From contig NC_018870.1 in NCBI RefSeq assembly GCF_000305935.1, positions 55,942 to 79,941 of the forward strand: 24,000 nucleotides of DNA, in the 5' to 3' direction. Position numbers and translations under genes: made by a program. This stretch comes from Thermacetogenium phaeum DSM 12270. Lineage in GTDB: Bacteria > Bacillota > DSM-12270 > Thermacetogeniales > Thermacetogeniaceae. Positions within the stretch are counted from its first letter, which is position 1. Each line of letters starts with the position of its first letter. The notes beneath the pieces were generated by a model. That model did not search any database. It had not been told where the DNA came from and saw nothing but the letters and a program-made list of their open reading frames with translations. Positions 1-24,000 of the stretch are shown here, piece after piece.

Positions 1-323
1 CGCTCTACGGGCACTCCCGCTCCCAGCGGGTTGTCAAGGAACCAGCTTTTCCGCCGGAGATTCTTTATCACGGTACCGCCAGGCGCTTTCTCCCCTCCAT
101 CAAGGAAAATGGCCTGCTGCCCGGAAGGCGGCAGTATGTTCATCTCTCGGTGGATGTGCCGACCGCCCTGGAGGTCGGCCGGCGGCATGACAGCAGGCCT
201 GTAATCCTCAGGGTTTGGGCCCGCAGGGCGTGTGATGCCGGGGTCAAGTTCTTCCTGGGCAATGACCGGATATGGCTGGCGGAGGCCGTTCCTGCAGGGT
301 ATCTTGAGTTTCCACAAGGTTGA
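1..323 (+). CDS. kptA: RNA 2'-phosphotransferase (Tpt1/KptA family), C-terminal part; 5' end is outside the window
   Basis: Frame 3 reads ...ILYHGTARRFLPSIKENGLLPGRRQYVHLSVDVPTALEVGRRHDSRPVILRVWARRACDAGVKFFLGNDRIWLAEAVPAGYLEFPQG*, stop TGA 321-323. YHGT, HVHLS and VILRV blocks are as in KptA/Tpt1. Absent from the ORF track because it has no start codon in the window. Confidence 0.85.
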   Translation, partial: LYGHSRSQRVVKEPAFPPEILYHGTARRFLPSIKENGLLPGRRQYVHLSVDVPTALEVGRRHDSRPVILRVWARRACDAGVKFFLGNDRIWLAEAVPAGYLEFPQG

Positions 324-493
324 TCCTACACCGCCTGCTGCCGGCCGGCTTGCGGTTGCGGAATTTCTCCCGTTTTTAGGCGCCGGCACCCTGCCCTCGT
401 GCCCGGGACAATTGTGTAGTACTCTTAGCATACTTGAGAAAACGCTTTTTCGCAAGTCCAGGATTTCTATTTGTGCTGCGGGGAGGGAATGTC

Positions 494-3214
494 GTGGATG
501 GCAGGAAGAGGCTTGTCCGGCTGCTGTTTGTGGTGCTGGCGCTGGTTCTAGGCGACAGGGCTCTTAATGTCTGGGCGGATTACGAGTGGTTCAAGTCCCT
601 TGGTTACCAGGGAGTTTTCTGGACGCTGTTCTCGACGCGCTTTGTGGTGGGTGCCGCCGTTTTCCTGGTCCTCTTCGCCTTCTTCCAGCTCAACTTCAGA
701 TGCCTCCGGCGCTGCCTGCCGCCGCACCGGGTTTACGACCTCCACGGTGGCCGGATTTTGGCGGCGATGGTGAACCCCCTGCACCGCCTTATTACCTCCG
801 ATGCCGGCAAATATCTCTTTACCGTCTTGAGCGTCGCCTTATCCCTTATCTACGCCGTGAGCCTCGGCGCCCGCTTTGAGGTGATTCAGAAATTCGTCTA
901 TGCGGTGCCCTTCGGGCGAACCGACCCCATTTTCGGCCGAGACGCTGCCTTTTATGTCTTCAAACTGCCCTTTTACGAACTCCTTCAGTCGTCCCTGGCC
1001 TCGGCTTTTATTGTGGCGCTTTTTCTCTGCGCTTTTGTTTACCTTCTGCTGGCTTCGGGCGAATTTCTGCACGGGGGATGGCGTTTCTTTTCCCCGGTCA
1101 AGCTGCACCTAGGCTCTCTCATCGCCGGCCTCCTGGTTTTGAAGGCCTGGGACTACCACCTGTCCGTCTACCGTCTCCTCGTCGGCGGGAGCGGTGCCTT
1201 CCCCGGCGCCGGTTACACCGATATTCATGCCCGCCTCCCGGCATATCAGATTCTGGCGGTGCTGGCCGTGTTGGTCGCCGTTCTGGTCTTCGTCGGCATC
1301 TTTAAGGGGAGGGTTCTCCCGGTTGCCGCCGGAGCGGCCGTGCTGGCGGCGGCCTCCCTTCTTCTGGGTGCGGTTTATCCCGCCTTTGTGCAGAAATTTC
1401 AGGTGGAGCCCAATGAGTTCGCCCGGGAGGAGCCCTACATCGAGTACGGCCTTGACGCCACCCGCTTCGCCTTCGGGTTGGATGACGTCAGAAGCGTCAG
1501 TACGGCGGCGGCGGATGCCGGAGCAGGTGGGTTGGATGGGGAGACGCTGGAGAAGAGCGCAGGCCTCCTCCGCAATCTGCGCCTCTGGGACTTCCGCCCC
1601 CTGCAGCAGGTTTACAATCAGCTGCAGCAGCTGCGCCGCTACTACGTTTTTGCCGACGTGGACGTCGACCGCTACCGCCTGGGGGATCAATACCGCCAGG
1701 TGATGCTGGCGGTGCGGGAGCTGAACCAGGAGAATCTCCCCGAGCGCGCCGGAACCTGGGTGAACCGCCGGCTCCAGTACACCCACGGCTACGGGGTGGT
1801 GATGAGTCCGGCCAACGAGGTCACCGACGCCGGCCTTCCGGTGATGCTGCTTAAGAACATCCCACCTGCTGCCTCCTCACCGGAAATCGAGGTGAAGCGC
1901 CCGGAGATCTACTTCGGGGAGCTGACCGGCAACATGGTAGTGGTCAATACCAGGGCGGGGGAATTCAGCCACCCCTCCGGGGAAAGGAATGTTTACACCA
2001 ACTACGAGGGGCAGGGTGGTGTCAGGCTCACCCCTATCAAGCGCCTGCTCTACGCCCTGCACTTCCGCGACTTGCGCCTGCTCCTAAGCTCCGAGATCAC
2101 TCCCCAGAGCCGCATTCTCTACAACCGCACCGTTCAGGATGCCAGGCGCCTCGCCCCCTATCTCCGGTATGACGGGGACCCTTATCCGGTGGTGGACGGG
2201 GGGCGTATCTACTGGATCCTGGATGCCTATACGGTTGCCGGTCACTACCCCTACTCCGCTGCCAGAAATGGGATCAACTACGTCCGCAACTCGGTGAAGG
2301 TGGTTGTAGATGCCTACGAAGGGGATATTTCCTTTTACACCAGCGACCCCTCCGACCCGGTGGTCGGAACCTACAGCAGGATCTACCCCGGCCTTTACCG
2401 GCCTCTGTCGGAGATGCCTGCCGGCCTGCGAGCGCACCTGCGCTATCCTGAGGACCTTTTTAAGATGCAGGCGGACGTCTTTGCCGAATACCACGTCCGG
2501 GATGCCCGGGTTTTCTACAACAGGGAGGATGAGTGGGAGGTCCCTAAAGAGAAGTACTCCGATGCCAGCCGGCAGATGGAGCCCTACTATGTGATCATGC
2601 AGCTCCCCGGGGAAGAGGAGGAGGAGTTCCTGCTGATCCTCCCCTTTACTCCGATGAAGAGGGGGAATGCCGTGGCCTGGCTGGCGGCCCGCTGCGACGG
2701 GGAGCACTACGGTGAGCTCGTTCTGGACGTCTTTCCCAAAGATGTGCACGCCTACGGACCCATGCAGGTAGAGGCCAGCATCGACCAGGACGCCGACATC
2801 TCCGCCCAGCTTACCCTCTGGAACCAGCACGGTTCCCAGGTGATCCGGGGAAATCTGCTTACCGTCCCCCTGGCCGGCAAGCTCCTCTACGTCAAGCCCC
2901 TCTTTCTCCAGGCCGAGGAGAGCGCCATGCCGGAGCTGATCCGGGTGATCGCTTTCTACGACGGGAGGGTGGTTATGGAAAAGGATCTGCAGGGAGCGCT
3001 GGACAGGCTCTTCGGCCGGGCCGAACAGCCCCCGGAGCAGGGAGCCGCAACGCCGCAGGCTCCGGGAGATTCCTCCGCTCTTGCCCGGAGGGCCTGGCAG
3101 CTCTATCAGGAGGCCGGCGAGCGCCTCCGCGCCGGAGACTGGTCGGGTTACGGCAAGGCCATCGAGGAGTTAGGCCAGGTGCTGAAGGAGATGGCTGGGG
3201 AAACCGGCCGGTAG
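494..3214 (+). CDS. UPF0182 family large integral membrane protein (function unknown)
   Basis: 926-aa ORF (434-3214). It has multiple N-terminal TM helices, then a large soluble region with blocks I recall from UPF0182/COG1615 (LRLWDFRPL..YNQLQQLRRYY, QYTHGYG, PYY). I prefer GTG 494 as start because GGGAGGG (481-487) lies 6 nt upstream; TTG 434 is the alternative. Confidence 0.75.
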   Translation: MDGRKRLVRLLFVVLALVLGDRALNVWADYEWFKSLGYQGVFWTLFSTRFVVGAAVFLVLFAFFQLNFRCLRRCLPPHRVYDLHGGRILAAMVNPLHRLITSDAGKYLFTVLSVALSLIYAVSLGARFEVIQKFVYAVPFGRTDPIFGRDAAFYVFKLPFYELLQSSLASAFIVALFLCAFVYLLLASGEFLHGGWRFFSPVKLHLGSLIAGLLVLKAWDYHLSVYRLLVGGSGAFPGAGYTDIHARLPAYQILAVLAVLVAVLVFVGIFKGRVLPVAAGAAVLAAASLLLGAVYPAFVQKFQVEPNEFAREEPYIEYGLDATRFAFGLDDVRSVSTAAADAGAGGLDGETLEKSAGLLRNLRLWDFRPLQQVYNQLQQLRRYYVFADVDVDRYRLGDQYRQVMLAVRELNQENLPERAGTWVNRRLQYTHGYGVVMSPANEVTDAGLPVMLLKNIPPAASSPEIEVKRPEIYFGELTGNMVVVNTRAGEFSHPSGERNVYTNYEGQGGVRLTPIKRLLYALHFRDLRLLLSSEITPQSRILYNRTVQDARRLAPYLRYDGDPYPVVDGGRIYWILDAYTVAGHYPYSAARNGINYVRNSVKVVVDAYEGDISFYTSDPSDPVVGTYSRIYPGLYRPLSEMPAGLRAHLRYPEDLFKMQADVFAEYHVRDARVFYNREDEWEVPKEKYSDASRQMEPYYVIMQLPGEEEEEFLLILPFTPMKRGNAVAWLAARCDGEHYGELVLDVFPKDVHAYGPMQVEASIDQDADISAQLTLWNQHGSQVIRGNLLTVPLAGKLLYVKPLFLQAEESAMPELIRVIAFYDGRVVMEKDLQGALDRLFGRAEQPPEQGAATPQAPGDSSALARRAWQLYQEAGERLRAGDWSGYGKAIEELGQVLKEMAGETGR

Positions 3215-3255
3215 CCTGGGGTATTAATAATACCCGGCGGGATGAGGAATCATAA

Positions 3256-3483
3256 GTGGAAAAAGAGGGGTTGATCCATTTGGATAGCGGAAGGGCAAAG
3301 GAGATTGTGGAGTCGCTGGGGGTTGTTGAGGTGCTGTACAACGGTTTCCCCGTCTGGATCGAACGGCTGAACGGGGATACGGCAGAGGTGCGCTTTCTGG
3401 AAACCGGGGGGCGGCTGGAGGTGCCGGTGACGGAGCTGGTGGAAGGTGGGTCCCTCGGGGAAGAGGGGCCGGGCGGCCCATAA
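3256..3483 (+). CDS. sspH: H-type small acid-soluble spore protein
   Basis: ..GRAKEIVESLGVVEVLYNGFPVWIERLNGDTAEVRFLETGGRLEVPVTELVE resembles the SspH pattern (RAKEI..S....V.YNG.PV.I........A.V......E..VP...L.E). TTG 3280 may be the true start (AGAGGGG at 3264-3270, 9-nt spacing). Confidence 0.75.
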   Translation: MEKEGLIHLDSGRAKEIVESLGVVEVLYNGFPVWIERLNGDTAEVRFLETGGRLEVPVTELVEGGSLGEEGPGGP

Positions 3484-3537
3484 TGCGGAAATATTCTTGG
3501 TGGGCTGTTCCGAATCTTAAAAAACAAGGGGTTGTGG

Positions 3538-3584
3538 AAAATTCGCTCCCGGGCAGGGGAACTCGCCCGGGAGCGAATTTTTTA
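3538..3584 (+). terminator. Rho-independent terminator after sspH
   Basis: Perfect 16-bp stem AAATTCGCTCCCGGGC (3538-3554) / GCCCGGGAGCGAATTT (3565-3580), 10-nt loop, then a T-run. An A-run on the 5' side makes it partly bidirectional. Confidence 0.8.
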
Positions 3585-3622
3585 AGAGCGACCTTAACGG
3601 CGTGTTCGGCCGGCAGGAAAGG

Positions 3623-3840
3623 GGTTGTCTCTCACGGCGCGGCGACCTTCAGGAGGTTGCTGCTCGTCCTTGACGGAGAAGCCCAGGCAGGAGGCCGAAT
3701 CGACAAGGGATGTAGAGACGGGTGTTCTCCGGTTGCGGGGACGAAAAGCCGGTCGGCTGCCGGCGGACACAAGTTTTTGTTGTGAATTAAACTGAAGATC
3801 CAGGAACGAGCGGCAAGAGGGAACCGGAACGTATTCTCAG
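3623..3840 (+). ncRNA. Unclassified structured RNA-like element, copy A (homologous to 9181-9405)
   Basis: No credible ORF. Colinear conserved blocks are shared with the element at 9181-9405. Closing helix GGTTGTCTCT (3623-3632) / AGAGGGAACC (3816-3825). Inner helix GGCCGA (3693-3698) / TCGGCT (3753-3758). The wobble positions are G-T on the + strand. Confidence 0.45.
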
Positions 3841-3999
3841 GGAAAGTCGAATAAAATGTATTTGGAGAAGGACTTCCCCCGCTCTGCCGAGAATTAATCT
3901 GCGGATTTCAGTTCCGCCGGATGGCTGGGCTGAAACCGAAAAGGGGCAGTTATATATTTACCAGAGGATGCTTGTTGTTGCAGGAGGGGTCGATAGGCT

Positions 4000-4866
4000 G
4001 TGGGTGGCTATCGGTTTCAGTCCGGGGTGTTCCTCGTCCTCTTTTCCGGCATCTGTTACGGTTTTATGCCGATTATCGCCATCTATGCCTACCAGGGCGG
4101 AGCTACGGCGACCACGCTGGCCTTTCTGCGCGCCGCGTTGGCGGCGGTTCTTTTTATTGTCTACCTGTTCTGGAGAGGCTTTCCGTCGAACGTTAACAGA
4201 AGGGCCGTTCTTATACTTTTAGCGGTTGGCGCCTTTGTGCAGCCCCTGGAGTCTTTCTGCTATGTGGCGGCCCTCCAGTACATCTCCGCCGGTCTGACCG
4301 TGCTCATCTTCTACACCTATCCAGCCTGGGTGGCAATCTGGGGTCTTCTTTTTCGCTGGGAAAGGCTGTCGCTGCGCAAGGGCATTGGGATTGCTGTTGC
4401 CAGCGCCGGTCTCGTTCTGGTCGTGGGCACCTCCCTGGGCCGGGTGAATGCTTACGGCGTCCTTCTCGCCATCACTGCCGCACTGGGCTGTTCTTTTTAT
4501 GTCATCTTCTCCAAAAGGGCGATCAGGGATGTAGGCCCCCTTTACGCTTCAACCATCATGTCCGTCTCCACGGCTGTAACGCTGGGAGTCATCGGAGCCG
4601 CAGCAGGCGGCCTTTCCTTCGGGATGCAACCGCTGGGCTGGTTGATGGCGCTGCTCTGTGCGGTGGTCACCGTCAATCTTGCCCTCTTGGCTTTTCTGGC
4701 GGGGCTCAAGATCGTGGGTTCCACCACTGCGTCCATCCTCTGCATGACGGAGCCCCTGACGACGGTCGTCTTCTCCGCCATCCTCTTTTCCCAGCACCTG
4801 ACTGCCAGCCAGCTCCTTGGCGGTCTGGTGATCCTTGCCGGCGCCGTCCTGGTGGTGAAGGGGTGA
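4000..4866 (+). CDS. EamA/DMT-family transporter (10-TM type)
   Basis: 288 aa and hydrophobic throughout, with two EamA-like halves (FSGICYGFMPIIA..; ..SASILCMTEPLTTVVFSAILF..L...QLLGG.LIL.G). GTG start preceded by GCAGGAGGGG. Its stop abuts the stop of the convergent gene with 0 nt between them. Confidence 0.85.
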   Translation: MGGYRFQSGVFLVLFSGICYGFMPIIAIYAYQGGATATTLAFLRAALAAVLFIVYLFWRGFPSNVNRRAVLILLAVGAFVQPLESFCYVAALQYISAGLTVLIFYTYPAWVAIWGLLFRWERLSLRKGIGIAVASAGLVLVVGTSLGRVNAYGVLLAITAALGCSFYVIFSKRAIRDVGPLYASTIMSVSTAVTLGVIGAAAGGLSFGMQPLGWLMALLCAVVTVNLALLAFLAGLKIVGSTTASILCMTEPLTTVVFSAILFSQHLTASQLLGGLVILAGAVLVVKG

Positions 4867-5508
4867 CTACTGCTCTAAGGCGGCGATGACCTCTTCGTCG
4901 GTAGTCTGCCGAAAATCCTCGTAGAACTGCCCCACTGCGTAAAAGGCTGCGGGGGCGTGGAGGCAGATGAGGTCGTCTACGAGCAGGCGCAGTTCGGCGA
5001 CGGCCTCCCTGGAGGCTACCGGCACCGCCAGGACGAGGGCCGCCGGTTCCTGTTTGCGGAGCGATTGCAGGGCGGCTTTTACCGTCATGCCTGTGGCAAT
5101 TCCGTCGTCGATGAGGATCACCGTTTTCTCCCGGCAGTCGAGGGCGCCCCGCCCCCTCCGGTAGTAGCGGCTGCGCCGTTCCATTTCTTTCCTCTCCCGC
5201 TCGATCTGCTCCTGAAGGTCGCTCTTCGTTAAGTTCAACAAGGACAGGGCGCGTTCGTCGAAGATCACCGCACCGTCGGGAGCTGCTGCCCCTATGGCCA
5301 GTTCCTCGTTGAAGGGAGCCCCGATCTTGCGGGGAATTATCACGTCGAGGGGGGCCTGCAGGGCCCTGGCCACTTCTGCTGCCACGATTACTCCACCGCG
5401 AGGAATGCCAAGTACGAGCACATTTTTCCCCCTGTAATGAGTTAATTCTTCGGCCAACCTCTTGCCCGCATCCCTGCGGTCTAAAAAAACCAGCTTACTC
5501 ACCTCCAC
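4867..5508 (-). CDS. Phosphoribosyltransferase-domain protein (COG1926-like)
   Basis: FLDRRDAGKRLAEEL..VLVLGIPRGGVIVAAEVARAL.APLDVI..RKIGAP.N.ELAIGA and the PRPP loop VILIDDGIATGMT. The N-terminal 28 aa of the 241-aa track ORF are Pro/Gly/Ser-rich and unlikely to be real. In-frame GTGs at 5508 and 5502 are candidate starts; the start is uncertain. Confidence 0.75.
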   Translation of the reverse strand: MEVSKLVFLDRRDAGKRLAEELTHYRGKNVLVLGIPRGGVIVAAEVARALQAPLDVIIPRKIGAPFNEELAIGAAAPDGAVIFDERALSLLNLTKSDLQEQIERERKEMERRSRYYRRGRGALDCREKTVILIDDGIATGMTVKAALQSLRKQEPAALVLAVPVASREAVAELRLLVDDLICLHAPAAFYAVGQFYEDFRQTTDEEVIAALEQ

Positions 5509-5807
5509 AGGACAGCTGCCGGTTGCCGAGGGGCCAGATCCCGGAAGACCTGACGCCGGAGGCTGTTTTTCCGCCCCCTGGCCAGGCGGCAACTGCCCTC
5601 TCTTTTGAAACTATTGTAGCAGCGCCCGGCGGCCGCCTCAAGACTAAAACACCGGACTGTTGAGTCGGAAGTCGCTGGCCGGGGTGCCCTTCCCCGGGCT
5701 TCCTGCCAGGGCTCCCCGGGACCACTGCTGCTGCAGGCAGGCGGGGGAAAGAGCCGCCCCTTTATTGCATAAAGATTAGGGATCACCATTAAAGGGGGTG
5801 CTTCCTT

Positions 5808-6080
5808 TTGGAGCCGCTGGATGCTCTGCAAACCCTTATCTTCATGTCGGTGGTGGTGGAAGCATTGACGGCAATTTTTCGCCGCTTCGTCAGCAAGAAG
5901 GCCTCGGAACTGGTGACGATTCTGGTCGGGATCACCCTTTGCTGCGCCTACGAGGTGGGCATTTTCAGCAGCCTGGGGCTCACGACCAGCTATCCTCTGG
6001 TCGATTACTGCGTTTCCGGGATTATTATATCCCAGGGTTCCAACGCCTTATCCGGGCTTTTTCGCCTGCGCTACAAGTGA
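5808..6080 (+). CDS. Small hydrophobic protein, holin-like (tentative)
   Basis: 90 aa with 2-3 predicted TM segments and a charged loop (FRRFVSKKASE). The layout is reminiscent of A118/phiLC3-type holins. TTG start with AAAGGGGG 10 nt upstream. Confidence 0.45.
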   Translation: MEPLDALQTLIFMSVVVEALTAIFRRFVSKKASELVTILVGITLCCAYEVGIFSSLGLTTSYPLVDYCVSGIIISQGSNALSGLFRLRYK

Positions 6081-6085
6081 GCTCG

Positions 6086-6114
6086 TTGACAAATTTCCAG
6101 AAATCGGTTAAGCT
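6086..6114 (+). promoter_or_regulatory. Candidate sigma-A promoter for cvpA
   Basis: TTGACA (6086-6091), 17-nt spacer, TAAGCT (6109-6114). The -10 is weak. Confidence 0.35.
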
Positions 6115-6257
6115 AAGAGCCAGCATAATGCGGCGCCCTCCGGCTGTGGAAAGCGGGCAGGGGCTGCGGCGATCCCTGAATGCTTTCTCCAGGCTTTAGG
6201 GACAACCCGGCCTGCCTGTCGCCTATCGGCCGGGACGGGACGAATGGGGGGAGAGAG

Positions 6258-6971
6258 ATGAATCTTCTCGACGGAATCATCCTTATTCTTCTGGCTGCAG
6301 GTGCTCTGAGCGGTTACCGGCGCGGGCTTATCGGCGCAGCAGCCTCTTTCTTGGGGTTCCTGGGAGGGATCTGGCTGGCCGGCCACTATTACATCCCTTT
6401 GGCCGGCATCCTGGAGCAGCGCCTTGGTTTGGAGGAGCTCTTCACCCGCATCCTCTTTCCCTTCTGCGCCGGAATCCCCGTCAGCGGTGGGGAGCCTCTT
6501 TTGAATCCTGTGCCGGGTGCGGATGTCCCCGGTTTTCCGCCTTCCCTCTGGGAACCGGTGCAGGCGTTGAATCTGGGCATCGGCGGTGTTGCCATCGCCC
6601 GCACGCTGGCTGACAGCCTGGTAAAGCTGTTGGCCTTCTTCCTCATCTATGCCCTGGCCTCCTTTACCCTGGGTTCGCTGGCGGGCTTCTTGGGCGGAAT
6701 CTGCACCAGAATTGCCGGGCTGTTCCTGCTGGGGGGTGTGAACAGATTGGGAGGCCTGGCCTTGGGGCTGGTGACCAGCGCCCTCTTCGTGGCCGTTGCG
6801 GTGGGGATGCTGACCCCTTTCATCTTCGGTCTCACCCTGGGCCTACCGGCAGCCGAGGGGCTGCGCCAGGCGCTTCTCAACAACTGGAATGCCTCACTGC
6901 TAATACCTTATTTCACCAGAAGCTGGGGAGCGATCGCCTTGGTGCTGGCGCGCCTCTTTCGAATGGTCTAA
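6258..6971 (+). CDS. cvpA: CvpA-family membrane protein
   Basis: MNLLDGIILILLAAGALSGYRRGLIGAAASFLGFLGG is a typical CvpA N-terminus, with further TM segments. ATG 6258 is preceded by GGGGGAGAGAG. The 6180 start in the track adds an implausible leader. Confidence 0.8.
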   Translation: MNLLDGIILILLAAGALSGYRRGLIGAAASFLGFLGGIWLAGHYYIPLAGILEQRLGLEELFTRILFPFCAGIPVSGGEPLLNPVPGADVPGFPPSLWEPVQALNLGIGGVAIARTLADSLVKLLAFFLIYALASFTLGSLAGFLGGICTRIAGLFLLGGVNRLGGLALGLVTSALFVAVAVGMLTPFIFGLTLGLPAAEGLRQALLNNWNASLLIPYFTRSWGAIALVLARLFRMV

Positions 6972-7183
6972 ACTGGCAGGAGGGCAGCCGAAGTGTTTCG
7001 CAGGCGGGCGGTGAGTAGTATAATAAGGATAAACCGGCGGGTAATCGCCAACCCCCGGGCCTGCCGGAGGCCGGCGGCTGCGGCGGCGAACCGGGCGTTC
7101 GGCTACTCCAGCTCTAAAACCGGTGGGCAAGACCCGGCGTTCCGTCCGGGAAGGAAGGCTTTTTTTAGCGATGAAGGAGCTGC

Positions 7184-7211
7184 ACAATTTTTTGAAGACA
7201 ATTTTTTGAAG
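7184..7211. repeat. Perfect tandem direct repeat, 2 x 14 nt (ACAATTTTTTGAAG)
   Basis: 7184-7197 and 7198-7211 are identical and adjacent, 38 nt upstream of the selD start. Confidence 0.95.
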
Positions 7212-7248
7212 GGGGCAGTCCTCGCCCTGAAAAAGGGGGGAGCACAAG

Positions 7249-8307
7249 GTGCCGAAAGAGCAAGAAACCATCAGATTGACCCGCTTTGCCCGCTACTCCG
7301 GTTGAGCGGCCAAACTGGGGCCGGGTGCCCTGGAGGAAATACTGGCCGGGCTGCCGCGCTTTGAACATCCCGACCTTTTGGTCGGCACTGGGATACCCGA
7401 TGATGCCGGGGTTTACCGCCTGCGGCCGGATCTCGCCTTGGTGCAGACGGTGGATTTCTTCACACCGGTGGTGGACGACCCCTACTGGTTCGGCCAGGTG
7501 GCTGCGGCCAATGCCTTGAGCGACATCTACGCCATGGGGGCAACCCCCTTGACGGCCTTGAACTTGGTTGCCTTTCCCTCCTGCAAGCTGGGCCCGGAAG
7601 TGCTCCGCGCCATCCTCAAGGGGGGGTGCGACAAGGTGGCCGAGGCGGGTGCGCTGGTGCTGGGCGGGCATTCCGTTGAGGATGATGAGCCCAAGTACGG
7701 GCTGGCGGTGACCGGCGTCGTCCATCCCGCGGAAGTCGTCACCAACAGCGGTGCCTGCCCCGGGGATTTCCTCATCCTTACCAAACCGCTGGGGACGGGG
7801 GTGATGGTGACGGCCCTGAAGGGAGGCCTCCTCACTCCCGACGAAGAGAGGAAGCTGGCGGAGGTGATGGCCTTGCTCAACGCCCCCGCCGCAGAAGCCA
7901 TGCGCCTGGTGGGCGTCCATGCCTGCACCGATATCACGGGATTCGGCCTGCTCGGACACCTGCGGGAAATGGCCGTCAACAGCGGTGTGGATGTGGAAAT
8001 AGAGCTCGCTTCCCTCCCGCTGCTTCCAAAGGCGAAGAAGTTTGCGGAGGAAGGGCTGATTCCCGGAGGTGCCTACAGAAACAAGGAGTATCTCAAGGAC
8101 CATGTGGAGATCGGCGGCCGGATCTCTCCTGCCGAGGAGGACCTCCTCTATGACCCGCAGACATCCGGGGGGCTGCTTATCGCCGTCTCCGGAGAAAAGC
8201 GGGAGCAGCTGCTTTCCGCTCTGCGGGAAAAAGGGGTTGCTTCCCCTCGTGCCGTCGGACGGGTTACGGGAAGGGGAAAGGGCAGGATTCTGGTGCGGGG
8301 GGTTTAA
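7249..8307 (+). CDS. selD: Selenide, water dikinase (selenophosphate synthetase), selenocysteine-containing form
   Basis: GTG 7249 (GGGGGGAG upstream) reads VPKEQETIRLTRFARYSG-TGA-AAKLGPGALEEILAGLP... in frame with the 309-aa track ORF (7378-8307). The TGA sits at the Cys/Sec position of the N-terminal glycine-rich loop of SelD. The rest (DDAGVY, VQTVDFFTPVVDDPY.FG.VAAANALSDIYAMGA.P, GGHS.ED.EPKYGLAVTG) is canonical SelD. Confidence 0.9.
7303..7305 (+). other. In-frame UGA recoded as selenocysteine in selD
   Basis: TGA at codon 19 of the extended selD frame. It is flanked by conserved SelD sequence on both sides (..YSG U AAKLGPG..). Confidence 0.85.
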
Positions 8308-8344
8308 GGCGAGTCTTTTAAAAAAACGAGAGGAGGGAGTTGCC

Positions 8345-8932
8345 TTGTCGGAGGAAGGTGTGTTTGTGGATGCCCGCGGGCTTTCCTGCCCCCAGCCGGT
8401 GATCATGACCAGGAAAGCCCTGGAGTCGGCCGCTGAGGGGAGGGTGACGGCTGTCGTCGATAATGAAGTCGCCAGAGATAACATCGTGAAGATGGCCCGC
8501 TCGCTCTCCTGTGAGGTAGACATCGACAGGGCGGGGAGCGATTATTACATCCACATTACCAGGCCGGAGCACTTCTCCACCCGACTGCAGAGACAGGAAA
8601 CACAACTCTTTGTGTTTTCCTCAGACTGCCTGGGCCGGGGGAGTGAAGAGCTCGGGCGGACCCTGATGAAGAACTTCTTCTATTCCCTGTGCGAGCAGGG
8701 AGGATTGGGCAAGGTCCTGATATTCTTAAACGGCGGGGTCAGGCTGACCTGTACCGGGTCACCGGTGCTGGATTATCTCATCGAGCTTCAGCAAGACGGC
8801 GCCGCCATTCTCACCTGCGGCACCTGCCTGGACTATTACCAGCTGCGTTCCAGCCTGGGTGTGGGCGAGGTCACTAACATGTACGCCATTGTCGAATACC
8901 TTCAGCAATGCCCCCGTGTTGTTTTTCTTTAA
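8345..8932 (+). CDS. yedF: YedF-like selenium metabolism protein (TusA/SirA-like N-domain + DsrE-like C-domain)
   Basis: MSEEGVFVDARGLSCPQPVIMTRKAL (CPxP motif) followed by a DsrE-like half (LFVFSSD.LG.G..ELG..LM..F...L.....P..IIF.N.GV.L; ILTCGTCLDYY). TTG 8345 with AGGAGGGAG 5 nt upstream. Sits immediately downstream of selD. Confidence 0.8.
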   Translation: MSEEGVFVDARGLSCPQPVIMTRKALESAAEGRVTAVVDNEVARDNIVKMARSLSCEVDIDRAGSDYYIHITRPEHFSTRLQRQETQLFVFSSDCLGRGSEELGRTLMKNFFYSLCEQGGLGKVLIFLNGGVRLTCTGSPVLDYLIELQQDGAAILTCGTCLDYYQLRSSLGVGEVTNMYAIVEYLQQCPRVVFL

Positions 8933-9140
8933 CAACTGAAGGGGGATGGCTTCGTTGTTCTCAAGAGGGGAGCTCCCCGTTGAAAGGACGCTCTCCTCAT
9001 ATTTTCCCTTATCGTCGCCGGCTTCGCCTCGTGGAGAACGCCGTCCGGTGGTGCCGTGCCGGGAGCGGCAGGCGGCGCTTCGGATGCGCCGGTCAGCTCC
9101 CTAAACCCTCAAACAGGAAGGATTCTATTCTATAGACCAC

Positions 9141-9405
9141 CATGCTGCCATCGGCGGCACCAACATAGGAACGAAAAAAGGGTTTATCCTTGTCGGCGCA
9201 GCGACCTGACGGAGGTTGTTACTCGCCCTTGACGAAGGAGCAGCAAACGGCAGCCGAATCGAGACAGGATGTCGAGATAGGCGACTCTGCGGCAGGGAAG
9301 GCGCATAGGAGCCGGTCGGCTGCTTATCTATCGACGAGTCTTAGGACGAGTTAAACCGAAAGATCCGGGAGCAAGCGCAAGGATAAACCGAAACGTATTT
9401 TCAGA
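9141..9405 (+). ncRNA. Unclassified structured RNA-like element, unit B1
   Basis: 5' hairpin GCTGCC-ATC-GGCGGC (9144-9158) + ACCAACA. Perfect 12-bp closing helix GGTTTATCCTTG (9181-9192) / CAAGGATAAACC (9378-9389). Inner helix GCAGCCGA (9250-9257) / TCGGCTGC (9316-9323). Small hairpin GTCG-AGATAGG-CGAC. Homologous to copy A. Confidence 0.45.
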
Positions 9406-9410
9406 GCAGA

Positions 9411-9718
9411 CACCCATGCCGCCTCCGGCGGCACCAACAGAGTATGAAAATACTCGACGGGTCTGCCGGCGAGCGACCTATGGAAGGCCGGGTAACAGGA
9501 CAGGCGAAGCGAGGATGACAGGTCGGGATGCGAGTACAGACACCTTGCGAGTTTCGATGGAATGGATTTGTAGCGAGGCCAAACGCTGCGATTGGCAGAA
9601 ACAAATTCGTAACATGTAACGCAGCATCCAGAGCTGTCCCGAAGCGAGCCGTCGTCCTGTCCGGCCTGGAATCGGGAGTCAAGCGGTAGACCGGCAGGAT
9701 ATGCGATCTATTTTCATG
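9411..9718 (+). ncRNA. Unclassified structured RNA-like element, unit B2 (diverged tandem copy)
   Basis: Same 5' hairpin and tail as B1: GCCGCC-TCC-GGCGGC (9418-9432) + ACCAACA. GNRA hairpin GAGTAT-GAAA-ATACTC (9440-9455). Conserved CGGCGAGCGACCT junction. Long-range helices CTGCCGG (9463-9469) / CCGGCAG (9691-9697) and GGCCGG+ACAGG (9486-9504) / CCTGT+CCGGCC (9656-9666). Hairpin GCTGCG (9585-9590) / CGCAGC (9620-9625). Shares the TATTTTCA tail. Confidence 0.35.
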
Positions 9719-9758
9719 ACAGAGAAAAAAGCAAGACGGAAAGAGAAAGGTGAAGAGG

Positions 9759-9965
9759 ATGGCACCGATGCGGTTTAGCCTCGGCGATGTCGTGCGCATG
9801 AAAAAACAGCATCCCTGCGGGAATGACGAGTGGGAGATCCTGCGGGTGGGGATGGATTTCCGCATCCGCTGCCTGAAGTGTGGGCGCCAGGTGATGATCC
9901 CCAGGGCGAAGTTCGAAAGGAGCGTCAAGGCCGTGGTCAGGGAGGCGCTCTCGGATGAAGAGTAG
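9759..9965 (+). CDS. DUF951-family small protein (YyzM-like)
   Basis: ..FSLGDVVRMKKQHPCGNDEWEILRVGMDFRIRCLKCGRQVMIPRAKFERSVK matches the DUF951 pattern that usually sits just upstream of rpsF in Firmicutes. The start is ambiguous (GTG 9750, ATG 9759 or ATG 9768). Confidence 0.8.
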   Translation: MAPMRFSLGDVVRMKKQHPCGNDEWEILRVGMDFRIRCLKCGRQVMIPRAKFERSVKAVVREALSDEE

Positions 9966-10010
9966 AGCTTAAAGCACACGCCCGGAGGTCTGCGAAGGGC
10001 TTTGATCTTC

Positions 10011-10039
10011 TTGTTCCCGGTTGCTTCTCATGGTATAAT
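10011..10039 (+). promoter_or_regulatory. Sigma-A promoter of the rpsF-ssb-rpsR operon
   Basis: TTGTTC (10011-10016), 17-nt spacer, extended -10 TGgTATAAT (10031-10039). Confidence 0.7.
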
Positions 10040-10045
10040 CTTTTA

Positions 10046-10096
10046 GAATTGTCCCTGCCCCTGCGGGGGCCATCAGTCCGAAGGGAGGTGGGAAGT
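10046..10096 (+). promoter_or_regulatory. Candidate rpsF leader hairpin (possible S6:S18 autoregulatory site)
   Basis: TCCCT (10052-10056) can pair with AGGGA inside the SD (10082-10086), enclosing hairpin GCCCC-TGC-GGGGC (10057-10070). A structured S6/S18-binding leader is known upstream of rpsF in many bacteria; its identity here is not verified. Confidence 0.35.
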
Positions 10097-10387
10097 TTGC
10101 GGCCTTATGAGATTCTTTTCATCCTCAAGCCGGATCTTGAGGAGGAGGCGACGACTGCCGCCATCGATAGGTTCGCAAACCTGATCCAGCAGAATCAAGG
10201 ATCTGTCGAGCAGATCAGCCGTTGGGGAAAGAGGCGGTTGGCCTACGAGATCGCGGGCTACCGCGAGGGCTACTACACCCTGATCCTATTCCAGGGTGAA
10301 CCGGCAACGGCAAAAGAGCTGGATCGGGTGATGCTCCTTACCGATGAAGTGCTGCGCCACATCATAGTCAGGCGCGATGCCGCATAA
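10097..10387 (+). CDS. rpsF: 30S ribosomal protein S6
   Basis: TTG 10097 with AAGGGAGGTG 6 nt upstream. (M)RPYEILFILKPDLEEE..RWGKRRLAYEI..EGYY is canonical S6. The 10049 start in the track is a spurious extension through the leader. Confidence 0.95.
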   Translation: MRPYEILFILKPDLEEEATTAAIDRFANLIQQNQGSVEQISRWGKRRLAYEIAGYREGYYTLILFQGEPATAKELDRVMLLTDEVLRHIIVRRDAA

Positions 10388-10413
10388 AAGCTGGCAAGGG
10401 GGAGGGGAAGGCA

Positions 10414-10863
10414 TTGTTTCTTAACCGGGTGATCTTGATCGGCCGCAGTACTCGGGAGCCGGAACTGCGGTTTACCGGCTCCGGGACGGCAGTGGCCAAT
10501 TTTACCCTTGCCGTAGACCGGCCGTTCCTGAATGCCCGTGGTGAGCGGGAAACCGATTTCATCAGGGTTGTGGTCTGGAGAAAGCTCGCTGAGACCTGCG
10601 CCAACTACATGGGTAAAGGGCGCCTGGTGGCCGTCGAGGGGCGCCTGCAGGTGCGTTCCTATCAGACGCCGGAAGGGCAGACGCGAACTGCCACGGAGGT
10701 TGTAGCTGATACGGTAAGGTTTCTGGATCGTGCCCGTGAGGGAGCTACAGCCGCCGGGCCTACCGGGCCGGAGGCGGCTCCGGAATCCGGAGAAGAGCCC
10801 GGCTTCCTGGACGATCCTGTTTTTAACGATGAGGGTTTCGGTATGGAGGAACCGCCGTTTTAA
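10414..10863 (+). CDS. ssb: Single-stranded DNA-binding protein
   Basis: [35 protein letters not shown]-fold N-terminus, Gly/Pro/Glu-rich linker, acidic tip ..GMEEPPF. TTG start. Confidence 0.95.
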
Positions 10864-10888
10864 TATTCGGATTTCAGGAGGTGTTATC

Positions 10889-11116
10889 TTGAAGCGCGAG
10901 CGCGGGAAGAAGAAAAAAAAGGTCTGCAGCTTCTGCGTGGAGCGTGTGGATACGATAGATTACAAGGATGTCTACAGACTGCGGAAGTACATTACCGAGC
11001 GGGGCAAGATCCTGCCGCGGCGGATTTCAGGGAACTGTGCCTATCATCAGCGCCGCTTGACGACGGCAATCAAGCGGGCGCGCAATGTTGCCCTGCTGCC
11101 CTTCACTGTGGAATAG
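10889..11116 (+). CDS. rpsR: 30S ribosomal protein S18
   Basis: TTG 10889 with AGGAGGTG upstream. ..KKVCSFC...[53 protein letters not shown] is canonical S18. Confidence 0.95.
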
Positions 11117-11146
11117 TTCGGAACAAAAGAAAAACGGTTTGGTTAT

Positions 11147-11179
11147 AAGAGGGAGTGTGCCGCCCCCTCTTTTGTTTTT
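11147..11179 (+). terminator. Probable Rho-independent terminator of the rpsF operon
   Basis: AAGAGGG (11147-11153) / CCCTCTT (11165-11171) stem followed by TTGTTTTT. Confidence 0.55.
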
Positions 11180-11204
11180 CGCCCGGCATGTCTGCTGAGC
11201 CGGT

Positions 11205-11344
11205 GGGTTGAAAGAAACCCCCGAGTTTGTCGGTTGACCCCCGAGTTTGGACGAATCTACCTGGACAAAGGCTACAGCTACATCTTCGCCTCCCGCCTGA
11301 AGAGAATAAAGAAAAGCGTCCAAAAAGGACGTCTTCTCACCTGA
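11205..11344 (+). pseudogene. Possible short remnant of a DDE (IS4/IS1634-like) transposase
   Basis: Frame reads ..PEFGRIYLDKGYSYIFASRLKRIKKSVQKGRLLT* (stop 11342-11344). The LDKGY and Y.YI...RLK strings resemble motifs I recall around the second Asp of IS4/IS1634 transposases. Very short, with no start codon; weak call. Confidence 0.3.
11218..11249. repeat. 12-nt direct repeat CCCCCGAGTTTG x2, separated by 8 nt
   Basis: 11218-11229 and 11238-11249 are identical. Confidence 0.9.
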
Positions 11345-11522
11345 TGGTTATCTGGGAAAAAGATATTGCGCCTGCTGCGCATGAAACAACCGAACAATGT
11401 GATTGCTGCTGATGACTTCCATGATCAGGTAATGTAGTGGCAAAATGCGCGCTTTTTAAAAAACTTTTTTAGGTTTCATACGGGTTTGAGCAGGGTCATC
11501 TGATAAACTCAGGATTGTCAAG

Positions 11523-11537
11523 ATATGATGGATTAAA
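11523..11537. repeat. Terminal inverted repeat (left copy)
   Basis: ATATGATGGATTAAA; contains the TAA stop (11533-11535, minus strand) of the 431-aa ORF. Confidence 0.95.
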
Positions 11538-12828
11538 TTTTCACCCCCTTGGAAGCTAGATATTCCTTGATCTCCTGATGATCCCGGTAGTGTTCCCGGA
11601 CAAGTTTCAGGTGCTCATTTATCAAGGAGATCCCCCTTTTCAAGAGGCGTGCCATAAGCTCAGGTGGAACACCGAACAAATACAAAATCAGGACTGCTTC
11701 GAAGGTTCCGATGTAGTTATCCACCGCCCGTGGTGAGTGATGAGTCATCCGGGCAATGTCTTTAACCGTGTAGCCCTGTAGATGCAGGCCGACGATCACA
11801 TCCTTGTGTGTCATGCTTCTCCCGGCATCAAGGATAGTCCCCGGGGTGGGCACTACCAGGTTATGTTCCCGCTGCACGCTGCGAATCAATTCCGAGATGC
11901 GGGCAGAACTTAACTGGAAGATCCACTGCAGCTCCATCAGAGTCAAGAGGCCGTTCTGGCGGTAGGCCTCGAAGCAGACCCGCACGATACGCCTCTTAAG
12001 TTGCTCCAGGAATCCCGGCACGGTGTCCGGCTGCTGCTCAAGCTCCTCGGGCTTCCAGACGGTGATAATCACCGGCGTCAACTGCCTGAAGCGGGTACTG
12101 ACGTCTTCCGAGAGGCGGGCGCTGACATGGGTCACGATGAGAGGCATCTCGTATGGCTTTAACTCCTTGGTTCGCGGGCAGCAGATGTGGCGCAGGGCGA
12201 TCACCTCTTCCACCAACTGGCGGGCCACCACCCGCCCGAGCCCGGCCTCCGCCGCCACGAATTCTGTCAGTTCCTTGAGCACCCGCCCTGGTGCCAGCAA
12301 ATCCGGCGCCTGCAGGCGGTCAGCAGGCAGGACTGGCTGAATTTGTTCAATCATGCAGTCCCAGGATGCCGCATCCGTCTTGCTGTAGGGCTGGATATCC
12401 TGGCACAGTTGATCAACATAGCTGGAGGGCCCTTTCTTACGCACCAGCGACCAGGGGTCGATGATGCGCACGAGGTCGCCCCGGCCGCCCTTGGGAAACC
12501 CCATGTGGTAACTTTGGAGGCAGCGCTCCAGGATCAGCTGCCTGGCCATGCCGAAGTCCCCGCCGCCGAGGATCGGATCCAGATACTCGGGGCAAAACAG
12601 AGGCAGGCGGGCCTGGCTCTGAGCCTTTTGCACGTACAGTTCGAAGGGCTTCACCCGCTCGATGCCCAGGACGGACTCCATCTCTTCCATGCGGCGGTTG
12701 ATCTCTTCTACCAGGAGCCGGGCGACCAGCGACTCCTTGCCGAAGTCGTACCTGCGGGCCAGGTACTGCACCTGGTAGTTGACGAGAGTTCTTTCCACCA
12801 GCGGCCGGTAGAGTTCGCGGCGGTTCAT
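11533..12828 (-). CDS. Multi-HTH protein, DUF1670-like C-terminal module (paralog of the upstream 513-aa gene)
   Basis: 431 aa of normal composition. C-terminal ~130 aa (..AYRQNGLLTLMELQWIFQLSSARISELIR......VPTPGTILDAGRSMTHKDVIVGLHLQGYTVKDIARMTHHSPRAVDNYIGTFEAVLILY..GVPPELMARLLKRGISLINEHLKLVREH) align with the C-terminus of the 513-aa protein. They match my memory of the Pfam DUF1670 pattern (L...DLA.LL..S..T.S......E.....LPTRG...D.G...THK..I..LY..G.....IA....HS....RYI..F..V). ATG overlaps the upstream stop (ATGA). Confidence 0.7.
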   Translation of the reverse strand: MNRRELYRPLVERTLVNYQVQYLARRYDFGKESLVARLLVEEINRRMEEMESVLGIERVKPFELYVQKAQSQARLPLFCPEYLDPILGGGDFGMARQLILERCLQSYHMGFPKGGRGDLVRIIDPWSLVRKKGPSSYVDQLCQDIQPYSKTDAASWDCMIEQIQPVLPADRLQAPDLLAPGRVLKELTEFVAAEAGLGRVVARQLVEEVIALRHICCPRTKELKPYEMPLIVTHVSARLSEDVSTRFRQLTPVIITVWKPEELEQQPDTVPGFLEQLKRRIVRVCFEAYRQNGLLTLMELQWIFQLSSARISELIRSVQREHNLVVPTPGTILDAGRSMTHKDVIVGLHLQGYTVKDIARMTHHSPRAVDNYIGTFEAVLILYLFGVPPELMARLLKRGISLINEHLKLVREHYRDHQEIKEYLASKGVKI

Positions 12829-14366
12829 CGCTTGACACCCCGCAGGCTTTTTTTTAGCTCGTCCTCGTGCAGTTCAAAAACTTTACGCAGGTGGTGTAGC
12901 CGGAAAGCGTATTCGGGGCCGGAGTATTCCTGAATCAACTCCAGATAAGTATTAATCAACTTAACTGATCGCCCGGTCACCCGCCGGATTAAGGGGACGG
13001 TCAGGCCGCGTTCGGACAGCACCAGCACTGCGGCGAATTCCTTGAGATAGTTCTCTATGGCCTCGTAGGAGTGCCCCGTGCGGGCGACGATCTCGGTCTC
13101 GGTATGCATCTCCAGATAGAGCTTGATGATCTTTTTGCGGTGAGTGACCCCGCGTCCGATATCGCACTCCATCCCCCTTAAGGGCACCGCCACGGCGGGG
13201 TGGGACCGCACCAGGCGGGAGATCGCCTCGGGGTGGATACCCAGCAGGTAGCCCAGGTCGGCATAGGTCAGGTAGCCCCCGGCGTATTTGGCCTGAGTGG
13301 CATAGCGCAGAACTTTCCGGAACTTGATATCGCTAAGGCGGTTTAAGTCCCGGTCCACATCCGGCGGCGGCACATCCTCCGGGTCTATTAGGGTAAGGCT
13401 CACCGGTACCAGACGGCAGGCCTCCAGGGGCTTGCCGGCCGGCTCGGTGCTGGCTACCGCCCAGTACACCACGTCCCCGTCAGGCCGGCTGTCGGAGAGG
13501 GCAGTCAGCATCTCCTCCGCTATTTCTCTCAAAGCCCTGGCCTTGACGGGTGACAGAGCAAAGTCCACCATGAGTTCATTCATGAAAGATGCCCAATCCC
13601 CGAAGGAAGGGGGTACGCCCGGCTCTTCCAAAAGGGGAAGCAGGGTCTTCTCCGGGACTACATGTACGATGGCCGCCCAGGCCTCCTCCTCGGGATCGCC
13701 CTGCTTAAACCTACCCTTTAGGATCGAGCGGGCAACGTGGGAAAAGCGGGACCACAGCTGCCGGAACGCTTCCCGGGATAGAGCAGCCGTTCGTCTGACT
13801 TCCGACAGGGACTCTCCATCCAGGTATCTGGCCAGCGCCCAGGCAGAGCGCAACATGCCACCACGCTCCCGGTCGACCCTGGGGAGACCGGCTACCGGTA
13901 CCCACATTCCTTCCCGGCGCAGTCCCGCCAGGCGGCTCCTGAGGGAGGTGGGCGTGATGTTACAGAGCACGGTCAGCTGTTTGGCGCTCAAGAGGGCATC
14001 CTGGCGGTAGGCCTCCTCGATCAAGCGGAGGATGCGGCCAGCCTGCATGGTGGACAGCCCGAACTCCAGCTCCAGGTCTAAATCTTCAATGTCGTAGGGG
14101 GTGAGCCTGATCTTTTTCAGTGCTTTATGCTTTCGAGAAAAGGCATCCCGTCCGGACACGGCGTCAGACAGGATCTGATTCGGGCCCCGTATCCCCGGCT
14201 GATTGGAAATCCACCTGGAGGTCCGGTACCCCAGCAACCGGGCCTCGGTCTCGCTCATGCCGAGTTCCTCGATAAAACGAACGGCGAGCAGGCTCTCCAG
14301 AGTCTTCTTGCGGGCTGATGCCACCTGGTATTTCAGGCGTTGACGGTATTCCTTGGCTCTTCCCAC
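12825..14366 (-). CDS. Multi-HTH protein with two DUF1670-like modules
   Basis: 513 aa. GTG start with AAGGAGG 7 nt upstream. N-terminal module (EEAYRQDALLSAKQLTVLCNITPTSLRSRLAGLRREGMWVPVAG). C-terminal module (..YAGGYLTYADLGYLLGIHPEAISRLVR.....VPLRGMECDIGRGVTHRKKIIKLYLEMHTETEIVARTGHSYEAIENYLKEFAAVLVLSERGLTVPLIRRVTGRSVKLINTYLELIQEY). Confidence 0.7.
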   Translation of the reverse strand: MGRAKEYRQRLKYQVASARKKTLESLLAVRFIEELGMSETEARLLGYRTSRWISNQPGIRGPNQILSDAVSGRDAFSRKHKALKKIRLTPYDIEDLDLELEFGLSTMQAGRILRLIEEAYRQDALLSAKQLTVLCNITPTSLRSRLAGLRREGMWVPVAGLPRVDRERGGMLRSAWALARYLDGESLSEVRRTAALSREAFRQLWSRFSHVARSILKGRFKQGDPEEEAWAAIVHVVPEKTLLPLLEEPGVPPSFGDWASFMNELMVDFALSPVKARALREIAEEMLTALSDSRPDGDVVYWAVASTEPAGKPLEACRLVPVSLTLIDPEDVPPPDVDRDLNRLSDIKFRKVLRYATQAKYAGGYLTYADLGYLLGIHPEAISRLVRSHPAVAVPLRGMECDIGRGVTHRKKIIKLYLEMHTETEIVARTGHSYEAIENYLKEFAAVLVLSERGLTVPLIRRVTGRSVKLINTYLELIQEYSGPEYAFRLHHLRKVFELHEDELKKSLRGVKR

Positions 14367-14378
14367 CAGTTTGCCTCC

Positions 14379-14651
14379 TTAACCCTTTCTGAACCCCGGC
14401 CGCAGTCTAAACCTGCGGCAGGATCCCATACCTGGGAGTATTGGAGGATTCTTGATCTCATCTATTACTTCCTGCATCCGTTTCAGTTTCTGCATGTCCC
14501 GGAGGATATCTTGGATCTGCCTATAACGGTCTTCATCATAGCGTCCGAGTGATGAAATTACTCGTTGTCTGGGATACCCTCCGCTAACATAGTAGTTGTG
14601 AGCTATCTGCATGTAACGGAGATCTCTGACTCTTACAATGCGTATGAACAT
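14379..14651 (-). CDS. Small ORF resembling the N-terminus of IS1634-family transposases (stand-alone or truncated)
   Basis: MFIRIVRVRDLRYMQIAHNYYVSGGYPRQRVISSLGRYDE.. follows the N-terminal pattern I recall for IS1634 transposases (MFIR.V....G..Y.QIVESYR..GK..Q.V...LG....). The last ~20 aa are Arg/Gly-rich and look out of frame. Its stop overlaps the RBS of the 513-aa gene. Confidence 0.45.
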   Translation of the reverse strand: MFIRIVRVRDLRYMQIAHNYYVSGGYPRQRVISSLGRYDEDRYRQIQDILRDMQKLKRMQEVIDEIKNPPILPGMGSCRRFRLRPGFRKG

Positions 14652-14657
14652 GGATCT

Positions 14658-14672
14658 TTTAATCCATCATAT
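14658..14672. repeat. Terminal inverted repeat (right copy)
   Basis: TTTAATCCATCATAT; on the minus strand it encodes the last codons and stop of hicB (..Y M M D *). Confidence 0.95.
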
Positions 14673-15102
14673 ATCGGTTGAAGAAGTGTTTGTCAACAAA
14701 GCCAAGTTGTTCCTTTAAAGCGTACTGAAGGACTTGAGAGAAGTTTATTCCTTCTTTTTCGGCTGCGTCATTGAGCCACTTGGGTATAGTTAATGTTTTC
14801 TTGATCGCCCGATTTTGTGTCTCGTCACGAATAGGTTCTGTACGAGCCTGGATTAGGGTTACGAAGGCGCCAGGGCTTGCATCTTCCGGTAATTTTACTT
14901 CCACAGGGTTGGAAGGAACCGGAATTTCATCGCCGTCCTCCTCCATGCCATACAAGTGGAGAGCCATGGCTTCGGCAGCCATCTTTAATGCTTCGTCCAG
15001 AGTATCGCCTTCCGTTACACAACCGGGAAGGTCGGGAAACGTAACAGTGTACCCGCCATGTTCGTTGGGATCAAAAATCGCAGGATAAACGTATTTAGGC
15101 AT
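14659..15102 (-). CDS. hicB: HicB-family antitoxin (HicB fold + C-terminal RHH-like DNA-binding region)
   Basis: MPKYVYPAIFDPNEHGGYTVTFPDLPGCVTEGDTLDEALKMAAEAMALHL is a typical HicB N-domain. C-terminal ..KKTLTIPKWLNDAAEKEGINFSQVLQYALKEQL is ribbon-helix-helix-like. AAGGAGG RBS. Directly downstream of hicA. Confidence 0.9.
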   Translation of the reverse strand: MPKYVYPAIFDPNEHGGYTVTFPDLPGCVTEGDTLDEALKMAAEAMALHLYGMEEDGDEIPVPSNPVEVKLPEDASPGAFVTLIQARTEPIRDETQNRAIKKTLTIPKWLNDAAEKEGINFSQVLQYALKEQLGFVDKHFFNRYMMD

Positions 15103-15129
15103 CTATGCAAACCTCCTTTCTGCCGGGGC

Positions 15130-15315
15130 TTACTTAAGGAGCCCGGCCTGCTTAAGTATTGACTTGAATGTTTTTGGTGCTAGAGATTTTCTTGGGTGAG
15201 GGACGGTTACTTTGCCAGGTTTTGTTGGGTGTTTGAACTGATGATGACTTCCCGCGACCCCCACCAAGTACCAACCGTCCTCTTCAAGCAATTTGATTAT
15301 TTCGCGGGAAGACAA
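15130..15315 (-). CDS. hicA: HicA-family mRNA interferase toxin
   Basis: (M)SSREIIKLLEEDGWYLVGVAGSHHQFKHPTKPGKVTVPHPRKSLAPKTFKSILKQAGL is canonical HicA/YcfA. TTG start with no well-placed SD (see findings). Confidence 0.85.
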   Translation of the reverse strand: MSSREIIKLLEEDGWYLVGVAGSHHQFKHPTKPGKVTVPHPRKSLAPKTFKSILKQAGLLK

Positions 15316-15349
15316 GCTTTCATGATTGTCGCCTCTTCTTTCTGGTTCT

Positions 15350-15374
15350 ATTATAGCACGTATAAAAAATACGT
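15350..15374 (-). promoter_or_regulatory. Candidate hicAB promoter with overlapping palindromic operator
   Basis: The minus strand reads ACGTAT-TTTTT-ATACGT-GC-TATAAT: extended -10 TGcTATAAT (-10 = 15350-15355), and a perfect 6-bp-arm palindrome at 15358-15374 in the spacer. Confidence 0.5.
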
Positions 15375-15708
15375 TTCAGTAAGAAATACAAGAAAAGGAC
15401 CCTTATGGCTCAACAACTGGATGATGTTAATTTGAAGATCAACAACCATGGCCTGAATAACTTTTGTAATCAGTTGCCTGCCGTATGGCAGAAGTGGCAA
15501 TGCCGGCGATGAGCAGAGTACGGGTGGATGGCTGTCTGCTGCCGGCATCAGGTGTTGTCCGGCCAAAAAAAGCCGACCGCCGGCCGGAAGACCGGTTTCT
15601 GCCTCAATTTGCGGAATATTCTCCTTGCGGCGGAACAAAAATACCAGCGAAAGACTGTTTCTCTGAAGCAGGAATCGAATGCTCGGGTGCCGAAGTTCTT
15701 AAGCCAAA

Positions 15709-17418
15709 ATGAAAGCGGGGGATTGTGTGGAATCGAGTTTATACAAAAATTACAAGCGAAAGTTTTTCGTCGGTTTGGGGATTCTGCTGGCCTTGACCTG
15801 CCTGGCTCTGGCCAGATACAACATGTTGCTGGGGATATTCGGTTTTATCGTCACCCTGACGGGGATGTATGCCTTCTCCTATATGGACCGGCAGGAGGAA
15901 GCCGCCCGCGAGCGGGAGATCAAGGAGGAGGCGCTTTCTCTGGTAAGTGCAGAGGCTCCGGAGGAGAGTCCTGCCGCAGCCGCCATCAGCCTTGCCTTTC
16001 TGCAGGTCGACGATTACGATGAGGTCTTCCACAGCCTGCCCGATGAGCAGCGGCCGCTGCTGGTGGCCGCGGTTGACAAGTTTCTGCGGGAATGGGCGGC
16101 ATCGCTCGGGGCCTACCTGCACAAGACCGGGAGGGACAGCTATACCCTCCTGTTGCCGCTTCAGGAGCTGGAAGCCCTGGAGCAGAAGGAGTTTTCCCTT
16201 TTGGATGAGGTGCGCAAGATCAACGTGGGGGACCATCCCCCTGTGACTTTGAGCATCGGTGCGGCCAGGGGTGTCGATGCGGGGAACCCCGCCCGGTTGG
16301 GGCAGCTTGCCAGGCAGGCCCTGAACCTCGCCATAGAGCGTGGGGGCGACCAGGCGGTCGTCAAAAGCCCGGAGCATACCTGGTTCTACGGGGGGCGCAC
16401 CGAGGCGGTCGGCAAGCGCAGCCAGGTGCGGGCGCGGGTTACCGCCGCCGAACTCGACCGCCTCCTCAAGACGGCGAAAAATGTGGTGCTCATGGGACAT
16501 GTGGGGATGGATTTCGACGCCCTGGGGGCGGCCCTGGGGCTGGCGGAGATCGCCGGCCATTACGGAAAACCCGCCAAAATTGTGATCGACAGGCAGGGGG
16601 GAGCTGTGGAGAGGCTCTTTTCCCTCGTTGCCGGGCACAACCCCGAGCTCCTCTGTGAAAAGGAGGATGCCGTTGAGCTTACGTCGCCTCAGACCCTGTT
16701 GGTCTTGGTGGACGTGCACCGCCCGCAGATGGTTATCTCACCGAAGCTTTTAAGCCGCGCCGGCTCGATCGTCGTCATTGACCACCACCGGAGAGGGGAG
16801 GAGTTCCCGGAACATGTTAAACTTTCCTACATAGTTCCGGCGGCCTCCTCCACCTGTGAACTGGTCGGGGAGCTGGCCCACTACTTCCCCGAGGAGATTC
16901 ACTTTTCCTCGCTGGCTGCCACGGCCATGCTGGCCGGGCTGGTGGTGGACACCAAGAGGTTCACCTTCGGCACCAGCTCCCGCACCTTCCGGGTAGCGGC
17001 CTGGCTGCGGGAGGCAGGGGCTGCCCCTGCGGTGATCAGGGAGCTCTTTACCGATACCCTGGAGGTCATGCTCTACCGGGCGAGGATTTTGCAGAGCGTT
17101 GAGATCGTCGGGGGGAAATACGCTGTAGCCGGAAATGACGAGCCCTTTGCCGGAGCGCAGGTGGCGGCATCGCGCGCCGCCGACAATCTGCTGGAGATCG
17201 CCGGCGTTACCGCCTCTTTTGTGCTCTATCCGGTCGAGGGCGGGATGAGGATCAGCGCCCGCTCCACCGGAGCGGTCAACGTTCACCGGGTTATGGAAAA
17301 ACTGGGGGGCGGTGGGCACTTCACTGTGGCGGCGGCCTTCCTGCCGGACGTCGGGATGGAGGAGGCGCGCCGCAGGCTCTTGAATATCTTGCATGCGGAG
17401 CTGGAGGAAGGGCGGTGA
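15709..17418 (+). CDS. gdpP: GdpP-like c-di-AMP phosphodiesterase (2 TM + degenerate GGDEF-like + DHH/DHHA1), apparently lacking the PAS domain
   Basis: N-terminal TM pair. GGDEF-like region (ISLAFLQVDDYDEV...SYTLLLP...TLSIGAA). DHH motifs (MGHVGMDFDALGAALG; VLVDVHRP; VVIDHHRR). DHHA1 GGGGH. Conserved position before rplI. GTG 15727 is an alternative start. Confidence 0.85.
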   Translation: MKAGDCVESSLYKNYKRKFFVGLGILLALTCLALARYNMLLGIFGFIVTLTGMYAFSYMDRQEEAAREREIKEEALSLVSAEAPEESPAAAAISLAFLQVDDYDEVFHSLPDEQRPLLVAAVDKFLREWAASLGAYLHKTGRDSYTLLLPLQELEALEQKEFSLLDEVRKINVGDHPPVTLSIGAARGVDAGNPARLGQLARQALNLAIERGGDQAVVKSPEHTWFYGGRTEAVGKRSQVRARVTAAELDRLLKTAKNVVLMGHVGMDFDALGAALGLAEIAGHYGKPAKIVIDRQGGAVERLFSLVAGHNPELLCEKEDAVELTSPQTLLVLVDVHRPQMVISPKLLSRAGSIVVIDHHRRGEEFPEHVKLSYIVPAASSTCELVGELAHYFPEEIHFSSLAATAMLAGLVVDTKRFTFGTSSRTFRVAAWLREAGAAPAVIRELFTDTLEVMLYRARILQSVEIVGGKYAVAGNDEPFAGAQVAASRAADNLLEIAGVTASFVLYPVEGGMRISARSTGAVNVHRVMEKLGGGGHFTVAAAFLPDVGMEEARRRLLNILHAELEEGR

Positions 17419-17876
17419 AATCCATGAAGGTTATCTTGCGGGAAGACGTTAAGAATCTGGGGAAAAAGGGGGATATCGTCGAAGTATCGGAGGGGCACGG
17501 TCGCAACTACCTGATCCCTCGCGGCCTGGCGGTTCCGGTTACCCGGGGGGTGCTGAAGGAAGCCTCTCTGATCGCCGACGGCCGCGCCAAAAAGGAAGAG
17601 CGCCTCTTGAAGAACGCCCGGGAGCTGGCCTCCCGGCTTGATGGGATGACCGTAACCCTGCCCGCCCGTGCCGGTGAGGGTGGGAAGCTCTACGGAGCGG
17701 TGACGAGCCGGGATATCGCCGCCGCCCTGGAGCGCCTTCTCGGCCGGAAGGTGGACAAGAAGAAGATCGAGCTTCCCGAACCCATCAAGGCCCTGGGAGT
17801 TTTCCCGGTGCAGATCCGGCTGCACCCGGGTGTTCAGGTGGAAATACGGGTCAACGTAGTTGCTGCTGATTCCTGA
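17415..17876 (+). CDS. rplI: 50S ribosomal protein L9
   Basis: ..MKVILREDVKNLGKKGDIVEVSEGHGRNYLIPRGLAV is canonical L9. GTG 17415 (GGAGG 7 nt upstream; overlaps the gdpP stop) or ATG 17424. Confidence 0.95.
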   Translation: MKSMKVILREDVKNLGKKGDIVEVSEGHGRNYLIPRGLAVPVTRGVLKEASLIADGRAKKEERLLKNARELASRLDGMTVTLPARAGEGGKLYGAVTSRDIAAALERLLGRKVDKKKIELPEPIKALGVFPVQIRLHPGVQVEIRVNVVAADS

Positions 17877-17909
17877 AAATTCCGTTTGTCGCAGGAGAGG
17901 GGATAGGAG

Positions 17910-19853
17910 ATGCCAGGGGGATGCAAAGAGAAGAATTCTGCCTGGGAAGAGGAGAAGAAAGCCGGTCGACGGGGGTTCAAAAGGAGCGAGATCAAGGGGC
18001 GGGTCGCTGCTCTCTACCAGATACTGGCGGACGTCTACGGTTCGGAAAGGCTTATTCTCAGGGCCAGCAAGCTGGGAGTTCTCAAGGCCATGCGCTCCAA
18101 CATGGTGGGGGAGCAGGTGCTGGCCCTTCAGAAGCTCATCCAGGGGGATCCCACCATCAGCCGGGCACCCCTGATGAAGGATATACCGGAGATCCTGGAT
18201 GATCTTGAGGATACCCTTGCCCAGATGATGGCCCGGCGGGTTGTCGAGGAAGACCTGGAGAGGAAGATTGCCGAGAAACTCCAGGAGCGGCAGGATCAGT
18301 ACCTGAACGAGATGCGGGAGCAGCTGCTCAAGGAGAAAGGAACGCCGGAGAACGCCGCTACCCTAAAAAAGCTGGCCGTCCTGGAAAAAAAGAAGCAGGT
18401 GCATCTGAACGAATCGATCGGTGCTGTGCTGCGGCCGCGCACCCCGGAGGAGATCATCGGGCAGGAGCGCGCCTTAAAAGCCTTGATCGCCAAGCTGGCC
18501 GCCCCTTACCCTCAGCACATCCTGCTCTACGGCCCCCCGGGCGTAGGGAAGACCTCTGCCGCCCGCATCGCCCTGGAGCACGTCAAGTCTCGGGGAGACA
18601 GCATCTTCCAGCCCGATGCTCCCTTTGTCGAGGTGGACGGGACCACCCTGCGCTGGGACCCCCGGGACGTCACCAACCCCCTCATCGGTTCGGTGCACGA
18701 TCCCATTTATCAGGGGGCGCGGCGTGAGCTGGCGGAGAGCGGGGTCCCCGAGCCGAAGCCCGGTCTGGTTACCGAGGCCCACGGGGGGATTCTGTTTATC
18801 GACGAGATCGGGGACGTCGATCCGATTCTCCAAAACAAGCTGTTAAAGGTGATGGAGGACAAGAGGGTCTACTTCGATTCTTCTTATTACGAACCGAACG
18901 ACCCCAACATCCCGGAATACATCAAGAAGCTCTTTGAAGAAGGAGCGCCCGCGGACTTCGTTCTCATCGGGGCGACCACCCGCTCCCCGGAGGAGATCAG
19001 CCCTGCCTTCCGCTCCCGGTGTGCCGAGATCTTCTTTGACTGCTTAACACCAGAGGACGTCCAGAAGGTTTTACACCAGGCTGCCCGCAAGCTGGAGGTG
19101 GCTCTCGAACCGGGGGTTGCCGAATCCATCAGCGATTATACCGTAGATGCCCGCAAGGCGACCAACGTCCTGGTGGATGCCTATGCCGTCGCCCGCTATC
19201 GCAGGGGCGGCACCGGCAAGCGTATCCTGGTGACCATGGAGGACCTGCAGGAGGTTCTCCAGGTGAGCAGGATGACACCCCATGTCACCACCCATGCCGC
19301 TGCCTGTGGGGAGATCGGGAGGGTGTTCGGCCTGGCTGTCTCAGGTTTCCTGGGGACGATCATCGAGATCGAGGCCGTTGCCTTCCCGGCGCGGGACTCC
19401 CGGCGCGGCATCGTCCGCTTCAATGACGCTGCGGGGACGATGGCCAAGGACTCGGTCTTTAACGCCTTGGCCGTCTACCGGAAGTTGACCGGGAAGGATG
19501 CCGCCGACTACGACATCCACGTCAACATTGTCGGTGGGGGCAGGGTGGACGGCCCTTCCGCCGGAGCCGCCATTTTTCTCGCCATTTACAGCGCCATCGA
19601 AGGGGTTCCCCTGCGCCAGGATGTGGCGGTGACCGGAGAGCTTTCCATCCAGGGTCGGGTTAAGGCAGTAGGCGGCATTTCCGAGAAGATTTACGGCGCC
19701 CGCCAGATCGGGGCGCGCAAGGTTATCGCTCCCGCCGAGAACACAAGGGATCTGCCGGGGGAACTCTGGGGGATCACCGTTGTCGGTGTCCGGAACATCG
19801 ACGAGGCCCTTCCCCATGTTCTGTTTTCCGGTGAACGCCCGGAGGGTGCCTGA
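17910..19853 (+). CDS. lonC: Lon-family ATP-dependent protease (LonC/spore_lon_C-like)
   Basis: AAA+ Walker A LLYGPPGVGKTSAARIAL, Walker B ILFIDEIG. C-terminal Lon protease domain with DGPSAGAAIFLAIYSAI and GGISEKIYGA (Ser-Lys dyad). Position between rplI and dnaB as in many endospore formers. Confidence 0.8.
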   Translation: MPGGCKEKNSAWEEEKKAGRRGFKRSEIKGRVAALYQILADVYGSERLILRASKLGVLKAMRSNMVGEQVLALQKLIQGDPTISRAPLMKDIPEILDDLEDTLAQMMARRVVEEDLERKIAEKLQERQDQYLNEMREQLLKEKGTPENAATLKKLAVLEKKKQVHLNESIGAVLRPRTPEEIIGQERALKALIAKLAAPYPQHILLYGPPGVGKTSAARIALEHVKSRGDSIFQPDAPFVEVDGTTLRWDPRDVTNPLIGSVHDPIYQGARRELAESGVPEPKPGLVTEAHGGILFIDEIGDVDPILQNKLLKVMEDKRVYFDSSYYEPNDPNIPEYIKKLFEEGAPADFVLIGATTRSPEEISPAFRSRCAEIFFDCLTPEDVQKVLHQAARKLEVALEPGVAESISDYTVDARKATNVLVDAYAVARYRRGGTGKRILVTMEDLQEVLQVSRMTPHVTTHAAACGEIGRVFGLAVSGFLGTIIEIEAVAFPARDSRRGIVRFNDAAGTMAKDSVFNALAVYRKLTGKDAADYDIHVNIVGGGRVDGPSAGAAIFLAIYSAIEGVPLRQDVAVTGELSIQGRVKAVGGISEKIYGARQIGARKVIAPAENTRDLPGELWGITVVGVRNIDEALPHVLFSGERPEGA

Positions 19854-21235
19854 TGGAGCTCTTAAACCGCATTCCTCCCCACAACCTGGAGGCGGAACAG
19901 GCCGTTCTGGGAGCCCTGCTCATCGCGCCGGAGAGCCTGGCGACGGTGGCGGAGATATTGAGACCGGAGGACTTCTACGGAGAGGGGCACCGCGCCATCT
20001 ACCTCACCCTTAAGGAGATGGCCGAGGCCGGCCGGCCCATCGACCTGTTGACCGTAACCGAGGAACTGCAGGGGAAGGGGCTGCTGGAACAGGTCGGGGG
20101 GGCGACCTATCTGGCCACCCTGGCCGGGGCGGTTCCCACCGCCGTTCACGTGGAGTACTACGCCGGGATTGTGGCGGAAAAGGGGCTTCTGCGCTCCATC
20201 ATCGAGGCCTGTACCCGGATCGCCTCCCAGGGGTATGAGGAGGGAGCCGAGAGCGAGTCTCTCCTGGACGAAGCGGAACGGATGCTCCTCAGCCTGGGGG
20301 AAAGGCGCCAGAGCAGGAGCTACCGCTCCATCAGGGAGCTGCTGGTGGAAACGCTGGAAAAGATCGAGCAGCTTTACCAGAGGAAGGGGAGTGTGACCGG
20401 TTTGCCCACCGGCTTTACGGAGCTCGACCGGATTACCTCCGGACTGCAGCCCAGCGACCTCATCCTGCTGGCCGCCCGCCCGTCCATGGGAAAAACCTCT
20501 TTGGGGCTCAACATTGCCCAGAATGTTGCCGTCAAATCCGGCGTACCGGTGGGGATCTTCAGCCTGGAAATGTCCGGGGATCAGGTGGTGCAGCGGCTTC
20601 TCTGCTCCGAGGCCCTGGTGGACCAGCAGCGCCTGCGCACCGGGTTCCTCCAGGAAGACGACTGGCCGCGGCTGCTGAAAGCCGCCACCAGGCTGGCGGA
20701 GGCGCCCATCTTCATCGACGACACCCCGGCCATAACCCTGCTGGAACTGCGCAGCAAGGCCCGCCGCCTGAAGCTCGAACACGGTATCGGCCTGTTGGTG
20801 GTCGACTACCTGCAGCTCATTCAGTCCGGGAGGCGGATGGAGAACCGCGTCCAGGAGATCTCCGAGATCTCCCGGCAGCTCAAGTCTCTCGCCCGGGAGC
20901 TGGACGTTCCGGTGCTGGCCCTCTCCCAGCTCAGCCGCGCCGTGGAGCAGCGGGGGGGTGACCGCAGGCCTCTGCTCTCCGACCTGCGGGAGAGCGGGAG
21001 CCTGGAGCAGGACTCCGATGTGGTCATGTTCATCTACCGCGATGATTATTACAACGAGGATTCCGAAGAAAAGGGGGTTGCCGACATCATCATCGCCAAG
21101 CAGCGCAACGGCCCGGTCGGCACCGTCAAGCTGGCCTTCCTCAAGGAGTTCACCAAGTTCGTCAACCTGGAGAGGGAGGAACCCCCCGCTTTCGGTGGGG
21201 AGAGGGATTACGGGATTGAGCCCGAGGAGGATTGA
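19853..21235 (+). CDS. dnaB: Replicative DNA helicase
   Basis: PPHNLEAEQAVLGALL N-terminus, Walker A ARPSMGKTSLGLN, VVDYLQLI, SQLSRAVE.R, IIAKQRNGPVGTV. ATG overlaps the lonC TGA by 1 nt (TGATG), with GGAGGG 6 nt upstream. Confidence 0.95.
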   Translation: MELLNRIPPHNLEAEQAVLGALLIAPESLATVAEILRPEDFYGEGHRAIYLTLKEMAEAGRPIDLLTVTEELQGKGLLEQVGGATYLATLAGAVPTAVHVEYYAGIVAEKGLLRSIIEACTRIASQGYEEGAESESLLDEAERMLLSLGERRQSRSYRSIRELLVETLEKIEQLYQRKGSVTGLPTGFTELDRITSGLQPSDLILLAARPSMGKTSLGLNIAQNVAVKSGVPVGIFSLEMSGDQVVQRLLCSEALVDQQRLRTGFLQEDDWPRLLKAATRLAEAPIFIDDTPAITLLELRSKARRLKLEHGIGLLVVDYLQLIQSGRRMENRVQEISEISRQLKSLARELDVPVLALSQLSRAVEQRGGDRRPLLSDLRESGSLEQDSDVVMFIYRDDYYNEDSEEKGVADIIIAKQRNGPVGTVKLAFLKEFTKFVNLEREEPPAFGGERDYGIEPEED

Positions 21236-21391
21236 GCCGCCGGGCGCCGGGGGTTTTGTGAGAATCCTTGCCGGCCACTACCCCCCTGGTGTTAAACTGA
21301 GGGTAGAAACGGTGCAAAGTGTAAAAGGCGGGCGCCGAGGACTTCCAGGTGTACGAGCTGGAGAAACAAAACGAAAGTAGGGGGTGGGAAC

Positions 21392-21820
21392 TTGGACATC
21401 CAATCGCTATGCCAAAAATTATCGCCGGTTTTTGAATCTTACGGGGTTTCGTGCTGCTATCTTTTTGGTTCGCGCGCCGGGGAAAATTATTATCATGATA
21501 GCGACATCGACCTGGCAGTAGTATTTGATAACTATTCCCCCGAAAAACATAACCTGAATCTGGAAATAGAAATCCAGGATACGGTATCAGAAATTTTAGC
21601 GCCGCTGGAAGTGGATCTTCTGTTTTTACAAAAGGCTCCCATCTACCTGAGGTTTACCGTTATTAAAAACGGCAAAGTCATTTATTGTTCGAATGAAGAT
21701 TTCCGTACCGATTTTGAGGATATAACGATAAGAGATTACCTGGACTTTAAACCCGTTCTGGACATGTATTACCGGGAAATGGCAGAGGAGTTAATAGAAA
21801 AAAACGGCGGGAGGATTTGA
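21392..21820 (+). CDS. mntA: Nucleotidyltransferase-domain protein (MntA-type antitoxin)
   Basis: CYLFGSRAGENYYHDSDIDLAVVF = minimal NTase GS...DxD motif. TTG start after AGGGGGTGG. Immediately followed by a HEPN gene. Confidence 0.85.
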   Translation: MDIQSLCQKLSPVFESYGVSCCYLFGSRAGENYYHDSDIDLAVVFDNYSPEKHNLNLEIEIQDTVSEILAPLEVDLLFLQKAPIYLRFTVIKNGKVIYCSNEDFRTDFEDITIRDYLDFKPVLDMYYREMAEELIEKNGGRI

Positions 21821-21823
21821 AGC

Positions 21824-22246
21824 TTGATTAATAAAGACTTGATTCGCAACCGCATCGACCTTATCAACCGCTCGATAGCCAGGCTGAAAAGAATGGCGGC
21901 TCTGTCCAGGGAGCAATTTTTGGCTGATCCCGATAACTTTGCCATTGCGGAACATCACCTGCGCCGGGCACTGCAAAGCCTGTTTGATGCCGGCAGACAC
22001 ATCATCGCCAAGCAGGGACTGGGGCATCCGGTTGATTACCGGTCGATCATTTTGACCCTGGGCAGGGAAAAAATTATCCCCCCGCAATTCGCGGAAAGGA
22101 TCAAAGGCATGGCCGGATATCGCAACCGCCTGGTGCACGGTTATGCGGAAGTAACGCCGGAAGAGATGTATAACGTCATTCAAGAGAGACTCGATGATTT
22201 TGAAGAGTTCTGTTTCCACATTTTAAAATACACAGCCAACACCTAG
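21824..22246 (+). CDS. hepT: HEPN/DUF86 protein (HepT-type toxin)
   Basis: R-x4-H motif in GYRNRLVHGY, helical DUF86 layout. TTG start 3 nt after the mntA stop, with GGGAGGA 8 nt upstream. Confidence 0.85.
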   Translation: MINKDLIRNRIDLINRSIARLKRMAALSREQFLADPDNFAIAEHHLRRALQSLFDAGRHIIAKQGLGHPVDYRSIILTLGREKIIPPQFAERIKGMAGYRNRLVHGYAEVTPEEMYNVIQERLDDFEEFCFHILKYTANT

Positions 22247-22279
22247 ACCCCGCCGGGCGTCCCGATCCTGCCGGGAAGG

Positions 22280-23842
22280 CTAGGATTTCCGCTCGTATTG
22301 AAAGCCCCTGACCAGGACGATGGGGGTGCCGGCGTCGGCTGAGCCGGCGACCAGGTCGGCCAGTGTGCCGATGATGCTGGTGAGGCTTCTGGGAGTGGTG
22401 CCAAGCTCTTCCTTTGTCGTTTTCCCCTGTCTGTTCTTCAGGTACTCGAGGATCTCTTCTTTGGTGTAACCCTGTTTGTACAGGGTATCGACGACGAGTT
22501 TCAGTTTAGCTCCCTTGCGCAGTCCGGCCTCTTTCAGGCCGCTGCTTACCCCGATGGCCGGATGGGGATCGGCCAGTTCGTAGATCCCCGTGTCGGGGTC
22601 CTTGTAGGCGCCGTCTCCGAAGATCAGGACCTCTACCTCTTTGCCGGTCACGGCCCGGATCTTGTCTTTGATCTTCTCCGCAGTACCGTTGGGGTCTTCC
22701 GGCAGTAGCTTTAAAATACCCCCCTCAAAGTCGGAGACGTTGGAGCCGATCACTCCCCAGGGTGGGGGGCCTACCTCCTGGATGGTGATTACCGGAACCA
22801 GCGCCCCAAAGGAAAGGAACAGCTCCCGCAGTTTTTCCCGCTCGTGAACCGCCCCGATGCAAACGCCGTCGATGTAGCCCAGATTGTAGATCTTGAAGGG
22901 GTTGTTGGTGAAGATGATCTCCCCGCTCGCTCCCCCCTCTGCGATCATGCTGAGGTAGAGCTTCCGGTAATCCACCTCGGTTATCGGGTGGGTGAAGCTG
23001 TTGTTCCCCAGCTCGCCGGAGAAGATCACCTCCGGTTCATGGTAGCTGGGGAGCAGGGCGGAGAAGTCCAGAGTTTCGGGCTCGACCTTGCCTTGCTCCA
23101 GATACTCGTCGGCATCCACGATGCTCAGCCTGTGGTGCTCCAGAGCGACGGCGATCGCCAGGGCGCACTCTGCTTCAGGGACGTCCTGCCGGATGCCTGT
23201 GGCCTTGCGGGCGGCCTTTTGCAGATCGGCAAAGGTCACTTCGGCCACGGCGATCCTCCCGTCCGGCATCCTCACCGTGAGGTCGGCGATGCCCTTTCCC
23301 GTAATCTTGCGGATGCTGAGAATCTGGTAGCCGATCTCCTGCAGCTTCAGGGCGGCGATGATCTCCCTGATCAAAACGTTGAGCATGGGGGTGTTCCCTC
23401 TGGCTTCGTACAGGCTCTGCAGGGTCTTTTTCAGCTTCAGGCGCGTCGAGGCGAACTCCTCATCGATCACCTGGTTGCCGACCTCGTCGAAGGGAATGGG
23501 GAACTGGACGATCACCTTCCCCCCTCTGGTTGCCATGGCGATGGCCTTCAAAATCAGTGCAAACCGGTTGCGGCTGGCGATCGGGCTGATCATGGCGACG
23601 GTGCTGCCCGGTTTCAAGTTCAGCTTCTGGCGGATGTCCTCGGCCAGCTCGGTGCAGCTGACGTAGCGGTTCTGCGACCTGGCGACGACCGCTTCGGTTA
23701 CGCAGACGATGTCCCCGTCGGCTGCTATCTCCCTGACAGCCTCGGCAGTGATCGAGGCAATGTCGTCATTGGGCACGATCAATCCGATTTTCAATCCTAT
23801 GGCTGCTACACCGGTGTTTGCCGGCAGAACTAATTTTTCCAT
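22280..23842 (-). CDS. CofE (F420-0:gamma-glutamyl ligase)-family protein with a large central insertion
   Basis: N-terminal DGDIVCVTEAVVARSQNRY (cf. CofE DGD....SK.VSKAEGR). C-terminal half GSNVSD....LLPEDPNGTAEKIKDKIRAVTGKEVEVLIFGD and ADLVAGSADAGTPIVLVRGF (cf. CofE PEDPD..A..IR.....G..V.V...D and A.L..G...EG.PVV..RG). About 200 aa between the halves have no counterpart that I recognise. Confidence 0.6.
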   Translation of the reverse strand: MEKLVLPANTGVAAIGLKIGLIVPNDDIASITAEAVREIAADGDIVCVTEAVVARSQNRYVSCTELAEDIRQKLNLKPGSTVAMISPIASRNRFALILKAIAMATRGGKVIVQFPIPFDEVGNQVIDEEFASTRLKLKKTLQSLYEARGNTPMLNVLIREIIAALKLQEIGYQILSIRKITGKGIADLTVRMPDGRIAVAEVTFADLQKAARKATGIRQDVPEAECALAIAVALEHHRLSIVDADEYLEQGKVEPETLDFSALLPSYHEPEVIFSGELGNNSFTHPITEVDYRKLYLSMIAEGGASGEIIFTNNPFKIYNLGYIDGVCIGAVHEREKLRELFLSFGALVPVITIQEVGPPPWGVIGSNVSDFEGGILKLLPEDPNGTAEKIKDKIRAVTGKEVEVLIFGDGAYKDPDTGIYELADPHPAIGVSSGLKEAGLRKGAKLKLVVDTLYKQGYTKEEILEYLKNRQGKTTKEELGTTPRSLTSIIGTLADLVAGSADAGTPIVLVRGFQYERKS

Positions 23843-23886
23843 CGTTTTTATCCCTTTACATTAGTTTTGTTGGAAGTTCCACAGAA

Positions 23887-23895
23887 AGCATTATA
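23887..23895 (-). promoter_or_regulatory. Candidate extended -10 promoter for the cofE-like gene
   Basis: The minus strand reads TGtTATAAT (-10 = 23890-23895) about 48 nt upstream of the ATG. The -35 is poor (TTATTT). Confidence 0.4.
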
Positions 23896-24000
23896 ACACT
23901 CTTTAAAACGAGAAATAAAGGGGTGGGGGGCGTCCAGTTTATGAAACATCAGGCCCGCTTCCGCTCGGCATGGTACTCCTTTTGGAGGTGCTCCGCCCAG

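Follow-up and report, generated by a model that had tools for sequence, protein, structure and literature searches.

The window analysed in this study is a stretch of 24,000 nucleotides from Thermacetogenium phaeum DSM 12270 (contig NC_018870.1, positions 55,942 to 79,941), and positions refer to this window unless the genome (G000) is named. The sequence of interest, copy A, lies in the spacer between sspH and a gene encoding an EamA-family transporter. Both of these genes, like a DUF951 gene, were confirmed by Pfam, and the features of the locus are collected in Table 1 together with B1 and B2, two related elements situated further downstream. The sspH terminator, which was recognised by reading of the sequence, is absent from the output of a simple consensus scan. 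No promoter-like site was found by consensus scan ahead of copy A or B1.

Table 1. Features of the copy A spacer and of the related elements B1 and B2, in window positions.
Feature	Position	Strand	Basis
sspH gene, upstream neighbour	3256..3483	+	Pfam PF08141 SspH, E = 2.8e-18
sspH terminator, strong hairpin and T-run, abutting copy A	3538..3584		sequence reading (AAAATTCGCTCCCGGGC...GCCCGGGAGCGAATTTTTT)
Expected place of the IS110-type left end (hairpin box), unrecognisable in copy A	3586..3622	+	alignment against shuffles
Copy A core, diverged TwoAYGGAY-type fold	3623..3825	+	nhmmer against sister copies, pair counts, fold
Right-end (RE) box remnant GGAACGTATTCTCAGGGAAAG of copy A	3826..3846	+	aligned to the RE consensus AACCGAAACGTATTTTCAGGGCAG
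Promoter-like site CTGAAA-17-TATATT, upstream of the EamA gene and 3' of copy A	3930..3958	+	consensus scan only
EamA-family transporter gene, downstream neighbour	4000..4866	+	Pfam PF00892, E = 3.6e-36
B1, complete type-I element	9136..9409	+	preceded by AG at 9134-9135; GCTGCC/GGCGGC left-end hairpin; core 9181-9392; right-end box ends CAG
B2, type-II element in tandem with B1	9410..9722	+	same end boxes, other interior, without a TwoAYGGAY match

The initial annotation of this DNA had described a colinear match of 3623-3840 with 9181-9405. MAFFT alignment of 3600-3860 against 9160-9420 reproduced it for 3623-3846, a stretch of about 225 nt. Searching the genome with nhmmer, B1 as query recovered copy A at E = 3.7e-18 and copy A recovered B1 at 6.8e-19, and the identity between the two was about 69-70% by blastn. 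Because MAFFT, nhmmer (E of about 1e-18) and blastn agree, the similarity is real and far above chance. Copy A matches the remaining copies of its own genome at a comparable level (nhmmer E = 1e-15 to 1e-20, 68-72% identity, about 225 nt), including those that exceed the Rfam threshold discussed below, and its identity to the family consensus is 64%. No closer relative, A-like subfamily member or orthologue of copy A was detected in its own genome or among 40 related genomes, none of them congeneric.

Three copies of the element had been counted initially, whereas near-full copies alone number about 25 in the 2.94-Mb genome, beside about 15 fragments. In the nhmmer search with B1, 25 places exceeded 100 bits and copy A followed at a distance with 66 bits, an outlier and the most diverged of the copies. 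Alignment of the copies with their flanks defined a type-I unit of about 277 nt, which starts directly after a flanking AG with ACCACCATGCCGCC-nnn-GGCGGCACCAACAGAGGAACGAAAAAA, continues into a core of about 210 nt bounded by GGGTTTATCCTTG...CAAGGATAAACC, and ends with GAAACGTATTTTCAGGGCAG. B1, a complete unit of this type, is 92-97% identical to sister copies scoring 45-49 bits on RF01731, the Rfam model of the TwoAYGGAY family. B2, formerly regarded as the third copy, represents a separate repeat family, having in common with B1 only the first 45 nt or so, the last 17 nt or so and the GCGACCT block. This type-II family, about 319 nt in length, comprises about 20 copies in the genome, two of them inside CRISPR repeats; its interior is well conserved and carries several GGA motifs, with no Rfam match. 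Tandem arrangements in which a right end abuts the next left end, such as B1-B2, are frequent. A search with B1 in the 40 related genomes revealed many matches per genome (at least 15 in most) in four other genera of the same bacterial family.

At gathering thresholds, Rfam returned nothing in the window. When the search was run in E-value mode, B1 matched RF01731 with 32.1 bits (E = 0.005), below the gathering score of 43 bits; for copy A, the Rfam search that the initial annotation had recommended gave no relevant match even at E <= 10, in keeping with its remark that the sequence resembled no family known to its author. The related copies were more informative. Three copies of the same genome lie above the RF01731 threshold, at 48.6, 46.2 and 45.3 bits, twelve more score between 27 and 43 bits, and four copies from the related genus g8 reach 48.4-54.7 bits. 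Similarity of the g8 copies to B1 is confined to the core, where identity is about 80%, and both of their hairpin loops read CAUGGAUG (AUGGAU twice). The loops of the own-genome copies have drifted to ACAGGAU and CAGGGAA/CAGGGAU, which accounts for most of these copies falling below the threshold, and neither they nor copy A carry AYGGAY in both terminal loops. RF01731 had no match in 14 control genomes, including Escherichia coli. A T-box or another multi-copy riboswitch was also considered for the repeat and was ruled out, there being no Rfam match.

The description of the element as unclassified therefore had to be given up: own-genome copies about 70% identical to copy A, and copies in relatives about 80% identical to B1, pass RF01731. 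The initial annotation had itself stated that a confident Rfam hit would make the element a known one, and it is known by that rule because related copies pass the gathering score. Copy A belongs to the family by homology to members above the threshold, not by its covariance-model score. Judged on this homology, window positions 3623-3846 are a degenerate member of the known TwoAYGGAY family and not a new RNA class. The TwoAYGGAY motif was catalogued in 2010 by Weinberg et al. (PMC2864571), who rated it only as ‘probably’ RNA and scored it as not cis-regulatory; its Rfam label is ‘Cis-reg’.

The fold of the family was examined in an alignment of 54 sequences from five genera, in which the basal stem (P1), the 5' hairpin (H0) and the helices P3, P4, H1 and H2 were tested. 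For the 5' hairpin (GCGACCU/AGGUUGU), the outer stem of the Rfam model (GGUUG/CAACC) is the alternative pairing. Pairing was observed in 88.7% of the cells, and two-sided changes were counted in 29 of the 60 pairs, 184 cells in all. Shuffled controls gave 61 +/- 6 such cells, with none of 500 reaching 184, and sliding the 3' partners by 1-3 columns reduced the number to 14-28. Compensations include C-G to U-A in 16 sequences (P3), G-C to A-U and C-G to U-A (P4), G-C to U-A and A-U to G-C (H1) and C-G to G-C (H2). Tandem G-A mismatches, noted for the TwoAYGGAY family in PMC4333381, are nearly invariant: columns 92-93/106-107 and 115-116/151-152 are non-standard in 43-53 of the 54 sequences. The basal stem and two-hairpin fold of the family is backed by this covariation. 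The initial annotation had favoured an RNA read from the + strand on account of its G-T pairs, and the homologues agree with it. H0 contains two pairs, columns 26-47 and 28-45, that are almost always G-U (51 and 53 of the 54 sequences, respectively), and because these pairs are near-universal and specific to the + strand, the functional strand is the + strand of the alignment. Its assignment of the element to a structured, + strand RNA-like family was thus correct.

Two boxes enclose the core in the T. phaeum genome, and the same arrangement was seen in three related genera. The left-end box, of about 45 nt, consists of a conserved hairpin followed by CACCAACAGAGGA, and the right-end box, of about 17 nt, reads ACGTATTTTCAGGGCAG; the type-I right-end/left-end junction has the sequence ...TTTTCAGGGCAG|ACCACCATGCC.... 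The same boxes terminate an autonomous IS110-family element of 1.57 kb (about 1566 bp), which is present at G000 1245338, 2448155 and 2440128, the last with a nested IS, and as a 1560-bp variant at 2034829-2036388. It encodes a 404-aa protein with the domains DEDD_Tnp_IS110 (PF01548) and Transposase_20 (PF02371). Its left and right ends match both type-I and type-II elements, and copy A retains the right box only. The left-end hairpins differ across IS variants and small elements in a compensated manner (GTCACC/GGTGAC, TGTTG/CAACA, GCCGCC/GGCGGC). Homologous IS copies with the same end boxes were identified in three other genomes, one of them from a different family. The copy at G000 2440128-2443590 carries in its leader, on the opposite strand, an unrelated IS110-family element with a transposase of about 424 aa, a type with eight copies in the genome.

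The leader of the first IS variant, about 250 nt long, contains CAGGGCAG, which equals its own right end, and in the second variant CAGGGTAG is found both in the leader and at the right end. A donor guide within an IS110 bridge RNA should co-vary with the right end in just this way from one variant to the next (PMC11208160). No Rfam family was found for the IS110 leader, and only CRISPR-DR2 matched the flanks. Bridge RNAs of the small elements themselves were considered and either rejected or judged unproven. The right-end-like interior segment GGATGACAG of type-II elements stays constant although their right ends differ, and hence does not co-vary with them; the type-I loop CAGGGAA is similar to the right end in the own genome only and not in genus g4. 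No interior segment of either type was found to match or co-vary with ends or targets. An IS200/IS605-type origin with a TnpB/IscB omega-RNA, to which a subterminal hairpin and a conserved flank had pointed, was also pursued; TnpB and Y1 transposase (TnpA) genes do not adjoin the repeat ends, and the idea was dropped because the ends match the IS110-family element instead.

All 45 small elements bounded by both boxes are preceded by AG, and 24 of the elements are followed by G. One and the same bond of the CRISPR repeat, GTTTCAATTCCTCATAG|GTACGCTGAAAAC, is interrupted by four insertions, two of type-II elements and two of autonomous copies. The full repeat, GTTTCAATTCCTCATAGGTACGCTGAAAAC (Rfam CRISPR-DR2, 46.7 bits), is broken between ...CATAG and GTAC..., and the joined flanks of the two CRISPR-borne type-II elements are 100% identical to many intact repeats. 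This IS family appears to target the CRISPR repeat itself. The CRISPR-borne non-autonomous elements are 302 nt in length, and large arrays with this repeat extend over G000 about 2,439,400-2,464,500 and 2,204,600-2,211,600. When the joined flanks of the 45 small elements were compared with the genome, empty sites were recovered for the CRISPR-borne type-II elements only and for neither type-I elements nor copy A; at the orthologous loci of type-I elements in three g4 genomes, every site was occupied.

The core and its ends do not always travel together. The g4 genomes hold more than 20 small elements each; no close transposase homologue was found in g4 or g5, whose genomes are draft, fragmented MAGs in which such a gene may have been lost from the assembly, and co-occurrence of transposase and small elements therefore lends no support to a link between them. 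In a g4 subfamily the core lies in inverted orientation between the boxes (L065-L073; genomes G003, G010 and G016), and one orthologous locus (L027, with its counterparts G003:C26 and G010:C31) has the direct form in G016 and the inverted form in G003 and G010. Such a difference points to an exchange of modules in g4, or to inversion by way of the 13-bp arms of the basal stem. Genus g8 has the core without IS110 ends. Since the core occurs without these ends in g8 and in inverted orientation in g4, the RNA module is separable from the IS, and the TwoAYGGAY core seems to have several vehicles, of which the IS ends would be one. In the g8 copies (L042, L047, L074, L077), the core is preceded by short repeats of TGATCG(G), three or four of them, together with GC-rich palindromes, recalling the 5' GATCT-type arrays reported upstream of Pseudomonas TwoAYGGAY copies.

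Set against these sister elements, copy A is incomplete at its ends and altered in its fold. Alignment of its right-end box to the RE consensus scored 32, whereas shuffles scored 6.7 +/- 3.0 and none of them (0 of 500) reached 32; at the left end, global alignment to the left-end consensus was no better than chance, 81 of 500 shuffles giving an equal score. The enclosing helix proposed initially, GGTTGTCTCT/AGAGGGAACC (3623-3632 with 3816-3825), is formed, with 9 of 10 pairs. It is the basal stem P1 of the family. Two compensated pairs and a register slip of 1 nt set it apart from GGTTTATCCTTG/CAAGGATAAACC of B1, and the pairing of copy A requires this slip. The inner helix is likewise preserved, as had been claimed, but through one-sided changes only, its 3' strand TCGGCTGC being the same in copy A and B1. 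A third proposal, a hairpin changing from GAGA..TCTC to GTCG..CGAC at a constant position, corresponds to no helix of the family: it joins the 3' arm of H1 to the 5' arm of H2, and its segments fall in these two separate hairpins, each supported by covariation among the 54 homologues.

Counted in the family register, copy A forms 7 of 7 pairs in H0, 8 of 9 in P4, 6 of 9 in P3, 3 of 8 in H1 and 6 of 14 in H2. One hairpin retains a GGA loop, AAGGGAU (around 3701-3719), the second loop is without GGA, and only a single G-A is present where the family has tandem G-A mismatches. Substitutions affect paired and unpaired columns equally (39 of 116 and 34 of 98), and among the changed pairs 20 are broken and 11 kept. 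The minimum folding energy relative to shuffled sequence is modest for copy A (z = -2.1; -1.7 on the - strand) compared with B1 (z = -4.2), and the minimum-energy fold of copy A pairs differently from the family fold. Copy A no longer has a left end, a second GGA loop or one of the inner stems, and for this reason is probably a relic; on the evidence of its sequence, the simplest reading is that of an old, immobilised, decaying copy. Residual or new function is possible, since copy A folds somewhat better than shuffles and retains a compensated basal stem.

Both TwoAYGGAY loops were predicted to be CsrA sites by Gardner and Eldai (PMC4333381), a prediction repeated in the preprint 10.64898/2026.09.22.753630. 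The T. phaeum genome contains csrA (G000 590656-590811), and the intact copies thus combine two GGA loops with a csrA gene in the same genome. Within the bacterial family, csrA was present in all 12 TwoAYGGAY-positive genomes and in 4 of the 13 negative ones, an association that agrees with the prediction but is confounded by shared ancestry. The genera g2, g3 and g9, which are without csrA, are also without the repeat. To our knowledge, the protein FliW is the only known CsrA antagonist in Bacillota.

These observations bear on how copy A itself should be read. Loss of function is not the only way to explain its divergence: copy A could be a functional sRNA rewired from TwoAYGGAY, for instance a trans-acting CsrA-binding or other regulatory RNA made from the sspH-EamA spacer, whose changes reflect a new role. 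The basal stem held through two compensated pairs and the fully paired 5' hairpin GCGACCU/AGGUUGC (7 of 7) would fit such an RNA, as would a loop reading AAGGGAUGU, which is similar to the CsrA site, the lower z-score of the + strand, and the survival of copy A at 70% identity while its ends decayed. We nevertheless consider this unlikely: substitution rates are equal in paired and unpaired columns, the P3 and H2 helices are broken and the second GGA loop is lost; moreover, the sspH terminator abuts copy A with no promoter-like site upstream, and no A-like subfamily exists in the genome or the 40 relatives. A cis-acting leader or riboswitch-like element of the EamA gene is very improbable. The position of copy A upstream of this gene on the same strand and the ‘Cis-reg’ label of Rfam point in that direction, but about 150 nt and a promoter-like site intervene before the start codon, and sister copies are found on either strand, some in tandem, and their surroundings are unrelated. 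The scoring of the motif by Weinberg et al. as not cis-regulatory also argues against a leader, and no terminator or alternative fold sequestering a ribosome-binding site was seen.

It may also be asked whether TwoAYGGAY is an RNA gene at all, or whether these are DNA-level MITEs whose helices act as inverted repeats for a recombinase or as cruciforms or single-strand hairpins. The basal stem is indeed a perfect terminal inverted repeat of 12-13 bp, the core occurs in both orientations between IS ends, copy numbers differ widely, searches for a promoter of copy A or B1 were negative, and the motif carries only a ‘probably’ RNA rating. On the opposite strand, however, the H0 G-U pairs (51/54 and 53/54) become C-A mismatches, the tandem G-A mismatches and GGA loops are of RNA type (PMC4333381), and covariation extends to internal hairpins without an evident role as recombinase sites; the IS110 recombinase, for its part, acts on the left and right boxes and not on the core. 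A purely DNA-level explanation is therefore quite unlikely in our view. The preferred reading, which we regard as likely, is that copy A is an old degenerate copy of the element of about 277 nt with a TwoAYGGAY core, belonging to a non-autonomous IS110 passenger family and now decaying. It is most likely immobile, and rather not a functional gene nor an EamA leader.

The repeat looks like an IS110 passenger because of its IS end boxes, the AG in 45 of 45 elements and the insertion of sister elements and of the full IS at the same bond of the CRISPR repeat. The small elements would be MITE-like passengers bearing the end boxes of the autonomous IS110 element, whose DEDD recombinase may cut them out and insert them in trans at AG dinucleotides, with the bridge RNA of the autonomous copies guiding the recombinase on the passengers. 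Intact copies may then bind CsrA through their two GGA loops, which is the most plausible role for them and a less certain part of the model. Family membership by homology, the fold, the common ends and the precise insertion of sister elements, seen for type-II elements and the full IS only, are established; mobilisation in trans, transcription and CsrA binding are what we infer. More generally, the balance of evidence tilts slightly towards TwoAYGGAY RNAs spreading in this Bacillota family as IS110 passengers, moved in trans to AG and swapped or inverted between the boxes, with transposition setting the dosage of a putative CsrA-binding RNA.

For copy A itself the result is deflationary, as the RNA family has been known since 2010 and this copy is probably a relic. 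What is new is that TwoAYGGAY is packaged between ends of IS110 type, an arrangement that offers a concrete route of mobilisation through a bridge-RNA-guided recombinase. The preprint 10.64898/2026.09.22.753630 (Minerva) called the link between the mobile-element-like expansion and mobility of TwoAYGGAY and its mechanism or regulation unresolved. In addition, the CRISPR arrays of T. phaeum are disrupted by insertions of IS110 elements and of their passengers.

Like TwoAYGGAY RNAs described elsewhere, the elements have a basal stem enclosing two adjacent hairpins, tandem G-A mismatches and loops of the A-Y-G-G-A-Y type; they are multi-copy, often in tandem, in Clostridia-type Bacillota, and their basal stem is elongated, as the preprint 10.64898/2026.09.22.753630 gives for Bacillota copies. 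They differ in being framed by IS110-type end boxes, of which we found no mention in the part of the TwoAYGGAY literature consulted, and copy A differs further by scoring nothing and by its lost second loop. With the IS110 bridge RNA (Durrant et al. 2024, PMC11208160), the likeness resides in the autonomous leader of about 250 nt, which holds a segment equal to its own right end; the TwoAYGGAY core, unlike it, is not a bridge RNA and occurs without IS ends in g8. CsrB/RsmZ-type sRNAs share the GGA in hairpin loops, and every repeat-carrying genome of this bacterial family has csrA; those systems place many sites in one RNA, whereas the present units carry two sites each over many dispersed copies.

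A further comparison is offered by ISPpu9, an IS110 element of Pseudomonas putida that mobilises a MITE-like element, MITEPpu9, containing the sRNA gene ssr9; for this pair, experiments have demonstrated the A/B boxes, the AG core, copies in tandem and circles whose formation depends on the transposase (PMC12288879). The elements described here come from another phylum, carry TwoAYGGAY instead of Ssr9 as cargo, number about 45 rather than 8 and have a target that includes CRISPR repeats instead of REP, and mobilisation, demonstrated through excision circles for MITEPpu9, is putative here. In both cases, an RNA module devoid of transposase is flanked by sequences nearly equal to the boxes of the IS, the left one of about 43 bp and containing an inverted repeat, the right one of about 16 bp; an invariant AG is found at both junctions, copies occur in tandem, and a repeated hairpin sequence serves as the target of the parent IS.

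Follow-up and report, generated by a model that had tools for sequence, protein, structure and literature searches.

A long structured gap upstream of DUF951-rpsF in Thermacetogenium phaeum is likely a pile-up of copies of a dispersed intergenic repeat with a TwoAYGGAY-like core

BOX, ERIC, REP/BIME and Correia elements are short, non-coding, multi-copy intergenic sequences that are strongly folded and co-transcribed with their neighbours. The structured RNA motif TwoAYGGAY has, to our knowledge, been part of Rfam since 2010 with no known function, and we know of no test to date of the sole role proposed for it, CsrA binding in Clostridia. The motif was described by Weinberg et al. (2010; PMC2864571), and the seed alignment of that year includes several copies per genome in Psychromonas as well as copies from Pelotomaculum. 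Gardner and Eldai put TwoAYGGAY forward as a CsrA-binding sRNA of Clostridia (PMC4333381), and in Rfam it stands together with CsrB under one clan label, CL00106.

We analyzed a 24,000-nucleotide stretch of the Thermacetogenium phaeum DSM 12270 genome (the window), in which the last position of yedF (TusA domain) is 8932 and the start codon of DUF951 lies at 9759 (ATG) or 9750 (GTG). A preliminary description had interpreted the 826 nt between these genes as a candidate large or multi-domain non-coding RNA built of tandem structured units, and all the sequence features that it listed are present in the window. The gap can be divided into four parts, namely a terminator-like hairpin behind yedF, a GC-rich hairpin region and two units, U1 (9136-9409) and U2 (9410-9722). 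The features are the following.

3618 to 3846, forward strand: unit U0, a diverged copy of the U1 family without the head, between the sspH terminator and an EamA gene
8965 to 9008, forward strand: candidate terminator-like hairpin 3' of yedF, GAGGGGAGC ... GCUCUCCUC followed by AUAUUUUCCC, also found in the orthologous locus L051
9061 to 9135, forward strand: GC-rich nested hairpin region with GGGAGC..GGCGC-UUCGGAU-GCGCC..GCUCCC at 9061-9101, conserved in L051
9136 to 9409, forward strand: unit U1, the dispersed repeat (about 275 nt) in complete form, consisting of head, P1, TwoAYGGAY-like core, P1' and tail
9144 to 9165, forward strand: head of U1, hairpin GCUGCC-AUC-GGCGGC and then ACCAACA, present in all full-length copies
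9181 to 9192, forward strand: 5' strand of U1 P1, GGUUUAUCCUUG, pairing with CAAGGAUAAACC at 9378-9389
9207 to 9364, forward strand: core of U1, a three-way junction (GCCGA/UCGGC stem) with two hairpins, loop GGA at 9267-9269 and 9296-9298
9378 to 9409, forward strand: 3' strand of U1 P1 and tail, GAAACGUAUUUUCAGAGCAG
9410 to 9722, forward strand: unit U2, with head, junction strands and tail as in U1 and a long irregular helix as interior
9444 to 9452, forward strand: 5' strand of U2 P0, AUGAAAAUA, complementary to the tail UAUUUUCAU at 9709-9717 (RNAalifold, window and L036)
9460 to 9467, forward strand: 5' strand of U2 P1, GGUCUGCC, pairing with GGUAGACC at 9685-9692
9759 to 9965, forward strand: DUF951 gene (Pfam PF06107, E = 5e-31), its product identical (100%) to the T. 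phaeum protein, separated from the U2 tail by a 36-nt leader

The gap is non-coding rather than the remains of a gene, as had been proposed. Its three open reading frames, at 8908-9135(+), 9416-9619(+) and 9401-9979(-), are without a match in a Pfam search, and a small protein starting at the conserved AUG of the head was considered and rejected, as stops and frameshifts interrupt the frame in the remaining copies, leaving 8-66 aa, and it has no Pfam match. In relatives the stretch between selD/yedF and DUF951 is occupied by mscS, which encodes 281-299 aa (about 850-900 nt) and thus comes close to the gap in size; a decayed mscS pseudogene would fit this exact position and the similar length. 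However, tblastn with four mscS proteins of relatives gives no match within 8933-9758 up to E = 10, and the gap sequence is homologous to repeats elsewhere instead, which leaves a pseudogene with next to no probability. The T. phaeum units stand where relatives retain mscS, and DUF951 now lies directly behind the last tail. For T. phaeum this place records that mscS has been lost and that the sequence upstream of DUF951 has been re-wired. In a further relative (L023) a short unit with the U1/U2-type scaffold is located directly 3' of yedF. The hairpin at 8965-9008 is terminator-like in appearance and presumably acts as such; it is not called by a simple terminator scan because its loop comprises 16 nt. 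The hairpin at 9061-9101 is followed by a tail-like flank, GGAUUCUAUUCUAUAG, the final AG of which precedes U1 and which fits the target-like consensus discussed below, while the GC-rich region at 9061-9135 as a whole has no homologue elsewhere in our nucleotide homology search.

The ends of U1 were set where the similarity among dispersed copies stops. As had been noted, U1 and U2 open with the same hairpin and ACCAACA, and the two segments (9134-9168 and 9408-9442) are 83% identical. GGCGGCACCAACA has exactly two occurrences, and RGCGACCT (at 3641, 9200 and 9472) and CGTATTYTCA (at 3830 and 9394) recur above the level of shuffled sequences. The third homologue suspected at 3623-3840 is confirmed by nhmmer (E = 1e-20 to U1); against an HMM of full-length copies U1 scores 335 bits and U0 93 bits. 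Fold-energy z-scores are -2.95 for U1, -3.95 for U2 and -0.44 for U0. For a substitution hotspot in U0, adenine-specific mutagenesis of the kind known from DGRs was rejected, as the substitution spectrum is not A-specific.

Comparison with Rfam, suggested at the outset, places the core of the unit beside a known family, TwoAYGGAY (RF01731), whose gathering cut-off is 43 bits. One copy in a relative (L036, 2135-2291) exceeds this cut-off with 51.4 bits, and the other scored copies in relatives agree with the family below threshold, at 31-41 bits, aligning to the complete model on a single strand. The T. phaeum copies are not formal members: the U1 core reaches 32.1 bits (E = 0.0066, model positions 1-168, the full model), U0 has no TwoAYGGAY match even at E <= 10, and U2 matches no Rfam family, TwoAYGGAY included. 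The three-way junction closed by a conserved stem and an outer P1, which TwoAYGGAY requires, is present, and homology of the T. phaeum core to TwoAYGGAY is supported. The U1 loops read C-AGGAU-G and GCAGGGAAGG, retaining GGA and not the Y positions. Across the family every copy has GGA in loop 2 and only two copies lack it in loop 1, and CAUGGAUG is found in one loop in the copies L031 and L036a and in both loops in L036c. By eye the head module, hairpin and ACCAACA, looked as if it returned downstream of the Psychromonas TwoAYGGAY copies in the 2010 alignment; this resemblance was dropped, its local alignment score of 19 being no better than that of shuffles (16.2 ± 2.0, maximum 23).

The prediction that the units share a fold maintained by compensatory changes is well supported by the family alignment, in which 92.5% of cells are paired and 26 pairs have changed on both sides, compared with 8.1 ± 2.3 in shuffles (0 of 500 reach 26) and no more than 12 in slid controls. 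Pairing in helices 9-11 amounts to 90-99%, and 12 double changes lie there. P1 of U1, read directly from the sequence, is the perfect 12-bp complement (9181-9192/9378-9389) that had been described, and across copies it is 86.6% paired, with double changes in four pairs. Wobble pairs give a weak strand signal (67 G.U as opposed to 45 A.C cells).

For U2 the proposed helices had to be revised in part. Its homologues occur in L036 (242 bits), L031 (partial) and L063 (a permuted fragment). The closing helix first placed at 9463-9469/9691-9697 has an A.C mismatch in L036, and the relatives favour 9460-9467/9685-9692, where pairing is retained in three variants (A-U, G.U and G.U in L036, L031 and L063). 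The GNRA-capped hairpin at 9440-9455 is not conserved in L036 or L031, where it loses two of its six pairs; the stretch 9444-9452 instead complements the tail as P0, which keeps 9 bp in L036 with the register shifted by one base. The pairing of 9585-9590 with 9620-9625 exists in the window and meets a G.A mismatch in L036. The junction strands of U2, CGGCG-AGCGACCU at 9467-9479 and CGGGAGUCAAGCG at 9673-9685, follow the general anatomy of the units, which are about 275-315 nt long: the 5' hairpin with ACCAACAGAG, a purine-rich strand pairing with the 3' tail, the closing helix P1, the junction strands CGGCG(C)AGCGACCU and CGGGAG(U)CAAGCG, an interchangeable interior, and the tail UAUUUUCAGGGCAG. 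The interior is the TwoAYGGAY three-way junction in U1 and U0 and a long helix in U2.

U1/U0-type copies are found at least 14 times on 11 contigs of the related assembly JAALLR01, where all are intergenic, and further copies occur in LDZS01, DULK01, CADDZD01 and a JGI metagenome. Their neighbours are unrelated housekeeping genes (rplJ|rplL, ABC binding protein|permease, SLH protein, Band7/TorD, spoIIR, Mrp/ParA); one copy (L043) is antisense to both neighbours, and no transposase is adjacent at the examined loci. The unit begins with the 5' hairpin followed by ACCAACAGAG and finishes with UAUUUUCAGGGCAG, and its ends are sharp, since similarity between copies begins at AG|ACCACCAUGCC and ceases at UUUUCAGGGCAG|. 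The end sequences, AGACCACC... and ...CAGGGCAG, are unrelated to each other, P1 is internal, and the flanks have only AG in common; no terminal inverted repeats or target duplications were found at the unit ends. A search of 185,579 genomes with a three-way-junction pattern gave eight matches, only two of them real (L031 and L036) and none of them from T. phaeum, and a relaxed pattern gave 33 loci in metagenomes, of which 12 are real and the other 21 on inspection are noise. The 5' junction pattern CGGCG(N)RGCGACCUNNNGRAGG was discarded in viral contigs, where all 22 matches are GC-rich coding sequence, and nothing was found in the viral contigs, plasmids and phages searched.

U2 is absent from the orthologous locus L051, which is 93-96% identical and otherwise collinear. 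The difference is a clean 299-nt indel flanked by a 15-nt tail repeat, and in L051 the U1 tail directly abuts the same DUF951 leader. The family is multi-copy with sharp ends, its presence or absence varies between close relatives, and its fold is conserved by compensatory substitution. We regard it as likely that the gap is not one RNA gene, and that separate copies of a dispersed and structured intergenic repeat, specific to this lineage, have piled up in it. The initial reading, in which the gap is one large multi-domain non-coding RNA or a long structured 5' leader specific to DUF951-rpsF, would account for 826 nt without coding signal, for the strong fold z-scores of U1 and U2, and for the common strand of the units and DUF951. 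It has become extremely improbable given that U2 is dispensable in a close relative with the same DUF951 leader, that single U1-type units adjoin unrelated genes at at least 13 other loci, and that more distant relatives carry mscS here, with DUF951 overlapping its end. In addition, rpsF has its own TGGTATAAT at 10031-10039, read directly from the sequence, and the OLE, ROOL, GOLLD, raiA and HEARO models that had been proposed for comparison give no gathering-level match in the whole window and none at E <= 10 in 8850-9850.

The units are probably a mobile, co-transcribed structured intergenic repeat, which would ride on neighbouring transcripts in sense orientation. A scan of the forward strand at 8800-10100 and 3400-4050 detected neither a sigma-70-like promoter nor an intrinsic terminator for the units; the tail TATTTT, considered as a -10 box with the start at the first conserved base, was set aside, as it has no -35 element, has variable spacing in the flanks and is not called by the scan. 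Within the transcript a dimeric RNA-binding protein would bind the two apical (A/U)GGA hairpin loops as a pair, and CsrA may, tentatively, be named as the leading candidate for this protein. A CsrA dimer could span two GGA sites that lie about 30 nt from one another. Flagellated Firmicutes usually carry fliW-csrA. For T. phaeum a full flagellar gene set has been reported (PMC3551663); no csrA is present in the 0.55 Mb of examined locus sequence, and no paper linking T. phaeum and CsrA was found in the literature. GGA is not enriched overall (27 in the gap with 20.9 ± 3.8 expected, 9 in U1 with 7.4 ± 2.2 expected), and the region is therefore not a multi-site sponge in the style of CsrB.

The same considerations bear on whether the units are instead independent trans-acting sRNA genes with their own transcription, acting as Csr/Rsm-type CsrA decoys and multiplied by duplication like Rsm/Qrr sRNAs. 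The clan shared with CsrB and the proposal by Gardner and Eldai point in this direction, as do the loops ACAGGAUGU and CAUGGAUG, which are near known CsrA sites, the flagellar genes of T. phaeum, and AT-rich hexamers in the 5' flanks about 8 nt upstream of the first conserved base. Yet each unit offers only two loop GGA sites, terminator and -35 element are missing, and copies lie within operons with spacers of 16-26 nt (rplJ|rplL, ABC binding protein|permease). Moreover, the sequence upstream of the copies is not conserved, indicating that no promoter was copied along with the unit, and we consider independent sRNA genes quite unlikely.

Mobility of the repeat is inferred from a single indel together with flank statistics. 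At least 14 copies reside at unrelated loci, and the U2 indel provides one filled/empty pair, which a deletion between the two tails would explain equally well. Each of the 10 independent 5' flanks has AG as its last two bases, and in register with the tail consensus the 5' flanks agree at 5.6 of 15 positions, compared with 3.8 ± 0.5 in shuffles (P < 2e-4). On balance, the copies would spread by inserting at specific sites, immediately 3' of a short motif (roughly TTCA-N2-4-AG) similar to the tail of the unit itself, and such insertion would explain the tandem stacking of units. Because terminal repeats and target duplications are absent, a single-strand, HUH-type or comparable recombinase would be a better fit than a MITE of the cut-and-paste type. 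The examined copies yielded neither a mobilising enzyme nor an autonomous copy nor a right-end subterminal hairpin.

Many near-identical copies genome-wide with terminal inverted repeats and target duplications had been named at the start as the mark of a MITE-type repeat; the many similar copies do exist, in the related assembly, while the end signature of a classical MITE is absent. A classical MITE or invertible element, acting at the DNA level only and with P1 as its inverted repeat, would make sense of the perfect 12-14 bp inverted repeat of P1, of the copy in L036 (about 2068-2370), whose core between the P1 arms is inverted relative to its own head and tail, and of the gut TwoAYGGAY members in the 2010 seed with terminal inverted repeats of about 50 bp. 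P1, however, lies inside the unit, with about 45 nt between it and the left end and 20 nt between it and the right end, no target duplication recurs consistently, and the compensatory changes affect internal hairpins that a transposase would not need, so that this explanation is highly improbable. A target-site duplication at the P1 boundaries was likewise rejected, with ATT on both sides only in L036 and not in other copies. The units might also be orphan guide-type RNAs of a transposon-encoded nuclease or recombinase, stand-alone omega-RNA or bridge-RNA-like copies that an IS200/IS605 or IS110 element at another place in the genome has left behind or with which they act in trans. The lack of terminal inverted repeats and target duplications, conservation that ends exactly at the unit ends, putative insertion beside a short motif that is fixed (on the opposite strand the flanking AG...AG becomes CT...CT) and a subterminal hairpin 8 nt from the left end are all in keeping with this. 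But no tnpA, tnpB, iscB or IS110 gene adjoins the approximately 20 copies, no Rfam omega-RNA family is matched, the right end has no nearby hairpin, and the two GGA loops are constant and not programmable; a guide function is thus very unlikely.

Returning to the dispersed repeat, a more far-reaching version would have TwoAYGGAY-type units as an unrecognised class of site-specific non-autonomous mobile elements that also spread paired GGA protein-binding sites into operons, which we regard as unlikely. Such elements, devoid of terminal repeats and target duplications, would insert 3' of the tail-mimicking TTCA-N2-4-AG, which would lead to their tandem stacking; mobilisation would act on their conserved fold, whether in RNA or in single-stranded DNA, and the units would act as mobile CsrA decoys within operons. 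As regards significance, TwoAYGGAY would here be the cargo of a modular, sharp-ended repeat in one thermophilic lineage, a repeat that multiplies, stacks in tandem, enters operons (rplJ-rplL is one), varies even among near-identical strains, and whose fold stays under selection despite this spread. Long gaps in such genomes that appear structured and free of open reading frames can be repeat pile-ups rather than single large RNAs.

Set beside known systems, U1 resembles TwoAYGGAY in its three-way junction with two (A/Y)GGA(Y)-loop hairpins, in a closing P1 that varies in size and can be large, in being multi-copy per genome without a fixed gene neighbour, and in its occurrence in Clostridia, among which the motif is known from Pelotomaculum. 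It differs in that the T. phaeum loops are AGGAU and AGGGAA and not strict AYGGAY, that the copies carry modules beyond the Rfam model (head hairpin with ACCAACAGAG, junction strands, UAUUUUCAGGGCAG tail), and that the same scaffold also houses a non-TwoAYGGAY interior (U2 and the short L023 unit). With CsrB/RsmZ-type sRNAs (CL00106) the units share GGA in hairpin loops and the Rfam clan; in contrast to them they have two loop sites only and no GGA enrichment, are placed inside operons without a promoter or terminator of their own, and bind CsrA only putatively. OLE, ROOL, GOLLD, raiA and HEARO are likewise large non-coding stretches, as this one is in a Firmicute, whereas the gap is composite and matches none of their covariance models at permissive thresholds. 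IS200/IS605 PATEs and REP/RAYT elements share with the units the lack of terminal inverted repeats and target duplications, a left-end GC hairpin in subterminal position, and, putatively for the units, insertion on the 3' side of a conserved short motif resembling the right end of the element. The units differ from them in having no right-end hairpin and no Y1 transposase seen nearby, and in a target motif longer and looser than the usual 4-5 nt. As for BOX, ERIC, REP/BIME and Correia elements, the units are likewise short, non-coding, multi-copy, intergenic, strongly folded and presumably co-transcribed with the genes beside them, and the constant end modules with a variable middle recall boxA-B-C, whereas the units bear no sequence relationship to these repeats, lack terminal inverted repeats and possess an internal three-way junction under compensatory selection.

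The DUF951 protein encoded at 9759-9965 shows 100% identity to a Thermacetogenium phaeum protein in nr, which assigns the window to this thermophilic, spore-forming, syntrophic acetate oxidiser, an organism with a complete flagellar gene set (PMC3551663). The gene order, as assigned by Pfam, leaves between yedF and DUF951 a gap that holds two units, U1 and U2; a third, U0, lies between sspH and the EamA gene.

Genes and repeat units of the window
434-3214, UPF0182
3256-3483, sspH
about 3618-3846, U0
4000-4866, EamA
4867-5592, minus strand, phosphoribosyltransferase
between the phosphoribosyltransferase and selD, CvpA-like protein
7378-8307, selD
ending at 8932, yedF
8933-9758, gap with U1 (9136-9409) and U2 (9410-9722)
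following the gap, DUF951 and then rpsF

The mechanical selD ORF begins only at 7378 because region 7261-7440 contains an in-frame UGA at a conserved position (..RYSG*AAKLGP..), which recurs in selD of the relative L025 and of L027, from a JGI metagenome; selenocysteine is probably incorporated into T. phaeum SelD. Between DUF951 and rpsF, TGGTATAAT (10031-10039) resembles an extended -10 box, unreported by a simple promoter scan because its -35 match is poor, and from this box rpsF is probably served by its own promoter. Some 4.4 kb (11209-15700) with four minus-strand genes, namely two DUF1670 proteins (431 and 513 aa), a 90-aa ORF and a HicB-like antitoxin, separate rpsR from gdpP; as collinearity with the close relative L051 stops at 11208, and rpsR is followed almost directly by gdpP in the relatives L025, L026 and L028, this segment is probably an inserted island. 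Downstream of dnaB, adjacent genes for a Polbeta/MntA-like nucleotidyltransferase and a HepT-like RNase (21392-22246) form a probable toxin-antitoxin pair.

The preliminary description took the gap for non-coding DNA without a dead gene, and this view is borne out: every motif, repeat and complementarity that it listed there is present where it was placed, and the three ORFs of the gap have no family match. In Thermacetogeniaceae MAG loci around the closest DUF951 homologues, mscS (281-299 aa) lies between selD/yedF and DUF951, with its 3' end overlapping the DUF951 start. A decayed mscS gene is ruled out for T. phaeum, since tblastn with four relatives' MscS proteins finds no trace of it in the gap.

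At gathering thresholds, Rfam gives zero matches in the entire window. Folded as single sequences, U1 (z = -2.95) and U2 (z = -3.95) are both better than shuffles, and U0 is no better (z = -0.44). The heads, or 5' hairpin modules, of U2 and U1 are 83% identical over 35 nt, and the two units have in common the junction strands CGGCG-AGCGACCU and CGGGAG(U)CAAGCG, a closing helix and the 3' tail module, around interiors that differ; U2 is a sister element of U1, not a domain. In L051, a JAALLR01 contig carrying the orthologous locus and collinear with the window (93-96.5% identity), the U1 tail directly abuts the DUF951 leader (AGAGAAAAAAGCAAGACGG...). Here the two genomes are thus set apart by one clean indel of 299 nt with the 15-nt tail repeat at its bounds; either U2 was inserted right behind a tail, or a deletion ran from one tail to another. 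Reading the gap as one large, multi-domain ncRNA is unsupported, because U1 and U2 are tandem repeat copies of which L051 cleanly lacks the second. The gap is a tandem pair of repeat copies, with a third, degenerate copy 5.5 kb upstream. A circularly permuted U2-type fragment occurs in L063 (960-1200), in the order 3' half, head-like module without the UAUUUUCA tail, 5' half, with the apical domain absent.

In another relative, L023, a unit of about 150 nt immediately 3' of yedF has a head hairpin of the same kind (GCCGC-UCAU-GCGGC ACCACC), the same 3' junction strand CCGGGAGCGAGCGCAAGGAUGACC and a similar tail, AUAUUUUUCAAGGCAG. The yedF-DUF951 site has hence long harboured an element of this superfamily.

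A degenerate pattern from the three-way junction common to U0, U1 and the L027 copy was scanned against one genome per species and JGI metagenomes, real matches being separated from noise by nhmmer and a profile of full-length copies. In assembly JAALLR01 there are 14 copies of U1/U0 type, spread over 11 contigs. Aligned with 200-nt flanks, the copies become similar sharply at AG|ACCACCAUGCCGCC and cease to be so sharply at UAUUUUCAGGGCAG|. Their neighbours are unrelated housekeeping genes, and no transposase was found adjoining any copy.

Further copies and insertion sites
LDZS01 (L062, orthologous to L048), copy
L031, "Syntrophomonadaceae" MAG, copy
L036, "Clostridia bacterium", three units
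L027, JGI metagenome, copy
L050 (1458-1734 and 2300-2436), one sense copy in the rplJ|rplL spacer, 3' of the L10 leader
site separating the gene of an ABC substrate-binding protein from that of its permease
site downstream of an SLH-domain protein
site between Band7 and TorD-like genes
sites adjoining spoIIR, Mrp/ParA ATPase and NAD synthase

The rplJ-rplL operon of L050 retains its L10 leader (70.8 bits), and the repeat is evidently tolerated inside this essential ribosomal-protein transcript. Most copies are co-oriented with at least one adjacent gene; the L043 copy runs antisense to the genes on either side. Group II intron domain V/VI matches lie on two contigs that also carry copies (L050 6746-6816, L065 47-117), and a CRISPR array (L062 7124-7940) is found some 2 kb away from the L062 copy.

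Terminal inverted repeats and target duplications are absent from the copies. All independent 5' flanks end in AG (10/10), within a motif that is roughly TTCA-N2-4-AG, and the flanks match the unit's own tail in register at 5.6 of 15 positions, where shuffles give 3.8 ± 0.5 (P < 2e-4) and slid registers no more than 4.1. A unit would insert after a tail-like motif and bring a new tail, from which tandem stacking as in the window would follow naturally. The pattern is more in keeping with single-strand (HUH-type) recombination, or another site-specific kind, than with cut-and-paste MITEs; a right-end hairpin of the repeat was looked for and not found. In one L036 copy (2068-2370), the core between the 13-bp arms of the outer closing helix P1 runs opposite to the unit's own head and tail, an arrangement that points to an inversion, or to a nested insertion, at the P1 repeats; behind it comes a second tail fragment, truncated at its 5' end. 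Altogether, the repeat is a lineage-specific, structured and probably mobile intergenic element. U0 (3618-3846) is only 89.9% identical to L051 892-1117, in surroundings (UPF0182 3' end, sspH, both flanking spacers) that are 98.3-99.6% identical; its 22 substitutions are concentrated in 3650-3715 and 3807-3822, show no A-specificity and for the most part lack compensation, and gene conversion from another copy is a possible cause.

The proposal that the units keep a conserved fold through helix-preserving changes gains from a test on 21 copies, using the RNAalifold structure and the outer part of P1. Standard pairs fill 92.5% of cells, and two-sided changes occur at 26 of 74 pairs, compared with 8.1 ± 2.3 in column shuffles (0/500 reach 26) and at most 12 with partners slid; as the structure was derived from the same, related sequences, this is support for the fold and not proof. 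Covariation is clearest in the two apical hairpins, where one position is C-G in 9 copies and G-C in 8. The constant features are the three-way junction, the junction helix in which G.A pairs stand in tandem, and GGA in the two apical loops, in loop 1 of all but two copies. Strand is only weakly marked (67 G.U against 45 A.C cells) and was assigned mainly from Rfam orientation and co-orientation with genes. For U2 there are only two full sequences, which differ at 38 positions, just 6 of them within 172 paired columns and no pair broken, with the same caveat of a structure taken from the related sequences themselves. Details proposed earlier for U2 had to be revised: its closing helix is better placed at 9460-9467/9685-9692, a register held in three sequence variants (the former one meets an A.C mismatch in a relative), and both the 'GNRA hairpin' (9440-9455) and the apical helix 9585-9590/9620-9625 are lost in relatives. 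AUGAAAAUA from the 9440-9455 region finds its complement instead in the tail UAUUUUCAU (9709-9717).

A spacing of about 30 nt between the two GGA hairpins would be well matched to a CsrA dimer, and the GGA loops would then bind CsrA as a candidate partner. Because GGA is not enriched and no promoter or terminator was found for the units, both of which count against a sponge role, we consider CsrA specifically a rather unlikely partner.

In a permissive Rfam search, U1 aligns to the complete TwoAYGGAY model (RF01731) with 32.1 bits (E = 0.0066; gathering score 43), and scored copies in relatives match it full-length on the same strand with 31-41 bits. Only the inverted L036 copy, with AUGGAU in both loops, exceeds the gathering score (51.4 bits); the covariance model gives no match to U0 or U2. 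Long spacers of the mscS-bearing L025 (2750-3500, 4600-5160, 6190-6480) hold different short repeats, such as GACAGTCCC/GGGGGGACAG blocks and AAACCG-spaced AAAAAGACTGACA units, without relation to TwoAYGGAY-type units. The 2010 description of TwoAYGGAY drew on gut metagenomes, gamma-proteobacteria and Clostridiales; it presented the motif as probably a non-cis-regulatory RNA and called its P1 "often very large". The seed alignment of TwoAYGGAY includes copies from Pelotomaculum thermopropionicum and, with several to a genome, from Psychromonas ingrahamii; it also has gut copies in which a terminal inverted repeat of about 50 bp forms the outer helix. The family's Rfam clan, CL00106, is confirmed to be also that of E. 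coli CsrB, and Gardner and Eldai put the family forward as a clostridial sRNA that binds CsrA (PMC4333381). The repeat core belongs to, or descends from, this family, which was already known; new are the conserved head/junction/tail scaffold and the different interiors that it hosts, the target-like flanks, and an indel that separates strains.

Follow-up and report, generated by a model that had tools for sequence, protein, structure and literature searches.

What is a compact operon doing between two exact inverted repeats, when none of its genes resembles a recombinase? The case arose in Thermacetogenium phaeum, in a stretch of 24,000 nucleotides (hereafter the window), and admits several answers: a mobile element, with its own enzyme or another's, the cargo of a larger transposon, an invertible segment, or a regulatory operon with a fortuitous repeat. 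Comparison with relatives shows the unit to spread as a discrete mobile piece. The explanation that we favour, with roughly even confidence, is that it is a copy of an undescribed IS-like family of about 3.2 kb, specialised on the ends of IS1634-family elements and probably a satellite using its neighbour's enzyme.

Extent of the unit and its repeats

The sequence ATATGATGGATTAAA occurs at 11523-11537 on the plus strand and, exactly reverse-complemented, at 14658-14672. The window has no other match to it, even with two mismatches allowed, and shuffled sequences gave an expectation of 0. A first, sequence-only reading had described exact 15-bp inverted repeats around three coupled minus-strand genes, and both the sequence match and the ORF coordinates bear this out. 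It had also set the limits of the unit at the repeats themselves (11523-14672), whereas alignment of relatives places the true ends 9 and 14 bp further out. The resulting features are as follows.

11220-11513, no strand assigned: IS1634-family relic with an internal deletion, 294 bp; partner or target, outside the unit
11514-14686, genes on the minus strand: whole mobile unit, 3173 bp; its limits are where the likeness of relatives ends
11514-11522, minus strand: A-end outer terminus, gene-strand CTTGACAAT; the end docking onto IS1634 repeats
11523-11537, no strand assigned: subterminal inverted repeat at the ORF3 stop codon, from the sequence match
11533-12828, minus strand: ORF3, 431 aa; ATGA overlap with ORF2, TAA within the repeat; DUF1670
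12825-14366, minus strand: ORF2, 513 aa; GTG start 12 nt past the ORF1 stop; DUF1670
14379-14651, minus strand: ORF1, 90 aa; ATG 6 nt inside the repeat
14658-14672, no strand assigned: subterminal inverted repeat beside ORF1; holds TATGAT, a -10-like hexamer
14673-14686, minus strand: B-end outer terminus, gene-strand CTTCTTCAACCGAT; upstream of ORF1, supplies the last hicB codons
14659-15102, minus strand: hicB antitoxin gene; last 8 codons and stop from the inserted unit

In gene orientation, the relatives place the left limit immediately before CTTCTTC(A/T)ACCG and the right limit immediately after CTTGACAAT. The 15-bp repeats are subterminal, with the conserved element extending beyond them by 9 bp on the low side (11514-11522, attgtcaag) and by 14 bp on the high side (14673-14686, atcggttgaagaag). 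The two ends are asymmetric: beyond the repeat on the B-end side stands CTTCTTCAACCGAT, beyond that on the A-end side CTTGACAAT. The B-end terminus, which read as a tip is CTTCTTCAACCG, is kept in all three-gene relatives, the DNA just beyond it being unrelated between loci; the A-end terminus is conserved across lineages and bears an outward-facing consensus -35 (TTGACA). A proposed 12-bp terminal repeat with TA target duplication is not supported, since the ends are asymmetric and lie outside the repeats, and no duplication is attributable to the unit itself. Across the family the two repeat copies co-vary (ATATGATGGATTAAA, ATATGATGGTTTAAA, TATATAATGGTTTAAA, TATATGGGGGTATGGAA, ATATGGTAT(A/T)TT); because both copies change together, the repeat is functional rather than a chance match. 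Within the unit the three genes are tightly packed, with non-coding stretches of 21, 12 and 0 nt.

On the high side the unit runs into hicB (Pfam HicB_lk_antitox, E 1e-18, residues 6-125), whose stop codon (14659-14661) falls inside the repeat and whose tail, FFNRYMMD and the stop, is element sequence; the initial reading had likewise placed the unit at the 3' end of hicB. On the low side it is directly abutted by the 294-bp relic, which accounts for the 'IS debris' seen earlier beside the unit: an IS1634-family remnant whose terminal repeat adjoins the unit. The inverted repeats of the relic are 21 nt long (11220-11240 and 11493-11513, 81% complementary), its first 81 nt share 83% identity with the end of a complete IS1634-family IS found directly beside a unit at related locus L167, and 58 nt more match within the transposase gene of that IS. 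No transposase coding capacity is left in the relic, which fits the definition of a MITE or non-autonomous IS1634 derivative. For the unit itself we rejected such a classification on account of its different repeats and three conserved genes. Intact IS1634-family elements lie about 60 kb from the window copy in the same genome, and the window copy is probably stranded, its partner IS being reduced to the 294-bp relic.

Mobility and docking on IS1634-family ends

A Limnochordia relative of 3189 bp is identical at 3189/3189 positions behind at least eight different left flanks, and a P0016-group unit is identical at at least three left flanks (ending in GTAAG, ACCGT and GAAAA) and five right flanks. 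The exact Limnochordia ORF2 protein appears in 693 sample blocks, and in 584 of these it lies on a contig of 2-5 kb; relatives are assigned to many phyla and sit mostly on contigs of about 3.2 kb. T. phaeum itself carries a second copy elsewhere, truncated and 98% identical. These copies agree with the early reading of the unit as IS-like and mobile. Most related loci nevertheless come from short-read metagenome contigs, in which repeats give rise to chimeric joins; one flank, for instance, occurs with different partners in L036, L038 and L043.

Such a distribution leaves hardly any room for an ordinary chromosomal regulator operon with a chance repeat. Its proteins are indeed rich in helix-turn-helix (HTH) motifs, and a chance inverted 15-mer is not rare, the earlier estimate of about 0.27 per window being arithmetically right; but this reading is already refuted by identical copies at many unrelated sites, and further opposed by the conservation of the ends beyond the repeat, the co-variation of the repeat copies and the disruption of genes by units (the hicB tail in the window, a resolvase gene in Syntrophothermus, the aro operon at L060).

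A segment inverting between the 15-bp repeats, turning the operon or its neighbours on or off, had been put forward as the alternative to an IS-like element, and is very improbable. Exact repeats closely bracketing an operon would suit a switch, and inversion has happened in evolution, the cassette being flipped relative to the outer ends in a two-gene subfamily of units and in a Petrotoga copy. These are distant subfamilies, however, and elsewhere gene orientation relative to the outer ends is uniform, in 28/28 metagenomic right ends and in all close relatives. The unit has no invertase gene and is multi-copy and mobile, unlike a local switch. From the distribution of orientations among the relatives, the flip is an evolutionary event and not a polymorphism.

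IS1634-family terminal inverted repeats are of the type C-----YT (PMC2266710), and CTTGACAAT almost always abuts such a repeat with a 0 bp spacer, the docked IS end always being the one downstream of the transposase gene. An IS1634-type repeat was present at 0 bp in 25 of 36 distinct A-end junctions. The 36 distinct flanks after CTTGACAAT begin with C in 33 cases; C1 with TT at 7-8 was found in 25 (0.56 expected), and C1 with TT and AC at 11-12 in 18 (0.035 expected). Where at least 600 nt of flank was available, 17 of 23 loci carried a full IS1634 transposase gene, always convergent, and the partner transposase scored 362 bits against the NCBIfam IS1634 model (cut-off 100). The two-gene subfamily, which has no ORF1, follows the same junction rule, T. 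phaeum included. The unit is thus found in one orientation, its A-end fused to the outer edge of an IS repeat or of a look-alike sequence. At L060 the flank CTGGGGATTGACAC belongs to the native coding sequence of tyrA but matches the partner IS repeat at 11/14 positions, with no IS there, and some copies have an A-end without an IS-like flank (L063, L070, L075, L048).

Several observations argue that the unit was inserted beside the IS, rather than the reverse or the two being inherited together: units with 100% identity to one another stand beside IS copies of 94-99.9% identity, the ORF2/ORF3 trees are incongruent with the transposase tree, no 5-bp copy of the unit's end was found beyond the far IS end, and at L060 the unit adjoins a look-alike. 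Composites, too, are flanked by direct repeats that point the same way (11 bp in L049; 5 bp, TTGAA, in L169), being of IS1634 type: IS1634 elements make target duplications of 5-6 bp or of variable length (PMC2266710). Short direct repeats around an IS plus unit are best read as the duplication of the IS itself, and comparison shows the unit to make none of its own.

The same direct repeats could be taken to mean that the three genes are passive cargo, passengers of a longer IS1634 transposon that runs from the B-end to the far IS repeat and is moved by the IS1634 transposase, solo units being what remains once the IS portion has excised or decayed. The solo copy L048, flanked by 5 bp (GCCGT) and missing the last 2 nt of the A-end, looks as expected after loss of the IS; the B-end is weakly like an IS1634 repeat (TTCAACCG versus TTTGACAG); and the window copy adjoins a decayed IS. 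We nonetheless consider this unlikely, given the incongruent phylogenies, the identity of units whose attached ISs differ by up to 5%, and the L060 junction in a housekeeping gene. Cargo would moreover have no need of co-varying subterminal repeats of its own or of a conserved outward -35, and in contig L023 the two ends of the unit meet without an intervening IS.

Encoded proteins and the source of the chemistry

ORF1 matched no family in Pfam or NCBIfam. By sequence comparison it is a stand-alone, fragment-like protein homologous to the N-terminal ~55 residues of IS1634-family transposases: it matches the neighbouring IS1634 transposase at E 3e-7 by blastp, with a tblastn return match to the window at E 9e-5, and profile-profile comparison by hhalign aligned residues 1-52 with 1-56 of the transposase (probability 96.9%, E 1.5e-10). 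ORF2 and ORF3 both match Pfam PF07900 (DUF1670; E 1e-56, 191.8 bits and E 4e-35, 121.8 bits, respectively; cut-off 25) and are paralogous (hhalign probability 99.7% over 260 columns). Both carry the NCBI name 'DUF1670 domain-containing protein', and DUF1670 genes are annotated as hypothetical proteins; no mention of the family was found in the literature searched.

AlphaFold2 models of ORF2 (pLDDT 87.5, pTM 0.81; mostly helical, with two small beta-hairpins) and ORF3 (pLDDT 90.6, pTM 0.90) are confident and predict arrays of HTH modules without a known catalytic fold. Against the PDB, ORF2 had no match by sequence profile or by Foldseek at E<0.1, apart from local HTH matches, and ORF3 none by either approach. 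RNase-H-like, RuvC-like, serine-, tyrosine- and HUH-type folds are absent from both models, no DDE or other catalytic domain was detected in ORF1-3 with Pfam or NCBIfam, and none of 974 family clusters shows a fusion to a catalytic domain. The absence of a recognisable recombinase, first judged by eye, therefore stands. DUF1670 has no homology to the IS1634 transposase in hhalign (probability <1%). Searches of the unit against PADLOC (anti-phage defence), PHROG and Rfam families gave no match, nor did tblastn against phage and plasmid collections. In the DUF1670 proteins certain D, H, R, Y and K residues are invariant, and a flexible loop, P-x-x-G-x-x-x-D-x-G-R-x-x-T-H, is common to ORF2 and ORF3.

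When the two ends of the unit are joined computationally, TTGACA-N17-TATGAT arises a few bases ahead of ORF1, an arrangement suggestive of a circular intermediate. This predicted junction promoter has 11/12 consensus matches in seven three-gene lineages and in the two-gene lineages, the -35 being supplied in every case by the end that follows the last gene. Contig L023 holds a real head-to-tail junction of the unit, the only one seen; a pattern scan of JGI metagenomes returned none of the predicted circle junction.

In the satellite reading, the element would pass through a head-to-tail form, circular or tandem, whose abutted ends would assemble this strong promoter before ORF1. The paralogous ORF2/ORF3 pair would bind the unit's own repeats, and ORF1 would act as a copy of the IS1634 transposase N-terminal module, the IS repeat being recognised either by ORF1 or by the neighbouring transposase itself. 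Since the two-gene subfamily lacks ORF1, this protein is not essential for docking. Breakage and joining would take place at the point of the IS end that the IS1634 transposase normally cleaves, the chemistry most likely coming from the neighbour's DDE transposase, which would make the unit a satellite or hyperparasite of IS1634 parked beside its helper. Some observations sit uneasily with a helper: the unit's repeats and tips resemble IS1634 repeats weakly; IS1634-type enzymes duplicate 5-6 bp, and the unit makes no duplication; and partner transposases are diverse (27-56% identity) while the unit's proteins are conserved (47-65%), which is awkward for a specific protein-protein dependence. 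Nor are IS1634-type enzymes known to work through circles.

A less probable account is an autonomous element, in which the DUF1670 pair would itself cut the unit out as a circle and insert it, without duplication, at IS1634 repeat boundaries. These would offer no more than a safe place to land within another mobile element, much as transposon repeats do for IS1111-family elements. In favour of this, the unit is self-contained, its repeats co-varying with its own proteins and its ends unlike those of IS1634; the predicted junction promoter would drive its own genes and has been kept through the evolutionary cassette flip; two genes suffice; and the proteins are large, conserved across phyla, and equipped with the invariant residues and common loop described above. 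Subterminal repeats, site-specific insertion without duplication and an abutted-end circle with promoter, the last only predicted for the unit, are also the behaviour of IS1111/IS110 elements (PMC11187229). Against autonomy speak the HTH-array models with their two small hairpins and empty fold searches, the lack of catalytic fusions, and the ancestry of ORF1 together with the near-constant IS1634 transposase neighbour, which suggest a functional tie to that enzyme. Slightly more doubtful still is the specific proposal that the DUF1670 pair forms a new HTH-array class of transposase or recombinase, unrelated to DDE, DEDD, HUH, serine, tyrosine or Cas1 enzymes, performing protein-guided, duplication-free integration of a circle at IS1634 repeat boundaries.

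Either way the DUF1670 family gains a context, as the mark of a discrete mobile element on IS1634 ends in many phyla, mostly of anaerobic bacteria. If the enzyme is hijacked from IS1634, the unit would be one parasite living on another while coding for proteins of its own, a tier of mobile-element ecology hardly documented in prokaryotes; if the HTH proteins are an unrecognised recombinase, they would offer protein-programmed, duplication-free, site-specific insertion of interest to genome engineers. In practice, the units disrupt genes and break metagenome assemblies into thousands of contigs of about 3.2 kb, and can now be annotated by their end motifs.

Relation to known systems

The IS1111/IS110 elements (ISEc11, IS4321/IS5075, ISEc21), among which IS4321/IS5075 target Tn21-family repeats, resemble the unit in their asymmetric ends, lack of target duplication and, in the IS1111 group, subterminal repeats, as well as in one-orientation insertion at a defined sequence, often one belonging to another mobile element. 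They differ in having a DEDD (RuvC-like) transposase, a domain and fold that the unit lacks, and a guide (seek or bridge) RNA from a long non-coding region, whereas non-coding stretches in the unit reach at most about 21 nt, without an Rfam match; with no guide-RNA region, target recognition must be by protein. The circular intermediate of IS1111/IS110 elements brings the two ends together, and a -35/-10 promoter for their genes arises at the junction (PMC11187229).

Resident inverted repeats of IS30 are themselves targets for IS30, which inserts beside them in a strictly specific orientation (PMC9333248). This targeting of repeats, like the targeted insertion of IS911, resembles that of the unit in that insertion occurs exactly beside a resident IS repeat, from an abutted-end form (in the unit a predicted one), and gives a new end-to-end junction (PMC9333248). 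IS30, however, relies on a DDE transposase that it encodes and aims at repeats of its own kind, whereas the unit is a different element from its target, with other repeats and no transposase of its own.

The IS1634 family itself is linked to the unit by the homology of ORF1 to the transposase N-terminus, by adjacency and by composite direct repeats that fit the family. The unit nevertheless has no DDE_Tnp_1 domain, and DUF1670 is unrelated to the transposase; its tips are CTTCTTCAACCG and, as reverse complement, ATTGTCAAG, its repeats are subterminal and unrelated to C-----YT, and the 5-6 bp duplication is missing.

Mobile DNA without a recombinase, relying on an enzyme encoded elsewhere, is familiar from MITEs and from Xer-exploiting elements such as CTX phage. 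MITEs carry their helper's repeats and no genes, and Xer-exploiting elements use a host enzyme at dif; the unit, in contrast to both, combines repeats of its own with about 1030 codons of conserved proteins and a target at transposon ends.

Anatomy of the unit

The three genes, Tph_c00730-00750 of Thermacetogenium phaeum DSM 12270, are surrounded by housekeeping genes, with rpsF-ssb-rpsR on one side and hicBA, gdpP, rplI, a lon-like gene and dnaB on the other. The genes and repeats are arranged as follows:

14379-14651, minus strand: ORF1, 90 aa
12825-14366, minus strand: ORF2, 513 aa
11533-12828, minus strand: ORF3, 431 aa
11523-11537: inverted repeat ATATGATGGATTAAA, with its exact reverse complement at 14658-14672

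As the sequence-only reading had described, exact 15-bp inverted repeats bracket the operon, with only these two matches in the window even when up to two mismatches are allowed. Its three minus-strand genes are coupled, ORF1 and ORF2 being 12 nt apart and ORF2 and ORF3 sharing an ATGA overlap. The stop codons of ORF3 and hicB both lie inside the repeats. The same reading had set the limits of the unit at these repeats, which proved too narrow. Relatives were gathered through a protein search, exact-protein look-ups and two DNA-pattern scans, and in all three-gene relatives sequence likeness runs past the repeat. Comparison of these relatives on the gene strand gives an element that starts with CTTCTTC(A/T)ACCG-NN-ATATGATGG and finishes with CCATCATAT-CTTGACAAT; on the ORF1 side, the DNA beyond the tips is unrelated from locus to locus. 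We call the tip upstream of ORF1 the B-end and the tip downstream of ORF3 the A-end. Since the element extends beyond the repeats and its tips differ, the repeats are subterminal and the tips asymmetric. In the window the unit occupies 11514-14686 (3173 bp), and the final eight codons of hicB (FFNRYMMD, then the stop) are element sequence, in keeping with the earlier claim that the unit interrupts the 3' end of this gene. The two repeat copies co-vary by lineage (one relative, L015, has TATATGGGGGTATGGAA at both ends), and because they change together, both must be under selection to match.

Directly upstream of the unit, and on its strand, is the hicA/hicB toxin-antitoxin pair (14659-15315). 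A promoter-like site is found at 15379-15350, and read-through from the pair could be the sole transcription entering ORF1 in the integrated copy of the window. A second toxin-antitoxin-like pair, formed by a nucleotidyltransferase (Polbeta/MNT) and a HepT-like RNase, is found downstream of dnaB at 21392-22246.

Mobility and residence at IS1634 ends

Judged from the distribution of its copies, the unit is mobile. Its homologue in Limnochordia MAGs measures exactly 3189 bp, and copies at 100% identity follow eight or more distinct left flanks. The exact ORF2 protein of this homologue occurs in 693 sample blocks, and in 584 of these the contigs are just 2-5 kb long, the signature of an assembly-breaking repeat. 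Mobility shows in the same way in the P0016 group, a lineage of 65% identity. T. phaeum itself holds a second copy of the window unit about 60 kb away (L169:7996-8630), which retains the final 635 bp at 98% identity. The earlier proposal of an IS-like element is upheld by these copies. Units interrupt the tail of hicB in the window, a serine-recombinase gene in Syntrophothermus lipocalidus and an aro operon (L060). Relatives with 50-65% protein identity lie on contigs assigned to Bacillota, Actinomycetota, Spirochaetota, Planctomycetota, several proteobacterial groups and one Thermoplasmata bin, phylum assignments that are contig-based and share the unreliability of short-contig binning. The family is small: ORF2 and ORF3 are DUF1670 proteins, and a profile search of 1.84 billion representatives returned 974 clusters at E<=1e-3. 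Plasmid and phage collections yielded no copy of the unit, and a defence-system, phage or plasmid origin was discarded after searches without matches.

In the truncated T. phaeum copy, the A-end adjoins another IS1634-like repeat (CCAGTGTTCGACATCC) among clustered IS fragments, one of them a DUF4277 transposase fragment of 231 aa that lies on the opposite strand. A Limnochordia genome (L047:12297-14312) has a unit whose ORF3 is interrupted by a different IS1634-type IS (DUF4277 + DDE_Tnp_1) and which adjoins IS21 and further IS copies, a dense mobile-element nest. The S. lipocalidus copy (L056:5700-7400, CP002048) is a deletion derivative with ORF2 and ORF3 fused into one 454-aa protein, apparently through recombination between the paralogous DUF1670 domains; it lies in the serine-recombinase gene and is followed by an IS256-family element.

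Directly after the A-end of the Limnochordia copies, with no gap, comes a 1.94-kb IS whose 557-aa transposase scores 362 bits against the NCBIfam IS1634 model (cut-off 100), and convergent unit and transposase genes were also seen beside very different IS1634-family elements. An A-end motif scan of the JGI metagenomes yielded 28 genuine units, and pooling all loci gave 36 distinct flanks. Nearly all of these (33/36) start with C; C at position 1 is joined by TT at 7-8 in 25 of the 36 (0.56 expected by chance), and additionally by AC at 11-12 in 18 (0.035 by chance). The resulting consensus, C[CT]NNNNTT[CT]GACAGT, fits the published end of the IS1634 family, C-----YT (PMC2266710). A full-length IS1634 transposase gene is present in 17 of the 23 loci having at least 600 nt of flank, on the opposite strand every time, which in every case places the unit at the repeat downstream of that gene. 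One and the same orientation is seen in each of the 28 metagenomic right ends and in every close relative, which leaves an active inversion switch, the alternative raised from sequence, not supported.

In the window the adjoining partner is an IS relic of 294 bp (11220-11513), which carries 21-nt inverted repeats. Over its first 81 nt it shares 83% identity with the end of a complete unit-abutting IS1634-family IS (L167), and another 58 nt match within the transposase gene of that IS; the relic is an internal-deletion derivative. At its far end the motif CCGAGTTTG occurs twice, 21 nt apart (11241-11253 and 11220-11232, in the context cccgagtttgtcgg... ccgagtttggacg), and may represent a duplicated end or second binding site. 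A two-gene subfamily, devoid of ORF1, obeys the same docking rule with a homologous tip, and its T. phaeum member adjoins an intact IS1634-family IS:

L169:1371-6280, about 60 kb from the window: composite bounded by the 5-bp direct repeat TTGAA
L169:1371-3277: the intact IS1634-family IS of this composite, with a 566-aa transposase

The two-gene DUF1670 unit, of a distant subfamily, follows this IS at 0 bp on the same strand, and its ORF2-like gene is split.

Three lines of evidence favour insertion of the unit next to an IS already in place, an order of events that leans on metagenome contigs, some visibly chimeric at the repeat (L036, L038, L043), and on few isolate or long-read cases (window, L169, L049, L056). 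The eight Limnochordia units are 100% identical whereas the attached IS copies are 94.5-99.9% identical, and the L049 and L006 transposases are sisters (56%, versus ~30% to others) with ORF2 proteins among the most distant pairs (50%). Because identities are incongruent and identical units stand beside diverged ISs, co-inheritance of unit and IS as one block was ruled out. IS1634 insertion duplicates 5-6 bp of target (PMC2266710), and the tip of the unit was never found repeated beyond the far end of the IS; for want of such a duplicate, insertion of the IS next to the unit was also rejected. 'IS plus unit' is flanked by IS-type direct repeats, of 11 bp in a long-read contig (L049) and 5 bp in the T. 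phaeum composite, the pattern that would result had the unit entered precisely between the end of the IS and the IS duplication without adding anything. A solo copy (L060) has native tyrA coding sequence at its junction, with 11 of 14 positions agreeing with the partner IS repeat, which suggests that a look-alike of this repeat is sufficient. Were the unit passive cargo of an IS1634 transposon, the flanking direct repeats would be accounted for, but not the occurrence of identical units next to ISs that have diverged, nor the junction with a look-alike sequence, nor the selected ends of the unit itself, and we consider this quite improbable.

No target duplication of the unit's own exceeds an ambiguous shared C or CT, and the TA duplication once envisaged was dropped along with any other. 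Another solo copy (L048) has the 5 bp GCCGT on either side and an A-end short of its last two bases, a pattern more in line with a duplication left behind by an IS since lost. The unit resides at the right-end boundaries of IS1634 elements in a specific orientation and free of duplication. The empty hicB site of the window could not be reconstructed: no direct repeat surrounds relic plus unit and the joined flanks give an implausible read-through, so that a later rearrangement is likely.

Proteins and predicted junction

ORF2 and ORF3 are paralogous across ~260 columns (hhalign probability 99.7%). Their AlphaFold2 models, built from 61- and 70-sequence alignments (pLDDT 87.5 and pTM 0.81 for ORF2; 90.6 and 0.90 for ORF3), are nearly all helix, with serial (winged) helix-turn-helix modules, two small beta-hairpins and no alpha/beta core of RNase-H, RuvC, serine-recombinase or HUH type. 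Foldseek against the PDB gave no match below E 0.1, its local matches being only to the DNA-binding domains of MntR/DtxR, NarL/GerE, KorB and SelB; PDB sequence-profile searches gave no match, and weak Pfam matches are exclusively to HTH families typical of transposase DNA-binding regions. These are DNA-binding proteins, and the initial failure to see a recombinase extends to all of these searches, which show HTH only. No catalytic-domain fusion exists among the family members of the 974 clusters, the longest of which (930-952 aa) are ORF2-ORF3 fusions. The literature searched held no mention of DUF1670 (PF07900).

An invariant loop, P-x-x-G-x-x-x-D-x-G-R-x-x-T-H-(R/K), precedes an HTH at residues 395-409 of ORF2 and 327-342 of ORF3 and is of low confidence (flexible) in the models; it might serve as a minor-groove arm, whereas a place in an active site is less likely. 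A tyrosine-recombinase-like H...Y spacing in the last HTH was judged an ordinary recognition helix, Cre matching only at E 2 and TM 0.12. Short DUF1670 proteins (~260 aa) also exist, the single contig obtained being too short to show their context.

ORF1 received no family assignment. It aligns, N-terminus to N-terminus, with the first ~55 residues of IS1634-family transposases (blastp E 3e-7; hhalign probability 96.9%, E 1.5e-10), and on these alignments is homologous to them. The DUF1670 proteins are unrelated to the IS1634-family transposase.

A circular or tandem form of the unit is likely from the arrangement of its ends. The predicted junction reads CATATCTTGACAAT followed directly by CTTCTTC(A/T)ACCG, and joining A-end to B-end would create TTGACA-17 nt-TATGAT ~15 nt upstream of the ORF1 start. 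This predicted promoter has 11/12 consensus matches in seven three-gene lineages, the window included, and no comparable promoter was found in the integrated copy. The gene cassette of the two-gene subfamily, like that of a Petrotoga copy, is turned round with respect to the tips:

L069:150-4800 (Petrotoga sp. 9PWA.NaAc.5.4): three-gene unit, cassette inverted relative to its tips

Here an A-like tip, abutted by an IS end, lies upstream of ORF1 and a B-like tip downstream of ORF3; an IS3-family element separates ORF1 from ORF2, and the copy looks decayed. In the flipped units the consensus TTGACA is on the opposite tip, which once more lies downstream of the last gene, and TTGACA-18-TATGAT/TATATT again arises across the junction. 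That TTGACA follows the last gene even when the cassette is flipped looks like selection for a junction promoter. On one contig (L023:1740-1860), the sole case found, ORF3, A-end, B-end and ORF1 follow each other head to tail with 0 spacer. The junction is that of a circle or of a tandem copy, and such an order is not what mis-assembly at an inverted repeat would produce. Counting against a circular or tandem form, scanning the JGI metagenomes for the predicted junction gave 0 matches, and no circular contig occurs among the collected loci.

Proposed mechanism and known systems

We propose that the unit moves through a head-to-tail intermediate bearing the junction promoter. ORF2 and ORF3 would be bound to the unit's own repeats, ORF1 or the IS transposase would recognise the IS repeat, and breakage and joining would occur at the same phosphodiester at which the IS1634 enzyme cleaves the end of its own element. 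We favour catalysis by the neighbouring DDE transposase, with evenly balanced confidence, because the unit is without a recognisable enzyme, the transposase gene is next door in three quarters of cases and part of that transposase is carried by the unit itself. In the main rival reading, the DUF1670 pair would itself act as a new recombinase. This reading draws on the independence of the unit from IS1634-type repeats and fits both the lack of duplication and the junction promoter well, the missing catalytic fold being the sole point against it; we hold it rather doubtful. Should the DUF1670 proteins prove catalytic, there would be a real chance that the element is categorically new.

The unit is a site-specific IS-like element and a member of an undescribed family, which is defined by its habit of docking onto IS1634 IS ends. 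It is not an IS1634 element, because it has no catalytic domain and different repeats, nor a MITE, since it encodes three conserved genes. It also falls outside the IS1111/IS110 and IS30 groups, having no DEDD or DDE enzyme, and a guide RNA of the IS1111/IS110 kind was dismissed because the unit has no room for one and no Rfam match. In behaviour, IS1111/IS110 elements are nonetheless the closest: they combine subterminal repeats, absence of duplication and specificity of site and orientation, frequently have other mobile elements as their targets, and form a circle whose abutted ends create a promoter (PMC11187229). Also close is the IR-targeting of IS30, in which insertion occurs beside a resident repeat and in strict orientation (PMC9333248).

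Follow-up and report, generated by a model that had tools for sequence, protein, structure and literature searches.

The window analysed here, a stretch of 24,000 nucleotides from the genome of Thermacetogenium phaeum DSM 12270, includes three consecutive genes on the minus strand, which code for a small protein of 90 aa and two larger proteins of 513 and 431 aa (Table 1). Next to them lie hicA and hicB, adjacent genes with HicA_toxin and HicB_lk_antitox matches, which represent a neighbouring HicAB system outside the element described below. The two larger genes exist as originally predicted from the sequence, and the assignment of their products to the Pfam family DUF1670 holds, both exceeding the PF07900 gathering threshold of 25 bits on the whole-protein score. 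The translational coupling that had been proposed for the pair is also borne out, the start of the short gene overlapping the stop of the long gene by 4 nt (ATGA). Their paralogy is evident from the C-terminal modules, which share 33% identity over 169 aa (BLASTP, E 8e-22). Moreover, the short protein matches residues 70-160 of the long one (BLASTP, 26% over 96 aa, E 2e-4), in line with a second match at G000 69672-70121. The extra N-terminal half-module claimed for the long protein is thereby confirmed; this protein consists of the half-module plus a full DUF1670 module.

In predicted secondary structure, each module runs from a beta-hairpin through a winged HTH and the conserved D-x-G-R-x-x-T-H-[RK] linker to a second HTH, with invariant loop residues D334, H341 and K342 in the short protein, and D402 and H409 in the long one. 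Confident AF2 models (pLDDT 90.7 and pTM 0.90 for the short protein, 86.5 and 0.80 for the long one) are made of helices and beta-hairpins, and DNA binding by the pair is supported by this predicted multi-HTH structure. For the long protein, Foldseek against PDB gave no match below E 0.2, and for the short one only short HTH pieces, with no PDB or BFVD match at E<0.02; weak BFVD matches are to psq-type, homeodomain-like and paired-domain HTH proteins. Beyond DUF1670, searches of Pfam, NCBIfam, PHROGs and PADLOC gave only weak HTH matches, those in Pfam being to sigma-70 region 4, AbiEi and HTH families. No transposase or recombinase fold was detected in the module proteins by Pfam or Foldseek, nor any catalytic fold or motif in the three proteins by Pfam, NCBIfam, PHROGs, PADLOC and Foldseek against PDB and BFVD. 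A tyrosine recombinase, considered on the basis of a G-H-S..Y motif, was discarded: the motif (G-H-S..N-Y) sits in a predicted HTH, a fold match is absent, and the best integrase-like Foldseek row has an E of 5.1 and a probability of 0.03. Phage_integrase and Resolvase domains were likewise absent in Pfam, and a PDB profile search returned nothing at E<0.1. Concerning the family itself, we found no literature text that mentions DUF1670 or PF07900, and the Pfam entry records no function; its definition includes neither the paired arrangement nor the third, small gene, the ends or the target seen here. Among 14 control genomes, only Methanosarcina acetivorans has DUF1670.

The 90-aa protein has no Pfam match. 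Over its first ~45 residues it shows homology to the N-terminal part of IS1634-family DDE transposases (BLASTP, E ~1e-6), and an HMM of 13 such small proteins matches residues 1-50 in 7/7 IS1634-family transposases tested (11-44 bits), while the DUF1670 profiles do not match transposases of this family. The gene is found in every complete relative. We rejected the possibility that it is a decayed IS1634 transposase, because its length is kept in all lineages and it is under purifying selection (dN/dS 0.12-0.20). With values of 0.13-0.17 for the long and 0.13 for the short DUF1670 gene, all three genes of the module are, by this measure, under purifying selection.

The original prediction had delimited the unit by a pair of 15-bp inverted repeats. 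This pair is indeed perfect, with an estimated ~0.01 such pairs expected by chance in 5.2 kb, and it is kept in relatives with only ~50% protein identity; the stop of the short gene falls inside its right copy. However, the boundary does not lie at the repeats: comparison of multiple copies places the true ends, to the base, 14 bp beyond them on the left and 9 bp on the right. These ends were set where copies and fragments in the same genome diverge, and the same two ends adjoin many different flanks in relatives. The left tip, CTTCTTC[A/T]ACCG.., occurs beside at least 7 different flanks in Limnochordia and 5 in the draft MAG G005, and the right tip is [C/A]TTGACAAT in most lineages. In the window, the left end also supplies hicB with its 3' end, which starts at the third base of the His codon at 14688-14686 (8 codons plus stop). 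The junctions compared show ends that are fixed and asymmetric, and insertion that occurs in one orientation. A multi-copy distribution is thereby confirmed, with copies in different flanks both in the genome of the window and in relatives, and none of the findings named beforehand as speaking against the original prediction (no Pfam match, or single, unpaired and unflanked genes) was obtained.

Table 1. Features of the three-gene module and its immediate surroundings, in window positions.
Feature	Position	Strand	Description
Internal IS-B transposase fragment	11260..11355	+	85% identical to G000 1794980-1795074
IS-B 3' remnant	11357..11513	+	last 157 bp of decayed IS1634-family element
Whole mobile module	11514..14686	-	3,173 bp; small ORF, then long and short DUF1670 genes, between left and right ends
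Right-end tip	11514..11522	-	...CTTGACAAT on minus strand
Right 15-bp subterminal inverted repeat	11523..11537	.	
Short DUF1670 protein, 431 aa	11533..12828	-	Pfam PF07900 121.8 bits, E 3.7e-35
Long DUF1670 protein, 513 aa	12825..14366	-	Pfam PF07900 191.8 bits, E 1.3e-56, two stretches
90-aa protein, first gene of unit	14379..14651	-	N-terminus homologous to IS1634-family transposases
Left 15-bp subterminal inverted repeat	14658..14672	.	ATATGATGGATTAAA on minus strand; 6 nt upstream of small-ORF ATG
Left-end tip	14673..14686	-	CTTCTTCAACCGAT on minus strand
hicB antitoxin	14659..15102	-	Pfam HicB_lk_antitox 67.7 bits
hicA toxin	15130..15315	-	Pfam HicA_toxin 87 bits; upstream of module, same strand; context only

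The unit of 90-aa protein, long DUF1670 and short DUF1670 is conserved at 50-96% identity, and occurs in MAGs labelled as Bacillota, Actinomycetota, Deltaproteobacteria and Planctomycetales, in a Candidatus Hakubella genome, and in a Thermoplasmata archaeon MAG. The contigs that carry it are mostly ~3 kb long (in P0094, 584 of 693 index blocks hold contigs of 2-5 kb), which is the signature of a collapsed repeat. Concerning plasmid carriage, a tblastn search of PLSDB gave no match. None of the relatives is close enough to the genome of the window to provide an empty site, its genus being represented by this genome only among those compared. The same genome has a second DUF1670 pair (L018) beside an IS1634-like transposase, which we considered as a possible part of the element and rejected, as it belongs to an independent 1.9-kb IS that has repeats of its own and three further full copies.

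In nearly all cases the right end adjoins the outside tip of a terminal repeat of the IS1634 family, or a host sequence that resembles one. In at least six lineages it directly precedes the right terminal-repeat tip of a convergent full-length IS1634-family IS, and an unbiased scan of right ends in metagenomes gave this arrangement at 6/7 junctions with enough downstream sequence. Twelve right-end flanks have no visible transposase; scored on a matrix built from 15 real IS1634-family tips, eight of these are in the top 0.5% of random 14-mers (Mann-Whitney p 9e-8), and two of the eight lie inside ordinary genes. Partner transposases share 28-42% identity in the first four partner lineages to be compared, and up to 56-60% in the closest pairs when metagenome partners are added, with DUF1670 proteins at 46-73%. 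In the genome of the window, three near-identical right ends adjoin three different tips. That the module and its partner IS diverged together was also considered and is not retained, no distance correlation being found (Spearman 0.2, not significant, in a comparison of low power to which six L112 pairs add noise).

A further element type carries a DUF1670 pair without the small ORF, and has different ends with the same left-tip motif, CTTCT..ACC. It is multi-copy in G005, where none of 8 right-end flanks is repeat-like, and comparison of an occupied site in G005 with the empty site in G012 reveals no duplication of 4 bp or more. Of the two element types sampled, the one that targets repeat tips is the one with the small ORF.

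In the window, the right end of the module butts against the tip of IS-B (reverse complement CCTGAGTTTATCAG, 11500-11513), a decayed IS1634-like element. The 3' remnant is 94% identical to the end of an intact copy (G000 1794164-1794320), and encodes a transposase C-terminus, ..KILRLLRMKQPNNVIAADDF.., when its translation is compared with the intact IS-B transposase (549 aa, 1794252-1795949). Judged against this copy, the IS-B beside the module is internally deleted and truncated. On the interpretation preferred below, IS-B first inserted into the 3' end of hicB, the module then docked on the right tip of IS-B, and IS-B finally decayed.

One insertion could be reconstructed at the level of the host gene. 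Joining the flanks of a copy carried by two G005 contigs (C69 and C85), which is 85-91% identical to the window module and after whose terminal AAT the host sequence resumes directly, gives an intact ECF sigma factor ORF (..GTVKSR joined to LQKARSLV..) with 0 bp gained or lost, indicating that this copy inserted without target duplication; for the subfamily, the 0-bp duplication rests on this single reconstructed site, obtained by joining two contigs of a draft MAG. A 5-bp GCCGT at L034 was considered as a possible duplication made by the module and not upheld, as the right tip is atypical there and no other copy shows it; contigs of the L034 family are chimeric across the repeat (L032, L034 and L038 share one flank and not the other).

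Our preferred interpretation, to which we give about even credence, is that the three-gene unit is a self-defined mobile element that targets repeat tips, in which the DUF1670 pair would recognise the ends and probably recombine them, and the small protein would select the target. The role of DNA-recognition or recombination machinery foreseen for the pair fits, the pair and the small ORF being the sole conserved genes of a unit that is demonstrably mobile and has no known recombinase; its DNA-binding part is backed by the predicted structures, and its catalytic part is putative. The pair may first bind the two subterminal repeats and synapse the ends, each DUF1670 module acting as a bipartite HTH - GR-linker - HTH reader, similarly to the paired-type domains of Tc1/mariner. 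The small protein, which we propose as target selector, would then bind the IS1634-type repeat of the target in the register of the IS transposase and so pick the insertion point. Finally, strand exchange would be carried out by the DUF1670 complex itself, via a catalytic site unrecognisable by sequence or fold, for which the invariant D..G-R..T-H-K/R loop is the evident candidate. Insertion free of duplication and exactly at the tip of an IS1634 repeat suggests that the element may move by an undescribed mechanism. More tentatively, and with confidence short of even, DUF1670 might represent a new class of transposase/recombinase whose fold differs from those of DDE, DEDD, HUH, tyrosine and serine enzymes. 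Such proteins would mobilise a superfamily of insertion elements in bacteria and archaea, leaving no target duplication, and the three-gene subfamily would have captured the DNA-binding head of the IS1634 transposase to aim at IS1634 ends, as a mobile element parasitic on the termini of another.

To our knowledge, well-studied prokaryotic insertion sequences each depend on one of a few classes of enzyme. The behaviour of the module most resembles that of IS4321 and IS5075 (IS1111 subgroup, IS110 family), which have asymmetric ends and insert into Tn21-type terminal inverted repeats always at the same position and in the same orientation, without target duplication. The module acts alike toward IS1634-type repeats, with orientation-specific, duplication-free insertion at a specific sequence, but the likeness is of behaviour only. 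The IS4321 group inserts inside the repeat, whereas the module sits beside the repeat tip and has three genes, none of them IS110-related. Moreover, the transposase of IS110/IS1111 elements is of DEDD type, and members of the IS110 family work with a guide RNA; neither DEDD_Tnp_IS110 nor Transposase_20 was found in the module by Pfam at E<=0.1, and a fold match was also absent. The small protein, in its proposed role, would recall TnsD/TniQ of Tn7, a dedicated DNA-binding selector that imposes a fixed offset and orientation, but Tn7 makes a 5-bp duplication, and the module has no machinery resembling the TnsABC core and shows no likeness in sequence or fold. Paired-type domains of Tc1/mariner combine two HTH with a short basic minor-groove linker of GRPR type. 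The DUF1670 module shares with these and with IS630 the two HTH and a conserved G-R linker; however, it lacks the DDE/D catalytic domain that follows in Tc1/mariner, and the TA duplication that these elements make. Concerning HUH (Y1) TnpA of the IS200/IS605 type, no Y1_Tnp match was found, and the 15-bp repeats lie 3.1 kb apart rather than forming local hairpins.

The kinship with IS1634 is of a different nature, as it concerns the head of the 90-aa protein and the ends to which most copies are attached. Members of that family are 1.5-2.0 kb long, compared with 3.17 kb for the module, and encode a transposase of ~500-570 aa, whereas DDE_Tnp_1 is absent from the three module proteins in Pfam. 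Their terminal repeats are of the type C-----YT.. (PMC2266710) and their insertion produces duplications of 5-6 bp or longer (De Palmenaer et al., 2008, PMC2266710); the module tips do not conform to this type, and the ECF sigma factor site has 0 bp instead of a short or long variable duplication. An alternative in which recognition of DNA, at the module ends and the target, is all that the DUF1670 pair and the small protein do, and an IS1634-family DDE transposase, encoded by the docked IS or by another copy, cuts and joins in trans, would account for the want of a catalytic fold in the module proteins, for the full IS1634-family transposase gene that most copies adjoin, for the presence of such transposases in 5/5 DUF1670-carrying genomes tested, and for an insertion point at the outer terminal-repeat boundary, which is the cleavage site of that transposase; the small protein, sharing its N-terminal domain, could recruit or mimic it. 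We regard this as unlikely, albeit a serious competitor, because the ends of the module are unlike IS1634 repeats, DDE insertion normally duplicates its target and no duplication is seen in the reconstructed site, and the DUF1670 type without the small ORF goes to sites that are not repeat-like.

The module might also be a passenger of an IS1634-family IS, mobile solely as part of it, with the left end as an alternative outer end, in the manner of the one-ended mobilisation of ISEcp1, and the DUF1670 proteins as regulators of the IS. Direct repeats do flank module and IS together, of 11 bp in L036 and of 215 bp in G005 (C59/C36), and variable long duplications of this kind are typical of IS1634/IS1549 (PMC2266710). 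In both cases the left end of the module adjoins one copy of the duplication of the partner IS, and since the repeats enclose module plus IS they are explained by the IS's own insertion; a solo IS-557 carries a 5-bp ATAGT duplication. Such a compound origin is improbable, because some modules stand alone within host genes, where there is neither a nearby IS nor a duplication, and because the joining of one module to very different IS1634 lineages would require repeated precise docking anyway. The left end as a mimic of an IS1634 repeat is dismissed by the tip matrix, on which it scores as random: between 0.27 and 0.94 of random 14-mers score as high as the module tips, which agree with IS1634 only at the first C and, in some lineages, at positions 7-8.

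That the pair are mere passenger transcription factors, or a defence/addiction module, with no role in movement, as their HTH-built architecture and weak Pfam likenesses might suggest, is very improbable, given that in no lineage does the element have other large genes or further cargo, that the sites they presumably bind are the subterminal repeats of the element itself, that PADLOC and PHROG matches are absent, and that DUF1670 pairs recur in the second element type with its different ends and shared left-tip motif.

Returning to the repeat-tip-targeting element that we favour, catalysis by the DUF1670 pair would make it a new class of DNA-rearranging enzyme, with insertion that is duplication-free, orientation-specific and programmable-looking. 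Should the IS1634 transposase instead be borrowed, the module would represent the first protein-coding satellite to be described for an insertion sequence, and would show how a detached transposase head can redirect insertion. In either case DUF1670 gains a testable role, and a rule of annotation, namely that a DUF1670 pair with fixed ends marks a mobile element, which also accounts for many ~3-kb orphan contigs in metagenomes. IS1634 ends, for their part, are revealed as landing pads.

As to transcription at the borders of the module, an outward promoter from the TTGACA of the right end was considered and rejected: in the junction sequences this box has no -10 box at a suitable distance after it, and the promoter scan gave no site there. 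On the opposite side, a promoter-like site at 15379-15350, near hicA, could read through into the module.

We found that the small ORF and the two DUF1670 genes make up a discrete, mobile three-gene element with asymmetric ends. Fragments of further copies are present in the window's genome, where three left and three right ends match to fixed points and then diverge, and fixed ends with varied flanks also occur in Limnochordia (at least seven left flanks), in the P0016 lineage of relatives and in G005, a genome of the window's family (five left flanks). Since the ends are fixed across copies, the module spans 11514-14686 (3,173 bp), with CTTCTTCAACCGAT-ATATGATGGATTAAA-AGATCC-ATG as left end and TTTAATCCATCATAT-CTTGACAAT as right end. 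The original prediction had placed the boundaries at a 15-bp inverted repeat; this is indeed present and perfect (11523-11537 / 14658-14672), and its core is retained where the proteins of a lineage are only about 50% identical, but it is subterminal, lying 14 and 9 bp inside tips that are unlike each other.

The left end also supplies the final eight codons and the stop of hicB (14659-15102). The minus strand is common to hicA, hicB and the three genes of the module (14651-15315 and on), and the sole good promoter-like site lies upstream of hicA (15350-15379, minus strand), the left end having no promoter match; judging from sequence, the window copy may be transcribed by read-through from the toxin-antitoxin promoter. 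Two internal-deletion derivatives keep both ends and are possible non-autonomous, MITE-like forms: a 1.7-kb long/short fusion (L091, G306:C1, about 5943-7623) and a form of ~1.2 kb in which the left end is fused to the 3' part of the short gene (L140, G005:C109). In the P0047 lineage, the right end is interrupted at two loci (L049 and L110) by a different, AT-rich element that contains repeated AAAGTGGACT motifs and appears to have duplicated about 17 bp of that end (TTTAAACCATCATATCT).

Features of the module and of the adjoining decayed IS1634-family element (IS-B), in window positions
Feature	Position	Strand	Observation
IS-B, internal piece of transposase gene	11260-11355		same gene as in the intact copy
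Decayed IS-B, 3' end	11357-11513		94% identical to 3' end of intact copy elsewhere in the genome
Short DUF1670, 431 aa	11533-12828	-	Pfam DUF1670 (PF07900), 121.8 bits
Long DUF1670, 513 aa	12825-14366	-	Pfam DUF1670 (PF07900), 191.8 bits, in two stretches
Small ORF, 90 aa	14379-14651	-	upstream of long DUF1670, same strand

The order small ORF, long DUF1670, short DUF1670 is constant in every complete relative (83-103, 493-513 and 429-436 aa, respectively). Relatives are 50-96% identical and come from records labelled Bacillota, Actinomycetota, Deltaproteobacteria, Planctomycetales, Candidatus Hakubella and a Thermoplasmata archaeon MAG, many of these loci belonging to MAGs that are chimeric across the repeat. 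Carrier contigs are mostly ~3 kb, and one Limnochordia protein lies on contigs of 2-5 kb in 584 of 693 index blocks, which is the look of a collapsed multi-copy repeat. PF07900 has a patchy distribution, occurring in 27 of 301 sampled genomes of the phylum, often in fragmentary form. Purifying selection acts on all three genes (dN/dS 0.12-0.20), which marks the small ORF as an integral part of the element and not a scrap of transposase. On a 441-kb bioreactor contig (L116), ~280 nt of G+C-rich, possibly structured sequence separate the small ORF from the long gene, the gap in the window being 12 nt, and L093 (G103:C5:51000-64000) encodes two much smaller DUF1670 proteins in tandem, each with one module (open frames of 265 and 281 aa).

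Directly after the right tip, the window carries CCTGAGTTTATCAG, the terminal repeat tip of the decayed IS-B, whose intact copy encodes a 549-aa transposase. In several lineages the right tip likewise abuts a convergent, full-length IS of the IS1634 family, at the IS's right terminal repeat, with transposases of 557 aa (Limnochordia), 549 aa (P0012, which also has a second, different IS), 528 aa (P0047), 531 aa (P0016) and 553 aa (an Actinomycetota MAG). An unbiased scan of metagenome contigs with the 20-nt right end gave 10 true junctions. In 7 of them the contig continues for 1.2 kb or more downstream, and 6 of these 7 have a complete, convergent transposase of the IS1634 family, from lineages other than those above. 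The transposases of the first four partner lineages are 28-42% identical to one another (closest pairs 56-60% once metagenome partners are added) and the DUF1670 proteins 46-73%, with no correlation between the two sets of distances; moreover, three right ends in the window's genome, 91-98% identical, abut three different tips. The association has therefore been re-made repeatedly, and not merely inherited.

Insertion is orientation-specific, at IS1634-type repeat tips or at look-alikes of them. On a position matrix built from 15 bona fide IS1634-family tips, 8 of 12 right-end flanks without a visible transposase score, at the exact offset, as high as the best 0.5% of random 14-mers (Mann-Whitney p 9e-8), and the module's own tips score at random. 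Two look-alike flanks belong to ordinary host genes of G005: CATTCATTGGACAC is part of the coding sequence of an ABC ATPase, and CCTGGATTTGACGG of that of an ECF sigma factor, where it encodes T-V-K-S-R. Joining the left flank on contig C69 to the right flank on C85 restores an uninterrupted ECF sigma factor of ~165 aa (..IPEGTVKSR|LQKARSLVENF..) with nothing gained or lost. At this one reconstructed site of the three-gene subfamily, obtained by joining two contigs of a draft genome, the module therefore went in by itself, directly 5' of the repeat-like motif's first C, and made a target duplication of 0 bp.

Two copies docked on a real IS fit the same insertion rule. Direct repeats of 11 bp (L036) and 215 bp (G005 C59/C36) flank module plus IS, the left tip touching one repeat copy. 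Variable, long target duplications are known for IS1634/IS1549, the family norm being 5-6 bp (PMC2266710), and a solo copy of the Limnochordia IS has one of 5 bp. The most parsimonious explanation is that the duplication stems from the IS, with the module entering later between duplication and repeat tip. Outside the window, at G000:C1:1793039-1796768, the intact IS-B (transposase 1794252-1795949) lies between direct repeats at least ~690 bp long, with one 230-codon open frame present both at 1793039-1793728 and at 1796079-1796768, which looks like a very long target duplication of the kind reported.

A second element type was found in two genomes. In G012, a 3,155-bp contig is exactly one long and short DUF1670 pair (35% and 26% identity to the window's), with a ~300-nt leader, its own inverted repeat, no small ORF, and a left tip (CTTCTAAGACC) reminiscent of the window's CTTCTTCAACC. 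For the related element of G005, eight right flanks are seen, all different and none repeat-like, and one site that is occupied in G005 but empty in G012 shows no duplication of at least 4 bp. DUF1670 pairs therefore define mobile elements even without an IS1634 end, and in this sample of two element types repeat-tip targeting accompanies the small ORF.

The assignment of both proteins to DUF1670 was borne out by the profile check (cut-off 25 bits), as was their predicted homology (BLASTP, 33% identity over 169 aa, E 8e-22); their ORFs are joined by an ATGA overlap. The extra N-terminal module proposed for the long protein is real, as a half-module, because a second BLASTP alignment matches the short protein to long residues 70-160 (26%, E 2e-4). 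AlphaFold2 models from 45-47 homologues are confident (long, pLDDT 86.5, pTM 0.80; short, pLDDT 90.7, pTM 0.90) and consist of helices and beta-hairpins, in a predicted repeated unit of hairpin, long helix, winged HTH, linker, second HTH and more helices; the linker, VP.RG..D.GR..TH[KR], is conserved and poorly ordered in the models. Foldseek gave no match below E 0.02 against PDB and BFVD, only HTH-sized ones (MntR/DtxR/MarR, NarL/LuxR, KorB, psq, paired-type). We could not find matches for the pair in PDB sequences by profile, nor in NCBIfam, PHROGs or PADLOC, nor any text on DUF1670 or PF07900 in a literature search. Profile and fold searches of the module's proteins found no RNase-H-like, HUH, DEDD, tyrosine or serine recombinase domain, leaving the module without a known recombinase.

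We propose that the DUF1670 pair would bind the subterminal repeats and synapse the ends, that the small protein may read the target repeat, and that the DUF1670 complex might catalyse strand exchange. An HMM built from 13 small proteins recognises residues 1-50 in all seven IS1634-family transposases tested (11-44 bits), none of which is matched by the DUF1670 profiles. The chance that the DUF1670 proteins represent a categorically new DNA-moving enzyme is substantial, though less than even. The main rival of the proposed scheme is that an IS1634 DDE transposase performs the chemistry in trans: such transposases are present in all five DUF1670-carrying genomes checked, and the module inserts where they cut. 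This rival is opposed by the absence of target duplication, by ends unlike those of IS1634, and by a second DUF1670 element type with unrelated targets. A role of the pair as pure passenger regulators is unlikely, as the element never contains any further cargo or other candidate machinery, and the insertions of the module alone contradict a model in which it moves only as a compound transposon.

The module has neither a DDE domain nor ends like those of IS1634 and makes no duplication; it falls outside the IS1634 family, and we rate it as an insertion-sequence-like, site-directed element. In behaviour it comes closest to IS4321/IS5075. These elements target the terminal repeats of Tn21-type transposons and leave no duplication, but they use a DEDD enzyme, which the module lacks.

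Elsewhere in the window's genome, insertions have piled up within one another at L018 (G000:C1:128000-143000). A second DUF1670 pair at this locus, divergent from the first (frameshifted long gene 5120-6720, short gene 6717-7907), has a 1.9-kb IS1634-like IS inserted 55 bp upstream, is cut at its 3' end by another IS, and is followed by a 98%-identical fragment of the window's short gene and right end (9788-10417). A short repeat just 3' of the rpsR terminator (window 11169-11220) recurs at G000 22259, 657481 and 2936126 with 83-91% identity.
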